A stretch of 64,000 nucleotides of DNA, taken from positions 4,359 through 68,358 of the forward strand of contig CAXXOZ010000007.1 in the NCBI GenBank assembly GCA_963676435.2, given 5' to 3'. This DNA comes from an uncultured Parasporobacterium sp. (GTDB lineage: Bacteria > Bacillota > Clostridia > Lachnospirales > Lachnospiraceae). The notes under the pieces are model-generated. The model saw nothing but the letters and a program-made list of their open reading frames with translations. It was not told the origin of the DNA and ran no database searches. Positions within the stretch are counted from its first letter, which is position 1, and every line of letters begins with the position of its first letter. Shown here piece by piece: positions 1-64,000 of this stretch. The translations under genes were made by a program, and so were the position numbers.

Positions 1-1447
1 GATATAGGAGCACTATTTGCTATTTTATTGTTGCTTACTTTATATTTCCTTGCATCTGCCTATATCCAAAAAAGTTATTTTAATAAAAACCTTTTAATAA
101 TAGAAGAAAATAATAATAGAGAACTTGAGGAAAAGGTAAAAGAAAGAACAAAAGAGCTCAATCATTTATTAAATATAAACTCATCAACGGGAATTTATAA
201 TGGTAGATACTTTTTAGAAGCAACAGAATCAAAAATTAATAATATGGATTCTGAAGAAAAAATGTTATTATTATATATTGATATAGACAGATTTAGAATC
301 GTTAAAATGCTATATGGAAATAATGTGGCAGATAAACTTTTATGGACTATATCAGAAAGACTTTTTGAAATGAAAAAGTCGTATACCTGAATCCTTATTA
401 GCTTCGTATGGAGATGATATATTTTTACTTTCTGTTGTTGGAATTGTAGACTATGAGTATGGTGAGAAATTATCAGCACAGATTATTCAAAAATGTAATG
501 ATTTGTACCAAATAGATTTATATAATATAAAGGTTAGCATAAATATTGGAATATCGATAATGCCGGAAGATTCAAAAAACAAAGAGGAATTAATAATGAA
601 TTCGCACCTTGCAATGGCAAATTCAAGAGCTCACAGTGATACTGGTTTTATGGTTTTTGATGAAGAAATGGGAAGGAAATCTTATCAAAAAAATAGAATA
701 GGATTAAAGCTTAAGAAACTAAAATTTGATGAAGAATTATATTTGAATTTTCAATCACAATACTCATTTGACGTAAATTCTATAGAAGCATTTGAAGTAT
801 TGCTTAGGTGGAAAACTCCTACAGGTGAAGTTATACCTCCAGGAGAGTTATTATTCCAATTGCTGAAGAAACAGGCTCGATTATTAGCATTGGAGACTGG
901 GTGATAAGTGAATCTCTAGAAGCGATAAAAATTATCCAGGCAATTATGGGGAAAAGAATTAGGCTTGCAATAAATATTTCCTCAAGACAGATTGCTTCAA
1001 AAAATTTTATAGGAAAGCTAGAAAATGCAATACAAAAAAGTCAAGTTGATCCAAGAGATATAGAATTTGAAATAACTGAAAGCTATCAGTTGGAAAGTAG
1101 CCCTGAAACAATTGAAATTATCCAAAAAATTAGAAAATTAGGTATTTCAATTGCAGTAGATGATTATGGAACAGGTTATTCTTCTTTATATTATCTTAAG
1201 AAACTTACCTGTTGATCGAATAAAAATATCTAAATCCCTTATTGATAAAATACATAATGAAGAATTTGAATATGCAATAGTTAAATCGGTTATAGAAATG
1301 AGTAAAATAAAAGGACTAAAGGTTATTGCTGAAGGCGTTGAAGAAAAAGAACAGTTTGAATGTCTTAAAGATATGGGGTGTAATGAGATACAAGGCTACT
1401 ATTTCAGTAGGCCTGTAAATATTGAGGACATAAAAAAGGAGAATTGA
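1..1447 (+). pseudogene. GGDEF-EAL (diguanylate cyclase/phosphodiesterase-type) gene, 5' end outside window, broken by at least 3 frameshifts
   Basis: Four consecutive ORF pieces (1-390, 503-904, 901-1215, 1160-1447) read through as one GGDEF+EAL protein. Motifs seen: YIDIDRFRIV, degenerate GGDEF as SYGDDIF, EVLLRW, IPIAEETGSII, DDYGTGYSSL, KISKSLI, QGYYFSRP. Frame changes at about 373-377 (A5 run), 848-849 (T run) and about 1207. Confidence 0.8.
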
Positions 1448-1448
1448 T

Positions 1449-1674
1449 ATGTGTGAAGAAAGATTTAAAAGGTATATAGGAAAAGACATAGTGGTAAGAT
1501 TTTATCCAGATAGATGCACTGGAAGCGGACAGTGTACAAACTAATTTATCAAAAGTTTTTGATACAAAATGCAAGCCTTGGGTAAATGTAGATGGAGCAG
1601 ATGCTGCAGAAATAAAAAAAATAATTGACTGCTGTCCTAGTGGCGCATTACAATATGAAAAAGATGATAAATAA
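1449..1674 (+). pseudogene. Small divergent 4Fe-4S mono-cluster type protein, frameshifted
   Basis: ATG 1449 gives MCEERFKRYIGKDIVVRFYPDRCTGSGQCTN then stop at 1542. The +1 frame continues as LSKVFDTKCKPWVNVDGADAAEIKKIIDCCPSGALQYEKDDK, ending at 1674. The C..G.C...VF...PW...CPSGAL pattern resembles the divergent 4Fe-4S mono-cluster family; the family name is from memory. Confidence 0.5.
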
Positions 1675-1685
1675 GGAGGAGTTAT

Positions 1686-2123
1686 ATGTATAAGAAAATT
1701 TTATTACCAGTTGATGGAACAAAATACTCACAGGATGCATTGGCTCAAGCAAAAGATTTAGCTGTATGTTGTGGGAGCGAAATTATACTAATACACATTA
1801 TGGAAAATACACCTGAGGATTATCCATCAAACCCTTATAAGTTTTCAAGAGAATTAAATGACAAGTTAAGGAACGAACATAGGTTGATTTCGGACAAAAT
1901 AATTGAAAATTCTAAAAAGGAACTTGAAGATCTAAATACACCAGTTAGTGCAGTTCAAAAAGAAGGTTTGCCTTATATAGAAATAGTTAATTACGCAGAG
2001 GAAATAGATGCAGAATTAATTATAATAGGTTCAAGTGGTACAAGTGGAGTCCTTGGTATGATGGGAAGTGTAGCTAGAAAAGTAGCTATAAACTCAAAAA
2101 AATCAGTTTTAGTAGTAAAATAG
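1686..2123 (+). CDS. Universal stress protein (UspA family)
   Basis: 145 aa with KKILLPVDGT N-terminus and C-terminal IIIGSSGTSGVLGMMGSVARKV ATP-binding-type motif. AGGAGG RBS lies upstream. Confidence 0.85.
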   Translation: MYKKILLPVDGTKYSQDALAQAKDLAVCCGSEIILIHIMENTPEDYPSNPYKFSRELNDKLRNEHRLISDKIIENSKKELEDLNTPVSAVQKEGLPYIEIVNYAEEIDAELIIIGSSGTSGVLGMMGSVARKVAINSKKSVLVVK

Positions 2124-2138
2124 TTAATATTCAATTTG

Positions 2139-2162
2139 AAAAGAGTCTTTTGACTCTTTTTT
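2139..2162 (+). terminator. Rho-independent terminator after the usp gene
   Basis: AAAAGAGTC-tttt-GACTCTTTT stem-loop followed by a T run. Confidence 0.7.
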
Positions 2163-2288
2163 ACATTTTAGGAATTTTCTTCGAAACTCCCTAAAATGTA
2201 AAACTCGCCGAGGGAGCGCAGAGTCGCAGATAAGGAAATAATTGCTTTGGGGAAGCGACTCGCGAAAGAGTTCGTTTACGAACTCTTT
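2159..2288 (+). repeat. Structured GC-rich intergenic repeat, copy A (possible ncRNA or REP/MITE-like element)
   Basis: Three parts: a 14-bp perfect AT stem (TTTTACATTTTAGG/CCTAAAATGTAAAA) with a 17-nt loop containing TTCGAA; a GC-rich core (cgcagagtcgcagataaggaaataattgct...); and a terminal hairpin AAAGAGTTCG-ttta-CGAACTCTTT. About 70% identical to copy B at 20103-20238. Confidence 0.6.
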
Positions 2289-2370
2289 ATTATATCATTT
2301 ACTTTTGTAGACAAAAGATTTAATTATTGATAAAATGAGAATGTTATTGTGAAAATAGGAGGAATAGTGA

Positions 2371-3977
2371 ATGAAACTGACTTTTATAGGTGCGGCACAT
2401 GAAGTGACAGGTAGTTGTCATGTTTTGCAGGCTTGCGGTAAAAACATTCTTGTTGATTGTGGAATGGAGCAAGGTTTAAATATTTATGAAAATGAAGATC
2501 TCCCGTTTAATTATTCGGATGTTGATTATGTATTTTTAACACATGCACATATAGATCATTCAGGTTACTTACCTTTAATATATGCTAGGGGATTTAAAGG
2601 TAGAGTTTTTGCGACAAAAGCTACTACAGATTTGAGCAAAATAATGTTGAAAGATAGTGCTCACATACAGGAATTTGAGGCTGCATGGAGAACCAGAAAG
2701 GCAAAAAGAGCTGGTAAACCAGAAGTTTTACCATTATATGAAATGAAAGATGCCGAAGGGGTTTTGGAAAAGTTTCGACCATGTGAATATGATGAAAAAA
2801 TTAAAGTTTCTGAAGGTTTAAATATTAGATTTACAGATGCAGGTCATCTTTTAGGCTCTGCATGTGTGGAAGTATGGATGGAAGAAGACTCAGTAAGAAA
2901 AAAAATAGTCTTTTCTGGGGATATAGGTAACACAGATAAGCCAATTATAAGAAACCCAAGTTCAATTAATGGAGCAGATTATGTGGTCATGGAATCAACT
3001 TATGGTGACAGACTCCATGCTGAAAAAAAAGATCAAATCAAACAAATAGCAGGAATAATACAAAAAACATTAGATAGAGGAGGAAACCTAGTTATTCCAG
3101 CCTTTGCAGTAGGTCGTACTCAGGAAATGTTGTACTTCATAAGAAAAATAAAGGCTGAGAATATGGTTAAAGGCCATGACGGATTTGAAGTGTATGTTGA
3201 TAGTCCTCTTGCAATAGAAGCGACAAGTGTTTTTACAAAAAACCTACTTGACTGTTTTGATGAAGAAACAAAAGAGTTATTAGAAAAGGGTATAAATCCA
3301 ATATCATTTCCAGGTTTAAAGCTATCTGTAACAAGTGATGAATCAAAACAGATAAATATGGATTCAAAGTCTAAAATAATTATATCTGCGTCAGGTATGT
3401 GTGATGCAGGAAGGGTAAGACATCATTTAAAGCATAACCTTTGGAGAAGCGAAAGTACTATAATGTTCGCAGGATACCAGGCGAATGGTACTTTAGGAAG
3501 AAGTATTGTGGATGGAACCCCAAAAGTAAAACTATTTGGTGAAGAAGTTAATGTTAAATCAGACATAGAAGTTGTGGACGGAATCAGTTCCATGCGGACA
3601 TGCACGGCTTATTCAACTGGATTGAAAATTTCGGTAAAAAGCCCGAAGAAGTATTTGTAGTGCATGGTCAGGATACGGTATGTGATACTTTTGCACAAAA
3701 CTTAGAGGATAAATTTGAGCTTAAAGCTTGGGCACCATTTAGCGGATCATCATACGACTTGGCAAAAGGAAATTGGATTACAGAAAAATCAGGAAATTAT
3801 ATAAGTCCAGAGAAAGAAAAGTTAAGAAAAGCTACTGGATCTTACTTGAAACTAAACAACTCTGTAGAAAAATTACTTGAACTTATAAAAAGAAATAATA
3901 AGCTGTCTAAAAAAGAAGCTGAAGAAATCGCTAAACAGATAGACATAATAGCTAAGCGTTTAGAAATAGAAAAATGA
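2371..3977 (+). pseudogene. MBL-fold beta-CASP RNA-metabolising hydrolase (RNase J/CPSF-like), single frameshift at 3590-3591
   Basis: HAHIDHSG metallo-beta-lactamase motif, beta-CASP region, ESTYGD. The expected SxHAD motif is split: DGISS then a frame change then ADMHGLFNWIENFGKKPEEVFVVHGQ. Adding one C to the CC run would restore the frame. Could equally be an assembly error. Confidence 0.75.
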
Positions 3978-4555
3978 AAATAATACATTCTAATAGAAAA
4001 ACAATTGCAATCATAATTGATAGAAAAGGTGAAGTGATTGTAAGAGCACCAAAATATGTGACAAAAAAAAGAATAATGGAGTTTGTGGAACAAAAGCAAG
4101 ACTGGATAAATAAAAAGTGCTCCCAAATCAATGATACAGGTGAACTTTCACTTAGGGAGGGAGCACGGTTGATGTTCCCGGAAACACCAAAATCAAAAGA
4201 AAAACTTTTGATATGGGCAAAAAAAGAAGCAAAGAAAGTCCTAACCCAAAGAGTTGAACATTATGTAAATAATGTAGTTATTCTCCCAAAAGGTATGACA
4301 TACTCAGCCGTAAAGGTGACCAGTGCAAAAACAAGATGGGGCTCATGCAGTGGAAAAAACAGTTTGAATTTTACGTGGAAGCTATCCTTAGCTCCAATGT
4401 ATGTAATAGACTATGTTGTAGTTCATGAGCTTTGCCATATTGTTCATAAAAACCATGGACAAAATTTTTGGAGAATGGTAAATGAAATTCTTCCAGATTA
4501 TAAAAAAGCGAAAGATTGGTTACAACAAAACAGAAGGTTACTTGAATTCTTTTAA
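3974..4555 (+). CDS. DUF45/YgjP-like zinc metallopeptidase-fold protein
   Basis: HELCHIVHKNHGQNFW (HExxH) near the C-terminus, 193 aa. Start overlaps the upstream stop as ATGA. Confidence 0.8.
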   Translation: MKIIHSNRKTIAIIIDRKGEVIVRAPKYVTKKRIMEFVEQKQDWINKKCSQINDTGELSLREGARLMFPETPKSKEKLLIWAKKEAKKVLTQRVEHYVNNVVILPKGMTYSAVKVTSAKTRWGSCSGKNSLNFTWKLSLAPMYVIDYVVVHELCHIVHKNHGQNFWRMVNEILPDYKKAKDWLQQNRRLLEFF

Positions 4556-4990
4556 TGTACTCAAATAGCTATTGTGGTGCTCTTTAGAAAAGGTTACATC
4601 TTCATCGAACCATTCTGGAGGGATAAACGCAATAGCTTCTTCTTTTGTGTTGAACTCAACCTCTGCAATTATTAGCCCATCAAATTTCCCCATAAAGATA
4701 TCAAGTTCAATAGTATAAATTTCACAAGGAATCAAATACCTTTTTTTGGAGATAAGGTTTCCATCAACTTTTGTTTTTAAGTGAACATAACTTTCCATAT
4801 TTAAAGGCAGGTTATATTCTTCTCTTTCCATTTTTCCTTTTGACTTGTAGGTTAAATAATAGTTATCATTTTCTTTTCTGATTCTAACAACTGGATTTAC
4901 ACATAGGTAACCTTGTTCTATTTCCAAACACTCAAAATCATTTAGGTTATAAGGAATTTCCTTAACAGTAAATTTTCTTTCGATTTCCAT
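4538..4990 (-). CDS. CYTH domain protein (CyaB/triphosphatase-like)
   Basis: N-terminal MEIERKF (ExExK signature), 150 aa. Convergent with, and overlapping by 18 nt, the DUF45 gene. Confidence 0.8.
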   Translation of the reverse strand: MEIERKFTVKEIPYNLNDFECLEIEQGYLCVNPVVRIRKENDNYYLTYKSKGKMEREEYNLPLNMESYVHLKTKVDGNLISKKRYLIPCEIYTIELDIFMGKFDGLIIAEVEFNTKEEAIAFIPPEWFDEDVTFSKEHHNSYLSTLKEFK

Positions 4991-5110
4991 TGTTAATACC
5001 TCCTAATGCTGATTATATCAGATATTGGTCATAAAAACTTAATAATATAGTACTAGAAATACATTTAAGAATAGTTTATAATTTAAGAATATTACTGTAG
5101 GAGGTATAAA

Positions 5111-5659
5111 ATGAGTAATATATATGCTTTCTTAGCAGAAGGATTTGAAGAAACAGAAGCAATTGCTGTTATTGATGTCCTTTTAAGAGCCGAAATTGAA
5201 ACAAAAATTGTTTCAACTACTAAAGATAAGTGTGTAAAGGGAGCCCATGGAATAACAATTTGCGGGGATATTCTTTTTGAAGAGGGGGATTATTCAGATG
5301 CAGAAATCTTGTTTTTACCAGGTGGAATGCCAGGGAAAATAAATCTACAAAAATTTCAGCCCCTTAGAGAACTTTTAAAGAAGCAAAATGAATGCAATAA
5401 AAAAATTGCTGCTATTTGTGCAGCACCAGGAATTTTAGGGGATTTAGGAATCTTGGAAGGAAAAAAAGCAACATGTTTTCCAGGATTTGAAAAAGAATTA
5501 ATAGGTGCAACATTTTTGGAAGAAAAAGTTGTAAAATCCGAAAATATAATAACGAGCAGAGGAATGGGTACTGCTATTGATATGGGACTTGAATTAGTGA
5601 GAATTTTAAAAGGTGATAAATGTTCTTCAGACCTTGCAGCAAAGATACAATACTATTAG
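5111..5659 (+). CDS. DJ-1/PfpI family protein
   Basis: 182 aa, AICAAPGILG nucleophile-elbow Cys motif, EGFEETEA N-terminus. Confidence 0.85.
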   Translation: MSNIYAFLAEGFEETEAIAVIDVLLRAEIETKIVSTTKDKCVKGAHGITICGDILFEEGDYSDAEILFLPGGMPGKINLQKFQPLRELLKKQNECNKKIAAICAAPGILGDLGILEGKKATCFPGFEKELIGATFLEEKVVKSENIITSRGMGTAIDMGLELVRILKGDKCSSDLAAKIQYY

Positions 5660-5678
5660 TATAAAGGGAGAGTTATTT

Positions 5679-6359
5679 ATGAAGAATAGGAAAATATTTA
5701 TTATATGCCTGATTTTTGGATTGATAATTGTTTTTACAGGTTGCAAAGAAAAAATTGAATATGGCTCCTTAGAAGGTAAAGCCACTGGGACTATTGATTT
5801 TTCCGAGGAAGTTCCAGAAGTTGAGCTTGATAATATTAAAGCTGAAATAGGAGAAGAAATTGACTATACTTCAGAAATTGAAGTTATTGGTTCAGATGAC
5901 TTAAGTAATTATCAAATAAGCGTTAATACAACAGGTGTAAACACTGAAGAAGAAGGCACTTATACTGCTACATATACAATTACATATGATGATCAAACAT
6001 ATACAAAACAGATAAAGGTCTCAATAGAAGGCGATTCTGAAAAAAGCAATGAAACAACCACCCAAGCTCAAACGACTAAACAAGTTCAGGAAACAACAAA
6101 AAGTTCTAAAGAAACAAATGCTCAAACGAGCACTGTAACTACAACCAAATCGTCAGGTGTGCCAGTGGCGGAAATAGAGCTTTTATCTGGGGAAATCGTT
6201 TCAATTAATTGTACAGTAGATAAATATATTATTTCTACAAGAACAGATATAAGTACAATTACTAGAGATGGAGTAACTTATCAAGTTGAAAAATTGATAA
6301 TAACTTACAATACAGGAGCAGAACAAGTTTTAGAGACGGTTGAGAAAAAAATTAGCTAA
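5679..6359 (+). CDS. Lipoprotein with Ig-like domain and T/Q/S-rich linker
   Basis: In-frame ATG at 5679 gives MKNRKIFIICLIFGLIIVFTGC (signal peptide plus lipobox). GGGAG RBS upstream. Confidence 0.7.
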   Translation: MKNRKIFIICLIFGLIIVFTGCKEKIEYGSLEGKATGTIDFSEEVPEVELDNIKAEIGEEIDYTSEIEVIGSDDLSNYQISVNTTGVNTEEEGTYTATYTITYDDQTYTKQIKVSIEGDSEKSNETTTQAQTTKQVQETTKSSKETNAQTSTVTTTKSSGVPVAEIELLSGEIVSINCTVDKYIISTRTDISTITRDGVTYQVEKLIITYNTGAEQVLETVEKKIS

Positions 6360-6387
6360 TGACAATAATAAAATCTCGTGCTATAAT
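6359..6387 (+). promoter_or_regulatory. Sigma-A type promoter upstream of tig
   Basis: ATGACA, 17-bp spacer, TATAAT, with TG at the extended -10 position. Confidence 0.5.
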
Positions 6388-6425
6388 GTTACGATGTACA
6401 ATTTTGATACAGGAGGATGCAAATA

Positions 6426-7706
6426 ATGAGTTTACAGATTGAAAAACTTGAAAAAAATATGGCAAAACTTACTATAGAAGTAGATGTCGAAGAGGTGGAA
6501 AAAGCTATTGAGGCTGCATACCACAAAATGAAAGGGAAAATTTCTATTGCTGGTTTCAGACAAGGAAAAGTTCCAAGAAAAATGATTGAAAAAACATATG
6601 GAACAGATGTGTTTTATGAAGAAGCAGTAAACATTATGATTCCAGATGCATATGAAAAAGAATTATCAGAAAGTGATTTACCAGTAGTATCACAGCCAGA
6701 AATAAATGTTGAGCAGATTGAAGCGGGAAAACCATTTATTTTTACAGCCATGGTAGCTTTAAAACCAGAAATAGAACTAGGAAAATATAAAGGAATTAAA
6801 ACAGACAAAATAGACACAACTGTATCAGATGAAGAAATAGATGCTGAACTAGAGAAAATCAGAGAACAAAACTCAAGATTAGTACCTGTTGAAGACAGAG
6901 CAGTAGAAAATGATGATACTGTATTAATCGATTTTGAAGGATTTGTTGATGGAGTTGCTTTTGAAGGTGGAAAAGCAGAAGACCATTCACTTGTAATCGG
7001 ATCTCATTCATTTATAGATACTTTTGAAGATCAAATTATTGGACAAAAAACTGGTGACGAACTTGAAGTGAATGTTACTTTCCCAGAAGAATATCACGCT
7101 GAAGAGTTAAAAGGTAAGCCAGCTATGTTCAAGGTTAAAGTAAAAGAAATTAAAACAAAAGAAATGCCTGAATTAGATGACGAATTTGCTGGAGAGGTTT
7201 CAGAGTTTGAAACTTTAAGTGAATATAAAGAAGATATTAAAGCTAAAATGGTTTCTAAAAAAGAAGCAGATGCAAAAGCTAAAAAAGAAGATCAAATTAT
7301 AGAGCAGATAATAAATGATTCTAAAATGGATATTCCGAAACCTATGATAGATACTCAGGCTAGTCAGCTTGCAAATGATTTTGCAAACCGTCTTGCAGGT
7401 CAAGGTATTCCAGTTGAGCAGTATTTCCAATTTACAGGAATGACTCAGGAAACATTAATGGCTCAGATGGAAGAACAGGCTACAAAAAGAATTCAAAGCA
7501 GACTTGTTTTAGAAGCAATTGCAAAAGCAGAATCAGTGGAAGTTAGCGATGAAGAAGTAAATGCAGAATTCGAAAAAATGGCTCAGGCATACCAGATGGA
7601 ATTTGAAAAGCTTAAAGAAATGATTTCAGATGTTGAAAAAGATAACATGAAAGAAGATCTTTCTGTACAAAAAGCAGCTGAATTAGTTGTAGAATTAAGC
7701 AAATAA
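6426..7706 (+). CDS. tig: Trigger factor
   Basis: MSLQIEKLEKNMAKLTIEV start 8 nt after AGGAGG, GFRQGKVP ribosome-binding motif, FKBP-type middle domain. Gene order tig-clpP-clpX-lon. Confidence 0.95.
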   Translation: MSLQIEKLEKNMAKLTIEVDVEEVEKAIEAAYHKMKGKISIAGFRQGKVPRKMIEKTYGTDVFYEEAVNIMIPDAYEKELSESDLPVVSQPEINVEQIEAGKPFIFTAMVALKPEIELGKYKGIKTDKIDTTVSDEEIDAELEKIREQNSRLVPVEDRAVENDDTVLIDFEGFVDGVAFEGGKAEDHSLVIGSHSFIDTFEDQIIGQKTGDELEVNVTFPEEYHAEELKGKPAMFKVKVKEIKTKEMPELDDEFAGEVSEFETLSEYKEDIKAKMVSKKEADAKAKKEDQIIEQIINDSKMDIPKPMIDTQASQLANDFANRLAGQGIPVEQYFQFTGMTQETLMAQMEEQATKRIQSRLVLEAIAKAESVEVSDEEVNAEFEKMAQAYQMEFEKLKEMISDVEKDNMKEDLSVQKAAELVVELSK

Positions 7707-7729
7707 TTAGTGAAAAGAGGTAGTTAATT

Positions 7730-8323
7730 ATGAGTTTAGTGCCTTATGTTATAGAACAAACAAGTAGAGGTGAACGCTCCTATGATATTTATTCTCGTCT
7801 TTTAAAAGAAAGAATTATATTTTTAGGAGAAGAAGTTAATGAAGTAACAGCAAGCCTTGTTGTTGCCCAGTTATTGTTTTTAGAATCAGAAGACCCTGGA
7901 AAAGATATTCATATTTATATTAACAGTCCAGGAGGCTCTGTTACAGCAGGAATGGCTATATATGATACAATGCAGTATATAAAATGTGATGTTTCTACTA
8001 TATGTATAGGGATGGCAGCAAGTATGGGAGCATTTTTACTCTCAGGAGGAACAAAAGGAAAAAGATATGCTCTTCCAAATGCTGAAATTATGATACATCA
8101 GCCATTAGGTGGAGCACAGGGACAGGCATCAGATATAAAAATCGTTGCAGATCATATTTTAAAAACAAGATCAAAATTAAATACAATTTTAGCTGAAAAT
8201 ACAGGCAAACCTATAGAAATTATTGAAGTTGATACTGAGAGAGATAACTATATGTCGGCTAATGAAGCTAAAGAATATGGTATGATTGATAACGTTATTG
8301 AAAACAGAGAAGATGCTATGTAA
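7730..8323 (+). CDS. clpP: ATP-dependent Clp protease proteolytic subunit
   Basis: [30 protein letters not shown] (Ser), IMIHQPLGG (His). Confidence 0.97.
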
Positions 8324-8350
8324 ATCTTGAAGGTTTAAAGGAGAAACTAA

Positions 8351-9652
8351 ATGGCAAATAAAACAGATGAAAGCAAAACATTAAGATGTTCATTTTGTGG
8401 TAAGACTCAGGATCAGGTTAGAAAATTAATAGCTGGACCTAATGGGGCTTTTATTTGCGACGAGTGCGTTGATATTTGCTCTGAAATAATTGACGAAGAG
8501 TTCGAAGATTTTGAAGAAGATTTTGAAGAAGGAATTAACCTTTTAAAACCTCAGGAAATTAAGAAGTTTTTAGATGAATATGTTATAGGACAAAGTGAAG
8601 CTAAGAAAGTTTTAGCCGTTTCAGTATATAACCACTATAAAAGAATAATGTCAGGTAAAAGCCTTGATGTAGAATTACAAAAAAGCAATATATTAATGCT
8701 AGGTCCTACTGGTTCAGGTAAAACATATTTAGCCCAAACATTGGCAAAATTATTAAATGTACCATTTGCTATTGCAGATGCGACAGCACTTACAGAAGCT
8801 GGATATGTTGGTGAAGATGTTGAAAATATATTATTAAAACTTATTCAAGCAGCAGACTACGATATATCTAAGGCAGAGTTTGGTATTATATATATTGATG
8901 AAATTGATAAAATAACCAAGAAATCTGAAAATGTTTCTATTACAAGAGATGTTTCAGGAGAAGGTGTGCAGCAGGCCTTACTTAAAATTCTTGAAGGAAC
9001 TCAAGCATCAGTACCACCTCAGGGAGGAAGAAAGCATCCGCATCAGGAGCTTCTACAAATTGATACAACAAATGTTTTATTTATATGTGGTGGTGCATTT
9101 GATGGGCTTGAAAAAATTATTGAAACTAGAATTGACAGAAAATCTATTGGTTTCAATGCTGAAATAGCAAATAAAAGTGAATCTGAAATTGATGAACTTT
9201 TCCATCAGGTAATGCCACAGGATCTTATAAAATTTGGTATTATTCCAGAGTTTATAGGTCGAGTTCCTGTAACAGTTGCATTAGATTCTTTGGATAGAGA
9301 AGCTCTAATAAAAATTTTAAGTGAACCAAAAAATGCTTTAATAAAACAATACAAAAAATTGTTCGAGCTTGATGATGTTGAGTTAGAGTTTACAAGAGAA
9401 GCAATTGAAGCAATTGCGGAGAAATCTTATGAGCGTAAAACAGGAGCCAGAGGATTAAGAGCGATAATGGAAAGCGTTATGATGGATATTATGTATATAA
9501 TACCTTCAGACACTTCAATAAGAAAATGTGTTATTACGAAGGAAGTTGTCGATGACAAGGCTGAACCAGAATTGATTTATGGTGAAGCTAAAGAAAACAA
9601 GAAGCAAAACGGAAAGAAAATATATAAAAAAAACAAAGATGAAATTGCATAG
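8351..9652 (+). CDS. clpX: ATP-dependent Clp protease ATP-binding subunit ClpX
   Basis: CSFCGK...CDEC zinc finger, GPTGSGKT Walker [10 protein letters not shown] Walker B, IPEFIGR. Confidence 0.97.
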
Positions 9653-9659
9653 TAGGTAG

Positions 9660-11993
9660 GTGAAAATATTGAACGATAAGTTAATATTACCAGTGATTCC
9701 GTTAAGGGGGGTTACCTTGCTACCAGGTACAATAGCACATTTTGATGTTACAAGGGAAAAATCTGTGTTAGCACTTGAGGCAGTAATGGTTAGCGATCAG
9801 AACATATTTTTAGTCACTCAAAAAAATGCAGCAAATTTGGAATATGATGTAGATAATCTACATAAAATGGGGGTGGTAGCAAACGTTAAGCAATTAATTA
9901 AGCTACCATCTGGCATTATACGTGTATTGGTAGATGTTAGGGAAAGAGCAGAAATTGTTAATATTCTTGAAGAAGAGCCTTTTTTAAAAGCGGAAATTAA
10001 ATGTATTGAACTTTTAGAAGTACATTTAGATGAAGCCCAGAAAGAGGCTATGTTGCGTGTTTTAAGAGATTTGATTGCTAAATATTATATTCTTAATCCT
10101 CAAATGAATTCAGAAGTAATTAAAAACATTACTGAAATTAAAGATATAAAGGAATTACTTTTTCAAATTTCAATTCATTTTCCTTTTCCACAGGAAGACA
10201 AACAAAAATTTTTGGAAGCTCAGGAAATTGCTAATAGATACGAATTAATAGTTAAATTTTTAGGAAAAGAAATTGAAGTAAATAAAATACAAAAAGAATT
10301 TCAGGATAAAATAAAAGAACGAATTGATGATAATCAAAAAGAATATATTTTAAGAGAACAGATAAAACTTATTAGAGAAGAATTGGGTGAAGATAATACT
10401 TTATCTGATGCTGATCTATTTCTTGAAGAAGTTAAGAAACTAAAGGCTAATAAAAGTGTAAAAGAAAAAATCGAGAAAGAAATAAGTAAATTCAAAGGGA
10501 TCTCATCAAACTCTTCTGAAAGTAGTATTGTTAGAGGTTATATTGAAACATTATTAGAAATGCCTTGGGACAAAGTGTCTAAAGATAGTAAAGACATAAA
10601 AAGGGCAAAGATGATTTTGGATAGAGATCATTATGGTTTGGAAAAAGTCAAAGAGAGAATGTTGGAGTTTTTAGCTGTAAGAGCTTTAAATGCCAATAAA
10701 GGTCCTAGCCCAATAATATGTTTGATTGGACCTCCAGGGACAGGAAAAACTTCAGTAGCTAAATCAGTAGCTACAGCATTAAATAAAAAATATGTAAGAA
10801 TCTCGTTAGGTGGAGTTAGAGATGAAGCAGAAATAAGAGGACATAGAAGAACTTATGTAGGGGCTATGCCTGGAAGAATTGCAACAAGTCTTAAACAGGC
10901 AGGAGTAAAGAATCCTTTAATGTTGTTGGACGAAATAGACAAGTTGGGAAATGATTATAAAGGCGATCCTTCGTCTGCCTTGCTAGAGGTTTTAGACTCT
11001 GAACAAAATTCAAAATTTAGAGATCATTATATTGAACTGCCTTTGGATTTATCAGAAGTATTTTTTGTGGCTACTGCAAATAATATCCAAACAATTCCTA
11101 CACCTTTATTAGATAGAATGGAAATAATTGAGGTCACAAGTTATACAGAAAATGAAAAAGAACATATAGCAAGTGAGCACCTAATAGAAAAGCAAATGAA
11201 AAGTCATGGTCTCTCACCAGAAAATCTAATAATTAGCAAACAGGCTCTCAAAAAAATAATACAAAGCTATACAAAAGAAGCGGGTGTTAGAAGTTTAGAG
11301 AGAAAAATAGCTGATATATGTAGAAAAGCTGCTAGAGAAATTTTAGAATATAATAAAAAAACAGTTAGAATAACTGAAAAAAATGTTGAAAAATATTTAG
11401 GAAAGCCTAGATACAATATTGAATATGCTAATGAAATTGATGAAATAGGGATTGTAAGAGGATTGGCGTGGACAAGTGTTGGAGGAGATACACTTCAAAT
11501 AGAAGTTAATATTATGCCAGGCAAAGGAGAGGTATTATTAACAGGAAAACTTGGTGATGTAATGAAAGAGTCTGCAACAGCAGGACTAAGCTATATTAGA
11601 TCAATTGCCCATAAATATAATATAAAAGATGACCTATTTAAAGAAAAAGATATACATATTCATATCCCAGAAGGTGCTGTACCAAAAGACGGACCGTCAG
11701 CTGGTATAACAATGGCTACAGCAATGTTATCAGCAATAATCGAAGTACCCGTAAGGTCTGACATAGCCATGACAGGTGAAATCACTTTAAGAGGTCGTGT
11801 ACTTCCTATAGGTGGATTAAAAGAAAAAATCTTGGCAGCAAAAGTTGCAAATATAAAAACTGTGCTTGTGCCCAATAAGAACAAAAGAGATGTGGATGAG
11901 ATATCTCAGGAAATACAAAAAGGTATCAAGATAATATATGTAGATACAATGGAGGAAGTGCTAAAAGAAGCACTATGTAAAAATGATAATTAA
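9660..11993 (+). CDS. lon: Lon protease (LonA), GTG start
   Basis: LPVIPLRG N-domain, GPPGTGKTS, DGPSAGITM catalytic Ser, 777 aa. Confidence 0.95.
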   Translation: MKILNDKLILPVIPLRGVTLLPGTIAHFDVTREKSVLALEAVMVSDQNIFLVTQKNAANLEYDVDNLHKMGVVANVKQLIKLPSGIIRVLVDVRERAEIVNILEEEPFLKAEIKCIELLEVHLDEAQKEAMLRVLRDLIAKYYILNPQMNSEVIKNITEIKDIKELLFQISIHFPFPQEDKQKFLEAQEIANRYELIVKFLGKEIEVNKIQKEFQDKIKERIDDNQKEYILREQIKLIREELGEDNTLSDADLFLEEVKKLKANKSVKEKIEKEISKFKGISSNSSESSIVRGYIETLLEMPWDKVSKDSKDIKRAKMILDRDHYGLEKVKERMLEFLAVRALNANKGPSPIICLIGPPGTGKTSVAKSVATALNKKYVRISLGGVRDEAEIRGHRRTYVGAMPGRIATSLKQAGVKNPLMLLDEIDKLGNDYKGDPSSALLEVLDSEQNSKFRDHYIELPLDLSEVFFVATANNIQTIPTPLLDRMEIIEVTSYTENEKEHIASEHLIEKQMKSHGLSPENLIISKQALKKIIQSYTKEAGVRSLERKIADICRKAAREILEYNKKTVRITEKNVEKYLGKPRYNIEYANEIDEIGIVRGLAWTSVGGDTLQIEVNIMPGKGEVLLTGKLGDVMKESATAGLSYIRSIAHKYNIKDDLFKEKDIHIHIPEGAVPKDGPSAGITMATAMLSAIIEVPVRSDIAMTGEITLRGRVLPIGGLKEKILAAKVANIKTVLVPNKNKRDVDEISQEIQKGIKIIYVDTMEEVLKEALCKNDN

Positions 11994-12567
11994 AAGTGTT
12001 AATTTAGAAACTGTGTGTGGAATAACTAGTACTTTACCTCAAAATGTCTTACCAGAGGTTGCTTTTTCAGGGAAATCTAATGTGGGTAAATCTTCACTAA
12101 TAAATGCCCTGATGAACAGAAAGTCATATGCGAGGACATCTTCTCAACCAGGTAAAACACAAACAATAAATTTTTATAATATTAATGAAGAAGTTTATTT
12201 TGTGGATTTACCAGGATATGGATATGCAAAGATTGCAAAATCAGTTAAAGAGAAGTGGGGGCCATTTATTGAAAAATATTTAAGGAATTCATCCCAGCTT
12301 AAGGCAGTATTTTTATTAATAGATATCAGGCATGAGCCAGGAAAAAATGATATAAATATGTACGAATGGATATTGTATAATGGTTTTCAGCCTATAATAA
12401 TTGCAACAAAGGCTGATAAAATTAAAAGAAGCCAAATTGCAAAACATATAAAAATAATTAAAGAAACATTAAAATTAAAAAAGGAAGCTATAGTTATTCC
12501 ATTTTCTTCTGTAACAAAGCAAGGAAGAGACGAGATATGGGAAACTATAAGTAACCTTATAACATAA
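11983..12567 (+). CDS. engB: Ribosome biogenesis GTPase YsxC/EngB
   Basis: GKSNVGKSSLINAL G1 motif, DLPGYGYA, TKADK G4. Conserved position after lon. Confidence 0.9.
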   Translation: MIIKSVNLETVCGITSTLPQNVLPEVAFSGKSNVGKSSLINALMNRKSYARTSSQPGKTQTINFYNINEEVYFVDLPGYGYAKIAKSVKEKWGPFIEKYLRNSSQLKAVFLLIDIRHEPGKNDINMYEWILYNGFQPIIIATKADKIKRSQIAKHIKIIKETLKLKKEAIVIPFSSVTKQGRDEIWETISNLIT

Positions 12568-12713
12568 TTTGTTAACGAAGTATTGTGGTTATTGTGTTTT
12601 AGTGTGTTTGTTAGTAAAAAGGATTACGAGAAAATTCAGATGACTTTAAGGAAGCTTTTTGACACCTACGAAGAAACCTGTAAAGGGGACAAAAAAGCAA
12701 CGGAGGGTTAATA

Positions 12714-15700
12714 ATGAATGACCGTAAGACTTTACTTATTGCAGACGACAATAGGGTAAATCGTTTATTATTAGTTGATATTTTAAAAGAATACTATAAC
12801 ATCATAGAAGCCGAAGATGGTAAGGAGGCAATAGATGTTATTGAGGCAAATAAAGAAGATATAAGTGTAGTACTTCTTGATATTATAATGCCTAAAAAAG
12901 ATGGTTTTCAAGTTATTAGTGAAATAAGAAACCGATTAAATTTAAAGGAATTGCCAGTTATAGTAATAACTGTAAAAGATGATCCAAAAGTAGAAGTAAA
13001 GGCATTAGATTTAGGTGCAGATGATTTAGTGGTTAAACCTGTAGAGCCAAAGGTTATATTGCAACGTGTAAAAAACATGATTGAAAAGAAAGAAATGCAT
13101 CAAATCATGATAGAAAACACTAGACTCAAAGAACAGGCTGATGCACAAGCTGTTTTACAGTATAGATTGGACCATGATTCATTAACTGGAATTTATAGTA
13201 GAGATATTTTTTGTAAAGAAACCTCAAAAATGTTGGTGAAAAACCCAAAAAGTAATTATATTTTGGTATCTTTTGACATTGAAAAAATCAAACTTGTTAA
13301 TGACTTGTTTGGGAGAAAAATTGGAAATGAGATTTTAAAAGCTATAGCTGTAAGTTTAAAAATATTGCTTTCCGGAAACGGCACATACGCAAGACTAGAA
13401 TCAGATAGGTTTGCGGCTTGTTTTTCGGAAAGTTTTTTGACCCTTTTAGAATTTCAAAAAAAGATAAATGATGCAATAAAATTTATTATTCCAAATTTTA
13501 CTGTTATTTGTAAATTTGGAGCCTATAAAGTTGTAGATACTGAGGTAGATATAGATATTATGTGTGACAGAGCTCATATGGCACTACAAACCGTCAAGGG
13601 TGATTATAGCATTAATTATGTATACTATAATGATCAGATTCATGAAACACTAGTGTTGGAACAAAAAATCATTAGCGATATGGAGGAAGCCTTAGCAGGC
13701 AAACAGTTTGAAATTTATCTACAACCTATATATAGTTTATCAAAAATGAAACCAGTTTCAGCTGAAGCTCTTGTTAGATGGAATCATCCTGAGTTTGGTA
13801 TGATCTCACCAGGCATATTCATTCCGATTTTTGAAAAAAATGGATATATTGCTAAGCTTGATTATTTTGTGTGGGAACAAGCCTGTAGATTTTTAGCAAA
13901 TAGAGCTAAAAAAAATAAAGATGAAATATCAGTTTCTGTAAATGTGTCAAGATATACATTATATGATCCTGATCTTAGTAATAAAATAATTAAACTAGTA
14001 AAGAAATATGACATAAATCCTCTTCTTTTAAAATTTGAAATCACAGAAAGTGCATATACAGATAATCCAAAACAATTAATAAATACAATGGTATTATTGC
14101 AAAAATACGGCTTTAAATTATTGATGGATGATTTCGGGAGTGGATTTTCTTCATTAAATCTTTTAAAAAACCTGAATGTAGATATTTTAAAAATTGATAT
14201 GAAGTTTTTAGAAGACTTTGAAACATCTTCTAGAGGTGGAAGTATTTTCACCTCAGTGGTAAGAATGGCTAAATGGTTGAATATTCCTGTTATTGCAGAA
14301 GGCGTCGAGACAAAAGCTCAGCTGGAATTTTTAAGAGGTGTCGGCTGCGATAGCATTCAGGGTTATTATTTTTCTGAGCCATTGTCCATAAAAGAATTTG
14401 AAGAACATTTGTTGAAAAATATTGATCTTAATATTGATTCAGCGCCTAAGATAAGAGAAGAAATGGAATTTGATGAACTATTTAATGGCAATAAAATGTT
14501 GACTAGTTTGTTTAATAGTTTTGTTGGAGGTATAGGTATATACGAATTTTCACCAGCAGGGCTAGAGGTGATAAGAGTTAATGATAGATATTATGAAGTG
14601 ATGGGTTATAATCCTCAAACACTTTTTTCAGAGGGTAGAAATATTTTAAATCAACTTTATTCTGAAGAAGATAAAAACATTTTAATAGAAGGATGCAAAA
14701 AGGCCATAAAAGGTGAAAAGGTGGATGAAATAACTATAAGGCGTTATCATGCTGATGGTAATACACTGATGTGGCTAAACAGTAGTATAAGACATTTAGG
14801 TGGGGATGGTGAAATACAAATACTCTGCATTACATCAAGTGATATTACAGAAAATAAAAAAAATGAAATGCTTTTGGAAAAACAGAGTGAGGATTTAAAT
14901 CTTAACCGTTCTATAATTCAAGGGCTGTATAATAATGTTTTATGTGGGATTATTCAATATACATATGATGATTTGAAAATCTTAAATATTAATGATGAAG
15001 CTTGTAGAATACAGGGTTATCCCAATAAGGATGCTCTTTACAGAAGTATGCAAAAAAGCAAAGAAGAAAAAGAAGAAAATCCTCAATATATTGAATTGAA
15101 ATCATACCTAGAGAAATATAAAGAAACTGGAAAAAGAGTTAGTTTTGTACATGAATTTATTAAAGGTGATGGAAATGAAGGATGGGCAAAAGGAAATATT
15201 GATATAGGGATAGGTTTTGATGGGGAAAAAATTATACAATGCGTTTTTATAGATATTTCGGATCAAAAAATAAAGGAAAGAGAATCAATAGAAAGCATTA
15301 GAATTATTGAAGATATCTATAATAATGTTCCTTGTGCTATTATGCAGTTTACAATTGAAAAAAAACCAAAACTAATAAATTGTAATGAAGCAACTGTTGA
15401 ACTATATGGTTACGAAAGTTTTAATGAATTAAAAATAGCATTAAATGAAAACGTCTTTAAACATCTTCATCATGATGAGTTTGATATGGCAAATGAAAAT
15501 ATAAAGACTGTTCTGTCAAGTCAGGTAAAAAGGGATTTCCTATATAAGCTTACTAGAAAGGATGGAAGCATTTTCTGGGCTCAAGGTACAATTCATAAGA
15601 CAAAGAGTATGTCAGGACAAGAAGTTTTAGAAATTGTGTTTATTGATGTCACTGATACTGTACAAAAAAACAGGCAAAAAACAAAAATTAATGAGCTTTA

Positions 15701-16562
15701 TAAATTATTAATGGAAGACTCACAGGTAATAATATTTGATTATGATCCAACAGAAGATAAAATGAATCATACAATTTTTCTTGTTGATGGAAGAAGAAGT
15801 GAAAAAACAATAAGTAACTATCTAAAAACTATAAAACAAAATACAGGAATACATCCTGAACACAAATGTGTTTTGAAAAATACAATCAAAAAAGCATGTG
15901 AAAAACCTTGTATTGGTTCAGTTGAGTATGTGGCAGATTTTAACAATAAAGGCTATAGATGGTACAGAGTGGAATACAAGACTATTGAAGATGAAGAAAA
16001 AAATGTATTTAGGTTCATTGGAAGAGCATACGACATTCAAGATGAAATTCAGCATGCACAAGCATTGAAAAAAAGAGCTGAAACAGATTATTTAAGTGGC
16101 CTTTTAAATAGGGCTACTGCAAAAGAAATGATTGATAAAAAATTACGTAATTTTAAGAAAGAGGAAAAATTTGCATTTCTATTGATTGATATTGATAAGT
16201 TTAAGGCTATTAATGATGAGTATGGGCACTTAAAAGGAGATGAAGTCATAAAGGAAATTGGGATGACTATTAAGGAAGAATTTAGAGAAGAAGATGTTGT
16301 TTCCAGAATTGGTGGAGATGAATTTGGTGTATTTTTCTCAATTAAAAAGACAAATTCTTCAGCCTTCAGAAAATCAACAGAGTTAATTAAAAAAATAAAT
16401 GCTCTATCTGAAAAAGAAAACATTGATTTGCCAGTTTCTATTAGTGTTGGTATTGCTATTGCTCCTGACAACGGAGATGCATTTGATATGCTTTTTGCAA
16501 AAGCCGATAAAGCCATGTATGACGCTAAAAATAAAGGCGGTGGTTGTTATTGTCTTATTTAA
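12714..16562 (+). CDS. Multidomain c-di-GMP signalling protein: REC, degenerate GGDEF, EAL, several PAS domains, active-type GGDEF
   Basis: The receiver domain has LLDIIMPKKDG. The first cyclase-like domain has SDRF in place of GGDEF. The EAL domain has EALVRW and DDFGSGFSSL. PAS-like repeats lie at about aa 590-1100. The C-terminal domain has RIGGDEFGVFF. Confidence 0.9.
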   Translation: MNDRKTLLIADDNRVNRLLLVDILKEYYNIIEAEDGKEAIDVIEANKEDISVVLLDIIMPKKDGFQVISEIRNRLNLKELPVIVITVKDDPKVEVKALDLGADDLVVKPVEPKVILQRVKNMIEKKEMHQIMIENTRLKEQADAQAVLQYRLDHDSLTGIYSRDIFCKETSKMLVKNPKSNYILVSFDIEKIKLVNDLFGRKIGNEILKAIAVSLKILLSGNGTYARLESDRFAACFSESFLTLLEFQKKINDAIKFIIPNFTVICKFGAYKVVDTEVDIDIMCDRAHMALQTVKGDYSINYVYYNDQIHETLVLEQKIISDMEEALAGKQFEIYLQPIYSLSKMKPVSAEALVRWNHPEFGMISPGIFIPIFEKNGYIAKLDYFVWEQACRFLANRAKKNKDEISVSVNVSRYTLYDPDLSNKIIKLVKKYDINPLLLKFEITESAYTDNPKQLINTMVLLQKYGFKLLMDDFGSGFSSLNLLKNLNVDILKIDMKFLEDFETSSRGGSIFTSVVRMAKWLNIPVIAEGVETKAQLEFLRGVGCDSIQGYYFSEPLSIKEFEEHLLKNIDLNIDSAPKIREEMEFDELFNGNKMLTSLFNSFVGGIGIYEFSPAGLEVIRVNDRYYEVMGYNPQTLFSEGRNILNQLYSEEDKNILIEGCKKAIKGEKVDEITIRRYHADGNTLMWLNSSIRHLGGDGEIQILCITSSDITENKKNEMLLEKQSEDLNLNRSIIQGLYNNVLCGIIQYTYDDLKILNINDEACRIQGYPNKDALYRSMQKSKEEKEENPQYIELKSYLEKYKETGKRVSFVHEFIKGDGNEGWAKGNIDIGIGFDGEKIIQCVFIDISDQKIKERESIESIRIIEDIYNNVPCAIMQFTIEKKPKLINCNEATVELYGYESFNELKIALNENVFKHLHHDEFDMANENIKTVLSSQVKRDFLYKLTRKDGSIFWAQGTIHKTKSMSGQEVLEIVFIDVTDTVQKNRQKTKINELYKLLMEDSQVIIFDYDPTEDKMNHTIFLVDGRRSEKTISNYLKTIKQNTGIHPEHKCVLKNTIKKACEKPCIGSVEYVADFNNKGYRWYRVEYKTIEDEEKNVFRFIGRAYDIQDEIQHAQALKKRAETDYLSGLLNRATAKEMIDKKLRNFKKEEKFAFLLIDIDKFKAINDEYGHLKGDEVIKEIGMTIKEEFREEDVVSRIGGDEFGVFFSIKKTNSSAFRKSTELIKKINALSEKENIDLPVSISVGIAIAPDNGDAFDMLFAKADKAMYDAKNKGGGCYCLI

Positions 16563-17070
16563 CAAGAAGTTTTTTCATGACGCATGCATAAACTTCTTGG
16601 CTTGCGTTTTTCCAATTGTCACACATTTTTATTGCATCATCTTTTGTGGGTACTGTTATATTTAAATCTATAAGGGTAGTTTTTCCTTCTTTTACCATAC
16701 AGTGAACAGTGTATTCACCACCTGTAGATTTGAAATAATCAGATACTGTTCCAACTTCGTTTCTGAGTTCGTATTTATTTTCTGAAATGTACGAAATGAT
16801 ATCAGATACTATTCCGTTTGGAATCTGGGAAGAAAAGTAGCCCAAAGTTTCGTCCCCTTGGGCTGTGTTGCTGTAATAAGAAATATTTCTTATTGTCTCC
16901 ATTTTTATAAAGCCTGCATCTATTAAATCTGAAATAGCCTGCTGCAAATTAAAGTAGTTTGTATATTCTTTTTCTAAAAAGAATGTAGAAATTTGAGAAT
17001 TTGTCAATGGAAAATTCACTTTGTTTAACATATATAATATTATTAATTTATATAAAGTTAGAGAATCCAT
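16555..17070 (-). CDS. DUF4364-like small winged-helix-type protein
   Basis: 171 aa, MDSLTLYKLIILYMLNKVNFPLTNSQIS N-terminus. Family name recalled from memory, not verified. Confidence 0.55.
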   Translation of the reverse strand: MDSLTLYKLIILYMLNKVNFPLTNSQISTFFLEKEYTNYFNLQQAISDLIDAGFIKMETIRNISYYSNTAQGDETLGYFSSQIPNGIVSDIISYISENKYELRNEVGTVSDYFKSTGGEYTVHCMVKEGKTTLIDLNITVPTKDDAIKMCDNWKNASQEVYACVMKKLLVK

Positions 17071-18237
17071 TTAATCAAATATCCTTTCTTTTATATTAGC
17101 AATTACAGCACTGCTTACAACATCTTTAACGTTTTCATTAAATGCTTCAGGGATAATATAATCTGCATTTAATTCTTCCTCTGTGACAACAGCAGCAATT
17201 GCTTCAGCAGCAGCGATTTTCATTTCCTCAGTTATATTTCTTGCATTACCTTCTAAAGCACCTTTGAAAATACCCGGAAATGCAATTACATTGTTTACTT
17301 GATTAGGAAAATCTGAACGTCCTGTTCCAATAACCATAGCACCAGCTTTTTTAGCTATTTCTGGCATGACTTCAGGTATGGGATTTGCCATAGCAAAAAT
17401 TATAGAATCAGAATTCATTGTTTTAATCATCTCAGGTGTAAGTACCCCTGGGGCAGAAACTCCGATAAAAATATCTGAACCTTTTACAGCTTCGGATAAA
17501 GAACCTTCTTTGTTTTCTAAATTTGTAACCAAAGAAATTTCTTTTTTATATTTATTCATATTTTTTGTGTTCTTACTTACTATACCTTTACTATCGCAGA
17601 TTATTATGTGTTTGAATCCATAATTTAAAAGTAGTTTTGTAATAGCAATACCTGCAGCACCTGCACCATTAACAACTATTTTACTGTCAGATTTACTCTT
17701 TTTAGTTATTTTTAGAGCGTTTATTATTCCTGCTAAAACGACAATAGCCGTCCCGTGTTGATCATCATGAAAAACAGGAATATTTAAAACTTCTTTTAGT
17801 CTTTCTTCGATTTCAAAACATCTTGGAGCAGAAATATCTTCTAGATTTATACCTCCAAATACTGGAGCGATATTAATAATTGTTTTTATAATCTCTTCTG
17901 TATCCTGTGTGTCTAAGCAAATTGGAAATGCATTTACATCTCCAAATTCTTTAAAGAGTACAGCTTTTCCTTCCATTACAGGTAGGGCTGCCTCTGGGCC
18001 GATATTTCCCAGTCCCAGTACTGCACTTCCGTCAGAAATTACAGCTATAGTATTTGATTTTATTGTATATTTATAAGCAGCTTTTTTATCTTCTGCAATA
18101 ACTTCACACGGTTTAGCAACACCTGGTGTATATGCAAGTGCTAAATCCTCAGAGGTGGAAATGTTGCATTTGGAAACAACGTCTAGTTTTCCTTGCCATT
18201 CTTCGTGTATTTTTAGTGCTTTTTCATCGTTTGTCAT
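17071..18237 (-). CDS. NAD(P)-dependent malic enzyme
   Basis: YTPGVA, FNDDQHGTAIV-like FHDDQHGTAIV, GAGAAGIA Rossmann motif. Start chosen at MTNDEKAL, 8 nt after GGGAGG. Confidence 0.9.
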   Translation of the reverse strand: MTNDEKALKIHEEWQGKLDVVSKCNISTSEDLALAYTPGVAKPCEVIAEDKKAAYKYTIKSNTIAVISDGSAVLGLGNIGPEAALPVMEGKAVLFKEFGDVNAFPICLDTQDTEEIIKTIINIAPVFGGINLEDISAPRCFEIEERLKEVLNIPVFHDDQHGTAIVVLAGIINALKITKKSKSDSKIVVNGAGAAGIAITKLLLNYGFKHIIICDSKGIVSKNTKNMNKYKKEISLVTNLENKEGSLSEAVKGSDIFIGVSAPGVLTPEMIKTMNSDSIIFAMANPIPEVMPEIAKKAGAMVIGTGRSDFPNQVNNVIAFPGIFKGALEGNARNITEEMKIAAAEAIAAVVTEEELNADYIIPEAFNENVKDVVSSAVIANIKERIFD

Positions 18238-18399
18238 GTTTACAACCTCCCAGTCTTTATTTATAATGATATCATACAATGAAAAAAAATAATACTACCA
18301 TTTTGATGAAGTATGGTGTATAATGTACTAATCTAAAAGTCTTAAGTTCCTAAAAAAATCCAAAAACAAAGTAGAAAATCAATAGAAAAGGAAGTATAT

Positions 18400-19734
18400 A
18401 TGAGAGCGAAATTAGAAACCTTACCGATGTCAGAATTAAAAGAATTGGCTAAGACTCGAGAAGTTAAGAACATTGCAAGCTATCGTAAATCAGAATTAAT
18501 TGACAAAATTCTTGAAACAGTAGAGGAAGAAAATAAAAAGAAGTCAGAAAATCAGGTTGCAAGCAAAGAAGATAATGGAGAAAAACATTCTGAGGATAAG
18601 GGGGAATCTTTAGACAGCGGAATTGTAGCAAATGGCATATTAGAAGTGCTCAGCGAAGGATATGGATTTATTCGTTGCGAAAACTATCTTCCAGGTGAAG
18701 GAGATGTATATGTTTCCCCTTCTCAAATAAGAAAATTCAATTTAAAAACAGGGGATATAATAGTAGGTAAGGTAAGAGTTAAAACACAGAATGAAAAATT
18801 TGGTGCCTTATTATATCTAACACATATAAATGGTATGATTCCATCAGAAGCAATGAAAAGGAAAAATTTTGAAGATTTGACACCTATTTTTCCTAATCAA
18901 AGACTTCATTTGGAGACAGATAGAAATAATACAGCTATGAGAGTTTTTGATATTGTTTCACCAATAGGTAAAGGACAAAGAGGTATGCTTGTCTCTCCAC
19001 CTAAAGCTGGTAAAACTACTTTATTAAAAGGCGTTGCAAAGTCAATTCAAAAAAATCATCCAGATGTACATTTAATAATATTATTAATAGATGAAAGACC
19101 AGAAGAAGTTACAGATATTAAAGAAGCTATAGAAGGGAAAAATGTAGAAGTTATTTACTCTACATTTGATGAACTTCCTGATCACCATAAAAGAGTTTCA
19201 GAAATGGTTATTGAAAGAGCAAAAAGATTAGTTGAACATGGTAAGGATGTTATGATTTTGTTAGATAGTATAACAAGACTTGCAAGAGCTTATAATTTAA
19301 CAATACCACCTAGTGGCAGAACTCTTTCAGGAGGACTTGATCCAGCTGCACTACATATGCCAAAAAGATTTTTTGGGGCAGCTAGAAATATGAGAGAGGG
19401 TGGAAGTCTAACGATTCTTGCTACTGCCTTAATTGAGACAGGAAGTAAAATGGACGATGTTGTGTATGAAGAATTCAAAGGTACTGGTAATATGGAACTG
19501 GTTCTTGATAGAAAACTACAAGAAAAGAGAATTTTCCCAGCTATTGACATTTTAAAATCAGGTACTAGAAGAGAGGATCTTCTACTTGATACAGAAGAAA
19601 TGGAAGCTGTATATGTGATGAGAAAAGCAACAAATGGAATGAGATCAGATGAGTCAGTTGAAAGAATAATTGATATGTTTGTAAAAACAAAGAACAATTC
19701 AGACTTTGTTCAAATGATAAAAAAGGTTCTATAA
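18400..19734 (+). CDS. rho: Transcription termination factor Rho
   Basis: N-terminal LSELKELAK helix bundle, CSD (GFIR), PPKAGKT Walker [12 protein letters not shown] short charged insertion follows the N-terminal helix bundle. Confidence 0.95.
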
Positions 19735-19822
19735 AAAATGCTTGCATATAAAAAAACACTATGCTATAATAAACAGGCTATTCATTAGAAATAAGATTGA
19801 AATTGGTAAAGAGGTGATTTTA

Positions 19823-20032
19823 ATGAGAGAAGGAATCCATCCAGAGTATTACCAAGCAAAAGTTACATGTAACTGTGGTAATGAATTTGTTACAGGATCA
19901 ACAAAAGACGGTATTCACGTTGAGATTTGTTCTAAATGTCACTCGTTCTATACAGGACAGCAAAAAGCAGCAACTGCACGTGGAAGAATTGAGAAATTTA
20001 ATCGTAAATATGGTGTTGGACAAGACAAATAA
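19823..20032 (+). CDS. rpmE: 50S ribosomal protein L31 (Zn-binding type)
   Basis: [33 protein letters not shown]. Confidence 0.95.
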
Positions 20033-20039
20033 GTTAAAG

Positions 20040-20108
20040 ATAGGGTTGAGAGTTTTTATTCCACAGTTTAAAACTGATGGAATTGATATTCTCAGCCTAT
20101 TTTTTTTT
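20040..20108 (+). terminator. Rho-independent terminator after rpmE
   Basis: Long imperfect hairpin ATAGGGTTGAGA...TCTCAGCCTAT with inner ATTCCA/TGGAAT stem, followed by T8. Confidence 0.7.
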
Positions 20109-20238
20109 AATTTATAGGAAAGTTCCTTGAACTCACCTATAAATTAAAAAACTCTACGCGAGAACGCAGAGTCGTATATAAGGTAATAATTGCTAGCAAG
20201 GAGCACCTCACGAGAGATTCGCGTTGGAACTCTTTGTT
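20103..20238 (+). repeat. Structured GC-rich intergenic repeat, copy B
   Basis: 16-bp perfect stem TTTTTTAATTTATAGG/CCTATAAATTAAAAAA with a 17-nt loop similar to the copy A loop. Core is cgcagagtcgtatataaggtaataattgct. Terminal hairpin is AGAG(A)TTC-gcgttg-GAACTCT followed by TTGTT. Confidence 0.6.
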
Positions 20239-20274
20239 GGAATAGTGTATATAAGGTTGATTTGGAGGTATATT

Positions 20275-21237
20275 ATGAAGTCATCAGGTATAGGTGGGCA
20301 GGCTGTTATTGAAGGTATTATGATGAAAAACAAGGATGAATATTCTGTTGCAGTCAGAAAACCTGACAATAATATCGAGGTTATGAAAAGGAGCTGTAAG
20401 AAAAAGAAAAGAAAAATTGTAAATGCACCATTTATTAGGGGTATATTTGCTTTTATAGATTCTTTAGTTTTAGGAATTAAAACATTAACTTATTCAGCTA
20501 GTTTTATTGAAGAAGATTTACATGAAGAAGAAAAAAGTGGCGATAAAGTTGCACGTTCTCTTTTTAAAGAGAAAGGTGAGGCGGTTCTTACATTTTTCAC
20601 AATATTTTTATCAGTGGTTATTGCTGTTGCAGTTTTTATTGTATTACCATATTTTCTGTCTACAATTATTCTAAGATATTCAAATATAGCTTCAGAAACA
20701 CTAAAAGTTATTTTAGAAGGTGTATTGAAAATAATTATATTTATATTTTATATTCTACTGATATCAAAGATGAAAGATATTCAAAGGACATTTATGTATC
20801 ATGGTGCTGAACATAAGTGTATTAATTGTATAGAAACAGGTAATGAGTTAAATGTAGAAAATGTTATGAAAAGCTCAAAAGTACATAAAAGATGTGGAAC
20901 AAGCTTTTTGTTTTTAGTTCTATTTATTAGTATAATATTTTTCATTTTTATTAGATTTGATGCAGTTTGGTTAAGATATGTAGTGAGAGTTGCATTGATT
21001 CCAGTTATTGCGGCAATTTCATATGAAATAATAAGAAAAGCAGGAAATAGCAATTCGAAATTTTTCAATATTATTAGTAAGCCAGGTCTTTGGATGCAAA
21101 AGCTAACAACTAAGGAACCTGATGAAGGTATGTGTGAAGTTGCTATTGCAGCGGTAGAAGAAGTATTTGACTGGAAAGAATATCTAAAAGAAGATGAAGA
21201 TGAAATAGAAATTGTCTATGAAGACGAGGAAAAATAA
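20275..21237 (+). CDS. DUF1385 family membrane protein (YqhQ-like)
   Basis: MKSSGIGGQAVIEGIMMKN start after GGAGG, HGAEHK motif, several TM helices. Typical position upstream of prmC/prfA. Confidence 0.8.
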   Translation: MKSSGIGGQAVIEGIMMKNKDEYSVAVRKPDNNIEVMKRSCKKKKRKIVNAPFIRGIFAFIDSLVLGIKTLTYSASFIEEDLHEEEKSGDKVARSLFKEKGEAVLTFFTIFLSVVIAVAVFIVLPYFLSTIILRYSNIASETLKVILEGVLKIIIFIFYILLISKMKDIQRTFMYHGAEHKCINCIETGNELNVENVMKSSKVHKRCGTSFLFLVLFISIIFFIFIRFDAVWLRYVVRVALIPVIAAISYEIIRKAGNSNSKFFNIISKPGLWMQKLTTKEPDEGMCEVAIAAVEEVFDWKEYLKEDEDEIEIVYEDEEK

Positions 21238-22103
21238 TGAAAAGCTTTAAAGATATTTTGGTTGAAGGCGAAAACTATCTTGGAAAAGCAGGTTTAGACA
21301 ACGTAAAAGATGATGCCTGGTATCTTTTTGAAGAAACATTCAATATGAAAAGGGCAGAATATATATTAAATAAGGACCAAGAAGCTGATATAAATAAAGT
21401 TTCGAAGTTCTTTGAACAAATAAGAAAAAGAACATCAAACAAACCCTTGCAGTATATTACAGGACATCAGGAGTTTATGGGGTTAGATTTTGATGTAAAT
21501 GAAAATGTTCTTATACCAAGGTTAGATACTGAAGTATTGGTTGAAACTGCTCTTAATATTATTAAAAAAATAAACAAAGAGAAAATAAGAATATTGGATT
21601 TGTGTACAGGATCTGGTTGTATAGCGATTAGCTTGAAAAAGCTTTCTGAGAAAAAAGTGGAAATAACAGCTTCAGACATATCAGCTAAAGGATTGGAAGT
21701 TGCAAAAATAAATGCGAAAAAGAATGATGAAAATATTGAATTTATTGAGAGCAACTTATTTGAAAATATAGAAGGAAAGTACGATATTATCATTTCTAAC
21801 CCACCGTATATTAAATCAAAAGAAGTATTAGAGCTTATGGAAGAAGTTAGAAGCTATGAGCCAAATCTAGCTTTAGATGGTGGAGAAGGTGGACTTGATT
21901 TTTATAATAAGATTACAAAGGAGTCCGTTAAATTTTTAAATAATTACGGATTTTTATTATATGAGATTGGTTATGATCAGTCTGAGGATATAAAAAAAAT
22001 ATTTAAAGATAATAGTTTCAAAGAAATAGAAGTATTAAAAGACCTTGCGGGCTTAAATAGGGTTGCTAAAGGTATATACATGGAGGCTGAAAAAAATGTT
22101 TGA
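21237..22103 (+). CDS. prmC: Release factor glutamine N5-methyltransferase
   Basis: [14 protein letters not shown] motif and NPPY motif. Confidence 0.9.
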
Positions 22104-23166
22104 TAAATTAGAAGATTTGGTAAAAAGATTTGAAGAAATCTTAGAAGAGTTAAATAACCCTTCAGTTGTAAATGATCAACAAAGGTTTAGAAAATTAATG
22201 AAAGAGCAAAACGATCTTACCCAAATAGTTGATGCTTATAAAAAGTATAAAGAAGCAAAGCAAACTGTAGAGGATAGTCTTTTCATATTGGAAGAAGAAA
22301 ACGATGAAGATATGAGAGAAATGGCTAAAGAGGAATTGGCATCTGCAAAGGAAAGCATTGAAAATTTGGAAGAAGAGCTCAAAATACTTTTACTACCAAA
22401 AGATGAAAATGATGATAAAAACGTAGTTGTTGAAATCAGAGGTGGAGCAGGAGGAGATGAAGCAGCTCTTTTTGCAGCAGAATTATATAGAATGTACTGT
22501 AGATTTGCTGAGAGAAACCATTGGAAAACAGAAATGATTTCTTTAAATGAAAACGGACTTGGTGGATTTAAAGAAGTTATTTTTATGATAAATGGTCAAG
22601 GTGCATATTCAAAATTAAAATATGAAAGTGGTGTTCATCGAGTGCAGAGAATACCAGCAACTGAATCAGGTGGTAGAATACATACTTCAACTGCTACTGT
22701 AGCGATTATGCCAGAAGCAGAAGAAGTTGATGTTGAAATAGATATGAACGATTGCAAGTTTGATGTATTTCGTGCCTCAGGAAACGGTGGACAATGTGTA
22801 AATACAACAGATTCAGCGGTAAGATTAACACATATTCCAACAGGAATAGTAATATCCTGTCAGGATGAAAAATCACAGCTTAAAAATAAAGACAAAGCGA
22901 TGAAAGTTTTAAGAACCAGACTTTATGAGTTAGAATTAGAGAAAAAACAAAGTCAGGAAGCAGCAGCAAGAAAAAGTCAGGTAGGAACAGGGGATCGTTC
23001 TGAAAAGATTAGAACCTACAACTTCCCTCAAGGAAGAGTTACAGATCATAGAATAAAGCTTACTTCACACAGGCTTGAAAACATTATGGACGGTGACATT
23101 TACGAATTAATAGACAGTTGTATAGCTGCAGATCAGGCAGCGAAATTAAGTATGGAACAAGAATAA
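22096..23166 (+). CDS. prfA: Peptide chain release factor 1
   Basis: Start [11 protein letters not shown] tripeptide (RIPATES), GGQ motif ([11 protein letters not shown]). Confidence 0.95.
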
Positions 23167-23178
23167 AGGAGCAAAATC

Positions 23179-24369
23179 ATGGTATCAGACAAAATGGGCA
23201 AATTTGTTGAAGGAAGTTCAGTAATAAGAAAAATGTTTGAGGAAGGTGACAGGCTGGCTAAATTATATGGTCCAGAAAATGTTTTTGATTTTAGTATAGG
23301 AAATCCAAATGTGCCAGCACCCAAAGAAGTAAATCAGGCAATTATTGATATAATTAATGAAGAGGACAGTGTTTCTGTACATGGTTATATGAGTAGTAAT
23401 TGTGGTTTCCCAGAAGTTAGAGAGACTGTTGCGAATTTTTTAAATAAAACATATGGAACTAAGCTAGGATTAGAAAATATTGTTATGACTGTAGGTGCTG
23501 CAGGAGGAATTAATGTTTTATTTAAATGTATTATTAATCCAGGTGATGAAGTTATAACTTTTGCACCTTATTTTGTGGACTATAATTCATATATTTCAAA
23601 CTACGATGGGAATATGGTGGTGGTATCACCTGAACCAAAAACTTTTCAGCCAGATTTGAAAGAATTTGAAGATAAAATTACAGCGAAAACAAAAGCAGTA
23701 ATAATAAACAATCCAAATAACCCAACAGGAGTTATATATTCTGAGGAAACTATTAAAAAGCTTGCCAAAATCTTGAATAAAAAACAAGCTGAGTTTGGGA
23801 CTGATATATATCTAGTTTCAGATGAACCATATAGAGATTTGGTATATGATGGAAAAGAGGTTCCATATATAACAAATTACTATGATAATGCAATAGTAGG
23901 ATATTCTTATTCGAAATCTTTGTCTTTACCTGGAGAAAGAATAGGATATCTTGTTGTACCTGATACAATATCTGATTTTCAAAATATTTCAGTTGCTTTA
24001 AATATTGCAACAAGGATACTTGGCTTCATTAATGCACCATCTTTAATGCAAAAAGTAATAGCAAGATGTATAGATTGCAAAACAGATATTACTCCATACA
24101 ATAAAAATAGAGAATTGTTATATAACTCTCTTTCAGATATGGGCTATGAATGTATCAAACCTGAGGGAGCATTTTATATGTTTATGAAATCACCAATAGA
24201 AGACGAAAAAGAATTTTGTAATGAAGCAAAAAAACAAAATATTTTATTAGTTCCAGGAAGTTCTTTTGCTTGTCCAGGATATGTTAGAATTGCATATTGT
24301 GTGGCTTATGATACTATAAAAAATTCCTTACCAGGATTTAAGAAACTAGCAGAAAATTATATTAAATAG
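23179..24369 (+). CDS. Class I/II pyridoxal-phosphate aminotransferase (AspC/AlaT-like)
   Basis: NPNNPTG, SYSKSLSLPGERIGY (PLP lysine). Confidence 0.85.
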   Translation: MVSDKMGKFVEGSSVIRKMFEEGDRLAKLYGPENVFDFSIGNPNVPAPKEVNQAIIDIINEEDSVSVHGYMSSNCGFPEVRETVANFLNKTYGTKLGLENIVMTVGAAGGINVLFKCIINPGDEVITFAPYFVDYNSYISNYDGNMVVVSPEPKTFQPDLKEFEDKITAKTKAVIINNPNNPTGVIYSEETIKKLAKILNKKQAEFGTDIYLVSDEPYRDLVYDGKEVPYITNYYDNAIVGYSYSKSLSLPGERIGYLVVPDTISDFQNISVALNIATRILGFINAPSLMQKVIARCIDCKTDITPYNKNRELLYNSLSDMGYECIKPEGAFYMFMKSPIEDEKEFCNEAKKQNILLVPGSSFACPGYVRIAYCVAYDTIKNSLPGFKKLAENYIK

Positions 24370-24387
24370 ATATATGGAGTGTTTATT

Positions 24388-25455
24388 ATGAGTTATGCAT
24401 GGGAAAAGAATATTAGAAAAGTTGAGCCTTATGTCCCGGGAGAACAACCCAAGGGAAAAGATATAATCAAATTAAACACAAATGAAAATCCATATCCTCC
24501 AGCTCCAGGAGTTAGGGAGTTGTTGGAAAAAATGGAGGTTGATAATTTTAGATTATATCCGGATCCTGATGCAAGTGTTCTTATCGATGAACTTGCGTCA
24601 TACTACAATGTAAATAATGATCAGGTTTTTGTTGGAGTAGGTTCAGATGATGTATTGGCAGTAGCTTTTATGACCTTTTTCAACTCAAATAAACCAATTC
24701 TGTTTCCAGATATAACATATTCTTTTTATCCTGTTTGGGCAAATCTGTTTGGGATTCCTTTTGAAAGACCAAAGCTAGATGAAAACTTTAGGATAAAATC
24801 AGAAGACTACTATGTAGATAACGGTGGAGTTATAATTGCAAACCCAAATGCTCCAACAACAGTATGCGAAAATTTAGAGTTTATCGAAGACATTGTTAAA
24901 AATAATCAAGATGTTGTTGTTATCATTGATGAAGCATATATAGATTTCGGTGGAGAATCAGCATTGAGTCTTATTGATAAATATAAAAATCTTTTAATTG
25001 TTCAAACCTTCTCAAAATCTCGATCAATGGCTGGAATGAGAATAGGTTTCGCTATTGGAGATAAAGATTTAATAAAAGCAATGAATAATGTTAAGTTTTC
25101 ATATAATTCATATACTATGAATCAACCTTCATTAAGTATTGGATGTGAAGCAATTAGAGATGATAAATATTTTAAAGAAACAATTGAAAAAATAATAAAA
25201 ACAAGAGAGCAGTCAATAAAAGAGTTGAAGAATCTTGGTTTTGATTGTCTTGATTCAAAGGCTAATTTTATTTTTGCAAAGCACAAAAATTATATGGCAA
25301 AAGATATATTTGAGTTTTTAAAATCAAAAAATATATATGTTAGATATTTTTCACAAAATAGGATTAATAACTACTTGAGAATCACAGTGGGTACGGACTC
25401 ACAGATGAAAAAGTTATTTGAAGCAATTAAAGAATATGTAGTGAATAAAAAGTGA
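24388..25455 (+). CDS. hisC: Histidinol-phosphate aminotransferase
   Basis: KLNTNENPYPP, IDEAYIDF, TFSKSRSMAGMRIGFA. ATG at 24388 lies 8 nt after GGAG. Confidence 0.85.
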   Translation: MSYAWEKNIRKVEPYVPGEQPKGKDIIKLNTNENPYPPAPGVRELLEKMEVDNFRLYPDPDASVLIDELASYYNVNNDQVFVGVGSDDVLAVAFMTFFNSNKPILFPDITYSFYPVWANLFGIPFERPKLDENFRIKSEDYYVDNGGVIIANPNAPTTVCENLEFIEDIVKNNQDVVVIIDEAYIDFGGESALSLIDKYKNLLIVQTFSKSRSMAGMRIGFAIGDKDLIKAMNNVKFSYNSYTMNQPSLSIGCEAIRDDKYFKETIEKIIKTREQSIKELKNLGFDCLDSKANFIFAKHKNYMAKDIFEFLKSKNIYVRYFSQNRINNYLRITVGTDSQMKKLFEAIKEYVVNKK

Positions 25456-25552
25456 CCCAAACGAGGTTGCTTTTTTTACTTTATATTCTATAAAATAAAA
25501 TTTATGTTATAATATATTTAGTTTAAAAAGGGAAATTAAAAGAGGAGCTAAA

Positions 25553-26926
25553 ATGGGGCAAACTAGACAGCAAAGAAGAAGGGAAATTATTAGAAGAAGA
25601 GCTTTAAGAAGGCTTAGAATTTTATTATTTTCGATAATTATAATAGTTCTTTTATTCGCTTTTCTATCCAATAGGATTTGCACTGGAAAAACTGAAAAAA
25701 ATGATACCGAGTTACTAAAAGAACATATAAAAACAACATATTTTGAAGGTGATGATTTTTCTTATATTAATATTGATGAATATTATGTTTATGGTACTCA
25801 TCTAAATATTTTCGGAAGCTCAAATATAAAAGAAGGAAAAGAGATTAAAGACTTTGACATCTTTTATACTGATAAAGAAGGAAACGAAAATAATGTATCT
25901 ATAAATTATGAAATAAATGATTCGAAAATAGAATTTTATATTTCGGAAGAAATAAATAATGGAATAAACCTTGAAAATATAGTAAATGGTACGTATGCTT
26001 TTGTTGTTAAAATCACATATTCCGATTACTTTATAGATTATTTCTTATTAGAAAATAATACTGAATATGACTTTTTGGAGTACTATACAATTACAAAAAA
26101 TTCAAAAAACAATAAAATTATTATAGGAAATGATTCAAATCTCTTTTCTATTTCAGTTGTAGAAAGTTCACTTCCAGAAGATGTTTATGACATTGTAATT
26201 GATCCTGGGCATGGTGGCAAAGATGTAGGAGCTGTTTCTGGGAACTATTATGAATCAAAGGAAGTAATGGAAATATCTTTAAAAATCAAGGAACAATTAG
26301 AAGAATTAGGCTTAAAAGTTCTTTTAACCAGAGATGGAAGCGAAAGTGATTTAGAGGATACCGTTTACAATTCATATGATGAAGATGGAAGGGTTGATAT
26401 TACTTGTTCATCAGGTGCTAAATATTGTTTTTCAATACATTTAAATAGCAATGAATACGAATTGAACAAAGGTGGGGTGGAGATATATTCCCCAGGTAAT
26501 GCAGATTTAAGCCTTGCTACAAGTCTTGCAATGAACATAGTTAATGGGACAAATAGTGATTATTCATATATGGAAACTTATAAGGTTAAGTCAGGGGTTT
26601 ATGTGAGGAACTTTTTAGAATCTGAAATAAGTTCTATGAGTAATTCAGCCATATCTTCTGGTTACGAACCATATTCCATCACAACTGATACACCATACCT
26701 ATTTATGATTAGAGAAACAGGTGGAATCATTACAGGAGCTTTTGCTGATGGCAGAAATCCTTCATATGGTGCGAATAAATATATGAATAATAATAAAGGG
26801 GTAGAGACTTATGTTTTAGAATTAGGCTACTTAAGTGTAGAGTCTGATTTAATAAATATATTAAATAACAAGAATAAATATGCTTCTAGTATTACTAAAT
26901 CAATTAAAGAATATTTGGGATTGTAA
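25553..26926 (+). CDS. Membrane-anchored N-acetylmuramoyl-L-alanine amidase (Amidase_3)
   Basis: Arg-rich N-terminus plus one TM helix, and [15 protein letters not shown]. Confidence 0.8.
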
Positions 26927-26937
26927 GGAGGAGGTTT

Positions 26938-27441
26938 ATGGGCTTTATAGTTATTCATGGTGATATAACAAAATGTAACACAGATGCAATTGTTAACGCA
27001 GCAAATACTTCCCTTTTAGGAGGTGGAGGAGTCGATGGTGCAATACATAAAGCAGCTGGACCAAAACTGCTTGAAGAATGCAGAGGATTAAACGGCTGCA
27101 TGACTGGTGGAGCGAAAATAACCAAAGCTTATAATTTACCATCAAAATATGTGATTCATACACCAGGTCCTGTATGGCATGGTGGCAAAAATAATGAAAA
27201 AGAATTACTTAAAAGCAGTTATTTAAATTCTTTAAAATTAGCAGAAAAAAATCACTGTAAAACTATAGCGTTTCCTTCAATAAGCACTGGGGTTTATTCA
27301 TTTCCAATAGAAAAGGCAGCTAGTATTGCAGTTAAGACAATAAAAGATTTCTTAAAAACTTCAATAAATGTTAAAAAAGTTTATATGGTTTGTTTCGATT
27401 TAAAAACGAAAATGGAATACGACAAAGCTGACAGAAAGTAG
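26938..27441 (+). CDS. Macro domain protein (O-acetyl-ADP-ribose deacetylase-like)
   Basis: [31 protein letters not shown]. Confidence 0.85.
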
Positions 27442-27464
27442 AGATTTAATCATATGTTTATATG

Positions 27465-27493
27465 TTGATTAAAAATCTTAAAAATGTTAGAAT
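27465..27493 (+). promoter_or_regulatory. Sigma-A type promoter for the HD-GYP gene
   Basis: TTGATT, 17-bp spacer, TAGAAT, with TGt extended -10. Confidence 0.5.
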
Positions 27494-27533
27494 ATTCAAA
27501 TAGCAAAAATAACAACAAGTGGAGATTTAAAGC

Positions 27534-28571
27534 ATGAGATATATGCCTATTGATAAACTAGAGCCAGGAATGTGTCTGGGGAAAAATATTTACAACGAAA
27601 TGGGGAAACTCATACTATCAAAAAATAAGATTTTTACAGAAAATATTATTTCCCTTTTTAAAAAGCAGGGGTATCAGGGTGTTTATATACAGGATAAAAT
27701 ATCTGAAGACATTGAAATAGAAGAGATTGTTTCTTTAGAGATAAGAAATAAGTCAAAGAATGCAATAAGAGATTTATTTTTAACTGATCAGAAAGACTCT
27801 GAAGAAATATATAAAAATATAGACCTTTGTATAAAAGACATTATAAAAAGTATACTGAATAATAAAGAAGTTGTTGTAAATATGGTAGACTTAAAAACCT
27901 ATGACGACTACACCTATAGCCATAGTGTGAATGTTGGTATTTTAAGTGGAGTTATAGGAGCAGCCTTGGATTTTTCTGAAAGCTTTTTAAATCACCTTAT
28001 TACAGCAGCAATGTTGCATGATATCGGAAAAAAATTTCTTTCAATTGATTTATTAAATAAAAGAGAAAAAATCACAGAAGAAGAGTATGATACTCTAAAA
28101 AAACACTCTGAACTAGGGTATAATTTTATTAAAGATAATAGAAATTTATCTGCACATGTAAAATCTGGGATTTTACAACATCATGAAAGATATGATGGAA
28201 GAGGTTATCCATTAGCTAGAAAAGAAAAAGATATTCCTTTGATAAGTAGAATTATTGGTGTAGCAGATGCGTATGATGCAATCACTTCTTCAAGACCTTA
28301 TCATAAAGCATATCCACCAGGAGAGGGAATGGAGTATGTTATGGGGAACAGTGGGCTACATTTTGATCCTAAAGTAGTTGATATCTTTACCCAAAAAGTA
28401 GCAATATATCCTGTAGGAACAGAAGTTTTATTAAGTAATGGAGAAAAAGCATTAATAGTTAAAAATTATGAAAAATTTTGTTCAAGACCAATAGTAAAAA
28501 TGTTATCAAATGGTCAGGTTTTAGATTTGAAAGAAGATACCACTTTAATGAATATAACTGTTGTAAAATAA
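27534..28571 (+). CDS. HD-GYP domain c-di-GMP phosphodiesterase-type protein
   Basis: HSVNV, MLHDIGK, HHERYDGRGYP. Confidence 0.85.
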   Translation: MRYMPIDKLEPGMCLGKNIYNEMGKLILSKNKIFTENIISLFKKQGYQGVYIQDKISEDIEIEEIVSLEIRNKSKNAIRDLFLTDQKDSEEIYKNIDLCIKDIIKSILNNKEVVVNMVDLKTYDDYTYSHSVNVGILSGVIGAALDFSESFLNHLITAAMLHDIGKKFLSIDLLNKREKITEEEYDTLKKHSELGYNFIKDNRNLSAHVKSGILQHHERYDGRGYPLARKEKDIPLISRIIGVADAYDAITSSRPYHKAYPPGEGMEYVMGNSGLHFDPKVVDIFTQKVAIYPVGTEVLLSNGEKALIVKNYEKFCSRPIVKMLSNGQVLDLKEDTTLMNITVVK

Positions 28572-28579
28572 TAATATTT

Positions 28580-28623
28580 ATGAACTCTTATGTCAATAAC
28601 ATGACATTCAGAGTTCATTTTTT
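28580..28623 (+). terminator. Rho-independent terminator after the HD-GYP gene
   Basis: ATGAACTCTtATGTCA-ataaca-TGACATtcAGAGTTCAT followed by T6. Confidence 0.75.
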
Positions 28624-28636
28624 ACATTATAGGGAG

Positions 28637-30332
28637 TTTCGAAAAGCTAGGGTAAAATTTTTGTAGGATATTAATTAAAATAAATAATAGAGAACACCTT
28701 CTTTGTGTTAAGATTTAAATGCGAATAAAAATCAAATGCAAAGGATGGGTGTTCTCTATGATTAAAAGTATACAACAGTTTGAAGAAGTTGGGGTAAAAA
28801 ATTTAGGTAAAGTGTTAGAAGATTTTATAAATAAACCTGAAAAGCAGGCGGAGTTTATTTATGGTGTTACAGATTCAGTTGTAAGGTTAGGTTTAGATAT
28901 TATTAAAGAAACTTTAGAGAGCATGGATGAAGAACTACGTAAAAGTGGTCTGCGAAAGTCAGGATGGGTAATTAGCAGAAAAGATGAAACATCATTAATT
29001 ACAAGCCTTGGAACAGTTAAGTATCATAAAACACTGTTTAAAAATAAAGAATCTGGAATCTGCGAGTATCTGCTAGATAAAGTCATGGGACTGGAAAGTC
29101 ATACGAGAATGACAGAGGATGCAGAGGCGCAAATGCTTGAAGAAGCTGTAGATAGCAGTTACCGAAAAGGTGGAATAAATGTTAGTCTTTCAGATACAGT
29201 GAGTAAACAAACAGTTAAGAATAAGATTCATAGTCTGAAGTTTTATCAGGAAAATAATGAAGCCGTGCATAAGAAGCAAGTGGATTATCTATATATAGAT
29301 GCGGATGAAGACCATGTTTCCTTACAATATTTGGAAAGTAAGGGAGACATTGAAAAACCAAGATCAAATACAAGTATGCCAAAACTAGCCTACGTATATG
29401 AAGGAATTGAACCTGATGCACCTAAAAGTCAAAGGATGAAGTTGATAAATCCTAAATATTTTGGTGGGATTTATGAAGGAAGTAAAGGAGTGGAACAGTT
29501 TTGGCGAGAAATATACGATTATATACAGTCGACTTATGATATAAGTAAAATCAAGCATATATATATTAATGGGGATGGTGCTAATTGGATTAAGACAGGA
29601 AGGAAGTGGATTTCAGGATCTATTTTTGTATTGGACAAATTTCATATGCAAAAATACATTATAAAAGCAACTTCACATCTTATGGATTCAGCTTTAGATG
29701 CTAGAAGTGAAATATATCGAGCAATCAATAAAAGAGTTAAATGGATGGCACAGGCAACATTTGAAAAAATTTTAAATGTAACAGAAACAGAAAGTCAGAG
29801 AAAAAAAGTTGAAACCTGTATGTTATATATTCTCGGTAATTGGAATGGTATAATAAGAGGTGGAATTAACAAAGATTCACAGGTGGGTTGTAGTGCAGAA
29901 GGTCATGTAAGTCATATTTATTCGGACAGAATGAGTTCTAGACCATTAGGGTGGAGCAGACACGGTGTTAATCAAATGTCGAAACTACGAATATATAAAG
30001 CAAACAAAGGAAATATGTTAGAGCTTGTAAGAATGCAAAAACAGGAATTACAATTGGCTGCAGGTGCAGAAGAAGAGATAATATGTATGAGTAGCGAAAT
30101 GTTTAAAGCCGAAAGAACAAGATTAAAAGAAGAACAAAGATATTTAGAAAGAATGACCCACAGTATTCCTTTTCCAGAAGTTAAAAAAATAGCATATTTC
30201 AAACATCAAATTTGGGGATTGTAAAAATAGAGAAAAATAGTTATAGTGTGAACAGAAGCTAAGTCTGAAACACATCAAGGGGAATCTCTGTCCAATTAAA
30301 TCCTACAGTTAATTTACGCTATCTTTCGAAAA
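28637..30332 (+). mobile_element. ISLre2-family-like insertion sequence, coordinates include the 9-bp target duplications
   Basis: Direct repeat TTTCGAAAA at 28637-28645 and 30324-30332. It flanks imperfect 24-bp terminal inverted repeats (GCTAGGGTAAAATTTTTGTAGGAT vs reverse complement GATAGCGTAAATTAACTGTAGGAT, about 18/24). A single transposase ORF lies inside. Confidence 0.7.
28758..30224 (+). CDS. Transposase (UPF0236/ISLre2 family, by recollection)
   Basis: About 488 aa starting MIKSIQQFEE. Internal YIDADEDHV and INGDGANWI acidic motifs fit a DDE-type enzyme. Flanked by IRs and target duplications. Alternative upstream ATG at 28719. Confidence 0.65.
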   Translation: MIKSIQQFEEVGVKNLGKVLEDFINKPEKQAEFIYGVTDSVVRLGLDIIKETLESMDEELRKSGLRKSGWVISRKDETSLITSLGTVKYHKTLFKNKESGICEYLLDKVMGLESHTRMTEDAEAQMLEEAVDSSYRKGGINVSLSDTVSKQTVKNKIHSLKFYQENNEAVHKKQVDYLYIDADEDHVSLQYLESKGDIEKPRSNTSMPKLAYVYEGIEPDAPKSQRMKLINPKYFGGIYEGSKGVEQFWREIYDYIQSTYDISKIKHIYINGDGANWIKTGRKWISGSIFVLDKFHMQKYIIKATSHLMDSALDARSEIYRAINKRVKWMAQATFEKILNVTETESQRKKVETCMLYILGNWNGIIRGGINKDSQVGCSAEGHVSHIYSDRMSSRPLGWSRHGVNQMSKLRIYKANKGNMLELVRMQKQELQLAAGAEEEIICMSSEMFKAERTRLKEEQRYLERMTHSIPFPEVKKIAYFKHQIWGL

Positions 30333-30339
30333 AAAAGAA

Positions 30340-30368
30340 TTGCAATTATTCCTGGCGTCTGTTATACT
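30340..30368 (+). promoter_or_regulatory. Predicted sigma-A promoter of clpB
   Basis: TTGCAA, 17-bp spacer, TATACT, 45 nt upstream of the clpB ATG. Confidence 0.45.
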
Positions 30369-30383
30369 TGTACTATAACAGAC
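30357..30383 (+). promoter_or_regulatory. Perfect 10-7-10 palindrome overlapping the clpB -10 box (candidate operator)
   Basis: GTCTGTTATA-cttgtac-TATAACAGAC. Matches neither CIRCE nor the CtsR box. Confidence 0.4.
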
Positions 30384-30412
30384 AAAATACAAATAGAAAG
30401 GTTGTGGTTTTT

Positions 30413-32983
30413 ATGAATATAAATAAATTTACACAAAAGTCAATTGAAGCAATAAACAATTGCGAAAAGCTTGTTTATGATAATGGTAATCAGGAAATTT
30501 CACAGGAACATTTTCTTTATAGCCTGTTAGTTCAGGATGAAGGATTAATAAAAAGCTTAGTCTCAAAAATGGGAATCCAACCTGAATTATTAATAAACAG
30601 AGTTGAAGAATTGATATCAAAGAAGCCAAAAGTACAAGGTGGTAAACCATATATCAGCAATGATTTAAATAGTGTTTTAATAAGCGGAGAAGATGAAGCG
30701 AAAAAAATGGGCGACGATTATGTATCAGTTGAACATTTATTTTTAGCGTTACTTAAAAATCTTAATAAGGACTTAAAAGTGGTTTTTAAAGAAATGGGAA
30801 TAGACAGGGATGGATTTTTGCAGGCCCTACAGACAGTAAGAGGTAATCAGAGAGTTACCACTGATAATCCTGAAGCTACATATGATACACTTGGAAAATA
30901 TGGAAGTGATTTGGTTGCTTTAGCAAGAGAGCAAAAGCTTGATCCTGTAATAGGAAGAGATGATGAAATAAGAAATGTTATCAGAATCTTATCAAGAAAA
31001 ACAAAAAATAATCCAGTACTAATCGGAGAGCCTGGAGTTGGTAAAACTGCAGTAGCTGAAGGACTTGCTCAGAGAATTGTAAAAGGAGACGTACCTGAAG
31101 GGCTAAAAGATAAAACAGTATTTTCCCTTGATATGGGTGCTTTAGTAGCTGGCGCAAAATACAGAGGAGAGTTTGAAGAAAGATTAAAAGCGGTATTAGA
31201 AGATGTTAAAAATAGTGAAGGACAAATAATTTTGTTCATTGATGAATTACATACCATTGTTGGAGCTGGAAAAACTGATGGTGCTATGGATGCTGGAAAT
31301 ATGCTTAAACCAATGCTTGCTAGAGGTGAACTACACTGTATAGGAGCGACAACTTTGGATGAATATAGAAAATATATTGAGAAGGATCCAGCACTTGAAA
31401 GAAGATTCCAACCAGTTATGGTTGATGAACCTACAGTAGAAGATACAATTTCTATATTAAGAGGAATAAAAGAAAGATATGAAGTTTATCATGGAGTAAA
31501 AATAACTGATTCAGCCCTTGTAACGGCAGCAGTTTTGTCAAACAGATATATTACAGATAGATTTTTACCAGATAAGGCAATAGATCTGGTAGATGAAGCC
31601 TGTGCTTTAATAAAAACAGAACTAGACTCAATGCCTACAGAACTGGATGAATTAAGAAGAAGGGTGATGCAGCTTGAGGTTGAAGAGGCGGCTCTAAAAA
31701 AAGAAAAAGACAAACTAAGTAATGATCGTTTAACAAACTTAAGAAAAGAGTTAGCAGAGATAAAAGACGAATACAATGTAAAAAAAATAACTTGGGAAAA
31801 CGAAAAAAAATCAGTTGAAAATTTAAGCAAGTTAAGAGAACAGATAGAAGAACTTAACAAGCAAATCGAGGTTGCTGAAAGAAATTACGAGTTGGAAAAG
31901 GTTGCAGAAATGAAATACGGAAAACTACCAGACCTACAAAAGCAACTTGATGCAGAGGAAGAACTTGTGAAAAATCAGGACTTTTCATTAGTGCGAGAAA
32001 GTGTTACAGACGATGAGATAGCAAGAATAATATCCAGATGGACAGGAATACCTGTAGCTAAGCTTACTGAAGGCGAAAGAAATAAAGTTTTAAATATGGA
32101 TAAAATACTACATCAAAGGGTAGTTGGACAGGATGAAGCTGTTACAATGGTTTCAGAAGCAATACTTAGATCAAAAGCAGGTATAAAGGACCCAAATAAA
32201 CCTATAGGAACATTTATGTTTTTAGGACCAACAGGTGTAGGTAAAACAGAGTTAGCAAAAGCTTTGGCTGAAACACTTTTTGATGACGAATCAAATATCG
32301 TTAGAATAGATATGAGTGAATACATGGAAAAACATTCGGTTTCCAGGCTTATAGGAGCTCCTCCAGGATATGTTGGATATGATGAAGGAGGACAGCTAAC
32401 CGAAGCTGTTAGAAGAAAACATTATTCAGTAGTACTGTTTGATGAAATTGAAAAAGCCCACCCTGATGTATTTAATGTATTATTGCAAGTTTTAGATGAT
32501 GGAAGAATTACAGATTCTCAAGGTAGAGTAGTAGATTTTAAAAATACGATAATAATAATGACATCAAATATAGGATCTTCATATCTTTTAGAGGGTACTG
32601 ATGAAAAAGCACAAAACTTGGTTATGGGAGACTTAAGGGCTCACTTTAGGCCAGAATTTTTAAATAGAATTGATGAAATTATTATGTTTAAACCTCTTAC
32701 AAAAGAAAATATTAGTGAAATAATCAATCTTTTACTTGAAGAATTGAATATCCGTTTAAAAGATAAAGAATTATCACTTCGTTTAACAGATAATGCTAAA
32801 GAGTATGTTGCGGATAATAGTTATGATCCGATTTATGGTGCAAGACCTTTAAAAAGATTTTTGCAAAAAAAGGTTGATACACTTGTTGCAAAGAAAATCT
32901 TAGAAGGAAATATTAATGCAGGAGATACAATAGTAATTGATGTTAATAGAGATACGGGCAACTTGGAATCTTTTATAGAATAG
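30413..32983 (+). CDS. clpB: Chaperone/disaggregase ClpB
   Basis: Two AAA modules ([18 protein letters not shown]), long middle coiled-coil domain, start [10 protein letters not shown]. Confidence 0.95.
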
Positions 32984-32987
32984 TATG

Positions 32988-33019
32988 AGAGGCATTACTG
33001 GTAGAACAGTAATGCCTCT
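32988..33019. terminator. Bidirectional terminator between clpB and the ABC-2 operon
   Basis: AGAGGCATTACTG-gtagaa-CAGTAATGCCTCT, a 13-bp perfect stem. Confidence 0.8.
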
Positions 33020-33030
33020 TTATATTGAAC

Positions 33031-34197
33031 CTATGCTTCTTTTCTGTTATTTGCTTTTGCAATGGCAATCGAAATTGCAAATAGTGCTAATGTGTAAACT
33101 GCTACAATTCCTATATAACTAAAAATCTTTAATAAGACTTCATTTGTAATAGCAGTTTGAGAGATTGTTTCATTTACCAGTACGAACCAGTATGTAGGTA
33201 AAAATCTTGAAACCTTTAAAAGCCCATCCCCCAAAAGAAACTGGGGTACTAATCCACCGCTCATAAATGCTAAACCAAGAGATAGAATATTTGAAAGGGC
33301 TATACTTGCTTCTTTTGGCAAAGTGAACTGAGAAATTAGGAAGGATATACTTGTGGCACACAATGCAAACACATATGCATTTATCCAAAATAGTATTATG
33401 CTTAAATTTATGATAAAACTTCCATTAATTATGAAACCTATAATAATTAAAATTGTTGTGGCAATCAATGCAAATATAATGTTTCCAAGAAAAAGCTGTA
33501 GTTGCATGGATTTTAAACTAATTGGAGAAGAAATATTTCTTCTTTTCATATCTAGATTTTGATATGAACTCATAATAATACATATTATGGATGTGAAAAC
33601 AGCTAAAAGTATATATACAAAAAAGTTGTGATATGTTGTCATAAATGAATAAGTACCTGTTTCTTCCATGTCAGTACTTAAGCTTACATTAATGTCGGTT
33701 AATAGGCTATTATTTACAAGCTCAAGAATTTTTGTAGTATCATATTCAGGATACAAACTAAAAAATGTTCTGGCAGTGGAAAGGTAATTATTTATTATTA
33801 TATTTCCAAAATCTGCATAGTTTGAGTCAGGAAAGGTCATTTCTTCTATTGAAACATCATCACCTTTAATAAAAGCATCTGTAAAACCTTCAGGAATAAT
33901 AATTACATGTGTAATCTCATGGAAAAATAGAGAATCTTTTAAATCATCAATATTATTTTCCATTTCAACAAAAGTGTATCTTTCGTCTAAATATTCAAAT
34001 AATCCCTGAACAAGTTCGGTATCTTTGTCATTGTTTATAAAAGTAAAATACAAATCTACATCTTCAAAGTTTTTTTCTGTATCACCTTTTCTTGCAAGCC
34101 CAAAAAAGATTATCATTAGTATAAATATTACAAGGTAAATCATCAAACTTAATTTATGGCTTTTTAAAATTTTGAAATAATTTTTAAATACTTGCAT
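33031..34197 (-). CDS. ABC-2 type transporter permease
   Basis: 388 aa with an N-terminal TM helix, a large extracytoplasmic loop and 5 C-terminal TM helices. Overlaps the upstream permease gene. Confidence 0.75.
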   Translation of the reverse strand: MQVFKNYFKILKSHKLSLMIYLVIFILMIIFFGLARKGDTEKNFEDVDLYFTFINNDKDTELVQGLFEYLDERYTFVEMENNIDDLKDSLFFHEITHVIIIPEGFTDAFIKGDDVSIEEMTFPDSNYADFGNIIINNYLSTARTFFSLYPEYDTTKILELVNNSLLTDINVSLSTDMEETGTYSFMTTYHNFFVYILLAVFTSIICIIMSSYQNLDMKRRNISSPISLKSMQLQLFLGNIIFALIATTILIIIGFIINGSFIINLSIILFWINAYVFALCATSISFLISQFTLPKEASIALSNILSLGLAFMSGGLVPQFLLGDGLLKVSRFLPTYWFVLVNETISQTAITNEVLLKIFSYIGIVAVYTLALFAISIAIAKANNRKEA

Positions 34198-35326
34198 ATT
34201 TTGACCTCCTTGTAAGCAGTATAGTTATAATACCTAAAATAAAGCTAAATAAACTAAGAATAGTGATATTTAAAATATATCTATTTAAATCTTCGTAATA
34301 GTATAAACTATATAAGGCGTCCACAATTAAATTTGCAGGGTTAATATATTTTAAAACAGGTACTGTATTAGCAACAATTATTTTCATATTTGGAACCATT
34401 AAACCAGCAAGAAAGCATCCTGATAAAGAAACAGCTGTAACTATTGAAGATTTTACATCCAGATCTTTTTTTGAAACAGCACCGATAAACCCTCCTAAAA
34501 AAAGACCAAAAAGACAACTTAATAAACATGTTACAATAACCAGTAACATTCTATCTCCAAAGTTTACCCCAAGTATAAATTTTAAAAATGCTAGGAATAT
34601 AAAACAAATTATAACCTGCATTACATATGCAGCACTTAATGAAGCGATTACAAATTTATATTTAGGTACAGGTGAAAGATTTACTCTGGCAGCAGTAAAT
34701 GAGAGATTCGCCTGTATAGAGGTTATTTCCTTTAAACCATAACTTGCAGCAAATAGGCAGGCCATAGCAATCAAAGAATAGTAATAATTTAAAATCATAT
34801 CAGGAGGGTTAGAAACTTGATCGCTATAAGTTACAAAACTACCATTTGAATCAATAATATCAAAATCTATAGAGGTAATATCGTTACCACTTTCACTTAT
34901 AATATTTGTAATAATATTTGATATTCTAGAGTAGGATTCAAGTACGGATTTTATTACAGATTGGTTAATGCCTGATTCCCTTACAATAAGGTCTAAAGAC
35001 TCACCAAAAACTATATAACCTGATATTTCTCCTTGTTTCAGCATATCTTCGGAAGAATCCACATCACTAATGTTAACTTTAAACATTTTTTTTCCTTCAG
35101 AAATTTCTATTTCTTCTAGCGTTTGTGTGAAAGTTTCAAATTCTTCTATAGCTTGACCTTCATTTACTACAGATATTGAAATAGTTTCTAAGGGATCTGC
35201 CGAATAGGCATCAGTCAATGCTAAACCAAAAAACAGAGAAAGAAGAATAGGGAACAATAAGGCCCAAAAAATCATTATCTTTTGATTTAGAAGTATTTTA
35301 ATTCTTGTAAAAAAAATATTTAACAT
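34184..35326 (-). CDS. ABC-2 type transporter permease
   Basis: 380 aa with the same topology as its neighbour. Confidence 0.75.
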   Translation of the reverse strand: MLNIFFTRIKILLNQKIMIFWALLFPILLSLFFGLALTDAYSADPLETISISVVNEGQAIEEFETFTQTLEEIEISEGKKMFKVNISDVDSSEDMLKQGEISGYIVFGESLDLIVRESGINQSVIKSVLESYSRISNIITNIISESGNDITSIDFDIIDSNGSFVTYSDQVSNPPDMILNYYYSLIAMACLFAASYGLKEITSIQANLSFTAARVNLSPVPKYKFVIASLSAAYVMQVIICFIFLAFLKFILGVNFGDRMLLVIVTCLLSCLFGLFLGGFIGAVSKKDLDVKSSIVTAVSLSGCFLAGLMVPNMKIIVANTVPVLKYINPANLIVDALYSLYYYEDLNRYILNITILSLFSFILGIITILLTRRSKYASI

Positions 35327-35339
35327 TTTATAAATCCTC

Positions 35340-36272
35340 CTAATCCCTTAATTCTTTTCCTGTAATTTCTAAAAATACATCATTTAGTGTAGGTGGTTCT
35401 GCGATAATTTCCCCAAAGGGGATATCATTTTTATTTAAGTACTCAAGAATGTTTACAACGGTTTTTTTGCCTTTTGTTGACTTTATTGTCAAAACATCAT
35501 TGATATGTTTTACAGAGTAAATATTAGATAATTCTTTTAATTCTTCAATTTGTTCCTGGCTAATATTTAAAACTTCTATTCTAATCTTTTCGCCCATTGA
35601 AATAAGATTTTTAAGTTCATCCTTGGTGCCCTCAGCTATTATTTTTCCTTTGTCCATTATTCCAATCATTGAACATATCTGTTCAACTTCTTCCATATAA
35701 TGACTTGTGTAAATGACAGTGGCTCCAGCTTTATTCAAATCTTTTATTCCCTGAAGAATTTTATTTCTACTTTGCGGATCTACAGCAACTGTAGGTTCAT
35801 CAAGAATAACAAGCTTTGGCTTGTGAGCTATTCCGCAGGCAATATTAAGTCTTCTAAGCAATCCGCCACTAAGTTTTTTTGGTTTGAAATTTTTATAGTC
35901 TTCTAATGAAACAAAGCTTATGGCCTCTTCAGTAAGGGCTTTAATTTCTTTTTTGTCTTTTTTATACAGACTACAGAAATAATATATATTTTCATAAACT
36001 GATAGTTCATCAAAAACAGCAATATTTTGAAAAATTACACCGATATCCTTTTTTATTTCATATGATGTTGGAGTCATTTCTTTTCCAAAAACAGTAACTT
36101 CTCCTTTGTCATATTTAAGCAATGATAAAATACAATTTATTGTGGTTGTTTTGCCAGATCCATTTGGTCCTAAAAGACCATAAATTTCCCCTTCTTCTAT
36201 TTGGAGATCCAAATGATCAACGGCCACCAAAGATCCATATCTCTTAACAAGATTTTTAATATTTACTACCAT
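35340..36272 (-). CDS. ABC transporter ATP-binding protein
   Basis: GPNGSGKTT, LSGGLLRRL, LDEPT. Confidence 0.9.
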   Translation of the reverse strand: MVVNIKNLVKRYGSLVAVDHLDLQIEEGEIYGLLGPNGSGKTTTINCILSLLKYDKGEVTVFGKEMTPTSYEIKKDIGVIFQNIAVFDELSVYENIYYFCSLYKKDKKEIKALTEEAISFVSLEDYKNFKPKKLSGGLLRRLNIACGIAHKPKLVILDEPTVAVDPQSRNKILQGIKDLNKAGATVIYTSHYMEEVEQICSMIGIMDKGKIIAEGTKDELKNLISMGEKIRIEVLNISQEQIEELKELSNIYSVKHINDVLTIKSTKGKKTVVNILEYLNKNDIPFGEIIAEPPTLNDVFLEITGKELRD

Positions 36273-36353
36273 ATCTTCACACCTTTCTATTAATTATATT
36301 ATTATTATATACTTATCAAATAAAATTAATAGTGATACAAAGCATAATCACAC

Positions 36354-36382
36354 ATGACAAATGTCACTTGTTTTAGTATAAT
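36354..36382 (+). promoter_or_regulatory. Sigma-A promoter of the two-component operon, with a TGACA-aa-TGTCA palindrome over the -35
   Basis: ATGACA, 17-bp spacer, TATAAT. Palindrome at 36355-36366. Confidence 0.5.
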
Positions 36383-36405
36383 GATTCTTGTGAAGGAGAT
36401 AAAAA

Positions 36406-37491
36406 ATGAGGTGGAGTGATAAAACAGTTATATTTTTAATTTGTTCAGGATTATTAATAATTTTTAACTTTTTTGATTATGCTCCAGTAATTTTATGTAC
36501 AGCTATAATCCTCACTTGTGCACACTATATTTTTAAAAATATTGTAATTCATATTGTTTTAGTTTATTTATTTGCTGTTTTATGTTTTTTTATTCCGGAA
36601 TTTATTTTCTTTTTACCACTTATAGTGTATGATAATTTCTTAAAGCCCTTAAAATATACCAATCTTGTTTTAATCCTACCGATGATATACCATTTTAGCT
36701 TAACTAAAGAATACTTACTTATAGTATTATTAATTATGGTGACTATGATACTAAAGTATAAGACTGAAAACCTTATTAGGACAAAAGAAAAACTTATTAG
36801 GACTATGGATGATTCAATCGAATATGGAAATTTATTAAAAGAAAAGAATGAAAGTCTAACAAAGAATCAGGACTATGAAATAAAAGTTGCTACATTGAAT
36901 GAAAGATCAAGGATTTCTAAAGAACTACATGATTCAATAGGTCATATGCTATCAAGGTCATTGATACATGTGGGGGCGATTTCTACAATAAGTAGCGAAA
37001 ATAATGTCAAACAAGAACTGGAAAATTTAAAAGAATATTTATCTGAAGGAATGGATACAGTAAGGGAAACCATTCATAACATGAGAGACGAGTCATTTGA
37101 TTTATATTCAAAATTAAAAGAAATAATCGATGATTTCAAATTTTCTAAAATTGACTTTGAGTACGAAGTTAAAACTCAGCCGCCTATTGAAGTGAAGTAC
37201 TTTATGCTTTCAACATTAAAAGAGACTTTGGCAAATATAATAAGGCATTCTGAAGCCAAAAATGTATATGTTACAGTTATAGAGCATCCAAGTTTATATC
37301 AATTCGTTGTTTTTGATAATGGAAAAGTTCCCTTCGAAACTAGGAAAAAAATAGAGAATTTTATGTTAAGGAATGAAGAGTTAGATGGCATGGGGCTTAG
37401 TGGAATAGTTGAGAGAGTAAATAAATTGAACGGGATAATAAATATTTCTGGTGATAATGGCTTTAAAATATTTGTATCTATAAAAAAGTAA
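36406..37491 (+). CDS. Membrane sensor histidine kinase (HisKA_3, LiaS/DesK-like)
   Basis: Multi-TM N-terminus, ELHDSIGHMLS H-box, C-terminal HATPase (DNG, GMGLSGI). Confidence 0.85.
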   Translation: MRWSDKTVIFLICSGLLIIFNFFDYAPVILCTAIILTCAHYIFKNIVIHIVLVYLFAVLCFFIPEFIFFLPLIVYDNFLKPLKYTNLVLILPMIYHFSLTKEYLLIVLLIMVTMILKYKTENLIRTKEKLIRTMDDSIEYGNLLKEKNESLTKNQDYEIKVATLNERSRISKELHDSIGHMLSRSLIHVGAISTISSENNVKQELENLKEYLSEGMDTVRETIHNMRDESFDLYSKLKEIIDDFKFSKIDFEYEVKTQPPIEVKYFMLSTLKETLANIIRHSEAKNVYVTVIEHPSLYQFVVFDNGKVPFETRKKIENFMLRNEELDGMGLSGIVERVNKLNGIINISGDNGFKIFVSIKK

Positions 37492-37506
37492 AGTTGAGGA
37501 AGTTTG

Positions 37507-38130
37507 ATGAAGGTTATTGTTGTTGATGATGATAAGATTGTGAGCTCATCCCTTAAAGTGATTTTAGAAACAGATCCTGAAATTGAAGTCATAGCTTTAG
37601 GAGAAAGTGGTGAAGAGGCAGTTAAACTTTATAAGAAATTTGTTCCTGATATAATAGTTATGGATATAAGAATGGAATTACTTTCAGGACTAGAAGCAGG
37701 AGAACGGATTATTAAAGAAGCGCCTAATGCAAAAATACTTTTCCTTACTACCTTTTTGGATGATGAGTATATAATAAAAGCTCTTTCAATAGGAGCAAAG
37801 GGCTACATGCTTAAACAAAATTTTGACAGCCTTATTACAGCAATAAAGGCAATTATTAATGGTCAGAATGTTTATGGAACTGAAATAATCACAAAACTCC
37901 CAGAACTTTTAAAAAATAATTCTTCAAAGGGTATGTTTGAAGACAAGGGGATAAGTGAAAAGGAATATAATATAATAGAAAAAATTTCTGATGGGATGTC
38001 CAATAAGGAGATTGCCGAAGTTTTATTTTTAGGAGAAGGAACGGTGAGAAATTATATTAGCCAGATCCTTGAAAAACTCGAACTTAGAGACAGGACCCAA
38101 ATAGCAGTATATTATTATAAAAATATCTAA
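37507..38130 (+). CDS. Response regulator, NarL/LuxR family
   Basis: MKVIVVDDD, DIIVMDIRM, C-terminal HTH (SNKEIAEVLFLGEGTVRNYISQI). Confidence 0.9.
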   Translation: MKVIVVDDDKIVSSSLKVILETDPEIEVIALGESGEEAVKLYKKFVPDIIVMDIRMELLSGLEAGERIIKEAPNAKILFLTTFLDDEYIIKALSIGAKGYMLKQNFDSLITAIKAIINGQNVYGTEIITKLPELLKNNSSKGMFEDKGISEKEYNIIEKISDGMSNKEIAEVLFLGEGTVRNYISQILEKLELRDRTQIAVYYYKNI

Positions 38131-38146
38131 TACTAGGAGAAACCTT

Positions 38147-38545
38147 ATGAGAAAAATACTTTTTATACTTTTATTTACTTTTTTATTTTTAATGGGATGC
38201 TCAGCAAAAGATTCTGTCACAGATCAGACTACTGAGGTTGAAAAAAATTTGCAGTGGCCAGATAATGAATTTACCCAAACTGTATCGAAACCTGATTTCG
38301 GAGTTCTTAAGGGAGCGGTAGAGATTGACGAGGAGTTTTTTGTTTCAGTAACGGACTCGGATTTTGAAGATGTAAAGGATTATGTAGAGATACTTAAAAG
38401 TGAAGGATACAATATAGACCAAAAAGTTTTTGAGGAAGAAGCATTAGGTATAGAAGTATATAATTATACTGCCTCAAATGAAAATGGATATACTGTATAT
38501 ATAGAGTACTCCGTGAGAGTCTGTAGTATAACAATATATAAATAA
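38147..38545 (+). CDS. Small lipoprotein of unknown function
   Basis: MRKILFILLFTFLFLMGC signal peptide plus lipobox. Confidence 0.65.
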   Translation: MRKILFILLFTFLFLMGCSAKDSVTDQTTEVEKNLQWPDNEFTQTVSKPDFGVLKGAVEIDEEFFVSVTDSDFEDVKDYVEILKSEGYNIDQKVFEEEALGIEVYNYTASNENGYTVYIEYSVRVCSITIYK

Positions 38546-38548
38546 CAA

Positions 38549-38586
38549 GAAGCGATAACCATAAATGGAATAATGGATATCGCTTC
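38549..38586. terminator. Bidirectional terminator hairpin
   Basis: GAAGCGATA-20 nt-TATCGCTTC between convergent genes. Confidence 0.65.
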
Positions 38587-38593
38587 ATTTCTT

Positions 38594-39655
38594 TTATTTC
38601 TTTTTCTTTTTATCAATAATTTCTAAAGTATAATATGCACCTGCAACATAAAGTCCCATAATAGGAATATAGTCAGTAAAAATATTTAACAAGGAGTCAT
38701 CAGTAGTATCTAAGGAGATTCTAATTGAACTTTCTGTAGAATCTTCGCTATAGATTTCACTTGAAGAAATTTCTGAATCGCTGTCAGAGCTGCTATCTTC
38801 AGAGGTAGCTTCAGTAGTGGTTTCGGTAGCCGCTTGGGTTGTTTCCTCTTCAGTGTCTACTTCAGCTGTATAGCTTTCAAAATATGCTTCAGCCTGACTT
38901 GCCTGCACAACGCCTTTATTACATTGAGGTCTTAATAATGAGCAATGTCTGTGACACGCGGTACAGTATAAATTTCCTAAAAAGTCATTTAAAGTATCTC
39001 CATCTTCAATAGTTACTCCGTTATAAGAACTTTCTGAGCTGTATGAAGTTGCAATTGTTGTGACTTCTGTTGTGGCTATATCGCTTGTAGAATATGTATC
39101 TTCAGTTACATCAGGAAGTATTGAAGTAGCTATATCTCTGTCAAAAGAAGCCTTTACGCCAAGAATAGCGAGAATTAAAGCCAAAGCTCTAAGTATAAAA
39201 GTTCTTACAGGATTTTTTCCCTTTATACCAAAAATTTTTCTAAAAACTCCAAGTATCATTTTCCAATGGAAACCAAGATGAACAGCAATCATTATGATTT
39301 CAAGGAATGCTGTTAATCTATGTATATATACCCAGCTTCCAAGTTCGATTATACCTAGGAAAATAAAGAGATGTTTTGAAATAATTAGAGAACTTATTAA
39401 AAGGAAAATACTATTTACAGTTAATAATAAATTGATTATTACTTTAAGTACATCTTTGTAGTTTTTATTTTTACTTTTAATAATAGATACAAACCATCTA
39501 ATATTTAAAAGGTTATGAATAATAATCATTAGAAGTACAGCTGTTCCTAGTACTTCGTGCCAAAATGAACCACTTACCTCATACCCCATTAAAACTATCA
39601 TTATTATTGTCATTGCTAAATCAAGCAACATTTTTATTTTGAATTTTGTAGTCAT
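38594..39655 (-). CDS. Multi-TM membrane protein (DUF4405-like) with Cys cluster and acidic S/T/E-rich region
   Basis: The N-terminal half has multiple TM helices with conserved His residues. These are followed by CTACHRHCSLLRPQC, long T/S/E/D low-complexity stretches, and a C-terminal TM helix. Confidence 0.55.
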   Translation of the reverse strand: MTTKFKIKMLLDLAMTIIMIVLMGYEVSGSFWHEVLGTAVLLMIIIHNLLNIRWFVSIIKSKNKNYKDVLKVIINLLLTVNSIFLLISSLIISKHLFIFLGIIELGSWVYIHRLTAFLEIIMIAVHLGFHWKMILGVFRKIFGIKGKNPVRTFILRALALILAILGVKASFDRDIATSILPDVTEDTYSTSDIATTEVTTIATSYSSESSYNGVTIEDGDTLNDFLGNLYCTACHRHCSLLRPQCNKGVVQASQAEAYFESYTAEVDTEEETTQAATETTTEATSEDSSSDSDSEISSSEIYSEDSTESSIRISLDTTDDSLLNIFTDYIPIMGLYVAGAYYTLEIIDKKKKK

Positions 39656-39698
39656 ATAAATTTCTCTCCTTTAGTTATTAATAGGAGTTTATATGAGG

Positions 39699-39718
39699 AA
39701 TGTGACAGTAATGTGACA
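39699..39718 (-). promoter_or_regulatory. Tandem direct repeat upstream of the DUF4405-like gene (candidate response-regulator site)
   Basis: AATGTGACA-gt-AATGTGACA on the + strand (TGTCACATT x2 on the gene strand), 11-bp periodicity. Confidence 0.35.
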
Positions 39719-39739
39719 ATTTAATAATAATTTTGAAAA

Positions 39740-40516
39740 TTAAAAAAATATGAATTGATTTCTTGAGTTCCATAAAGTTTTATAACCAAAATATAAAGAA
39801 CCAAATGAAGCAAGACATACGACTGCACAGATGGATATTACTATTGCAATCTGGTATAAAATTGCAGTTAAAGGAAGAGTGCCTGATAGAATTTGACCAG
39901 TCATCATCCCTGGTAGAGAAACAACACCCATTCCAAGCATTGAGTTTAAGGTGGGTAATAGAGCAGTTTCAAAAGCCTGTCTGACAAAAGGTAATAGTAT
40001 ATCTTTTGGTCTTGCTCCAATATTTAGCAATGCCTCAATTTGAGATCTTTGTCCATATAAGCTTTCTCTAAATGTTTTAATTCCTAAAGTAACACCAGTC
40101 ATAGTATTTCCCATTATCATACCTGCAATAGGAATGACATATTGTGGATTAAAAATACTTTCTCCAACAATAAAGAAAATAAAGAAGATGATTGTGAATA
40201 AACCTGAAAGCGTTATAGTTATTCCTATTATAATTTTAAAGTTTATGTTTAATGTTTTATTTTTTGAGATGACTCTGTATATTGTGAATATTGTCATTAT
40301 TGCTACATATGCAATAGTAAATGAAGGGTGAGGATTTTTAAATATAAATGTCAATATAAGCCCTGCAAGTATTAATTGAACCGTCATTCTCATACTAGCC
40401 CAAACTAAAAGTTTTGACTGATCTATACGACATATTTTCATGACTATCATAACTAGTATTAAAAGCAAGTATACTAATAAAAACTGCCAGATTTGCAACT
40501 GTACAATTCCGCTCAT
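39740..40516 (-). CDS. UPF0014/FetB(YbbM)-like ABC permease
   Basis: 258 aa, about 7 TM helices. Size and pairing with a short ABC ATPase match FetAB; by recollection only. Confidence 0.6.
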   Translation of the reverse strand: MSGIVQLQIWQFLLVYLLLILVMIVMKICRIDQSKLLVWASMRMTVQLILAGLILTFIFKNPHPSFTIAYVAIMTIFTIYRVISKNKTLNINFKIIIGITITLSGLFTIIFFIFFIVGESIFNPQYVIPIAGMIMGNTMTGVTLGIKTFRESLYGQRSQIEALLNIGARPKDILLPFVRQAFETALLPTLNSMLGMGVVSLPGMMTGQILSGTLPLTAILYQIAIVISICAVVCLASFGSLYFGYKTLWNSRNQFIFF

Positions 40517-41145
40517 TATAAGGTCTCCTTGTTTATATAAATTATATTATCAGCATATTTTTCGGTTAATGTTTTATTATGGCTGATAACAACTAAAGTA
40601 ATGCTATTTTCCTTACAAAAATTTTTAATGTTGTTAAAAAAGTCATTGGCAGTTTTTTCATCCAAAGCACTTGTTGGTTCATCAAGCATTAAAACTTTAG
40701 GATTAAAAGATAAACAGATTGCAATAAAAGCCCTTTGTTTTTCTCCACCCGACATTTTTTCGCAAAGAAAGTCCGTTGGCATTTTAAGACAGCAGAGATT
40801 TAAATACTTCTTAATGGTATCTTCATTTGGAGGACTTTGGTTCCTATAGCTGTAAAATTCCTCAAAGTTCTTTTTTATTGAACCATCAAAAAGAAAAACA
40901 CTTTGAGATACCAAAAGCATTTCTTTTCTTAATCTTATAGTGTCAATGTTATTTATATTTTCTCCATTAAAATAAATATAACCAGTTGCTCCATTAATTG
41001 TAGAGTTTAGTATTTTTAACAAAGTACTTTTTCCAGCACCGCTTTCCCCGCTGATAAATGTTGCTTTGTTTAAGGGTATAGAGATATCTGAATAGTGGAT
41101 TAAATTTAAAAAATTTACATTGTCAATCCTTATTATATTTTCCAA
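40516..41145 (-). CDS. FetA(YbbL)-like ABC ATP-binding protein
   Basis: GESGAGKST, MSGGEKQR, LMLDEPTSALD, 209 aa. Stop overlaps the permease start. Confidence 0.8.
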   Translation of the reverse strand: MENIIRIDNVNFLNLIHYSDISIPLNKATFISGESGAGKSTLLKILNSTINGATGYIYFNGENINNIDTIRLRKEMLLVSQSVFLFDGSIKKNFEEFYSYRNQSPPNEDTIKKYLNLCCLKMPTDFLCEKMSGGEKQRAFIAICLSFNPKVLMLDEPTSALDEKTANDFFNNIKNFCKENSITLVVISHNKTLTEKYADNIIYINKETL

Positions 41146-41207
41146 TGGTTCCTCCTAAAGTAAAATATATTCTATTATAGCATGAAAGATACAAAAAAAT
41201 ATTTTAA

Positions 41208-41236
41208 TTGACACATTTTAAATTATAATATAGAAT
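41208..41236 (+). promoter_or_regulatory. Sigma-A promoter of the metal-resistance operon
   Basis: TTGACA, 17-bp spacer, TAGAAT. Confidence 0.6.
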
Positions 41237-41238
41237 GA

Positions 41239-41262
41239 ACATATGAACAAACATTCATATGT
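41239..41262 (+). promoter_or_regulatory. ArsR/SmtB-type operator
   Basis: Perfect inverted repeat ACATATGAA-caaaca-TTCATATGT immediately after the -10. The TGAACA...ATTCA core resembles 12-2-12 operators of CzrA/SmtB/CadC. Confidence 0.65.
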
Positions 41263-41273
41263 AGGAGGATTTA

Positions 41274-41654
41274 ATGTATAATAAAATTGATTTGATTGAA
41301 AGTTGTGATTATATTCATGTGCATGAAGATACAATTACAAAAGTTAGAGAAGAGATGCCAAAGGAAGAGGTGTTATATAATTTGGCTGACTTTTTTAAAG
41401 TTTTTGGTGATTCAACAAGGATAAAAATTCTTTATGTATTACTACAATCTGAAATGTGTGTCTGTGATATTGGACAGTTATTAAATGTAAGTCAATCAGC
41501 AGTTTCACATCAGTTAAGACTTTTAAAACAAATGAAATTAGTTAAATTTAGGAGAGAAGGAAAAATAATATTTTATTCCTTATCTGATAGCCATATAAAG
41601 ACAATATTAAGTCAAGGGCTTGAACATATTAGCGAACAGGAGATGGGTTTATGA
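41274..41654 (+). CDS. ArsR/SmtB family metal-sensing repressor (CadC/CzrA-like)
   Basis: FKVFGDSTRIKILYVL, CVCDI metal-site motif, SQSAVSHQLRLLK recognition helix. Confidence 0.9.
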   Translation: MYNKIDLIESCDYIHVHEDTITKVREEMPKEEVLYNLADFFKVFGDSTRIKILYVLLQSEMCVCDIGQLLNVSQSAVSHQLRLLKQMKLVKFRREGKIIFYSLSDSHIKTILSQGLEHISEQEMGL

Positions 41655-41872
41655 AAAAGACTTATAAGATTAAGGATTTAGGATGTGCCAGTTGTGCAGC
41701 AAAAATGGAAAGAAGTGTCGGTAAGATCAATGGAGTAAATAATGTGAATATTAATTTCATTAGTGGCAAAATGGAAATTGATGGTGAAGATGAAAAGTTT
41801 GATGAAATAGTTGAACTTGCAAATAAGAAATGTAAAAAAATAGAAAGACAGGTAAAATTAGAAGAATGTTAA
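41651..41872 (+). CDS. Stand-alone heavy-metal-associated (HMA) domain protein
   Basis: 73 aa with a GCASCAAK (CxxC) motif. Confidence 0.85.
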   Translation: MKKTYKIKDLGCASCAAKMERSVGKINGVNNVNINFISGKMEIDGEDEKFDEIVELANKKCKKIERQVKLEEC

Positions 41873-43737
41873 AAGATAGAAAGTTTATTTTCAGAATTAT
41901 AAAGATTTTAATATCAGCTGGGATATTTATTTTTGCAGTTTTGTTTCCTTTTGAAAATAAAAATGCAGAAATGTTTGTGTTTCTGGTTGCTTATATTATA
42001 GTAGGATACACCATAGTGATTGAAGCATTTTTTAATATAATACATGGACAGATTTTTGACGAAAATCTGTTAATGCTTATAGCCAGCTTAGGAGCTTTCT
42101 TTATAGCTCAATATCCTGAGGCTGTTGCAGTAATACTGTTTTATCAGGTTGGGGAGTTGTTTCAAGATTATTCAGTTGATAAATCAAGAAAGTCAATATC
42201 TCAACTAATGGACATAAGACCTGATTATGCTGTGGTAAAAACAAAAGAAGGTAGTCAAAAAGTTGATCCAGGAACTGTAAATATTGGAGAAACAATAATT
42301 GTAAAACCAGGAGAAAAGGTGCCACTGGATGGTAAGGTTATTAAAGGAAATGGATCAATAGATGTAAAAGCACTTACTGGGGAAAGCCTTCCTAAAGAAG
42401 TAATAAAAGGAAATAGTATAATAAGTGGATCACTAAGCCTAGATGGAGTTTTTGAAATTCAGGTAGAAAAAACATTTGGTGAATCAACAGTTTCTAAAAT
42501 TCTTGAACTCGTAGAAAATGCAAGTTCAAAAAAAGCCAAGTCAGAAAACTTTATTACAAAGTTTGCTAGATATTATACACCTGCAGTAGTATTGGCAGCA
42601 GCTTTAATAGCTTTTATACCAACACTCGTTTTGGGCTTTGATGTATGGAAGGACTGGCTTTATAGAGCGTTGACATTTTTAGTTGTTTCATGCCCATGTG
42701 CTCTTGTTATTTCGGTACCGCTTAGCTTTTTTGGTGGAATAGGAGGCGCTTCTAGAAAGGGTGTGTTGATAAAAGGAAGCAATTATTTAGAAACCCTTTC
42801 TGAGTGTGAAACCGCTGTCTTTGACAAGACAGGAACATTAACAAAAGGATTTTTTGTTGTTGAAAATATAGTATCCGAAAAAATATCAGACGAAGAACTT
42901 TTAAGAATAGCTGCATCAGCAGAAGAATTTTCTAACCACCCAATTTCTATGTCAATAAAAGAAGAGGCTTTAAAAAGAAATCTCAAATTATATAAGAATG
43001 TTTCAACTAAAGAAAATTCTGGATTTGGAGTACAGGCAAAGCTTGTTATAAACGATGATGAGAACAAGGTCCATATAGGAAATGAAAAACTTATGAATTC
43101 TCTAGGAATAAATCCAGGCGAAAATGATTATATAGGAAGCTGTGTATACTTAGAAATGGAAGGTTCTTATTTAGGTTTTATAGAACTTGAAGACGAGATA
43201 AAAGAAGATACCCATATCGCAATTAAAGAACTAAAGAAAAATGGTATAAAAAACACAGTTATGCTAAGTGGTGATACAGAAAAAATTGCAAGAAAAATCG
43301 GTGAGAAGCTAGGAATTGATAAAATATATTCAGGGCTTTTACCTGATCAAAAGGTTGAAAAGCTAGAGGACATGATTAGTGAAACATCAGGTAGATTTAA
43401 ACTTGCATATGTTGGCGATGGAATAAATGATGCACCTGTTTTAGCTAGAGCAGATGTAGGAATTGCTATGGGTGGCTTAGGTTCTGATGCAGCAATTGAA
43501 GCGGCTGATATTGTAATAATGGATGACAAGATTTCAGGAATAAATACAGCAATAAAAGTTTCTAAAAAAACACTTAAACTAGTTAAGCAGAATATAATTT
43601 TTGCAATCGGAGTAAAACTTTTCGTACTTGTACTTGCAGCATTTGGTCTTGTTTCAATGTGGCCGGCAGTTTTTGCAGATGTAGGAGTTTCAGTAATTGC
43701 TATATTAAATGCGTTAAGAGCTTTAAAAATCAAATAG
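41866..43737 (+). CDS. P1B-type heavy-metal translocating ATPase (Cd/Zn/Co type) lacking a fused HMA domain
   Basis: SCPCALVIS (CPC), DKTGTLT, GDGINDAP, TGES. Confidence 0.9.
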   Translation: MLKDRKFIFRIIKILISAGIFIFAVLFPFENKNAEMFVFLVAYIIVGYTIVIEAFFNIIHGQIFDENLLMLIASLGAFFIAQYPEAVAVILFYQVGELFQDYSVDKSRKSISQLMDIRPDYAVVKTKEGSQKVDPGTVNIGETIIVKPGEKVPLDGKVIKGNGSIDVKALTGESLPKEVIKGNSIISGSLSLDGVFEIQVEKTFGESTVSKILELVENASSKKAKSENFITKFARYYTPAVVLAAALIAFIPTLVLGFDVWKDWLYRALTFLVVSCPCALVISVPLSFFGGIGGASRKGVLIKGSNYLETLSECETAVFDKTGTLTKGFFVVENIVSEKISDEELLRIAASAEEFSNHPISMSIKEEALKRNLKLYKNVSTKENSGFGVQAKLVINDDENKVHIGNEKLMNSLGINPGENDYIGSCVYLEMEGSYLGFIELEDEIKEDTHIAIKELKKNGIKNTVMLSGDTEKIARKIGEKLGIDKIYSGLLPDQKVEKLEDMISETSGRFKLAYVGDGINDAPVLARADVGIAMGGLGSDAAIEAADIVIMDDKISGINTAIKVSKKTLKLVKQNIIFAIGVKLFVLVLAAFGLVSMWPAVFADVGVSVIAILNALRALKIK

Positions 43738-43782
43738 TTTTGTAGTATAATATAGTAAAACTTGTTACAGGAGGATATTTAA

Positions 43783-45030
43783 TTGTATAGAGAAGCTGTT
43801 TTAGAACTAGAAGAATGGATAAACTCAAAAGCTAAAAAACCTCTTATGATTACAGGATGTAAAAAAGTGGGGAAAACATGGACAGCATTAGATTTAGGAG
43901 CGGCCTATTTTGAGTCAACAGTTTTGGTGGATTTACAAGTTGATAATGAAGTTAAAAAAATGCTAAACGATCAGCCAAATTTAAAACAAATTGTAAGATT
44001 TTTAGGTAAAAAAAGTAATGTCAATATAGATACCAAAAAAACATTTATTATATTTGATAATGTTAACTGTTTACGAAAACCATATGATTTTATTGAATTT
44101 TTAAATAATGAAATGTATGAATATAGTATTTGTTGTATATCAAGTGTTATCAATGATACAGAAAGGCTTAATCAAATCTCTTATATAAAAGAAATATATC
44201 CTTTTACATTTCAAGAGTTTCTTATTGTTAACAAGGAAAATGAACTGTGTTCAAAAGTTGCAAATCAAAAAGACGAAAAAATTGAAGACGAATTATTAAA
44301 AAAATTGGAAGAATATATTAAAATCTTTATGATTGTTGGAGGAATGCCAGAGTCTGTGAAATCATGGATTGAAAGTAAGGACTTTTATGATGTTGAAAGT
44401 ACAAAAAATTCAATTTTAAAATCTTACTTTCAGGATTTTGAGAGTATTAAAAATATAGCTTTGAGAAAAAAAGTATATCAAATATGGGAAAGCATTCCAA
44501 AACAATTAGATAGAGATGTTAAGAAATTTCATTTCGATATTGTAAAACTTACTGCTAGGAAAAGAGAGTATATTGAAGCTTTAGAATGGCTTCTAGAAAG
44601 AAAATATATATATAAAATAAATATGCTTGAAAAAACAGATGCATTTGAAATTTTTTTACCAGATATTGGTTTTTTGTCAAAGGTATATGAACTTGAAAAA
44701 AAATCGGACAACGACACTTTAGAAATTTTGGAGTTTAAAAATGGTGCCTTAAAAGAGCAGTTTATATTTCAAGAATTACACTCAAATAGAAATATTGATG
44801 AAATATTTTATTGGAACTCAAAGGCAACAGCTAGGATAGAATTTGTTTTTAGAGACGGAAATAACTATGTTCCCATAAAAATCAATCTAAAATCAAATAA
44901 TAAGATGCAGAGTATGAAGGTTTTTATAGATAAATATAAATCTCCATTTTCTGTATATATTAAGTATAATGAACTCAGTCAACATGAAAAAGTACTAAAT
45001 ATTCCATTGTATGGAGTTTGGAACTTATAA
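43783..45030 (+). CDS. AAA-type ATPase of unknown function (AAA plus DUF4143-like), TTG start
   Basis: GCKKVGKT Walker A-like motif, FIIFDNV Walker B-like motif, 415 aa. Family name is from memory. Confidence 0.5.
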   Translation: MYREAVLELEEWINSKAKKPLMITGCKKVGKTWTALDLGAAYFESTVLVDLQVDNEVKKMLNDQPNLKQIVRFLGKKSNVNIDTKKTFIIFDNVNCLRKPYDFIEFLNNEMYEYSICCISSVINDTERLNQISYIKEIYPFTFQEFLIVNKENELCSKVANQKDEKIEDELLKKLEEYIKIFMIVGGMPESVKSWIESKDFYDVESTKNSILKSYFQDFESIKNIALRKKVYQIWESIPKQLDRDVKKFHFDIVKLTARKREYIEALEWLLERKYIYKINMLEKTDAFEIFLPDIGFLSKVYELEKKSDNDTLEILEFKNGALKEQFIFQELHSNRNIDEIFYWNSKATARIEFVFRDGNNYVPIKINLKSNNKMQSMKVFIDKYKSPFSVYIKYNELSQHEKVLNIPLYGVWNL

Positions 45031-45034
45031 AAAT

Positions 45035-45065
45035 ACGACAGTAAAGAGGCGATCTTTACTGTCGT
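45035..45065. terminator. Bidirectional terminator
   Basis: ACGACAGTAAAGA-ggcga-TCTTTACTGTCGT, a 13-bp perfect stem, followed by a T run. Confidence 0.75.
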
Positions 45066-45071
45066 TCATTT

Positions 45072-46439
45072 TTACTTACGATCTTTTAAAGGAACATATT
45101 CTGTATGTGGAGCTACATTTTTATATGCAGGTCTTATGATTTTACCATCATTAATTAATTCTTCGATTCTGTGAGCACTCCAACCAGACATTCTAGCGAT
45201 AGCAAAAAGTGGAGTGAATAATTCCTGTGGAAGACCTAACATTCTGTAAACAAATCCACTATAAAAATCAACATTTGAACTAATATGTCTATACATTTTT
45301 CGATGATTTTGAATAATTTCAGGACTTAATCTTTCAACTGTTTCATATAATTTGAATTCGTCTTCAAGACCTTTTTCTTTTGATAGCTTTTCAACAAATC
45401 CTCTAAAAACTGTTGCACGTGGATCAGATATTGTGTAAACGGCATGTCCGATACCATAAATAAGACCAGATTTATCAAAAGCTTCTTTATCTAATAATTT
45501 TGATAAATGATTTCTTATTTCATCTTCATCTTTCCAGTCTTTTATTTGTTTTTTCATATCTTCAAACATTTGAGTAACTTTTATATTTGCACCTCCGTGT
45601 CTTGGACCTTTTAATGAGCCAAGAGATGCAGCTACAGAGGAGTATGTATCAGTTCCAGATGAAGAAACAACATGTGTAGTGAAAGTTGAATTATTTCCAC
45701 CACCGTGGTCAGCATGAAGAACCAGTGCAAGATCTAAAACTGTAGCTTCTAAAGGTGTATACTTGCTGTCAGCTCTTAATAAATGCAAGAAATTTTCAGC
45801 AGTAGAAAGGTTTAAATCTGGTGTATGTATGAAAAGACTTTGCCCATCATGATAATGTTTGTACGCTTGATAACCATAAACTGCAAGCATAGGAAAGATT
45901 GAAATAAGCTGCAAACTTTGACGTAAAACATTTGGCACAGAAATATCATCTGCATAATCATCATATGAATACATAGTTAGAACGCTTCTTGCAAGTGTGT
46001 TCATCATATCTTTACTTGGAGCCTTCATTATGATGTCTCTAACAAAACTTGTCGGTAGTGTTCTGTAGTGAGCAAGTAATCCTGAAAAATCTGTTAGTTC
46101 TTTTTCGTTTGGAAGTTTACCAAAAAGTAAAAGATATGTAATCTCTTCAAATCCAAGACGCTGTTCCTTAATAAAACCAGCAACGATATCTTCTATATCC
46201 ATTCCACGATAAAAAAGCTTACCATCGCAAGGAACAATTTCACCATCATCAATTGTATAAGATTTTACTTCGGCTATCTCAGTAAGACCGGTTAAAACAC
46301 CTTTTCCATTAATATCTCTAAGTCCTCTTTTGACTTCGTATTTTGTGTACAATTCTGGATTAATATAACTGTTTTCTTTACACAAAGTTGCCAAAGACAT
46401 TATTTCAGGTGTGATTTTTGAAAACTCATTTTCGGCCAT
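45072..46439 (-). CDS. Citrate synthase
   Basis: LHADHGGGNNST, GPRHGGAN, GHAVY, 455 aa. Confidence 0.9.
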   Translation of the reverse strand: MAENEFSKITPEIMSLATLCKENSYINPELYTKYEVKRGLRDINGKGVLTGLTEIAEVKSYTIDDGEIVPCDGKLFYRGMDIEDIVAGFIKEQRLGFEEITYLLLFGKLPNEKELTDFSGLLAHYRTLPTSFVRDIIMKAPSKDMMNTLARSVLTMYSYDDYADDISVPNVLRQSLQLISIFPMLAVYGYQAYKHYHDGQSLFIHTPDLNLSTAENFLHLLRADSKYTPLEATVLDLALVLHADHGGGNNSTFTTHVVSSSGTDTYSSVAASLGSLKGPRHGGANIKVTQMFEDMKKQIKDWKDEDEIRNHLSKLLDKEAFDKSGLIYGIGHAVYTISDPRATVFRGFVEKLSKEKGLEDEFKLYETVERLSPEIIQNHRKMYRHISSNVDFYSGFVYRMLGLPQELFTPLFAIARMSGWSAHRIEELINDGKIIRPAYKNVAPHTEYVPLKDRK

Positions 46440-46591
46440 AAAAAAAAGCCCCCTTTACCATATAAATTTTTTGTAGAATAAGATTATATTACCATAATTC
46501 CACTAAATCAACAACAACTTTTAAAAAATAGATGTATTCTGAAAAATAATATGATACAATTATATAAATAAAATTTGCGAGGAAAAGGGCT

Positions 46592-47914
46592 ATGGATTTA
46601 TTCGAATATATGCATAAAACAAAGACTTTAAAAGAGTCCCCTCTTGCATCAAGATTGCGCCCGACTACTCTAAGTGAAATAGTAGGTCAAGAACACATTA
46701 TAGCAGAAGATAAATTGCTTTATAGAGCAATAAAAGCTGATAAATTAAGTTCACTGATTTTGTATGGACCACCAGGGACAGGTAAAACTACAATAGCAAA
46801 AGTAATCGCAAACTCTACTAGTTCTGATTTCAAACAAATAAATGCCACCTCAGCAGGAAAAAAAGATATGGAAGCTGTTGTTGAGCAGGCAAAAACAAAT
46901 CTAGGAATGCATGAGAAAAAGACAATCCTGTTTATTGATGAAATTCATAGATTTAATAAAGCACAGCAAGATTATCTGTTGCCATATGTTGAAGATGGAA
47001 CAATAATTTTAATAGGAGCTACCACAGAAAATCCCTATTTTGAAGTTAATCAGGCTTTAATATCAAGGTCAATAATTTTCCAATTAAAACCATTAAGTAT
47101 AAAAAATATAAAAGAATTAATTTATAGAGCTATTGATGATAAAGAAAAAGGTATGGGGTCTTATAATGCAGTAATCGAAGAAGATGCTGTTGATTTTCTT
47201 GCACAAATATCTTCAGGAGATGCAAGGCAGGCAATAAATGCAATAGAACTTGCGATTTTAACAACTAAGAGAAGTTCAGATGAGAAGATTCATATAACAC
47301 TTAAAGAAGCCTCAGACTGTATACAAAAGAAGACTATTAAATATGACAAAACAGGAGACAATCACTACGATACAATCTCTGCATTTATAAAAAGTATGAG
47401 AGGTTCAGATCCTGATGCCACAACATATTATTTGGCAAAAATGATTTATGCAGGGGAAAGTGTTACTTTTATAGCCAGAAGAATTATGATATGTGCGTCC
47501 GAAGATGTGGGAAATGCAGACCCTAATGCGCTAACAGTTGCAGTCTCAGCTGCAAATGCTGTACACCAAATTGGATTGCCGGAAGCCAGAATCATATTAG
47601 CTCAGGCAGCCACATATGTGGCTCTTGCACCAAAAAGCAATTCAGCTATTAAAGCAATAGACAAAGCTTTAAATATAGTTGAAACAAAAAATGTTTCAGG
47701 AATACCAATGCACCTTAAAGATGCACATTATAAAGGGGCAAAAAAACTAGGAAATGGAAAAGGTTATAAATACGTTCATGACTTTGAAGGGAATTATACA
47801 AATCAACAATATCTCCCAGATGAATTAGTGGGAGAAAAATTTTATTTTCCTGGAAGTAATGGTTATGAAAAGGTTATGAAAAATTACTTGGATGATATAA
47901 GAAAGGGAAAGTAA
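46592..47914 (+). CDS. rarA: Replication-associated recombination protein A (AAA+)
   Basis: GPPGTGKTT, FIDEIHRFNK, C-terminal MgsA-type domain (HLKDAHYKGAKKLGNGKGYKY). Confidence 0.9.
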   Translation: MDLFEYMHKTKTLKESPLASRLRPTTLSEIVGQEHIIAEDKLLYRAIKADKLSSLILYGPPGTGKTTIAKVIANSTSSDFKQINATSAGKKDMEAVVEQAKTNLGMHEKKTILFIDEIHRFNKAQQDYLLPYVEDGTIILIGATTENPYFEVNQALISRSIIFQLKPLSIKNIKELIYRAIDDKEKGMGSYNAVIEEDAVDFLAQISSGDARQAINAIELAILTTKRSSDEKIHITLKEASDCIQKKTIKYDKTGDNHYDTISAFIKSMRGSDPDATTYYLAKMIYAGESVTFIARRIMICASEDVGNADPNALTVAVSAANAVHQIGLPEARIILAQAATYVALAPKSNSAIKAIDKALNIVETKNVSGIPMHLKDAHYKGAKKLGNGKGYKYVHDFEGNYTNQQYLPDELVGEKFYFPGSNGYEKVMKNYLDDIRKGK

Positions 47915-47915
47915 T

Positions 47916-49172
47916 ATGGGAGGACCAAAGCATACGATAATTTTATCAATAGATTCATTAAGTTCGCCTGATATGGAACTAATTTCTTTGTTACCTAACT
48001 TCAGAGAGTTTATTAAAAATGCTTCTATATGTGATAATGTTACATCAGTATATCCATCACTTACATATCCAGCTCATGCTACTATAATGACCGGAAATTA
48101 TCCTGTGAATCACGGGATTTTAAGTAATACCTTTTTTAAACCCAAGCAAATAAGAAAAAAATGGTATGGGCAAAGTAAGTATATTAAAGGCAAAACAATT
48201 TTTGGGGAAGCAATAAAAAGTAATATGAAAGTGGCATCAATATTATGGCCATTAACTGGGAAGTCTGGAATTCAATATTCTTTGCCGGAAATTTTCCCAG
48301 GACGATTTGAAAATCAAGTTATAGCGACATTAAGAAATGGATCAAAAAAATATATTTTTGATTTAAAAAGAAAATTTGGAAAGTTACTCAATGGAATAAA
48401 AGAACCTGAACTTGATAATTTTGTTCAAGCATCATTGTTGCATACTATAAAAAAATACAAACCAGATTTGACATTAGTTCATTTTTTAGATTTGGATGAC
48501 AGCAGACATAAATATGGGTATGCTGCACCAGAGGCTTTCAGGGCAATGGAAAGAGTAGATGAAAGACTTGGTGAAATAATTAATACTCTCAAAGAAGAAA
48601 AAATATTTGATGAAACGGCATTAATTGTATTAGGGGATCACTCACAAATTGATGTTCATACACCAATATTTTTAAATGAAAGATTTGAAAAAGATGGTTT
48701 TATTTTAAAGAAAAATGGAAAGATAAAGAATTGGAGAATATATTCAAAATCATGTGATGGCTCCTGTTATATATATATAAACAAAAAAGAAAATGAATCA
48801 TTTAAAGATGAAATATATGAATATCTATATACAATACAAGGTGAAAAAAAGAGTGGAATAAGTAAAATATATACAGGAGTTGAAGCACAAAAATTTGGAG
48901 CTTCAGACGAATGTGATTTTATGATTGAGGCTAGAATAGGTTATTATTTTGCAGATGATATAAAAAATGCAAATTATAAGGCAGCTCATGGTTATATGCC
49001 TACTATTCCTTCCTATCAGACAGTTTTTATTGCTGCAGGAAAAGGAATAAAAAGAAATATTCAGCTGAGTAATATTTCTTTAGTGGATGAGGCTCCTACA
49101 ATTGCCAAACTGATGGGTCTTGATTTAGGTAAAACAAATGGAAGGTGTATTGAAGAGATATTAGATATCTAA
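47916..49172 (+). CDS. Nucleotide pyrophosphatase/phosphodiesterase (alkaline phosphatase superfamily)
   Basis: SIDSLS, TYPAHATIMTGNYPVNHGI (nucleophile Thr context), GDHSQ, AHGY. Start lies 1 nt after the rarA stop. Confidence 0.8.
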   Translation: MGGPKHTIILSIDSLSSPDMELISLLPNFREFIKNASICDNVTSVYPSLTYPAHATIMTGNYPVNHGILSNTFFKPKQIRKKWYGQSKYIKGKTIFGEAIKSNMKVASILWPLTGKSGIQYSLPEIFPGRFENQVIATLRNGSKKYIFDLKRKFGKLLNGIKEPELDNFVQASLLHTIKKYKPDLTLVHFLDLDDSRHKYGYAAPEAFRAMERVDERLGEIINTLKEEKIFDETALIVLGDHSQIDVHTPIFLNERFEKDGFILKKNGKIKNWRIYSKSCDGSCYIYINKKENESFKDEIYEYLYTIQGEKKSGISKIYTGVEAQKFGASDECDFMIEARIGYYFADDIKNANYKAAHGYMPTIPSYQTVFIAAGKGIKRNIQLSNISLVDEAPTIAKLMGLDLGKTNGRCIEEILDI

Positions 49173-49194
49173 AAGGCTTTTCGGAGGTATTTTC

Positions 49195-52100
49195 TTGAGA
49201 GAAATAATTGGTAAACTTGCCAGAGGAATTTATGAATATGAATTACCGGTTATAATGTCGTCGGTTTCTATTATTGAAGAAACAATAGAAACGGGCATTA
49301 TTTATAATGGGAGTTTTGAACTTTATAGTGAAAATGAAGAAGAACTTAAAGGTATTGTTTATTCAACAAATGATAAATTCATTATTATAAACAATCAGTT
49401 TATCGGCAAAAGAAATAAAATTAATTTTAAAGTGCTTACTGAGTTCACAGAAATTAGGGATAATGTTTCTGGAAATATTAATATTGTGAGCAATGGTGGG
49501 GAAATAGTAATTCCATTCAAAATAAATATTGAACCTGCAGGTATTAAAACTACCAGTGGTATAATAAAAACATTAGATGAGTTTGTAGAATTAGTTATTA
49601 ATAGTTATGATGAAGCACTGAAAATTTTTGAATCTAATAACTTTGAGAAATGTTTTTTAATGGAAACACCAAAATATAACTCGGTCTATAAAGGCTTGAT
49701 TAGAGGGACTGACAAAAAAATTGCCTTAGAAGAGTTCCTTGTTTTTATTGGAAAGAAAAACAAAGTGTCCCTTTCTTTATCAGAGTATGGTAGAAATTAT
49801 GAAAACCTTGATGATTCTTATGGTGATTCATTTATATTAAAAAAAGAGCACTGGGGATATGTTGAAATTGAAACTCAGGTAAAAGGAGATTTTATAAAAG
49901 TTGCTAACTATAATATAGATTCAGATATGTTTGCAGGAAACAGTTATGAGTTTGTTTATTTTATAAATTATAACAAATTATTTAATGGTCTTAACATTGG
50001 GGAAATCATATTTAAAACTCATAATCAAACTGTTAAATTTGACATAGTAGTTGACAATAAAAAAGAAGAAAAAACAAGTATTAATAAAAAAGAATTATAC
50101 TTTTATAAACTATATAGAAATTATCTAGAATTTAAGTTGAATAAAATAAGTGTTGAAAAATGGGCAAATAATTCCCTAGAGATTTTGGAAAAGGAACTGT
50201 TTGAAGATTCTCAAAAACAACTAATTAAGGCATGGATTTTTTTACTTTCAGATAATAAAAACACAGCATCTGAAATTTTAGAAGATGTAGCCGCAGATGT
50301 TATTCAAGAAAAAGCGAATAATGTAGAAGACTACTGTTTTTTTATGTTCCTCAGGGCAATTGAAAAAAAAGATAATGCATATACTCATGAAACTATATTG
50401 AAAATCAAAGACTATTATGAAAACGGTTATGATTCAGATATGCTTTTATTGATGATGTTATATTTAAATGAGGATTATGAAAATAATCAAAGTCTAATAT
50501 TTGCAAGGCTAAAAGAACGATTTATGAATGGAAATAGAAGTCCCTTTATATATTTTGAAGCTCTAAAAATACTAAATGAGCTTCCAGAACTGCTTCGAGT
50601 TTTAAATTCATTTGAACTTCAGGTTTTAAATTTTGGAGCAAAAAATAGGATTATAAACGAAGAATTAGCATTGCGATTATCTGAGCTTGCTTTAGAACAA
50701 AAAGATTGTAAGCCTATTCTTTTTAGATTATTAAATTATTTATTTGATATATATATGAATAATGTTGCTTTAGAGGCAATATGTACATTACTAATACGTG
50801 AAGAAAAAACTGAACAAAAATATTTTAAGTGGTATGAAGCAGGTGTTAAAGCAAACTTAAAGATAACAAAATTGTTTGAATATTATATGTTGTCTGTGAG
50901 TACAGATTATATGGGAGAATTGCCGCGCAGTGTACTTCTATATTTTCTTTATAATGCATCAGTATTAGCTGAAAAACAAAGCTTTTTATACTTTAATATA
51001 GTTATCAATAAAGAACAACATCCTAATATTTATAGAAGCTACATTAAAAGAATAGAAAAATATGCGGTAGAAAATTTAGCTCAAGGAAATATTGATGAAT
51101 TTCTATCAGTTATTTATAAAAAAGTCCTAAATGAATCATTGATGAACACTGAAATAATAAAAAAACTTCCAGAAGTTATTCATACATATAAAATAGAATG
51201 TGATAATGAAAATGTAAGAAAGGTAATTGTATGCCATAAAGAACTGAATGAAGAGTTTGAAGTTAAAATAATAAACAATGAGGCATATATTAAGATTTTT
51301 TCATCAGATGTAGTAATTATTTTCGAAGATTTTTTTGGTAGAAGATATGTAGAAAGTGTTGATTACAGGCTTGACAAGCTATTTTATGACGAGGAATTCG
51401 TAAAGTTCTGTATTGAATATAGCCCATATAACAAATATATGCTTATGGCTTACACAAAAAATGTATTAAAACATATTAAAGATCATCATAAGATATTAAG
51501 GATTTTGAAAAGTGGAATAGATGAGGATGATTACAGATTATATTTTGCAAAAGCAATCATGCAAGATACAGTAGAGTATTATTATGAAAATTATGACAAT
51601 GAAATAATCGATGAGTATCTTGTATTATTTAATAAGTCAAAGATGAATTCTTTTACTAGAAAAAAAGTTATAGAATTAATGATAATTAGAGGTATGTATG
51701 ATGAAGCATTTTCACTATTCTTAAAATATGGTAATGAAAATGTAGATCCAGGAAAAATTGTAAAATTCTGTACTAGAAGTTTTGACAAAAATGGAATGGA
51801 ATTTGATCCTATATATTTGGACTTATGTGCATACGCTTATAGAAATGGCAAATATAATGAATTGGTACTAAAATATTTAAGTATGCATTATTATGGCTTA
51901 ACAAAAGAAATGATAAACTTATGGGAATCATCAATTGGCTTTGAGTATGAAAACAGAGAACTTGAAGAAAGGTTAGTAGTTCAGATACTTTTTGCAAAAA
52001 CATACTTAAATTATCTAGTAAATATATATGACTCCTACCAAGAAAAAGGTGCAAATAGCGAAGTAAAACGAGCATATCTTTTTTTTAAATCATGTGAATA

Positions 52101-52731
52101 TTATTTACATGATAGTGTGACGGATGAAAAGTTTTTTAATCATCTTGAAAGCCAAATTGGTGAAATGCAAAAAATGGAAGAAATGTGTAAAATTGCGTTC
52201 TTAAAGCATATATCGGGAAAAGAAATCTTAACAAACAACCAGGAAAATAAATGTAAAGATATTATACTCGAACTTTCTAATAAAAAAATAAGACTTCCGT
52301 TCTTTGGGATTTTTTCAAAATGGTTTGATTTACCATATTCTTTAAGGGATAAGTATATTGTAGAATACAAATCAAACCCATCAAACAAAGTATATATTAG
52401 TTATGTATTGGAAACTGGAAAACTTGATGAAAAGAAATATGAGAAAGAGTTAATGACTCAAATATGTCAGGGGATTTTTGTCAAAGAGTTTATAATTTTT
52501 TATGGAGAAAGTATTCAATATTACATTGTTGAAACAGACTCTTTTGAGGATGTTTTAACAGAAAGTGTAAACTTTAAATATCTTGATGAATTTGAAAATG
52601 ATGAAAGTAGATATGGAAGTTTAAATAATATGATGCTGTCGTTGGAAATGAATGATGAAAAAACATTTAATATAATTGCAGAAAATTATAATTTGAATTT
52701 AGAGTTGGTAGATAGGCTTTTTACAAAGTAA
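49195..52731 (+). CDS. 1178-aa protein of unknown function (two N-terminal beta-sandwich-like modules, long helical-repeat body, beta-rich C-terminus), possibly DUF5717 family
   Basis: Uninterrupted ORF with a TTG start 7 nt after GGAGG. No catalytic motif recognised. Family name is recalled from annotations of Clostridia and is unverified. Confidence 0.75.
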   Translation: MREIIGKLARGIYEYELPVIMSSVSIIEETIETGIIYNGSFELYSENEEELKGIVYSTNDKFIIINNQFIGKRNKINFKVLTEFTEIRDNVSGNINIVSNGGEIVIPFKINIEPAGIKTTSGIIKTLDEFVELVINSYDEALKIFESNNFEKCFLMETPKYNSVYKGLIRGTDKKIALEEFLVFIGKKNKVSLSLSEYGRNYENLDDSYGDSFILKKEHWGYVEIETQVKGDFIKVANYNIDSDMFAGNSYEFVYFINYNKLFNGLNIGEIIFKTHNQTVKFDIVVDNKKEEKTSINKKELYFYKLYRNYLEFKLNKISVEKWANNSLEILEKELFEDSQKQLIKAWIFLLSDNKNTASEILEDVAADVIQEKANNVEDYCFFMFLRAIEKKDNAYTHETILKIKDYYENGYDSDMLLLMMLYLNEDYENNQSLIFARLKERFMNGNRSPFIYFEALKILNELPELLRVLNSFELQVLNFGAKNRIINEELALRLSELALEQKDCKPILFRLLNYLFDIYMNNVALEAICTLLIREEKTEQKYFKWYEAGVKANLKITKLFEYYMLSVSTDYMGELPRSVLLYFLYNASVLAEKQSFLYFNIVINKEQHPNIYRSYIKRIEKYAVENLAQGNIDEFLSVIYKKVLNESLMNTEIIKKLPEVIHTYKIECDNENVRKVIVCHKELNEEFEVKIINNEAYIKIFSSDVVIIFEDFFGRRYVESVDYRLDKLFYDEEFVKFCIEYSPYNKYMLMAYTKNVLKHIKDHHKILRILKSGIDEDDYRLYFAKAIMQDTVEYYYENYDNEIIDEYLVLFNKSKMNSFTRKKVIELMIIRGMYDEAFSLFLKYGNENVDPGKIVKFCTRSFDKNGMEFDPIYLDLCAYAYRNGKYNELVLKYLSMHYYGLTKEMINLWESSIGFEYENRELEERLVVQILFAKTYLNYLVNIYDSYQEKGANSEVKRAYLFFKSCEYYLHDSVTDEKFFNHLESQIGEMQKMEEMCKIAFLKHISGKEILTNNQENKCKDIILELSNKKIRLPFFGIFSKWFDLPYSLRDKYIVEYKSNPSNKVYISYVLETGKLDEKKYEKELMTQICQGIFVKEFIIFYGESIQYYIVETDSFEDVLTESVNFKYLDEFENDESRYGSLNNMMLSLEMNDEKTFNIIAENYNLNLELVDRLFTK

Positions 52732-52742
52732 AAGGGTAAAAT

Positions 52743-53979
52743 ATGGTAGTAGGAATTGATTATACAGAAGAATATACTCAAATTAGCTATGCTATACAGG
52801 GGATGAAAACACCAGAAACTGTTAGCATCTCTTTTGGTGAAAAAAAAATATCTAATTCCCTCAATGGTGTCAAAAGGGAAAGGTAATGATGAGTGGCTAA
52901 TAGGAGAAGAAGCATTTCAAAGTGTGAAAAATGGTGAAACTTGTTTTTTTAAAAACTTACTAAGTAAGGCTGTTTGGGATGAAGTAGAGTTTATAGAAGA
53001 TACAGAGTATAATTATGTTGAAATATTTAAAATATTTGCTGAAGAAATAATAAAAATCCTAAAAAGAGCAGTAAACAATGACCAAATAGAAAAAATAATT
53101 TTTACTATAGAAAAGGTTAATAAAGAAAATTCGGATTTTATTAAACAAATTTTTATTGATTTAGGATTTTCAGATATTCAGATTGAAATAGTGAGTCATT
53201 CAGAAAGCCTAGCATACTACATACTAAAGCAACCAAAAGACATTTGGACTTTTGATATAGTGTTATTTGATTTTGGATCATCTTATTTTATATATAGAAA
53301 ATTGAAAGTGCAAGGATCAAAAAAACCAGTAATTGTAAAGATTGAGGAAGAAGATTTAAGCGAAATCATGAATGCTCAAACTGCTGAAGATGAGGTTTTC
53401 TTAAAATTACTAGAAGAGAGGTTATCAGAGGAAAGTATTTCAAGTGTATATCTAAACGGTATAGGTTTTTCAGGTGACTGGATGACAAAATCTATAGAAT
53501 ATATTTGTCAAGGAAGAAGAGCGTTTAAAGGTCAGAATATTTTTTCTAAAGGGGCCTGCTATGGTGCTATGACATCAAAACTTTTGGATAATAGTGAGTA
53601 TAGTATTTTATGCAATGATAGAAATAAAATCAACATATCAATTTTAATTGATGAAGATGGAGTTAAAAAGCAGCTTTATTTAATGAAAGCTGGTGAAAAC
53701 TGGTATGAAACGGGAGCAAAACTTGAAGGGTTTATAGATGAGGATAGAAAAATACAATTAATTATTAATAATCCATTTTTAAACGAACAACATCCCGTGG
53801 AGATAGACCTATCAGTTTTTCCTATTAGAGAGTTTAAGAAAAGCAGGATAGAAATAGTAATGATTGTTAAATCAGAAGATGAAATTATTTATTTAATAAA
53901 AGATTTAGGATTTGGAGATTTTTTTAAAGGTACAAACAAGATAGTTGAAAAAACAATTTATGCCAGTGATTATGCGTAG
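52743..53979 (+). pseudogene. Hsp70/actin-fold (ASKHA) protein with degenerate nucleotide-binding loops, possibly DUF5716; reading frame broken in an A9 run
   Basis: ATG 52743 gives MVVGIDYTEEYTQISY...ISFGEKK, then a +1 frame change in the A9 run at 52840-52848, then YLIPSMVSKG...WLIGEEAF. Collinear with DnaK NBD motifs (see findings). Confidence 0.7.
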
Positions 53980-53991
53980 AAAGGATTATCT

Positions 53992-54826
53992 ATGAGTGGG
54001 TTGATATTATGTAATTTAAGCTCTAAAGAGCCTTATTATATTACAGAATTAAATATAAAAGTTTTTTCAATCGAAGAGATAGGCTACTTCTTGTTTAATC
54101 ATGCACATCTTGTGGGAAAAGATTTTTTTAATGAGAATCTTTTAAAATATTTAAAGGAAGATTTTAAAGCTTACTAAAGTATCTGAAAAGCTTAAAGAAA
54201 AATTAGAAAATGATTCTCCTCTAGGAGATTTAATATATTTACTTGTTTCAGAATCAGGCTATTTTAACAATGAAGATCTTAGAGAGTTTTCAGAATTACT
54301 TCCTCAAGTTTCTTTGAAAAGTACTCACGAAAGATTTAAAGCAAAAGCAGATGTTTTTTACGAGTATAATAAATATGAAAGTGCCATTCATGAATATTAT
54401 AAAATATTAAACTTAAAAAGAGATTTTAACCTTTCATCAAGTTTTTATAGTGATATACTAAATAAAATTGGTACTATATATTCGAAGCTTTTTCTTTTTG
54501 AAGAAGCACTAGAGTATTTTAAAAAGGCATATGATTTATCAAGAGATGAGAGATATATAAGAAATATTTTAAACATTTGTTTCATATTGGATGATGAAAA
54601 AAAAATATTAGAACATACAGTTAAGTATGAACTAGAAGATATTTTTGTTGAGATATGCAAAGAAGAGTTTGAAGAAATAAAAAATGAAGTTGAAAAAGGT
54701 AAATCTCATGTATTATTAAAAGAAAAGTTAAGTTATGAGATGTTCAATGAAATAGGAAAAAGTAATATTGAATTTCAGGATTTAATAGATGAATGGAAAG
54801 AAGAATATAGAGACTTAATGGTGTAA
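53992..54826 (+). pseudogene. TPR-like helical protein, reading frame broken at about 54155-54175
   Basis: Two pieces (53992-54177, then the frame open from 54155 to 54826) join as ...LKYLKED(L)KLTKVSEKLKEKLEND.... TPR-like segment: AKADVFYEYNKYESAIHEYYKILN...EEALEYFKKAYDL. Confidence 0.6.
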
Positions 54827-54829
54827 AAG

Positions 54830-55939
54830 ATGAAATTATTTAAAAATAAAAAACAAAAAAATAAAGAGAAATCAAAGGATAGCAACTTAAGTCTGGTAAA
54901 AGAAAGTTGCGAAACTATTTTAAATGCTTCTGAGATAATAGAAGAAGCCAAAATAGAAAAAAGCATTTTAAAAATATACTATGAAGATGTTTTATTGCTA
55001 GACGGTATACCTCAAAATAATAAAGAAGAGATCTTTTCTCTTGCCCGAAAAATTAGTTCTTTAAATGAAGAAAGAGAAGAAATTGAAAAATCTTCCGTAA
55101 AAATCGAAAAGGACAAATATGAGTATGTTAGAAAAAATGAAAAAGCAATTTCAAAGTCAATTGAAAGAATGACAGAAAGTGAAAAAAGGCTAAGTTTGGT
55201 TAAAAGTGACTTGAATAAACTTGAGGGAGAAAGAGAAGCCTTAAAGGTTGAAAAAAGGGAACTTAAAAATAAGTTAAACGTGTTGCAGAATACCTCAAAA
55301 CTTGCTATTATTCTATTAATGATTGTCTTTGTTATCTGTATAATACTAGACTTCGTTTTTGAGTTTGATTCCCAAATTATTATTTTAGTCTCTATTGGTT
55401 TAGCTATTATTGCTGCCTTATTAATATTTATTTTTCATAGGAAAATATTATACAATATTAAACTAACAGATATTAAATTAAACAAAATAATTTCTTTGTT
55501 AAACAAGGTTAAAATAAAATATGTCAATGTAATGTCTACACTTGATTATGTTTATGAAAAAAATAAGGTTAACAGTTCATACGAATTGAGTAGCTTATGG
55601 GGAAATTATATAACATCTCAAAAAGATAAAGAAATTTATGACAAAGTATTAGATAGATTATATAATACTGGAGAAAAATTAATAGATTTATTATCAAGTT
55701 ATAATTTAAAAGAACCAGAAATATGGATTTCAGGGGCAGGAAATATGACTGATGAATCTAGTTTTCAAAAGTATAAAGAAGAAATAAAAACTCAGATATT
55801 AGAAAAAGAATCTGAAATAATAAAAAACAATAAAGATATCGAAGATTCAAAAGAAAACATTAAAAAACTAATGCAAAATGATAATGTTGAACCAGAGGAA
55901 ATAATTAGAATAGTTGAGCAATACGAAGACATTCTATAA
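54830..55939 (+). CDS. Coiled-coil protein with a central two-TM hairpin
   Basis: 369 aa. K/E-rich heptad-like N- and C-terminal halves. Two hydrophobic helices: [20 protein letters not shown] and [20 protein letters not shown]. Confidence 0.8.
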
Positions 55940-55974
55940 AATATATATTTTTTAGACAGGAAGGGAAACATAAA

Positions 55975-58617
55975 ATGAAAGAATTAAGTAAAAAGTATAA
56001 TCCTTCAGAGATTGAAGGTAAACATTATGATAAATGGATGGAAAAGAAGTACTTTAAAGCTGAAGTGGATGAGAGCAAAAAGCCTTTTACTATTGTAATG
56101 CCACCACCAAATATAACAGGTCAGCTTCATATGGGACATGCTCTTGATAATACAATTCAAGATATTGTTATTAGATTTAAAAGAATGCAAGGATATAATG
56201 CTCTTTGGCAACCTGGAACAGATCATGCAAGTATTGCTACAGAGCTTAAAATTATTGAAAAATTAAAATCAGAAGGAACATCAAAAGAAGAGATTGGTAG
56301 AGAAAAATTTCTTGAGTATGCCTGGGATTGGCGCAAAGAATATGGTGGAAGAATTGTAAATCAATTAAAAAAACTTGGTTCCAGTGCTGACTGGGACAGA
56401 GAAAGATTTACTATGGATGAAGGCTGTTCAAAAGCAGTTGAAGAAGTTTTCTTAAGATTATATGAAAAAGGATATATATATAAAGGGTCAAAAATAATAA
56501 ACTGGTGTCCTGTTTGTATGACATCAATTTCTGATGCGGAAGTAGAACATGAAGAAAGCTCAGGACATTTTTGGCACATTAAATATCCAGTAAAAGGTAC
56601 TGAGGATGTTCTAGAAGTTGCTACAACAAGACCTGAAACAATGCTAGGTGATACTGCTGTTGCAGTTCATCCAGAAGATGAAAGATATAGCCATTTGATT
56701 GGAAAAACTGTAATTTTGCCTTTAGTTAATCGTGAAATACCAGTTGTTGCAGACAGTTATGTTGAAATGGAATTTGGAACAGGTGTTGTTAAAATAACTC
56801 CAGCTCATGATCCTAATGACTTTGAGGTAGGTAAAAGACATGACTTAGAAGAGTTAAATGTTATGAATGATGATGCTACTATAAATGAAGCTGGTGGCAA
56901 ATACAAAGGAATGGACAGATATAAGGCTAGAAAAGCAATTGTTAAAGATTTAGAAGAACAAGGATTTCTTTCAAAAGTAGAAGATCATTCACATAATGTA
57001 GGACGACATGATAGATGTAATACAGTTGTAGAGCCGTTAATCAAACCTCAGTGGTTTGTTAAAATGGATGAAATGATAAAACCTGCTGTAGATTCCATAA
57101 AGAATGGAGAAATAAAGCTTTTACCAGAGCATATGGACAGATTATACTATAATTGGACAGATAACATCAGGGACTGGTGTATATCAAGACAATTATGGTG
57201 GGGTCATAGAATACCAGCTTATTACTGTAAAGAATGTAATGAAGTAGTGGTTTCAAAAATTAAACCAGATACCTGCCCTAAGTGTGAAAGCAGTAATATA
57301 ATCCAGGATGAAGATACATTAGATACATGGTTTAGTTCAGCTTTATGGCCGTTTTCAACGCTAGGATGGCCTGAAAAGACTAAAGATTTAGATTATTTTT
57401 ACCCAACAGACCTGTTGGTAACAGGTTATGATATAATTTTCTTCTGGGTAATTAGAATGATTTTCTCAGGTTACGAGCAAATGGATGTTAAACCTTTTAA
57501 TACTGTATTATTTCATGGTCTTGTAAGGGATTCACAAGGCAGAAAGATGAGTAAATCTTTAGGAAACGGTATAGATCCTTTGCAAGTTATTGAGGAATAT
57601 GGTGCTGATGCTTTAAGATTTACATTAATAACAGGTATTTCTCCTGGAAATGACACGAGATTTTATGACAAGAAAGTTGAAGCTAGTAGAAACTTCGCGA
57701 ATAAAATTTGGAATGCATCAAGATTTATTATGATGAATATGCCAGAAGGCGGAATAAAAGAAGTAGAACAGTCAGAATTGACCGATGCTGACAAGTGGAT
57801 TTTTGCAAAAACGTACAACTTAATTGAAGATGTTACAGAAAATATGGAAAAATATGAATTAGGTGTGGCAGCAGATAAGTTATATCAGTTTATATGGGAA
57901 GAATTCTGTGATTGGTATATTGAAATGGTTAAACCAAGGTTGTATGATGAAAATGATAAAACTAAAAATGCAGCTTTATATACATTGAAAAATGTACTTG
58001 AAACTCTATTAAAGCTTTTACACCCATATATGCCTTTTATTACAGAGGAAATTTATTGTAATATACAATCTGAAAATGAAAGTATAATGATATCAGAATG
58101 GCCTAGGAATCTTGTGAACGAAGATCTTGAACAGGCTAAAGAAAAAGTTGAATTAATAAAAGAAGCAGTAAGAGCTACCAGAGGAATCAGAACAGACATG
58201 AATGTACCTTTTAATAAAAAGGCAAAAATGTATGTGGTTTCAGAAGAAGAAGGAATACGTGAGATTTTTGAAAAATCTAAAGTGTTTTTTGCATCATTAA
58301 GTCATGCAAGTGAAGTAATCATTAAAGAAAATAGAGATGATATCGAAAAAGATGCAGTAAGTGTTGTTCTATCAAAAGCTGTAATTTATATGCCTTTTGA
58401 TGAATTGGTTGACATTTCTAAAGAAATCGAACACTTAAAAGAAGAACAAGAAAAACTTAAAAAAGAAATTGCCAGAGTTGATGGTATGCTATCAAATAAG
58501 AACTTTATAGATAAAGCACCAGAAAAGAAAATTAATGAAGAAAAAGACAAAAAGATAAAATATCAAGGGATGCTTGAAAAGGTTGAAGAAAGACTTGAAC
58601 AATTAGCCGAGAGATAA
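55975..58617 (+). CDS. valS: Valine--tRNA ligase
   Basis: [13 protein letters not shown] (HIGH), KMSKS, C-terminal coiled coil, 880 aa. Confidence 0.97.
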
Positions 58618-58644
58618 ATTTATTGAATAGGTGAGGTGATTTAG

Positions 58645-60033
58645 GTGGAATCAAATTTTTCAAAATATGTGAGGTTTAGATTAAGTGCAGATGATATGTA
58701 CGCATATCTTACTTTGATTTCCCCATTTAGTCCTCAAGAAGAAGATATTTTTTTACTAGATGATATTGTGGAATACATAGAAATGATGGGTGTTACAAAA
58801 GGTATTAAAAAAAATGTAATTCAAGATATTATTAGTTTAAAAAAGTATGACGAAGAATTTTGTGTAGCAAAAGGATTACCTTCAAAAGATGGTAGAGATG
58901 GATACTTTGAATTTAAAGTAAATCTAAACAAAAATAAGAATTTAGGTTTTTTAAAGGATGATTCTTTAGACTACTCAAATATTGATTTAACTCCAAGTAT
59001 TAAAAAGGGAGAAGTTATAGCAACATATATTTCTAAAACAGATGGTGAAGATGGGTTTGATATAAAGGGGAATATTTTAAATGCTAAAAAAAGTAAAGAT
59101 TTACCAAAGTTAACTGGAACAGGATTTCAAATCATTGACGATGGTAAAACATATATTGCTTCAAAAGATGGCAAGATAGAATTGCATGAAAATAAATTAG
59201 AAATATCTGATATGTATACAATAAAAGGTGATGTGGATGAATCCACAGGAAATATCTTTTATAATGGAGATTTAGAAATACTAGGAAATGTCAAGTCAGG
59301 TATGAAGGTTAAAGTGTCAGGAAATCTATTAGTAGTTGGTAAGGTTGAAGCATCTCACTTAGAATCCACCAAGGCTATTTTAATAAAAGGTGGGGTCATG
59401 GGTGGAGACAGAGCATTTATAAGCGCAGGTGGAAATGTGTTAGCAAGTTTTATCGAAAGGGCTCATGTGATTTCGGATCAAACTGTTCGTGCAGGCTCAA
59501 TACTTTTATCTTATGTTTTTGCAAATAAAGGAATTATTGTTGATGGAAAAAAGGGAAGTATTGTTGGTGGTCAATTAAAGGCAACGAATATTATTTCAGC
59601 AACAAATATTGGATCTTTATCTGAAACAAAAACAGAAATCACAGTAGGTCTGGATAAATTTCTTTATGAGAGACAAGTTTACCTAGTGAATGAAACAAAA
59701 AGAATTAAAAAAGATATAGAAAAAATTGACGAAGTTATATTAATATTAGATACAGACTTATCTATAAGAAATGGACCAGAAATAAAGAGAAAGTTAACAA
59801 GGGCAAAATTAGAAAAATTATCAATGCTTAGTAGAAATAAATTAGAAATCGATGAAATTACAGAAAAGATTAGCACATCTCATGACGCAAAGGTTGAAGT
59901 TAAAAGTTATGTCTATCCAGGTGTAATTATAAGTGTTGATTCATACAAATTAGATGTTGAAAAAGAAGATAAAAGTGTTGATTTTATTAGACGAGGCGAT
60001 AAAGTATTAAGCCAAACATTAGACTCAATGTAG
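58645..60033 (+). CDS. FapA/DUF342 family protein (beta-helix, polymer-forming type), GTG start
   Basis: N-terminal LSADDMYAYLTL, repeated GN/GG-containing beta-helix turns (GNLLVVGKV..., GGVMGGD...), C-terminal coiled coil. Confidence 0.7.
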   Translation: MESNFSKYVRFRLSADDMYAYLTLISPFSPQEEDIFLLDDIVEYIEMMGVTKGIKKNVIQDIISLKKYDEEFCVAKGLPSKDGRDGYFEFKVNLNKNKNLGFLKDDSLDYSNIDLTPSIKKGEVIATYISKTDGEDGFDIKGNILNAKKSKDLPKLTGTGFQIIDDGKTYIASKDGKIELHENKLEISDMYTIKGDVDESTGNIFYNGDLEILGNVKSGMKVKVSGNLLVVGKVEASHLESTKAILIKGGVMGGDRAFISAGGNVLASFIERAHVISDQTVRAGSILLSYVFANKGIIVDGKKGSIVGGQLKATNIISATNIGSLSETKTEITVGLDKFLYERQVYLVNETKRIKKDIEKIDEVILILDTDLSIRNGPEIKRKLTRAKLEKLSMLSRNKLEIDEITEKISTSHDAKVEVKSYVYPGVIISVDSYKLDVEKEDKSVDFIRRGDKVLSQTLDSM

Positions 60034-60049
60034 AAAGGAATTTATTAAA

Positions 60050-60196
60050 ATGATTGATTTTGATGAAGAAATTAAAAAATTTCAACCATGTCTTGAAGTA
60101 GATGAGGTAGAAGAAGCGATTTACAAAAATAATGTTACAGATATGACAGATGTTATGTTAGAGATGATGAAAGATTTAGCGAAAAATAAAGAGTAA
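60050..60196 (+). CDS. 48-aa highly acidic small protein
   Basis: MIDFDEEIKKFQPCLEVDEVEEAIYKNNVTDMTDVMLEMMKDLAKNKE. AAAGGA RBS. Fits exactly in the gap between two coupled genes and is too short for the ORF track. Confidence 0.5.
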   Translation: MIDFDEEIKKFQPCLEVDEVEEAIYKNNVTDMTDVMLEMMKDLAKNKE

Positions 60197-60213
60197 TTTT
60201 AGAGAGGATTATT

Positions 60214-61596
60214 ATGAAATGTTATAATTGTGGAAGGATTCTTTCGGGGGGAGATCTCTGTGCAACATGTGGCGTAGATGTTACTGTTTTCAAAAAAATT
60301 GTTAAACTTTCAAATCAATATTACAATGAGGCTCTAAAAAAGGCTCACATTAGAGATTTGACAGGTGCGATAGATTATTTGAATAGAAGTTTGCATATGT
60401 ACAAAGAAAATATTGCAGCAAGGAATCTTCTTGGTTTGATATATTTTGAAATTGGAGAAGTAGTTCCAGCTTTAACAGAGTGGGTAATAAGTAAGAATAT
60501 TGATTCTCTTGATAATCCAGCAGATGAATATATTAATCAGGTTCAAAATGATCAGACAGGACTTGAACTAATTAATCAAACAATAAAGAAGTATAACCTT
60601 GCCCTTAACTATGCTAATCAGGATAGTGACGATTTAGCTATTATACAGTTGAAAAAGATATTAAATTCAAATTCAAGATTTATGCGAGGGCATCAGTTAT
60701 TAGCTCTTTTATTTATAAAAAATAATGATTATTTAGGTGCGAAAAAGGCATTAAAAAAATCTTTAAAAATTGATAATACTAATACTCTTAGCTTGACCTA
60801 CTTAAAAGAAGTTGAAGAAAAATTAAAAGATGAAGAACAAAACGCAAAAGGATTTTTTAAAAGAAGAAAATCAAAGAAAAAAGCAGAAGAAGAAAGAAAA
60901 AGTCTTAGTGGAAATGATGTGATTATACCCACTGGATATAAAGATACAAACCTTGGAGCAGCTACTGTCATATATATCCTAATAGGAATCATTATAGGAG
61001 CAGCCATGGTATTTTTCATAGTAACACCTGCAAAAAACAGAGCAGATAAGACAGAGTATGAAAATACAATACTTGAGCTTGAAGAGGAGGTTGCCAAAAT
61101 AACAGCAAACAATTCGGAGCTTTCTTCTAGTATAGATGTTTTAACTGAAGAAAATGAAGAATACAAGGACAAGGTAGATTTAGATACCAGCATGAAAACT
61201 TATTATGACTCACTATTGGCAGCTCAAACATATTTTAGAGAAGGTAATTACCTTTCAGGAGCTGAAGAATTGTTGAAAATCAAATCAACAGATGGTATGA
61301 CAAGTACATTTATGGGTATATACGATCAGATTTACAGTCCTATGACAGTATATGCATCAAATTATTATTACAATTCAGGAATGAATCAATACTATTCTAG
61401 AAATTATTCAAAAGCAATTGAGTATTTATCTATGTCATATGAATATAATAACGAAAATGCAAATGCTTTGGTGAATCTTGCTATTGCATATAATGATAAT
61501 GATGATGTAGACAATGCAACAAAATATTTTAATCAGGTTATAGAGTTGTTCCCTGGAACCTCACAGGCATCAAAAGCTGAAACATATTTGAATTAA
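60214..61596 (+). CDS. Zinc-ribbon plus TPR protein with a single TM helix
   Basis: CYNCG...CATCG zinc ribbon, cytoplasmic TPRs, K-rich linker, TM helix (AATVIYILIGIIIGAAMVFFIV), coiled coil, extracytoplasmic TPRs. Confidence 0.75.
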   Translation: MKCYNCGRILSGGDLCATCGVDVTVFKKIVKLSNQYYNEALKKAHIRDLTGAIDYLNRSLHMYKENIAARNLLGLIYFEIGEVVPALTEWVISKNIDSLDNPADEYINQVQNDQTGLELINQTIKKYNLALNYANQDSDDLAIIQLKKILNSNSRFMRGHQLLALLFIKNNDYLGAKKALKKSLKIDNTNTLSLTYLKEVEEKLKDEEQNAKGFFKRRKSKKKAEEERKSLSGNDVIIPTGYKDTNLGAATVIYILIGIIIGAAMVFFIVTPAKNRADKTEYENTILELEEEVAKITANNSELSSSIDVLTEENEEYKDKVDLDTSMKTYYDSLLAAQTYFREGNYLSGAEELLKIKSTDGMTSTFMGIYDQIYSPMTVYASNYYYNSGMNQYYSRNYSKAIEYLSMSYEYNNENANALVNLAIAYNDNDDVDNATKYFNQVIELFPGTSQASKAETYLN

Positions 61597-61606
61597 TATA
61601 AAAAAA

Positions 61607-61632
61607 AGCCCTTGAAATTTTTTTCAAGGGCT
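61607..61632. terminator. Bidirectional terminator ending the long + strand operon and the PBP gene
   Basis: AGCCCTTGAAA-tttt-TTTCAAGGGCT with an A run upstream and a T run downstream. Confidence 0.8.
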
Positions 61633-61644
61633 CAAATTTTATTA

Positions 61645-64000
61645 TTAAGGCGAAGGAGGTGCTTCCGTAGTAGTTTCTTCTTCTGTTGTAGTTTCCTCTT
61701 CACCTGTGTGTAGTTTACATACCGTATCTAAAAAGCCTTTAGGTATTTCAAATTCTGTATCAGCAGTTGTACCTTCAGAGCCTTCAGGTCTGATTCTGTA
61801 TACTACAGTTTCAGTATCAGGACAGTAGCTTGTAGCTAAATCCCCACTATCCTCACATACAGTTAAAGCTATATGTGCATCACAGGTTTCTGTTGGAACA
61901 GTACCAGCTGCAAAGTATTCAGTGTATACTGTAGAACCACCAGGGTCTGCATTACAAAGACCATCTACTGCTAGTTTACCAGATTTTGAACATATTGAAG
62001 CTGTTACAATATTACCTGGCATTGGCATAATGGTTTTGTTTCCATAACCTTTTTCAGAGTGTACCTGACTCATTATTTTGCTCCAAATAACTTTATGATA
62101 TACCCAGTCAGACATTTCTAGATTTTCATCATGTCCCATCCATACAGCCGCTGTTAAATATCCAGAGTATCCAACAAACCAAAGGTCATTTCTACTTGAT
62201 GTTGTACCAGTTTTACCTGCTACAGTGAGTCCTGGAACTGCTGCTGGTGTACCAGTTCCTTTTGTAACAACGTCCTGCATAGCACTATTTAATAACCATG
62301 CGGTTGAGTCTTTCATAACTGTTTCAGTTTCTGGTTCATTGTCTATAATAACTCGTCCGTTTTTATCAAGGATTTTTGTATATAATATTGGTTCTGTATA
62401 AGTTCCACTATTTGCTATGGTAGCATATGCAGCACAAAGTTCAATATTTGTAACACCCTGACCTATACCACCAAGGGCAAGAGCCTGAACCACATCTTCA
62501 GTTGTAATAGTTGAAAAACCAAACTTTTGTAAATATTCATAACCTGTATATGTACCCACATCTGTTGAAGTCTTTACAGCAAGAATGTTCATTGAATGCC
62601 AAATACCTTTTCTTACTGTGTTCAGACCTTCATATCCTGAGTACCAGTTTTTGATATATGTTCCATTAGCATAGGCATATGGAGCATCGTCAATGGCGGT
62701 TCCTAGTGTATATCCTCCAATATCAAGGGCAGGAGCATAAGCTGCTAAAACCTTAAATGTTGAACCAGGTTGTCTAGTTGTGTCTGTGGCTCTGTTTAGT
62801 GTTAAACTTCCAGTTTTTTCTCCTCGTCCACCTACCAGAGCTTTTACTTCACCAGTGTGCTGATCCATAATGGAGAATGAAACCTGAGGTTGAATAGTAT
62901 AAGTAATATCAGTTTCAGCAAGTGTTTCTCCACCCACTGTTGACAATTTGTATTCCTTAAATTCATCTATACATTCTACAATATCCTCTTTCGAATTAAA
63001 GTTCAAAGTGAAGTTTGAGTCACCTTTTACAGTTCTATAGTAGTTGTAAATATGACCTTTTGAGTAGTTGTGATTTACACCTTCTTCATCTGTTAAAGTC
63101 CATGCCCAGTCAAATGAATAGTAAATTTTATCAGGATAATTACTTTCGTCTGTAAGGACATCATCACATATTTGTTGAATCTCAGAATCTTGAGTAGAGT
63201 ATATCTGCAAACCACCTTTGTATAATGCATCATATGCCTGACTTGCTGAATATCCTTTTTCTTCCTGTAAATCTTCAAGTACCTGTTCGATTAATGCATC
63301 TGTAAAATATGTATATATTGCTGTGTTTGATTTACCAGCAGTATTTGCCTGAATTCGTGAATAAATATCATCATTTATTGCTTCATCATATTCTTCTTGA
63401 GTAATATGACCGTTTTTAAGCATGTTACTTAAAACTTTAGCTCTTCTTTCCGCATTTTTTTCTGGATATGAAGAAGGGTTATAAGTAGGGTTTTGTGCAA
63501 TTGCTGCCAAAACAGCACTTTCAGAAATAGTAAGCTCTGAAACCTCCTTACCAAAATAATACGAAGTAGCTGTAACAACACCATAGTTTCCAGCACCTAA
63601 ATTTATTGTATTTAGATAATTCTCTAATATAATGGATTTATCCATTTCTTTTTCGATTTCTAGGGCTAAATATTGCTCTTGAATCTTTCTTTTTACAAGA
63701 GAACCCATATTTGTCTCGAATCCACCACTTTCAAAGACGTTATTTTTTATAAGCTGCTGTGTAATCGTACTTGCACCTTCAAAGCCTGAACCAGATAGAG
63801 TAACAAAAGCTGCTCTTAAAATACCTTGAAGGTCAATTCCTTTGTGTTCGTAGAAACGCTCATCTTCAATGTCTACAAAAGCATACTGAAGACATTCTGG
63901 CATTTCATCAATTGAAATATCGGTTCTGTTTGAACCGTCTGTAGAAATACTTGTTGCCAATTCTCCGTCAGAATAGTAAACTTTTGTCGCATAAGCAGAA
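61645..64000 (-). CDS. Class A penicillin-binding protein (PBP1A-type transglycosylase/transpeptidase), N-terminus outside window
   Basis: GT51 motifs (EDERFYEHKGID, GASTITQQL), transpeptidase motifs STFK and KTGTT. The ORF stays open to the window edge. C-terminal EEETTT x2 tail. Confidence 0.9.
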   Translation of the reverse strand, partial: SAYATKVYYSDGELATSISTDGSNRTDISIDEMPECLQYAFVDIEDERFYEHKGIDLQGILRAAFVTLSGSGFEGASTITQQLIKNNVFESGGFETNMGSLVKRKIQEQYLALEIEKEMDKSIILENYLNTINLGAGNYGVVTATSYYFGKEVSELTISESAVLAAIAQNPTYNPSSYPEKNAERRAKVLSNMLKNGHITQEEYDEAINDDIYSRIQANTAGKSNTAIYTYFTDALIEQVLEDLQEEKGYSASQAYDALYKGGLQIYSTQDSEIQQICDDVLTDESNYPDKIYYSFDWAWTLTDEEGVNHNYSKGHIYNYYRTVKGDSNFTLNFNSKEDIVECIDEFKEYKLSTVGGETLAETDITYTIQPQVSFSIMDQHTGEVKALVGGRGEKTGSLTLNRATDTTRQPGSTFKVLAAYAPALDIGGYTLGTAIDDAPYAYANGTYIKNWYSGYEGLNTVRKGIWHSMNILAVKTSTDVGTYTGYEYLQKFGFSTITTEDVVQALALGGIGQGVTNIELCAAYATIANSGTYTEPILYTKILDKNGRVIIDNEPETETVMKDSTAWLLNSAMQDVVTKGTGTPAAVPGLTVAGKTGTTSSRNDLWFVGYSGYLTAAVWMGHDENLEMSDWVYHKVIWSKIMSQVHSEKGYGNKTIMPMPGNIVTASICSKSGKLAVDGLCNADPGGSTVYTEYFAAGTVPTETCDAHIALTVCEDSGDLATSYCPDTETVVYRIRPEGSEGTTADTEFEIPKGFLDTVCKLHTGEEETTTEEETTTEAPPSP

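Follow-up and report, generated by a model that had tools for sequence, protein, structure and literature searches.

The window analysed here, a stretch of 64,000 nucleotides, carries near its left end a universal-stress-protein (usp) gene and, further downstream, a gene for a beta-CASP RNase. A structured repeat, copy A, lies between them. As flagged by a terminator scan, the usp gene has its own intrinsic terminator at positions 2138-2162 of the + strand (GAAAAGAGTC-tttt-GACTCTTTT with a T-run at 2157-2162), which appears to be the target site and lies outside the repeat. The element proper occupies 2163-2291 of the + strand, where a covariance model built from 13 full copies (R1) scored 151.6 bits; copy A aligns with 12 other full copies. 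Including the T-run, the match to the model extends over 2157-2291 of the + strand. Downstream of the repeat, and outside it, a promoter-like site of the beta-CASP RNase gene was identified at 2308-2336 of the + strand (TAGACA-17-TAAAAT), with an extended -10 (TG ahead of the -10 hexamer) and 10 of 12 consensus matches. Since copy A is located between the usp terminator and this site, it does not belong to the leader of the RNase gene. The effect of copy A on the host is probably near neutral, with at most a weak back-up terminator added.

Copy A can be folded into four helices (P1 to P4, all on the + strand), and the RNA fold of 2125-2295 displayed a z-score of -5.1 relative to shuffled sequences. 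P1 (2159-2203) is a long AT-rich hairpin whose outer stem is formed by the T-run of the terminator and the A-run of the element. It contains a perfect 14-bp stem, TTTTACATTTTAGG (2159-2172) paired with CCTAAAATGTAAAA (2190-2203), around a 17-nt loop, aattttcttcgaaactc, with TTCGAA within, and it holds the motif TAGGAA...(T)CCTA common to the whole family. P2 (2204-2216) is a small hairpin, CUCGCCGAGGGAG, identified by folding and covariation, and the core of its loop is conserved as CUCCG in other genera. P3 (2217-2264) is a long-range GC helix of GCGCAGAGUCGC and GCGACUCGCG with one bulged A, which surrounds the purine-rich AUAAGGAAAUAAU and a small inner hairpin. GAGTCGC (2221-2227) pairs with GCGACTC (2256-2262) within this GC-rich core, which at 2204-2264 has 57% GC compared with 31% for the window. 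P4 (2266-2291) is a terminator-like hairpin with the tail AUU (AAAGAGUUCG-uuua-CGAACUCUUU, -12.4 kcal/mol); as DNA, it is a 10-bp hairpin, AAAGAGTTCG-ttta-CGAACTCTTT, at 2266-2289, followed by T-rich sequence. A sequence-only reading of this DNA had already pointed out the AT stem with its loop, the GC-rich core with its internal pairing and the 3' hairpin, and all three parts proved to be present.

Two further copies are located in the window. For copy B, the rpmE terminator that would have been the target was found at 20041-20108 of the + strand (TAGGgtTGAGA...TCTCAgcCTA with a T9 run), followed by the element proper at 20109-20238 of the + strand; the match to the covariance model covers 20103-20238 and scored 118 bits. 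For copy B, about 70% identity to copy A and the same order of parts had been described; we obtained 71% identity and an identical order. The third copy is partial and, with its terminator, occupies 28580-28645 of the + strand, where the hairpin atgaactct...agagttcat and a T-run are followed by the 5' arm of P1 and the loop ACATTATAGGGAGTTTCGAAAA. The half copy proper (28624-28645; BLAST and nhmmer matches at C7:32978-33001) is interrupted in the loop of P1 by an insertion sequence at 28646-30323 of the + strand, and TTTCGAAAA recurs at 30324-30332. At genome position C18:415032, the same end of the insertion sequence (GCTAGGGTAAAA..TTTTGTAGGATATTAATT) directly adjoins a further copy of the repeat. 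A transposase-like ORF of 501 aa was observed downstream of the copy at C18:414894.

The host genome (2.62 Mb, 32% GC) was searched for copies by BLAST, iterated nhmmer and the R1 model, which identified 13 full-length copies (about 135 nt) and four deletion derivatives. These copies, full and partial, are 71-92% identical and are found on both strands and on nine contigs; the repeat is non-coding and contains no ORF. The derivatives are internal deletions that retain P1, with or without the 3' terminus. The expectation of at least two copies was correct as to the existence of homologues, and nhmmer and the covariance model raised their number far above it. The genes next to the 17 copies are unrelated housekeeping genes (nusB, the beta-CASP RNase gene, PadR genes, thrS, plsX, the DUF1385 gene, rimM, thrC, flgB and others), and no regulon is involved.

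All of these copies have one feature of their position in common. Host-genome copies begin right after a different GC-containing hairpin and T-run, that is, an intrinsic terminator, and they are inserted in sense orientation; the upstream hairpins of different copies are unrelated in sequence. Among the 14 longest host-genome copies, 14 were co-oriented with the upstream ORF and 13 with the downstream ORF, and one host-genome copy faces a convergent gene. Fourteen of the 17 copies are on the G-rich (leading) strand, and the three on the lagging strand are still oriented with the gene, a distribution close to that expected from gene strand bias alone. The 42 nt upstream of 57 copies from more than 30 genomes folded with a mean of -16.1 kcal/mol, and 91% of these copies had an upstream fold of -8 kcal/mol or lower, compared with 19% of random positions and 13% of positions before any T5 run.

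Not every terminator used in this way stands at the end of a gene. In the host genome, one copy follows the terminator of a T-box leader and precedes the start codon of thrS, and in Diplocloster hominis a copy that has lost the 3' arm of P4 is located behind the T-box terminator of serS. The copies behind T-box terminators indicate that the target is the terminator structure as such and not the gene end. The observation in the sequence-only reading that copies A and B both start in the T-tail of the preceding terminator was borne out and holds throughout: it is placement behind a terminator that defines the family as a whole.

The boundaries of the element became visible in G199, the genome with the closest copies, where one subfamily is near-identical at at least eight loci with eight different hairpins. 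There, the element is identical from (T)ATATCATAGG to CACTTTGTT. The T-rich runs at its left differ (TTATTT, ATTTTT, TTTTTT, TTTTCT, TTTATT or, behind a preceding copy, its TTTGTTC tail), the left flank is not repeated, and the right end is always TTTGTT followed by unrelated sequence. Because the T-run varies between near-identical copies, it belongs to the target. From this comparison we infer that the left edge of copy A lies at 2163 and that the T-run at 2157-2162 is part of the terminator; the span proposed earlier, 2159-2288, was right in its features and is displaced at its left edge. No target-site duplication was found among the near-identical copies of G199. Terminal inverted repeats are absent as well, as (T)ATATCATAGG... 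and ...CGACACTTTGTT are not inverted repeats of each other and P1 is an internal palindrome.

Recent activity is also indicated in G003, which contains at least 41 copies with 78-99% identity. Tandem arrays were found in G003, G017 and G020, where one T-run is common to neighbouring units and a solo P1 is often the last unit. Arrays with a single common T-run fit the notion that P4 and the T-run at the 3' end provide a new target. Two copies in G003 consist of P3 and P4 only and have a derived P4 in common, and one of the two lies directly behind a terminator.

Orthologous sites in relatives were compared with the occupied sites of the host. The rpmE terminator is homologous across genera, with the conserved form AGGTTGAG...CTCAACC followed by Ts, and in the relatives L183, L184 and L190 it reads AGGTTGAG..CTCAACCT plus a T-run and is followed by the DUF1385 leader. 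The rpmE-DUF1385 junction of 24 other genomes contained no element, and copy B was present at this junction only in the host genome. Similarly, none of 80 related thrS loci from metagenomes carried the element, the best of these thrS relatives being at most 80% identical. In relatives, the T5-7 run of the thrS T-box terminator stands straight before the ribosome-binding site; the host thrS has the same T6, and then the element. Absence from the orthologous sites of relatives indicates that the element was inserted and is not an ancestral leader. No pair of filled and empty alleles was found within one species, the genus of the host and that of G003 being represented by one genome each; no record was found for the flanking USP protein, and the gene order in common with G199 is too disrupted to allow a clean filled/empty comparison. 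The insertions are specific to lineages, and some genomes carry recent ones.

The element was detected in 11 of 25 genera of Lachnospiraceae in a first sample and then in 69 of 201 sampled, including Roseburia, Blautia, Butyrivibrio, Anaerostipes, Lactonifactor, Diplocloster and Cuneatibacter, with between 1 and more than 40 copies per genome. None of 16 sister families of the order contained it.

Across the family, the architecture runs from the T-run through P1, an A-run, P2 (loop CUCCG), GGAUGCGCAC and P3 to P4. The 5' end of the element is AYNNNATAGG. P1 has a variable outer stem, a conserved ATAGGAAA...CCTAT and a variable apex; P3 is a long-range GC helix that encloses AAGGAA and a small hairpin; and P4 is a freely covarying GC hairpin with T-rich sequence after it. 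The check for covariation on collected homologues that had been suggested with the sequence-only reading was made on an alignment of 60 copies fitted to the model. In this alignment 94.7% of cells were paired, compared with 75% after shuffling and 43-59% with partners slid, although the fitting to the model inflates the paired-cell percentages somewhat. Compensatory changes were found in 34 of 39 pairs of this model-fitted alignment, and all helices covary. P1 showed compensatory changes in 10 of 14 pairs, with 97% of cells paired on the same somewhat inflated scale, and P3 in 9 of 9 modelled pairs. All 9 pairs of the P4 stem covary freely, and its sequence itself is not conserved. A MAFFT-based consensus fold of 47 cross-genus copies recovered only P1 and part of P4.

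The types of exchange differed among the helices. On the sense strand, G-U pairs and A-C mismatches stood at 27 to 2 in P4 and 16 to 5 in P2, while the counts were symmetric in P1 (13 to 14) and P3 (16 to 18). The excess of G-U pairs in P4 suggests that, in the sense-strand RNA, this helix acts as a working terminator. For P1 and P3, the constraint could lie at the level of DNA or of RNA with strictly Watson-Crick pairs. The U-tail of P4 is poor in the host genome, where it reads UUUAUU or UUUGUU and is partly within the stem.

No match to Rfam 15 was found at the gathering score in the whole 64-kb window. Around copies A and B, a search of Rfam at E up to 10 gave only matches at chance level, the best of which had an E of 0.045 and 20 bits against a gathering score of 114, in agreement with the earlier statement that the element matched no known RNA family. 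Full-text literature searches found no description of a terminator-placed structured element of this kind, and the repeat family is apparently undescribed so far.

We consider it probable that the family of copy A is a non-autonomous, terminator-homing mobile element that is served by a putative mobiliser acting in trans. A REP- or MITE-like repeat had been one of the options in the sequence-only reading, and it is the option favoured by the 17 copies here, the hundreds of copies across Lachnospiraceae, the tandem and truncated copies, the absence from orthologous sites and the near-identical copies at different loci in one relative. According to the mechanism that we propose, the trans-acting machinery would insert the element on single-stranded nucleic acid and would read the structure of hairpin plus T-run rather than its sequence. 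The helices P1-P3 would be the parts recognised by this machinery, which would explain why covariation extends over the whole length and is not limited to the ends, and the A-run of the element, pairing with the T-run of the target, may aid docking. The nearest functional model for the insertion route would be the retrohoming of group IIC introns. As to the route itself, an RNA intermediate with reverse transcriptase, single-stranded DNA and something not yet known to science appear roughly equally likely. A DNA transposon would not usually be conserved over its whole length as the element is, and a host function could be the reason instead.

Candidates for the mobiliser were compared with the distribution of the element. 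Group II introns as an obligatory partner showed a weak association, with no domain V/VI found in G007, G009, G011 and G019. RVT_1 reverse transcriptases were likewise weakly associated, with none found in G004, G009 and G012; some reverse transcriptase was present in all five high-copy genomes of the panel. A class-C-like group II intron is present twice in the host genome, in both cases directly behind a terminator, and G017 has one as well. Homology between P4 and group IIC introns was considered because the P4 of the host (AAAGAGTTCG/CGAACTCTTT) equals the closing stem of intron domain I, with an identity of 10-12 nt; this identity was not reproduced in G003, G005, G017 and G020 and is thus treated as chance. 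Regarding a parent insertion sequence with the same ends, nhmmer and the covariance model revealed only short copies in the host genome, and none of the matches was a long element with P1 and P4 at its ends.

It is conceivable, although we regard it as rather doubtful, that the family represents a new RNA-structured class of non-autonomous mobile elements that recognises terminators by shape, with the fold of P1-P3 as the handle for the homing machinery. The machinery would then most plausibly come from the group IIC introns in the same genome, as their RNP or reverse transcriptase, or it would be another enzyme not yet known. The terminator at the 3' end of the element would both delimit the transferable unit and make the next landing site.

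Another explanation is that the element serves the host as a cis module at transcription-unit boundaries, which is transcribed only when polymerase reads through the terminator upstream. Such a module would provide a back-up terminator or an insulator, or it would give the read-through RNA a protective or marking structure at the 3' end. Its spread would then be owed to its usefulness, whatever copies it. The sense orientation directly behind terminators throughout, the conservation over the whole length and the freely covarying GC hairpin and T-run of P4 with its G-U bias are all consistent with such a module. So is the state of P4 where read-through is needed. Most copies have a P4 of -12 to -19 kcal/mol, while the P4 of copy B is degenerate (-6.7 kcal/mol) and that of the thrS copy, with its degenerate tail, reaches -8.8 kcal/mol; in both cases transcription must come by read-through, and in the D. 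hominis serS copy mentioned above P4 is damaged too. However, two copies just 30 nt upstream of genes retain an intact P4, and the weak P4 of read-through copies is a trend and not a rule. About two-thirds of the genera of the family lack the element, the number of copies varies from 1 to more than 40, and the element is not conserved at orthologous sites, all of which counts against this explanation. The tandem arrays and truncated copies resemble by-products of proliferation, and the poor U-tail of P4 in the host genome also speaks against such a module. We regard a host-serving module as unlikely.

A derivative of an HUH/Y1 single-strand system, either an IS200/IS605 palindrome-associated element or a REP/REPIN with its RAYT, would insert 3' of a T-rich single-stranded DNA target. 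Such a system would account for hairpins near both ends without target-site duplication or terminal inverted repeats, and for strictly oriented insertion 3' of a short T-rich word. The conserved motif ATAGGAAA/CCTAT in the stem of P1 is as expected of a protein-binding hairpin, and the symmetric G-U and A-C counts in P1 and P3 fit a constraint at the DNA level. Among the near-identical copies of G199, both arms of P1 had changed jointly in one case and the loop was flipped in another, which would also be in line with an HUH/Y1 system. However, genes for Y1 transposases (Pfam PF01797, 41 genomes) do not track the element. They are missing in the element-bearing G004, G009, G012 and G019, with G009 being 99% complete and carrying 8 copies and G019 carrying 31 copies, and many Y1-rich genomes are without the element. 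The sole Y1 gene of the host genome is located on a compositionally foreign, GC-rich contig and has no P1-like flanks. Furthermore, the hairpins at the two ends are unrelated to each other, the sequence of P4 is not conserved, and in three of 17 copies the orientation follows the gene and not the replication strand. On this evidence a Y1 mobiliser is improbable, and Y1 was rejected as the candidate enzyme.

Multicopy trans-acting small RNAs or riboswitch- or attenuator-like cis-regulatory leaders, both of which the sequence-only reading had entertained, could account for the conserved, covarying four-helix structure, the terminator-like hairpin at the 3' end and the co-oriented gene downstream of most copies, but are very unlikely given the absence of any Rfam match even at E up to 10, the lack of a conserved sigma-70-like promoter (the spacing of candidate hexamers in P1 varies with the length of the loop), the unrelated neighbours, the separate promoter of the RNase gene past copy A, the same leaders without the element in relatives, including the 24 rpmE-DUF1385 junctions, and the copy that faces a convergent gene. 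A promoter inside P1 (TAGGAA-N17-TAAAAT) was likewise rejected, as it is weak, its spacing depends on loop length and a scan of the sense strand found none.

The repeat has consequences for annotation and assembly. It occurs in about one-third of the sampled genera of Lachnospiraceae, at sites that include 3' UTRs, operons and T-box leaders; it is easily taken for a riboswitch or sRNA, it adds or removes terminator hairpins beside genes, and it is found at the contig ends of draft assemblies. Neither the beta-CASP RNase gene nor the DUF1385-prmC-prfA operon should be annotated with a dedicated regulatory leader. If small non-coding elements do home to terminators, they would join group IIC introns as a second system able to read the structure of terminators, be it in DNA or in RNA, and the homing enzyme, once found, could provide a structure-directed and orientation-specific tool for insertion. 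Should recognition by shape prove true, the family would amount to a SINE-like parasite in bacteria that exploits terminator-homing retroelements or, alternatively, the first small element with a terminator-homing mechanism of its own.

Prokaryotic MITEs and structured interspersed repeats include bcr1 of the Bacillus cereus group, Correia, ERIC and RUP. The element is of similar size and, like them, has no coding capacity, is dispersed between genes, has a patchy distribution, can fold as RNA and occurs in derivatives with internal deletions. Unlike MITEs, it lacks terminal inverted repeats and a target-site duplication, it is strict in its orientation and terminator site, and it is conserved and covarying over its full length and not at the ends alone. 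Elements derived from IS200/IS605 and REP/REPIN-RAYT systems are similar in their hairpins, in the absence of target-site duplications and terminal inverted repeats, in oriented insertion at a short target word and in their frequent location at the 3' ends of genes. They differ from the element in that it does not co-occur with Y1, has dissimilar end hairpins and appears not to be tied in orientation to the replication strand.

The nearest named repeat is SPRITE of pneumococci, described as a single 18-bp stem with a U-tract that is enriched between convergent genes in S. pneumoniae and S. mitis (PMC3049150). Both repeats are small, at about 100-135 nt, non-coding and AT-containing; they are dispersed in genomes of Firmicutes, lie near gene ends and have a terminator-like stem and U-rich tail, and for neither has a transposase or target-site duplication been identified (PMC3049150). 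The description of SPRITE sets it apart: a multi-helix core is not reported for it, whereas the element has four covarying helices, and it is not reported behind pre-existing terminators, where the element is found. In addition, 13 of 14 copies of the element lie between co-directional genes, and its distribution is family-wide, in contrast to the two sister species of SPRITE (PMC3049150).

Group IIC introns are located downstream of terminator motifs that consist of an inverted repeat followed by Ts (PMC1702495). They match the element in sense insertion directly downstream of an intrinsic terminator (PMC1702495). There is no target duplication in either case, recognition involves structure plus a few U/T residues, and the pairing of the A-run of the element with the T-run of the target resembles that of EBS1 with IBS1; the host genome also carries two such introns behind terminators. 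Unlike these introns, the element is only about 135 nt long, contains no ORF, no domain V/VI (no match to RF00029) and no GUGYG 5' end, and is present where no group II intron was detected. Self-splicing of the element is not plausible, as it has no ribozyme core and at this length is too short. As an analogy of function, the group IIC intron is nevertheless the closest counterpart of the element and the only known system with the same target.

The window contains a third copy of the repeat, a partial one, whose loop is interrupted by an insertion sequence (28646-30323; flanks 28580-28645 and 30324-30332), and TTTCGAAAA was found on either side of this insertion. The same IS end adjoins another repeat copy of the same genome, at C18:414894-415031, and a 501-aa transposase-like ORF lies downstream of that end. 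The only Y1-transposase-like ORF of this genome is encoded on contig C5 (~13300-15100), which has a GC content of about 50% versus 32% for the genome. Contig C5 may be a contaminant or recently acquired DNA.

A class-C-like group II intron is present in two copies in this genome, both outside the window and on the minus strand (C13:~33000-34905 and C6:~13450-15110). The reverse transcriptase is an intact ORF of 459 aa in one copy and a broken ORF in the other. Each intron is immediately preceded by a terminator hairpin and a T-rich run, and one of them lies behind the terminator of a tRNA gene. Comparison of intron nt 16-25 and 248-259 with P4, the 3' terminator-like hairpin of the repeat (window 2266-2289), showed that the P4 stem of the repeat copies in this genome, AAAGAGTTCG/CGAACTCTTT, has the same sequence as the stem that closes domain I in this resident group IIC intron. 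This identity is probably due to chance, because it did not recur in the four other genomes compared. In another Lachnospiraceae genome with repeat copies, G003, a small contig (locus L323, C37:1-2000) carries domain V/VI of one group II intron and, within ~300 nt downstream, the RT ORF belonging to another; the two introns are nested or arranged in tandem.

Loci L338 and L335 of G199, also a Lachnospiraceae genome, carry deviating copies among otherwise near-identical ones. One G199 copy showed a paired change from A-T to G-C in both arms of P1, the 5' AT-rich hairpin, and in another the apical loop was flipped from TTT to AAA. These changes hint at arm-to-arm templating or at inversion inside the palindrome, at the DNA level.

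In the genome of the window, a second P4-like hairpin, aaagttcgtaaacgtactctttgtt (C9:161385-161419, minus strand), lies just 3' of the repeat copy at C9:161419-161553 and is a duplicated 3' module of the repeat. A convergent holA-like gene adjoins this module. At thrS, a repeat copy (C22:24481-24617, minus strand) follows a T-box leader in the ~250 nt upstream, which has the motif AATGGGTGGAACCGCG and then a terminator with T6. This copy separates the ribosome-binding site from the T-box terminator, and therefore the thrS mRNA needs read-through of the repeat.

Follow-up and report, generated by a model that had tools for sequence, protein, structure and literature searches.

Four genes on the + strand, here g1 to g4, form one conserved operon across Lachnospiraceae-type Clostridia, and the second of them encodes a genuine but heavily reduced homologue of Hsp70. 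The operon was read in a window of 64,000 nucleotides from an uncultured Parasporobacterium sp. (contig CAXXOZ010000007.1), and its features are collected in Table 1. Beside the Hsp70 homologue it encodes a large DUF5717 protein, which its structural model presents as a scaffold of Ig-like and TPR-like modules with no enzymatic part, as well as a TPR adaptor and a coiled-coil membrane protein. Together, these proteins may form a reduced, nucleotide-independent, membrane-tethered scaffold complex derived from Hsp70, an explanation to which we give an even chance. No literature on the g1-g4 operon was found.

Table 1. Features of the operon, in positions of the window
Feature	Position	Strand	Description	Basis
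Shine-Dalgarno GGAGG of g1	49183-49187	+	7 nt 5' of TTG start	Read from sequence
g1	49195-52731	+	1178 aa, DUF5717 scaffold protein	Pfam, AlphaFold2 model
g2	52743-53979	+	DUF5716, degenerate Hsp70 paralogue; 411 aa repaired, interrupted in window	Pfam, profile, model
A9 homopolymer	52840-52848	+	+1 frameshift of g2	A8 in L015 and L021
g3	53992-54826	+	277-aa TPR adaptor repaired, interrupted in window	Alignment A6, profile, Pfam
T4 run	54162-54165	+	+1 frameshift of g3	T3 in L015 and L021
g4	54830-55939	+	369-aa coiled-coil protein with two-TM hairpin	Alignment A7
g4 two-TM hairpin	55298-55438	+	aa ~157-203	Kyte-Doolittle 19-residue windows, peak 3.3

Operon layout and the interrupted reading frames

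The co-directional genes are separated by spacers of 11, 12 and 3 bp, and every one of them starts 3' of a Shine-Dalgarno-like sequence. Homologues of g1 begin with the same N-terminus (MKE/MRE...KL), matching the TTG start. The initial annotation had described a four-gene module whose coordinates, strand and spacers all hold; it overlooked two frameshifts, however, which prevent g2 and g3 from being read as single ORFs here. Each is broken by one extra base within a homopolymer, leaving g2 in pieces at 52743-52886 (47 aa) and 52834-53979, and g3 as a 61-aa piece (53992-54177) followed by a second frame that runs up to 54826. Deletion of one base at each site yields full-length products, each of which aligns with homologues over its whole length in single tblastn HSPs. 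A deposited contig of 87,333 bp that carries the exact g1 and g4 of the window has a g2 of 371 aa, the length of the post-frameshift ORF when counted from its first ATG (MVSKGKG...); the break thus belongs to the deposited record and not to windowing.

To judge from the sequences compared, these interruptions are most likely homopolymer errors of assembly rather than decay of the operon. Two further conspecific assemblies (L015 and L021; 98.5-98.9% identical) have g2 and g3 intact at both sites, and the A9 and T4 frameshifts are therefore probably assembly errors. A third homopolymer frameshift in the window, in an unrelated beta-CASP RNase gene, points to assembly error as a general feature, and the contig names (contig_55, ctg96346l) look like those given by long-read assemblers. 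No lesion is shared between assemblies, and at each of the homopolymers affected the other two assemblies are intact; the repaired g2 and g3 show no further lesions and a dN/dS of 0.12-0.13. That the operon is instead decaying or phase-variable in this genome, with both runs genuine and g2 and g3 either pseudogenes or dependent on slippage, is rather improbable, although the two frameshifts lie within 1.3 kb in adjacent genes of one operon, the T3/T4 site is short and no long homopolymer, and the g1 of L021 has two different homopolymer frameshifts of its own. In addition, over 21 kb of the three same-species assemblies, all the coding 1-nt indels (4/4) fall within g1-g3, which hold ~34% of the homopolymers of >=6 bases in the same interval. 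This mild excess over the prediction from homopolymer density leaves room for real loss-of-function variants.

The four proteins

Repaired g2 matches Pfam DUF5716_C (2.8e-86) and consists of a nucleotide-binding domain of ~280 aa followed by the beta-sandwich substrate-binding domain (SBD-beta). DnaK was the only match of the g2 family profile (E 2e-5), which also aligned weakly over the SBD-beta strands. The best 50 Foldseek matches of its model (pLDDT 91) in the PDB were all Hsp70s (best E 2e-19), among them lidless DnaK constructs, Sse1 and Ssz1 (6sr6, 5mb9, 7x3k), and the alignments take in SBD-beta. Lobes IA, IB and IIA are kept along with the beta-sandwich, and the helical lid is gone, as are the ~90-100 residues corresponding to DnaK lobe IIB in the Lachnospiraceae proteins (alignment A8). 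With lobe IIB, g2 has lost the half of its nucleotide cleft to which GrpE binds. The same alignment shows that phosphate-1 GTT, K70, E171 and phosphate-2 GGGT have been lost, with substitutes that vary within the family, and g2 is probably ATPase-dead on the basis of this motif loss. Since D6 (DnaK D8) and the glycine residues of the adenosine motif do not vary, g2 may still bind nucleotide.

The g1 protein is matched by both DUF5717_N (E 1.4e-269) and the C-terminal DUF5717 model of Pfam (1.3e-83), and at E <= 1e-3 its family counts 3527 representative clusters, whose lengths lie tightly around 1180-1200 aa. In its AlphaFold2 model (pLDDT 86), two N-terminal beta-sandwiches of the Ig-like, ASH/PapD type (20-124 and 192-287) precede a helical-repeat body, in which a small beta domain (664-728) splits two TPR-like solenoids; a further beta domain (1053-1128) is followed by terminal helices. 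No enzyme fold was recognized in the model, and the invariant columns of the g1 alignment contain no conserved His/Cys/Ser/Asp catalytic pattern. Searches found neither a sequence homologue in the PDB nor a TM segment in g1, and the dN/dS relative to L015 is 0.057.

The g3 protein opens with a conserved, family-specific domain of ~100 aa (MSGLILC...NIYS.EEL.YY; alignment A6), after which come ~2-3 TPRs (aa ~110-205); W..EYR is conserved at the C-terminus. TPR matches in Pfam are sub-threshold for g3 itself and present in 13 of its 14 orthologues, and PDB TPR proteins were matched by the g3 profile. In g4, a charged, helical N-terminal half leads into the TM hairpin and a conserved C-terminal domain (KLNKA..LLNK.K.KYVN...SSYEL; alignment A7). 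Orthologues have N-termini of differing length and can be as long as about 660 aa, and the hairpin also occurs in those of L032-L034. Because the two TMs are joined by a loop of only 5 residues, both soluble halves would lie on the same side of the membrane, presumably the cytoplasmic one. No matches to g4 were found in Pfam, NCBIfam, the PDB or PADLOC.

This architecture bears out every domain call of the initial annotation. The two beta-sandwich-like segments, helical-repeat body and beta-rich C-terminus that it ascribed to g1 are all seen in the model, alongside the 664-728 domain that it did not mention; its Hsp70-like fold with degenerate ATP loops agrees with the Foldseek matches and motif loss of g2. 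The TPR-like character of g3 is borne out by the profile and orthologue matches, the central hairpin of g4 by hydropathy, and the names DUF5717 and DUF5716, for g1 and g2, by Pfam.

Conservation and the Defluviitaleaceae cluster

The order g1-g2-g3 is the same in 14 of 14 g1-anchored genome loci, wherever the contig extends far enough, and a g2-anchored search found three further loci with all four genes and unrelated flanking genes. Of 15 evaluable loci, 12 have g4 and three (L004, L005 and L014) lack it; the co-occurrence proposed at the outset thus stands for g1-g2-g3, always together in the loci examined, but g4 is accessory. At least four kinds of genomic surroundings were seen for the unit, which in most g1-anchored loci lies between rarA and valS. 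Values of dN/dS are 0.06-0.13 for g1-g4 and 0.01-0.05 for neighbour genes. Neither GrpE nor a second Hsp70 adjoins the module in the window or in 17 Lachnospiraceae-type loci, except for an unlinked Hsp70 ~8 kb upstream of g1 in L009, and no J-domain was found in or beside it.

A more elaborate cluster is found in Defluviitaleaceae, composed of DUF5717, four Hsp70 paralogues, a 644-aa GrpE-domain protein, an Hsp70-VWA fusion and a g3-type TPR protein. Three of the four paralogues have lobe IIB and canonical ATP motifs, retaining GIDLGTTNS, the K70 context, EP.AAA and DLGGGTFD (alignment A8). The g2 and g3 profiles matched their Defluviitalea counterparts at 6e-47 and 1e-28, the latter being the terminal TPR gene with which the cluster ends; g4 is absent from these clusters.

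Interpretation and relation to known systems

The Lachnospiraceae module could be a streamlined form of an ATP-driven, self-contained Defluviitaleaceae Hsp70 machine, with reduction and not expansion as the candidate direction. As the single remaining Hsp70, g2 would have lost nucleotide cycling and would serve permanently as a clamp or as a structural part, with SBD-beta gripping a stretch of g1, g3 or g4 in extended form, by analogy with Ssz1 and zuotin. The g1 protein would provide a large interaction surface and g3 a bridge between partners, and g4, where encoded, would anchor the assembly at the cytoplasmic face of the membrane. Since g4 is missing from three of the 15 loci and from the Defluviitalea clusters, membrane tethering is not essential for the core.

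That the module is still an active, specialised chaperone system is unlikely. In this reading, g2 would bind and hydrolyse ATP through a non-canonical site or join the housekeeping DnaK/DnaJ/GrpE, and g1 or another client would be folded, held or assembled at the membrane. The true Hsp70 ancestry of g2, its preserved SBD-beta and invariant nucleotide-site residues, and the complete ATP sites and GrpE-like factor of its Defluviitalea relatives are consistent with this, and HscC with its membrane-anchored J-proteins is a precedent for a membrane-directed Hsp70 (PMC8215388). Against it, the phosphate-1, K70, E171 and phosphate-2 residues are all replaced by unconserved ones, lobe IIB is missing, and the module has no J-domain, GrpE or second Hsp70 inside or beside it. 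The ASKHA fold common to Hsp70 and actin-like proteins, and the weak match of Pfam MreB_Mbl to the Defluviitalea paralogues, might suggest a filament former of the ParM/MreB/FtsA type and a cytoskeletal apparatus. This is very improbable, as actin-like proteins have no Hsp70-type substrate-binding domain, and both the Foldseek alignments and the DnaK-only sequence profile of g2 point elsewhere. Of the scaffold, chaperone or cytoskeletal machine envisaged by the initial annotation, the cytoskeletal option is disfavoured, since g2 derives from Hsp70 in particular and has an SBD-beta. An anti-phage or biological-conflict role akin to the NTP-dependent Hsp70/GrpE/vWA/TPR systems of Kaur et al. (2020) is also very unlikely, even though GTPase-centric systems of Firmicutes share such parts (PMC7159879) and the Defluviitalea cluster, which in L027 adjoins a type I CRISPR-Cas locus, has Hsp70 paralogues, GrpE, VWA and TPR. 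A GTPase/GAP1 component is absent in or beside every cluster version examined, no effector-type domain is present, and the single PADLOC match has an E of 0.0087. Furthermore, the module is single-copy with its gene order kept family-wide, and is under purifying selection comparable to that on its housekeeping neighbours.

The initial annotation named homology of g1 or the set to a characterised machinery as grounds for refutation, and the sequence, domain and structure searches matched no such machinery. The DnaK/DnaJ/GrpE system shares with g2 the three retained lobes and the beta-sandwich, and the Defluviitalea relatives retain its ATP motifs, with a GrpE-domain protein encoded alongside. 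In contrast, lobe IIB, the lid and the ATP-site residues are missing from g2, which is partnered in Lachnospiraceae by the DUF5717, TPR and two-TM proteins in place of a J-domain protein or GrpE. The prokaryotic Hsp70 types recognized by review are DnaK, HscA and HscC only (PMC8215388). HscC of E. coli, a specialised paralogue with deletions in its nucleotide-binding domain that does not use GrpE, resembles g2 in being encoded beside membrane-anchored partners, the tail-anchored J-proteins DjlB and DjlC (PMC8215388), but has kept the ATP-binding residues, lid and J-domain use that g2 has not. The GAP1-N2 GTPase-centric systems of Firmicutes, with Hsp70, GrpE, an Hsp70 without peptide-binding domain, vWA and FNIII-repeat-TPR fusions (PMC7159879, section 29; Kaur et al. 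2020), resemble the Defluviitalea cluster in component list; their defining GTPase and GAP1 genes occur in no locus examined, and the module differs also in its syntenic placement and lack of effector domains. Foldseek gave only local matches for g1, its helical body resembling the TPR super-helix scaffolds Ski3, Ctr9 and Naa15 and its tandem beta-sandwiches the ASH/MSP-type Ig domains of Hydin and CEP192; at TM <=0.14 and 6-12% identity, this is a likeness of building blocks and not whole-protein homology. The eukaryotic ribosome-associated complex (RAC) offers an analogy for g2: there, the atypical Hsp70 Ssz1 is a stable structural subunit whose SBD holds a segment of zuotin as a pseudo-substrate. 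Ssz1 keeps all four lobes of its nucleotide-binding domain, binds ATP and is partnered by a J-protein in a complex located on ribosomes, whereas the g2 module has no J-domain and a membrane protein as its putative anchor; the likeness would be a functional one.

Four adjacent genes and two interrupted reading frames

The module comprises four consecutive genes on the plus strand, which encode a DUF5717 protein (g1), a DUF5716-type Hsp70 derivative (g2), a TPR protein (g3) and a two-TM coiled-coil protein (g4). The spacers g1/g2, g2/g3 and g3/g4 measure 11, 12 and 3 bp. The initial annotation had described four adjacent, co-directional genes, with which the coordinates and spacers agree; it had also read g2 and g3 as uninterrupted, missing that both are frameshifted. 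As written, g2 opens with a 47-aa ORF (52743-52886) and continues in another frame from 52834, the break lying in an A9 run (52840-52848); g3 opens with a 61-aa ORF (53992-54177) and continues in another frame to 54826, the break lying in a T4 run (54162-54165). Removal of a single base from each run restores proteins of 411 and 277 aa, to which homologues align end to end as single HSPs (tblastn).

In two other assemblies of the same species, L015 (98.85% identical) and L021 (98.5%), the runs are A8 and T3 and both genes are intact; in L021, it is g1 that lies in three pieces, owing to two other homopolymer indels. The repaired g2 and g3 carry zero additional lesions, and dN/dS relative to L015 is 0.057 for g1, 0.118 for g2, 0.134 for g3 and 0.056 for g4 (0.014-0.054 for neighbouring genes). 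The window also contains a third homopolymer frameshift, which splits the RMMBL domain of a beta-CASP RNase gene unrelated to the module. On these grounds, the g2 and g3 frameshifts are most likely assembly errors of the homopolymer type. Some doubt on this reading stays, as all four coding single-nucleotide indels among the three assemblies in the compared ~21 kb (42744-63963) fall within g1-g3 (50237, 51456, 52840 and 54162), and none within the flanking genes (~13 kb of that interval), an excess that is mild, was spotted post hoc and concerns genes holding ~34% of the homopolymers of six or more bases in the compared stretch. The shortness of the T3/T4 run in g3 is a second reason for doubt. 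Programmed frameshifting at the A9 run of g2 was ruled out, since the run is A8, and the gene in frame, in the other assemblies of the species. As recorded, g2 and g3 would be mistaken for fragments or pseudogenes, probably owing to homopolymer errors.

In the beta-CASP/RNase J-like metallo-beta-lactamase gene, the break lies near 3586-3592, between GIS and FHAD of the encoded motif, apparently with TT in place of the required TTT.

Positions of the module genes, of neighbouring genes and of the domains in the g1 model (nucleotide positions in the window unless marked aa)
Feature	Position	Strand	Description
g1	49195-52731	+	1178 aa; TTG start, GGAGG preceding
g2	52743-53979	+	411 aa once repaired
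g3	53992-54826	+	277 aa once repaired
g4	54830-55939	+	two-TM protein gene
g1 model, beta-sandwiches	aa 20-124, 192-287
g1 model, first helical repeats	aa 295-662
g1 model, small beta domain	aa 664-728
g1 model, second helical repeats	aa 733-1051
g1 model, beta domain	aa 1053-1128		followed by terminal helices
beta-CASP RNase gene	2371-3977	+	ORF 2371-3660, Lactamase_B and Beta-Casp; ORF 3600-3977, begins mid-RMMBL
1282-aa protein gene	12714-16562	+	receiver, EAL, several PAS and GGDEF domains
phosphodiesterase/alkaline-phosphatase-family gene	47916-49172	+	418 aa; between rarA and g1
genes downstream of valS	58645-61596	+	FapA_N/FapA (DUF342-type) protein, 462 aa; 48-aa ORF; TPR protein, 460 aa
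771-aa ORF	61645-63960	-	no family

Strong bidirectional terminator-like hairpins were found only at 45035-45065 and 61607-61633, and merely 35 bp (55940-55974) separate g4 from valS, so the module may belong to a longer transcript that begins at rarA and extends through the TPR gene (60214-61596). The valS genes of Firmicutes usually have an upstream T-box; the Rfam search of the 64-kb window returned neither a T-box nor another family. A promoter-like site within g4 (55638-55666, with 11 of 12 positions matching) may drive valS, and the promoter scan of the window was uninformative (93 sites versus 97 expected).

Among the genes downstream of valS, the 48-aa ORF is also called in the sister assemblies, the 460-aa TPR protein also follows valS in L004 and L005, and the run ends at the terminator at 61607-61633. 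The 771-aa ORF beyond it carries an 18-nt in-frame deletion at 61684-61688 relative to both sister assemblies, situated in a TTC-repeat low-complexity stretch near its 3' end. Upstream of the module, conserved synteny seems to be interrupted by a lineage-specific insertion of the phosphodiesterase-family gene, because rarA ends 10-130 bp ahead of g1 in the remaining Lachnospiraceae loci. Elsewhere in the window, the 1282-aa product is a large cyclic-di-GMP signalling protein, encoded directly after a tig-clpP-clpX-lon-engB block that was assigned by ORF sizes and order.

Domain composition of the module proteins

Both DUF5717 models of Pfam are matched full length by g1, PF18984 with 897 bits over aa 1-867 and PF18983 with 281 bits over aa 875-1176 (cut-offs 25). 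Its AlphaFold2 model (pLDDT 86) showed only local likeness to known structures by Foldseek (TM <=0.14), in which the tandem sandwiches resembled ASH/PapD-type Ig domains of Hydin-like proteins, CEP192 and 2qsv, and the helical body resembled the TPR super-helix scaffolds Ski3, Ctr9, Naa15 and IFT-A. No enzyme fold emerged from the model or Foldseek, no PDB sequence homologue from the profile search, and nothing catalytic-looking from the invariant columns of the family alignment. The protein has no TM segment, and its Foldseek matches among viral structure models were generic Ig/BACON and Sel1 matches only.

The repaired g2 matches DUF5716_C (PF18980) over aa 117-405, scoring 289.6 bits (cut-off 34.7). 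A profile of its family (30 sequences) matches DnaK with an E of 2e-5 and also pairs its C-terminal strands, weakly, with the SBD-beta of DnaK. In a structural model (pLDDT 91.3, pTM 0.88), the nucleotide-binding domain spans ~280 aa, and the best 50 Foldseek matches listed from the PDB were all Hsp70 proteins (top E 2e-19), including lidless DnaK constructs, Ssz1 and Sse1. By the homology of its predicted nucleotide-binding domain and SBD-beta, g2 is therefore placed in the Hsp70 superfamily. Degeneracy was assessed in an alignment of g2 family members, Defluviitalea paralogues and E. coli DnaK, in which the N-terminal part of DnaK aligns in agreement with an independent PDB alignment. The four-lobed form of the nucleotide-binding domain is not retained, as all Lachnospiraceae g2 proteins lack ~90-100 residues matching DnaK lobe IIB; the same alignment finds these residues present in the Defluviitalea paralogues. 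Of the ATP-site residues tested (DnaK D8, T11-T12, K70, E171 and D194-G198-T199), only the equivalent of D8 (D6) is invariant. The glycines of the adenosine motif are kept, and phosphate-1 GTT, K70, E171 and phosphate-2 GGGT are replaced by variable residues. The helical lid (SBD-alpha) is likewise missing, the protein stopping ~10 residues past the last SBD-beta strand.

The third protein, g3, combines a conserved N-terminal domain of ~100 aa, which had no match in any search, with two or three TPRs at aa ~110-205 and a conserved W..EYR end. Over the repeat region, its family profile matches consensus TPR proteins with an E of 1e-25, and TPR_2 is matched by 13 of 14 orthologues, the window's g3 alone falling just under the Pfam cut-off. 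In g4, the N-terminal half is charged, helical and variable in length; it precedes two hydrophobic helices with a five-residue joint (aa ~157-203) and a conserved C-terminal domain. It has no family match in Pfam or PDB profiles, and NCBIfam returned nothing for the module proteins apart from one g4 match far under the cut-off. A degenerate GrpE was ruled out for g4 by hhalign of its family against the Defluviitalea GrpE-like protein (probability 0.2%). The orthologues at L007 (7117-8865), L009 (15633-17147) and L012 (11248-13230) bear long low-complexity Lys/Glu-rich N-terminal extensions, for totals of ~500-660 aa; the putative cytoplasmic arm would therefore be very variable in length.

The initial annotation had anticipated much of this composition from the sequence: the two beta-sandwiches, helical-repeat body and beta-rich C-terminal region of g1 are borne out by the model, the degenerate ATP loops of an Hsp70-like g2 by profile, Foldseek and alignment, and the TPR-like nature of g3 and the central TM hairpin of g4 by the features described here. 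The names DUF5717 and DUF5716, which it had given, agree with Pfam.

Conservation and an expanded relative in Defluviitalea

A g1-anchored scan using one genome per species and two peptide patterns returned 14 Lachnospiraceae-type loci, a sample rather than a census. The order g1-g2-g3 is constant in all such loci that extend far enough, with short or overlapping spacers (tblastn), and g4 follows g3 in most; it is missing in L004 and L005, where valS comes directly after g3, and in L014. Of all 15 loci that could be evaluated, 12 carry g4. The grouping proposed in the initial annotation is kept in relatives. Most g1-anchored loci have rarA just upstream, and valS lies downstream where detected (L004, L005, L010). 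Three g2-anchored loci, L032-L034, contain all four genes in the same order between unrelated flanks (P-type ATPase and cotJA/B; EAL protein and CoaBC; LiaF-like and AhpC, respectively), with g3 and g4 orthologues matching the family profiles at E 1e-48 to 1e-90. Because the order persists despite these different flanks, the four genes travel as a unit. The DUF5717 profile matches 3527 representative clusters (50% identity level) at E <=1e-3, of which 1361 remain at E <=1e-30, with lengths tight around 1180-1200 aa.

The most distant DUF5717 proteins occur in Defluviitalea saccharophila, D. phaphyphila and MAGs labelled 'Epulopiscium sp.'. In four loci of this type, DUF5717 is followed by an Hsp70 of 558-559 aa, a 644-aa protein with a GrpE C-terminal domain, two Hsp70s of ~523-546 aa, an Hsp70-VWA fusion of 691-692 aa and a TPR protein of 387-390 aa. 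The two ~523-546-aa Hsp70s also match DUF5716_C, and the g2 profile matches them at 6e-47 and 8e-32; the g3 profile matches the TPR protein at 1e-28, N-terminal domain included, and the g4 profile has no match in the cluster. Canonical ATP motifs are found in three of the four Hsp70s and lobe IIB in all four. The genes that follow differ between loci (a WYL regulator and type I CRISPR-Cas locus in L027, MsrB in L022), so the cluster ends at the TPR gene.

The seven-gene cluster occupies 10001-23900 of L020 (D. saccharophila CP121687) and is found likewise in L016-L018 and L022-L028. Its GrpE-domain protein has a long helical N-terminal region, and no J-domain gene was seen in the cluster. The cluster seems to represent a distinct, so far undescribed multi-Hsp70 system and, as a matched 'full' version of the module, enables comparative biochemistry.

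Proposed role and comparison with known systems

The four genes form a real, conserved and uncharacterised reduced Hsp70-paralogue module. By sequence comparison, its core of DUF5717, a DUF5716-type Hsp70 and a g3-type TPR protein spans two families, Lachnospiraceae and Defluviitaleaceae, both placed in the order Lachnospirales by current taxonomy. We infer that the Lachnospiraceae module would be a streamlined form of an Hsp70-paralogue machine. Lobe IIB is the lobe bound by GrpE, and its loss coincides with the absence of a GrpE-like gene: the GrpE-domain gene was found only in the Defluviitalea-type cluster, and tblastn detected none in the window or in 17 Lachnospiraceae-type loci. Together with the loss of catalytic residues, this points to a nucleotide-independent role for g2. 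None of g1-g4 has a DnaJ or GrpE match in Pfam, and the Lachnospiraceae module has no second Hsp70 nearby, the sole exception being an unlinked Hsp70 ~8 kb upstream of g1 in L009; that the module operates as an active chaperone system is unlikely, although g2 retains its SBD-beta.

The initial annotation had also entertained a cytoskeletal machine. Such a role for g2, as an actin-like ATPase of the MreB, ParM or FtsA kind, is disfavoured, because the close relatives of g2 by profile and by fold are all Hsp70 proteins and g2 bears an SBD. A conflict or defence system is very improbable. It is suggested by an overlap in components with the Hsp70/GrpE theme of GAP1-N2 systems (PMC7159879), but over the 7-10 kb flanking each locus on both sides, neither the TRAFAC-clade GTPase nor the GAP1 component that define these GTPase-centric systems (Kaur et al. 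2020) was present. The small GTPase encoded upstream in L019, with three genes between it and g1 (a LytR gene first), resembles a housekeeping protein of the EngB type. Moreover, the module is without effector domains, its chromosomal placement is conserved, its genes are under purifying selection, and the PADLOC 2.0 defence models left g1, g3 and g4 unmatched and gave g2 one chance-level match (E 0.0087).

Lachnospiraceae are among the dominant gut bacteria of humans and animals. The DUF5717 family alone comprises ~3500 representative clusters. The families are already in Pfam as DUFs, and NCBI names that of g1 'DUF5717 family protein'; full-text searches met the names DUF5717/DUF5716 only in an unrelated study and found nothing relevant on the combination of Hsp70-like protein, Lachnospiraceae and TPR.

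Prokaryotic Hsp70 types in a recent review comprise DnaK, HscA and HscC only (PMC8215388). We tentatively propose a fourth lineage in Lachnospirales, dedicated to the giant partner DUF5717. In Defluviitaleaceae, it would form an autonomous four-paralogue machine that includes a VWA module and its own GrpE-like exchange factor; the Lachnospiraceae form would be reduced to a lobe-IIB-less, nucleotide-independent pseudo-Hsp70, held in a permanent membrane-tethered scaffold with DUF5717, the TPR adaptor and the two-TM coiled-coil protein. Within this scaffold, g1 would provide a large interaction platform, or be the entity held, g3 may act as adaptor and g4 as an optional tether at the cytoplasmic membrane face. 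Lacking lobe IIB, lid and catalytic residues family-wide while under purifying selection, g2 would exemplify a natural transition from Hsp70 to structural subunit, and, were the proposal true, a pseudo-Hsp70 scaffold would act in a core process of a highly abundant gut bacterial family. The nearest functional precedent is Ssz1, which is an atypical Hsp70 and belongs permanently to the ribosome-associated complex (RAC). Structure 6sr6 has a pseudo-substrate on the Ssz1 SBD. The Lachnospiraceae module could represent a bacterial counterpart of pseudo-chaperone scaffolds, of which Ssz1 in RAC is an example.
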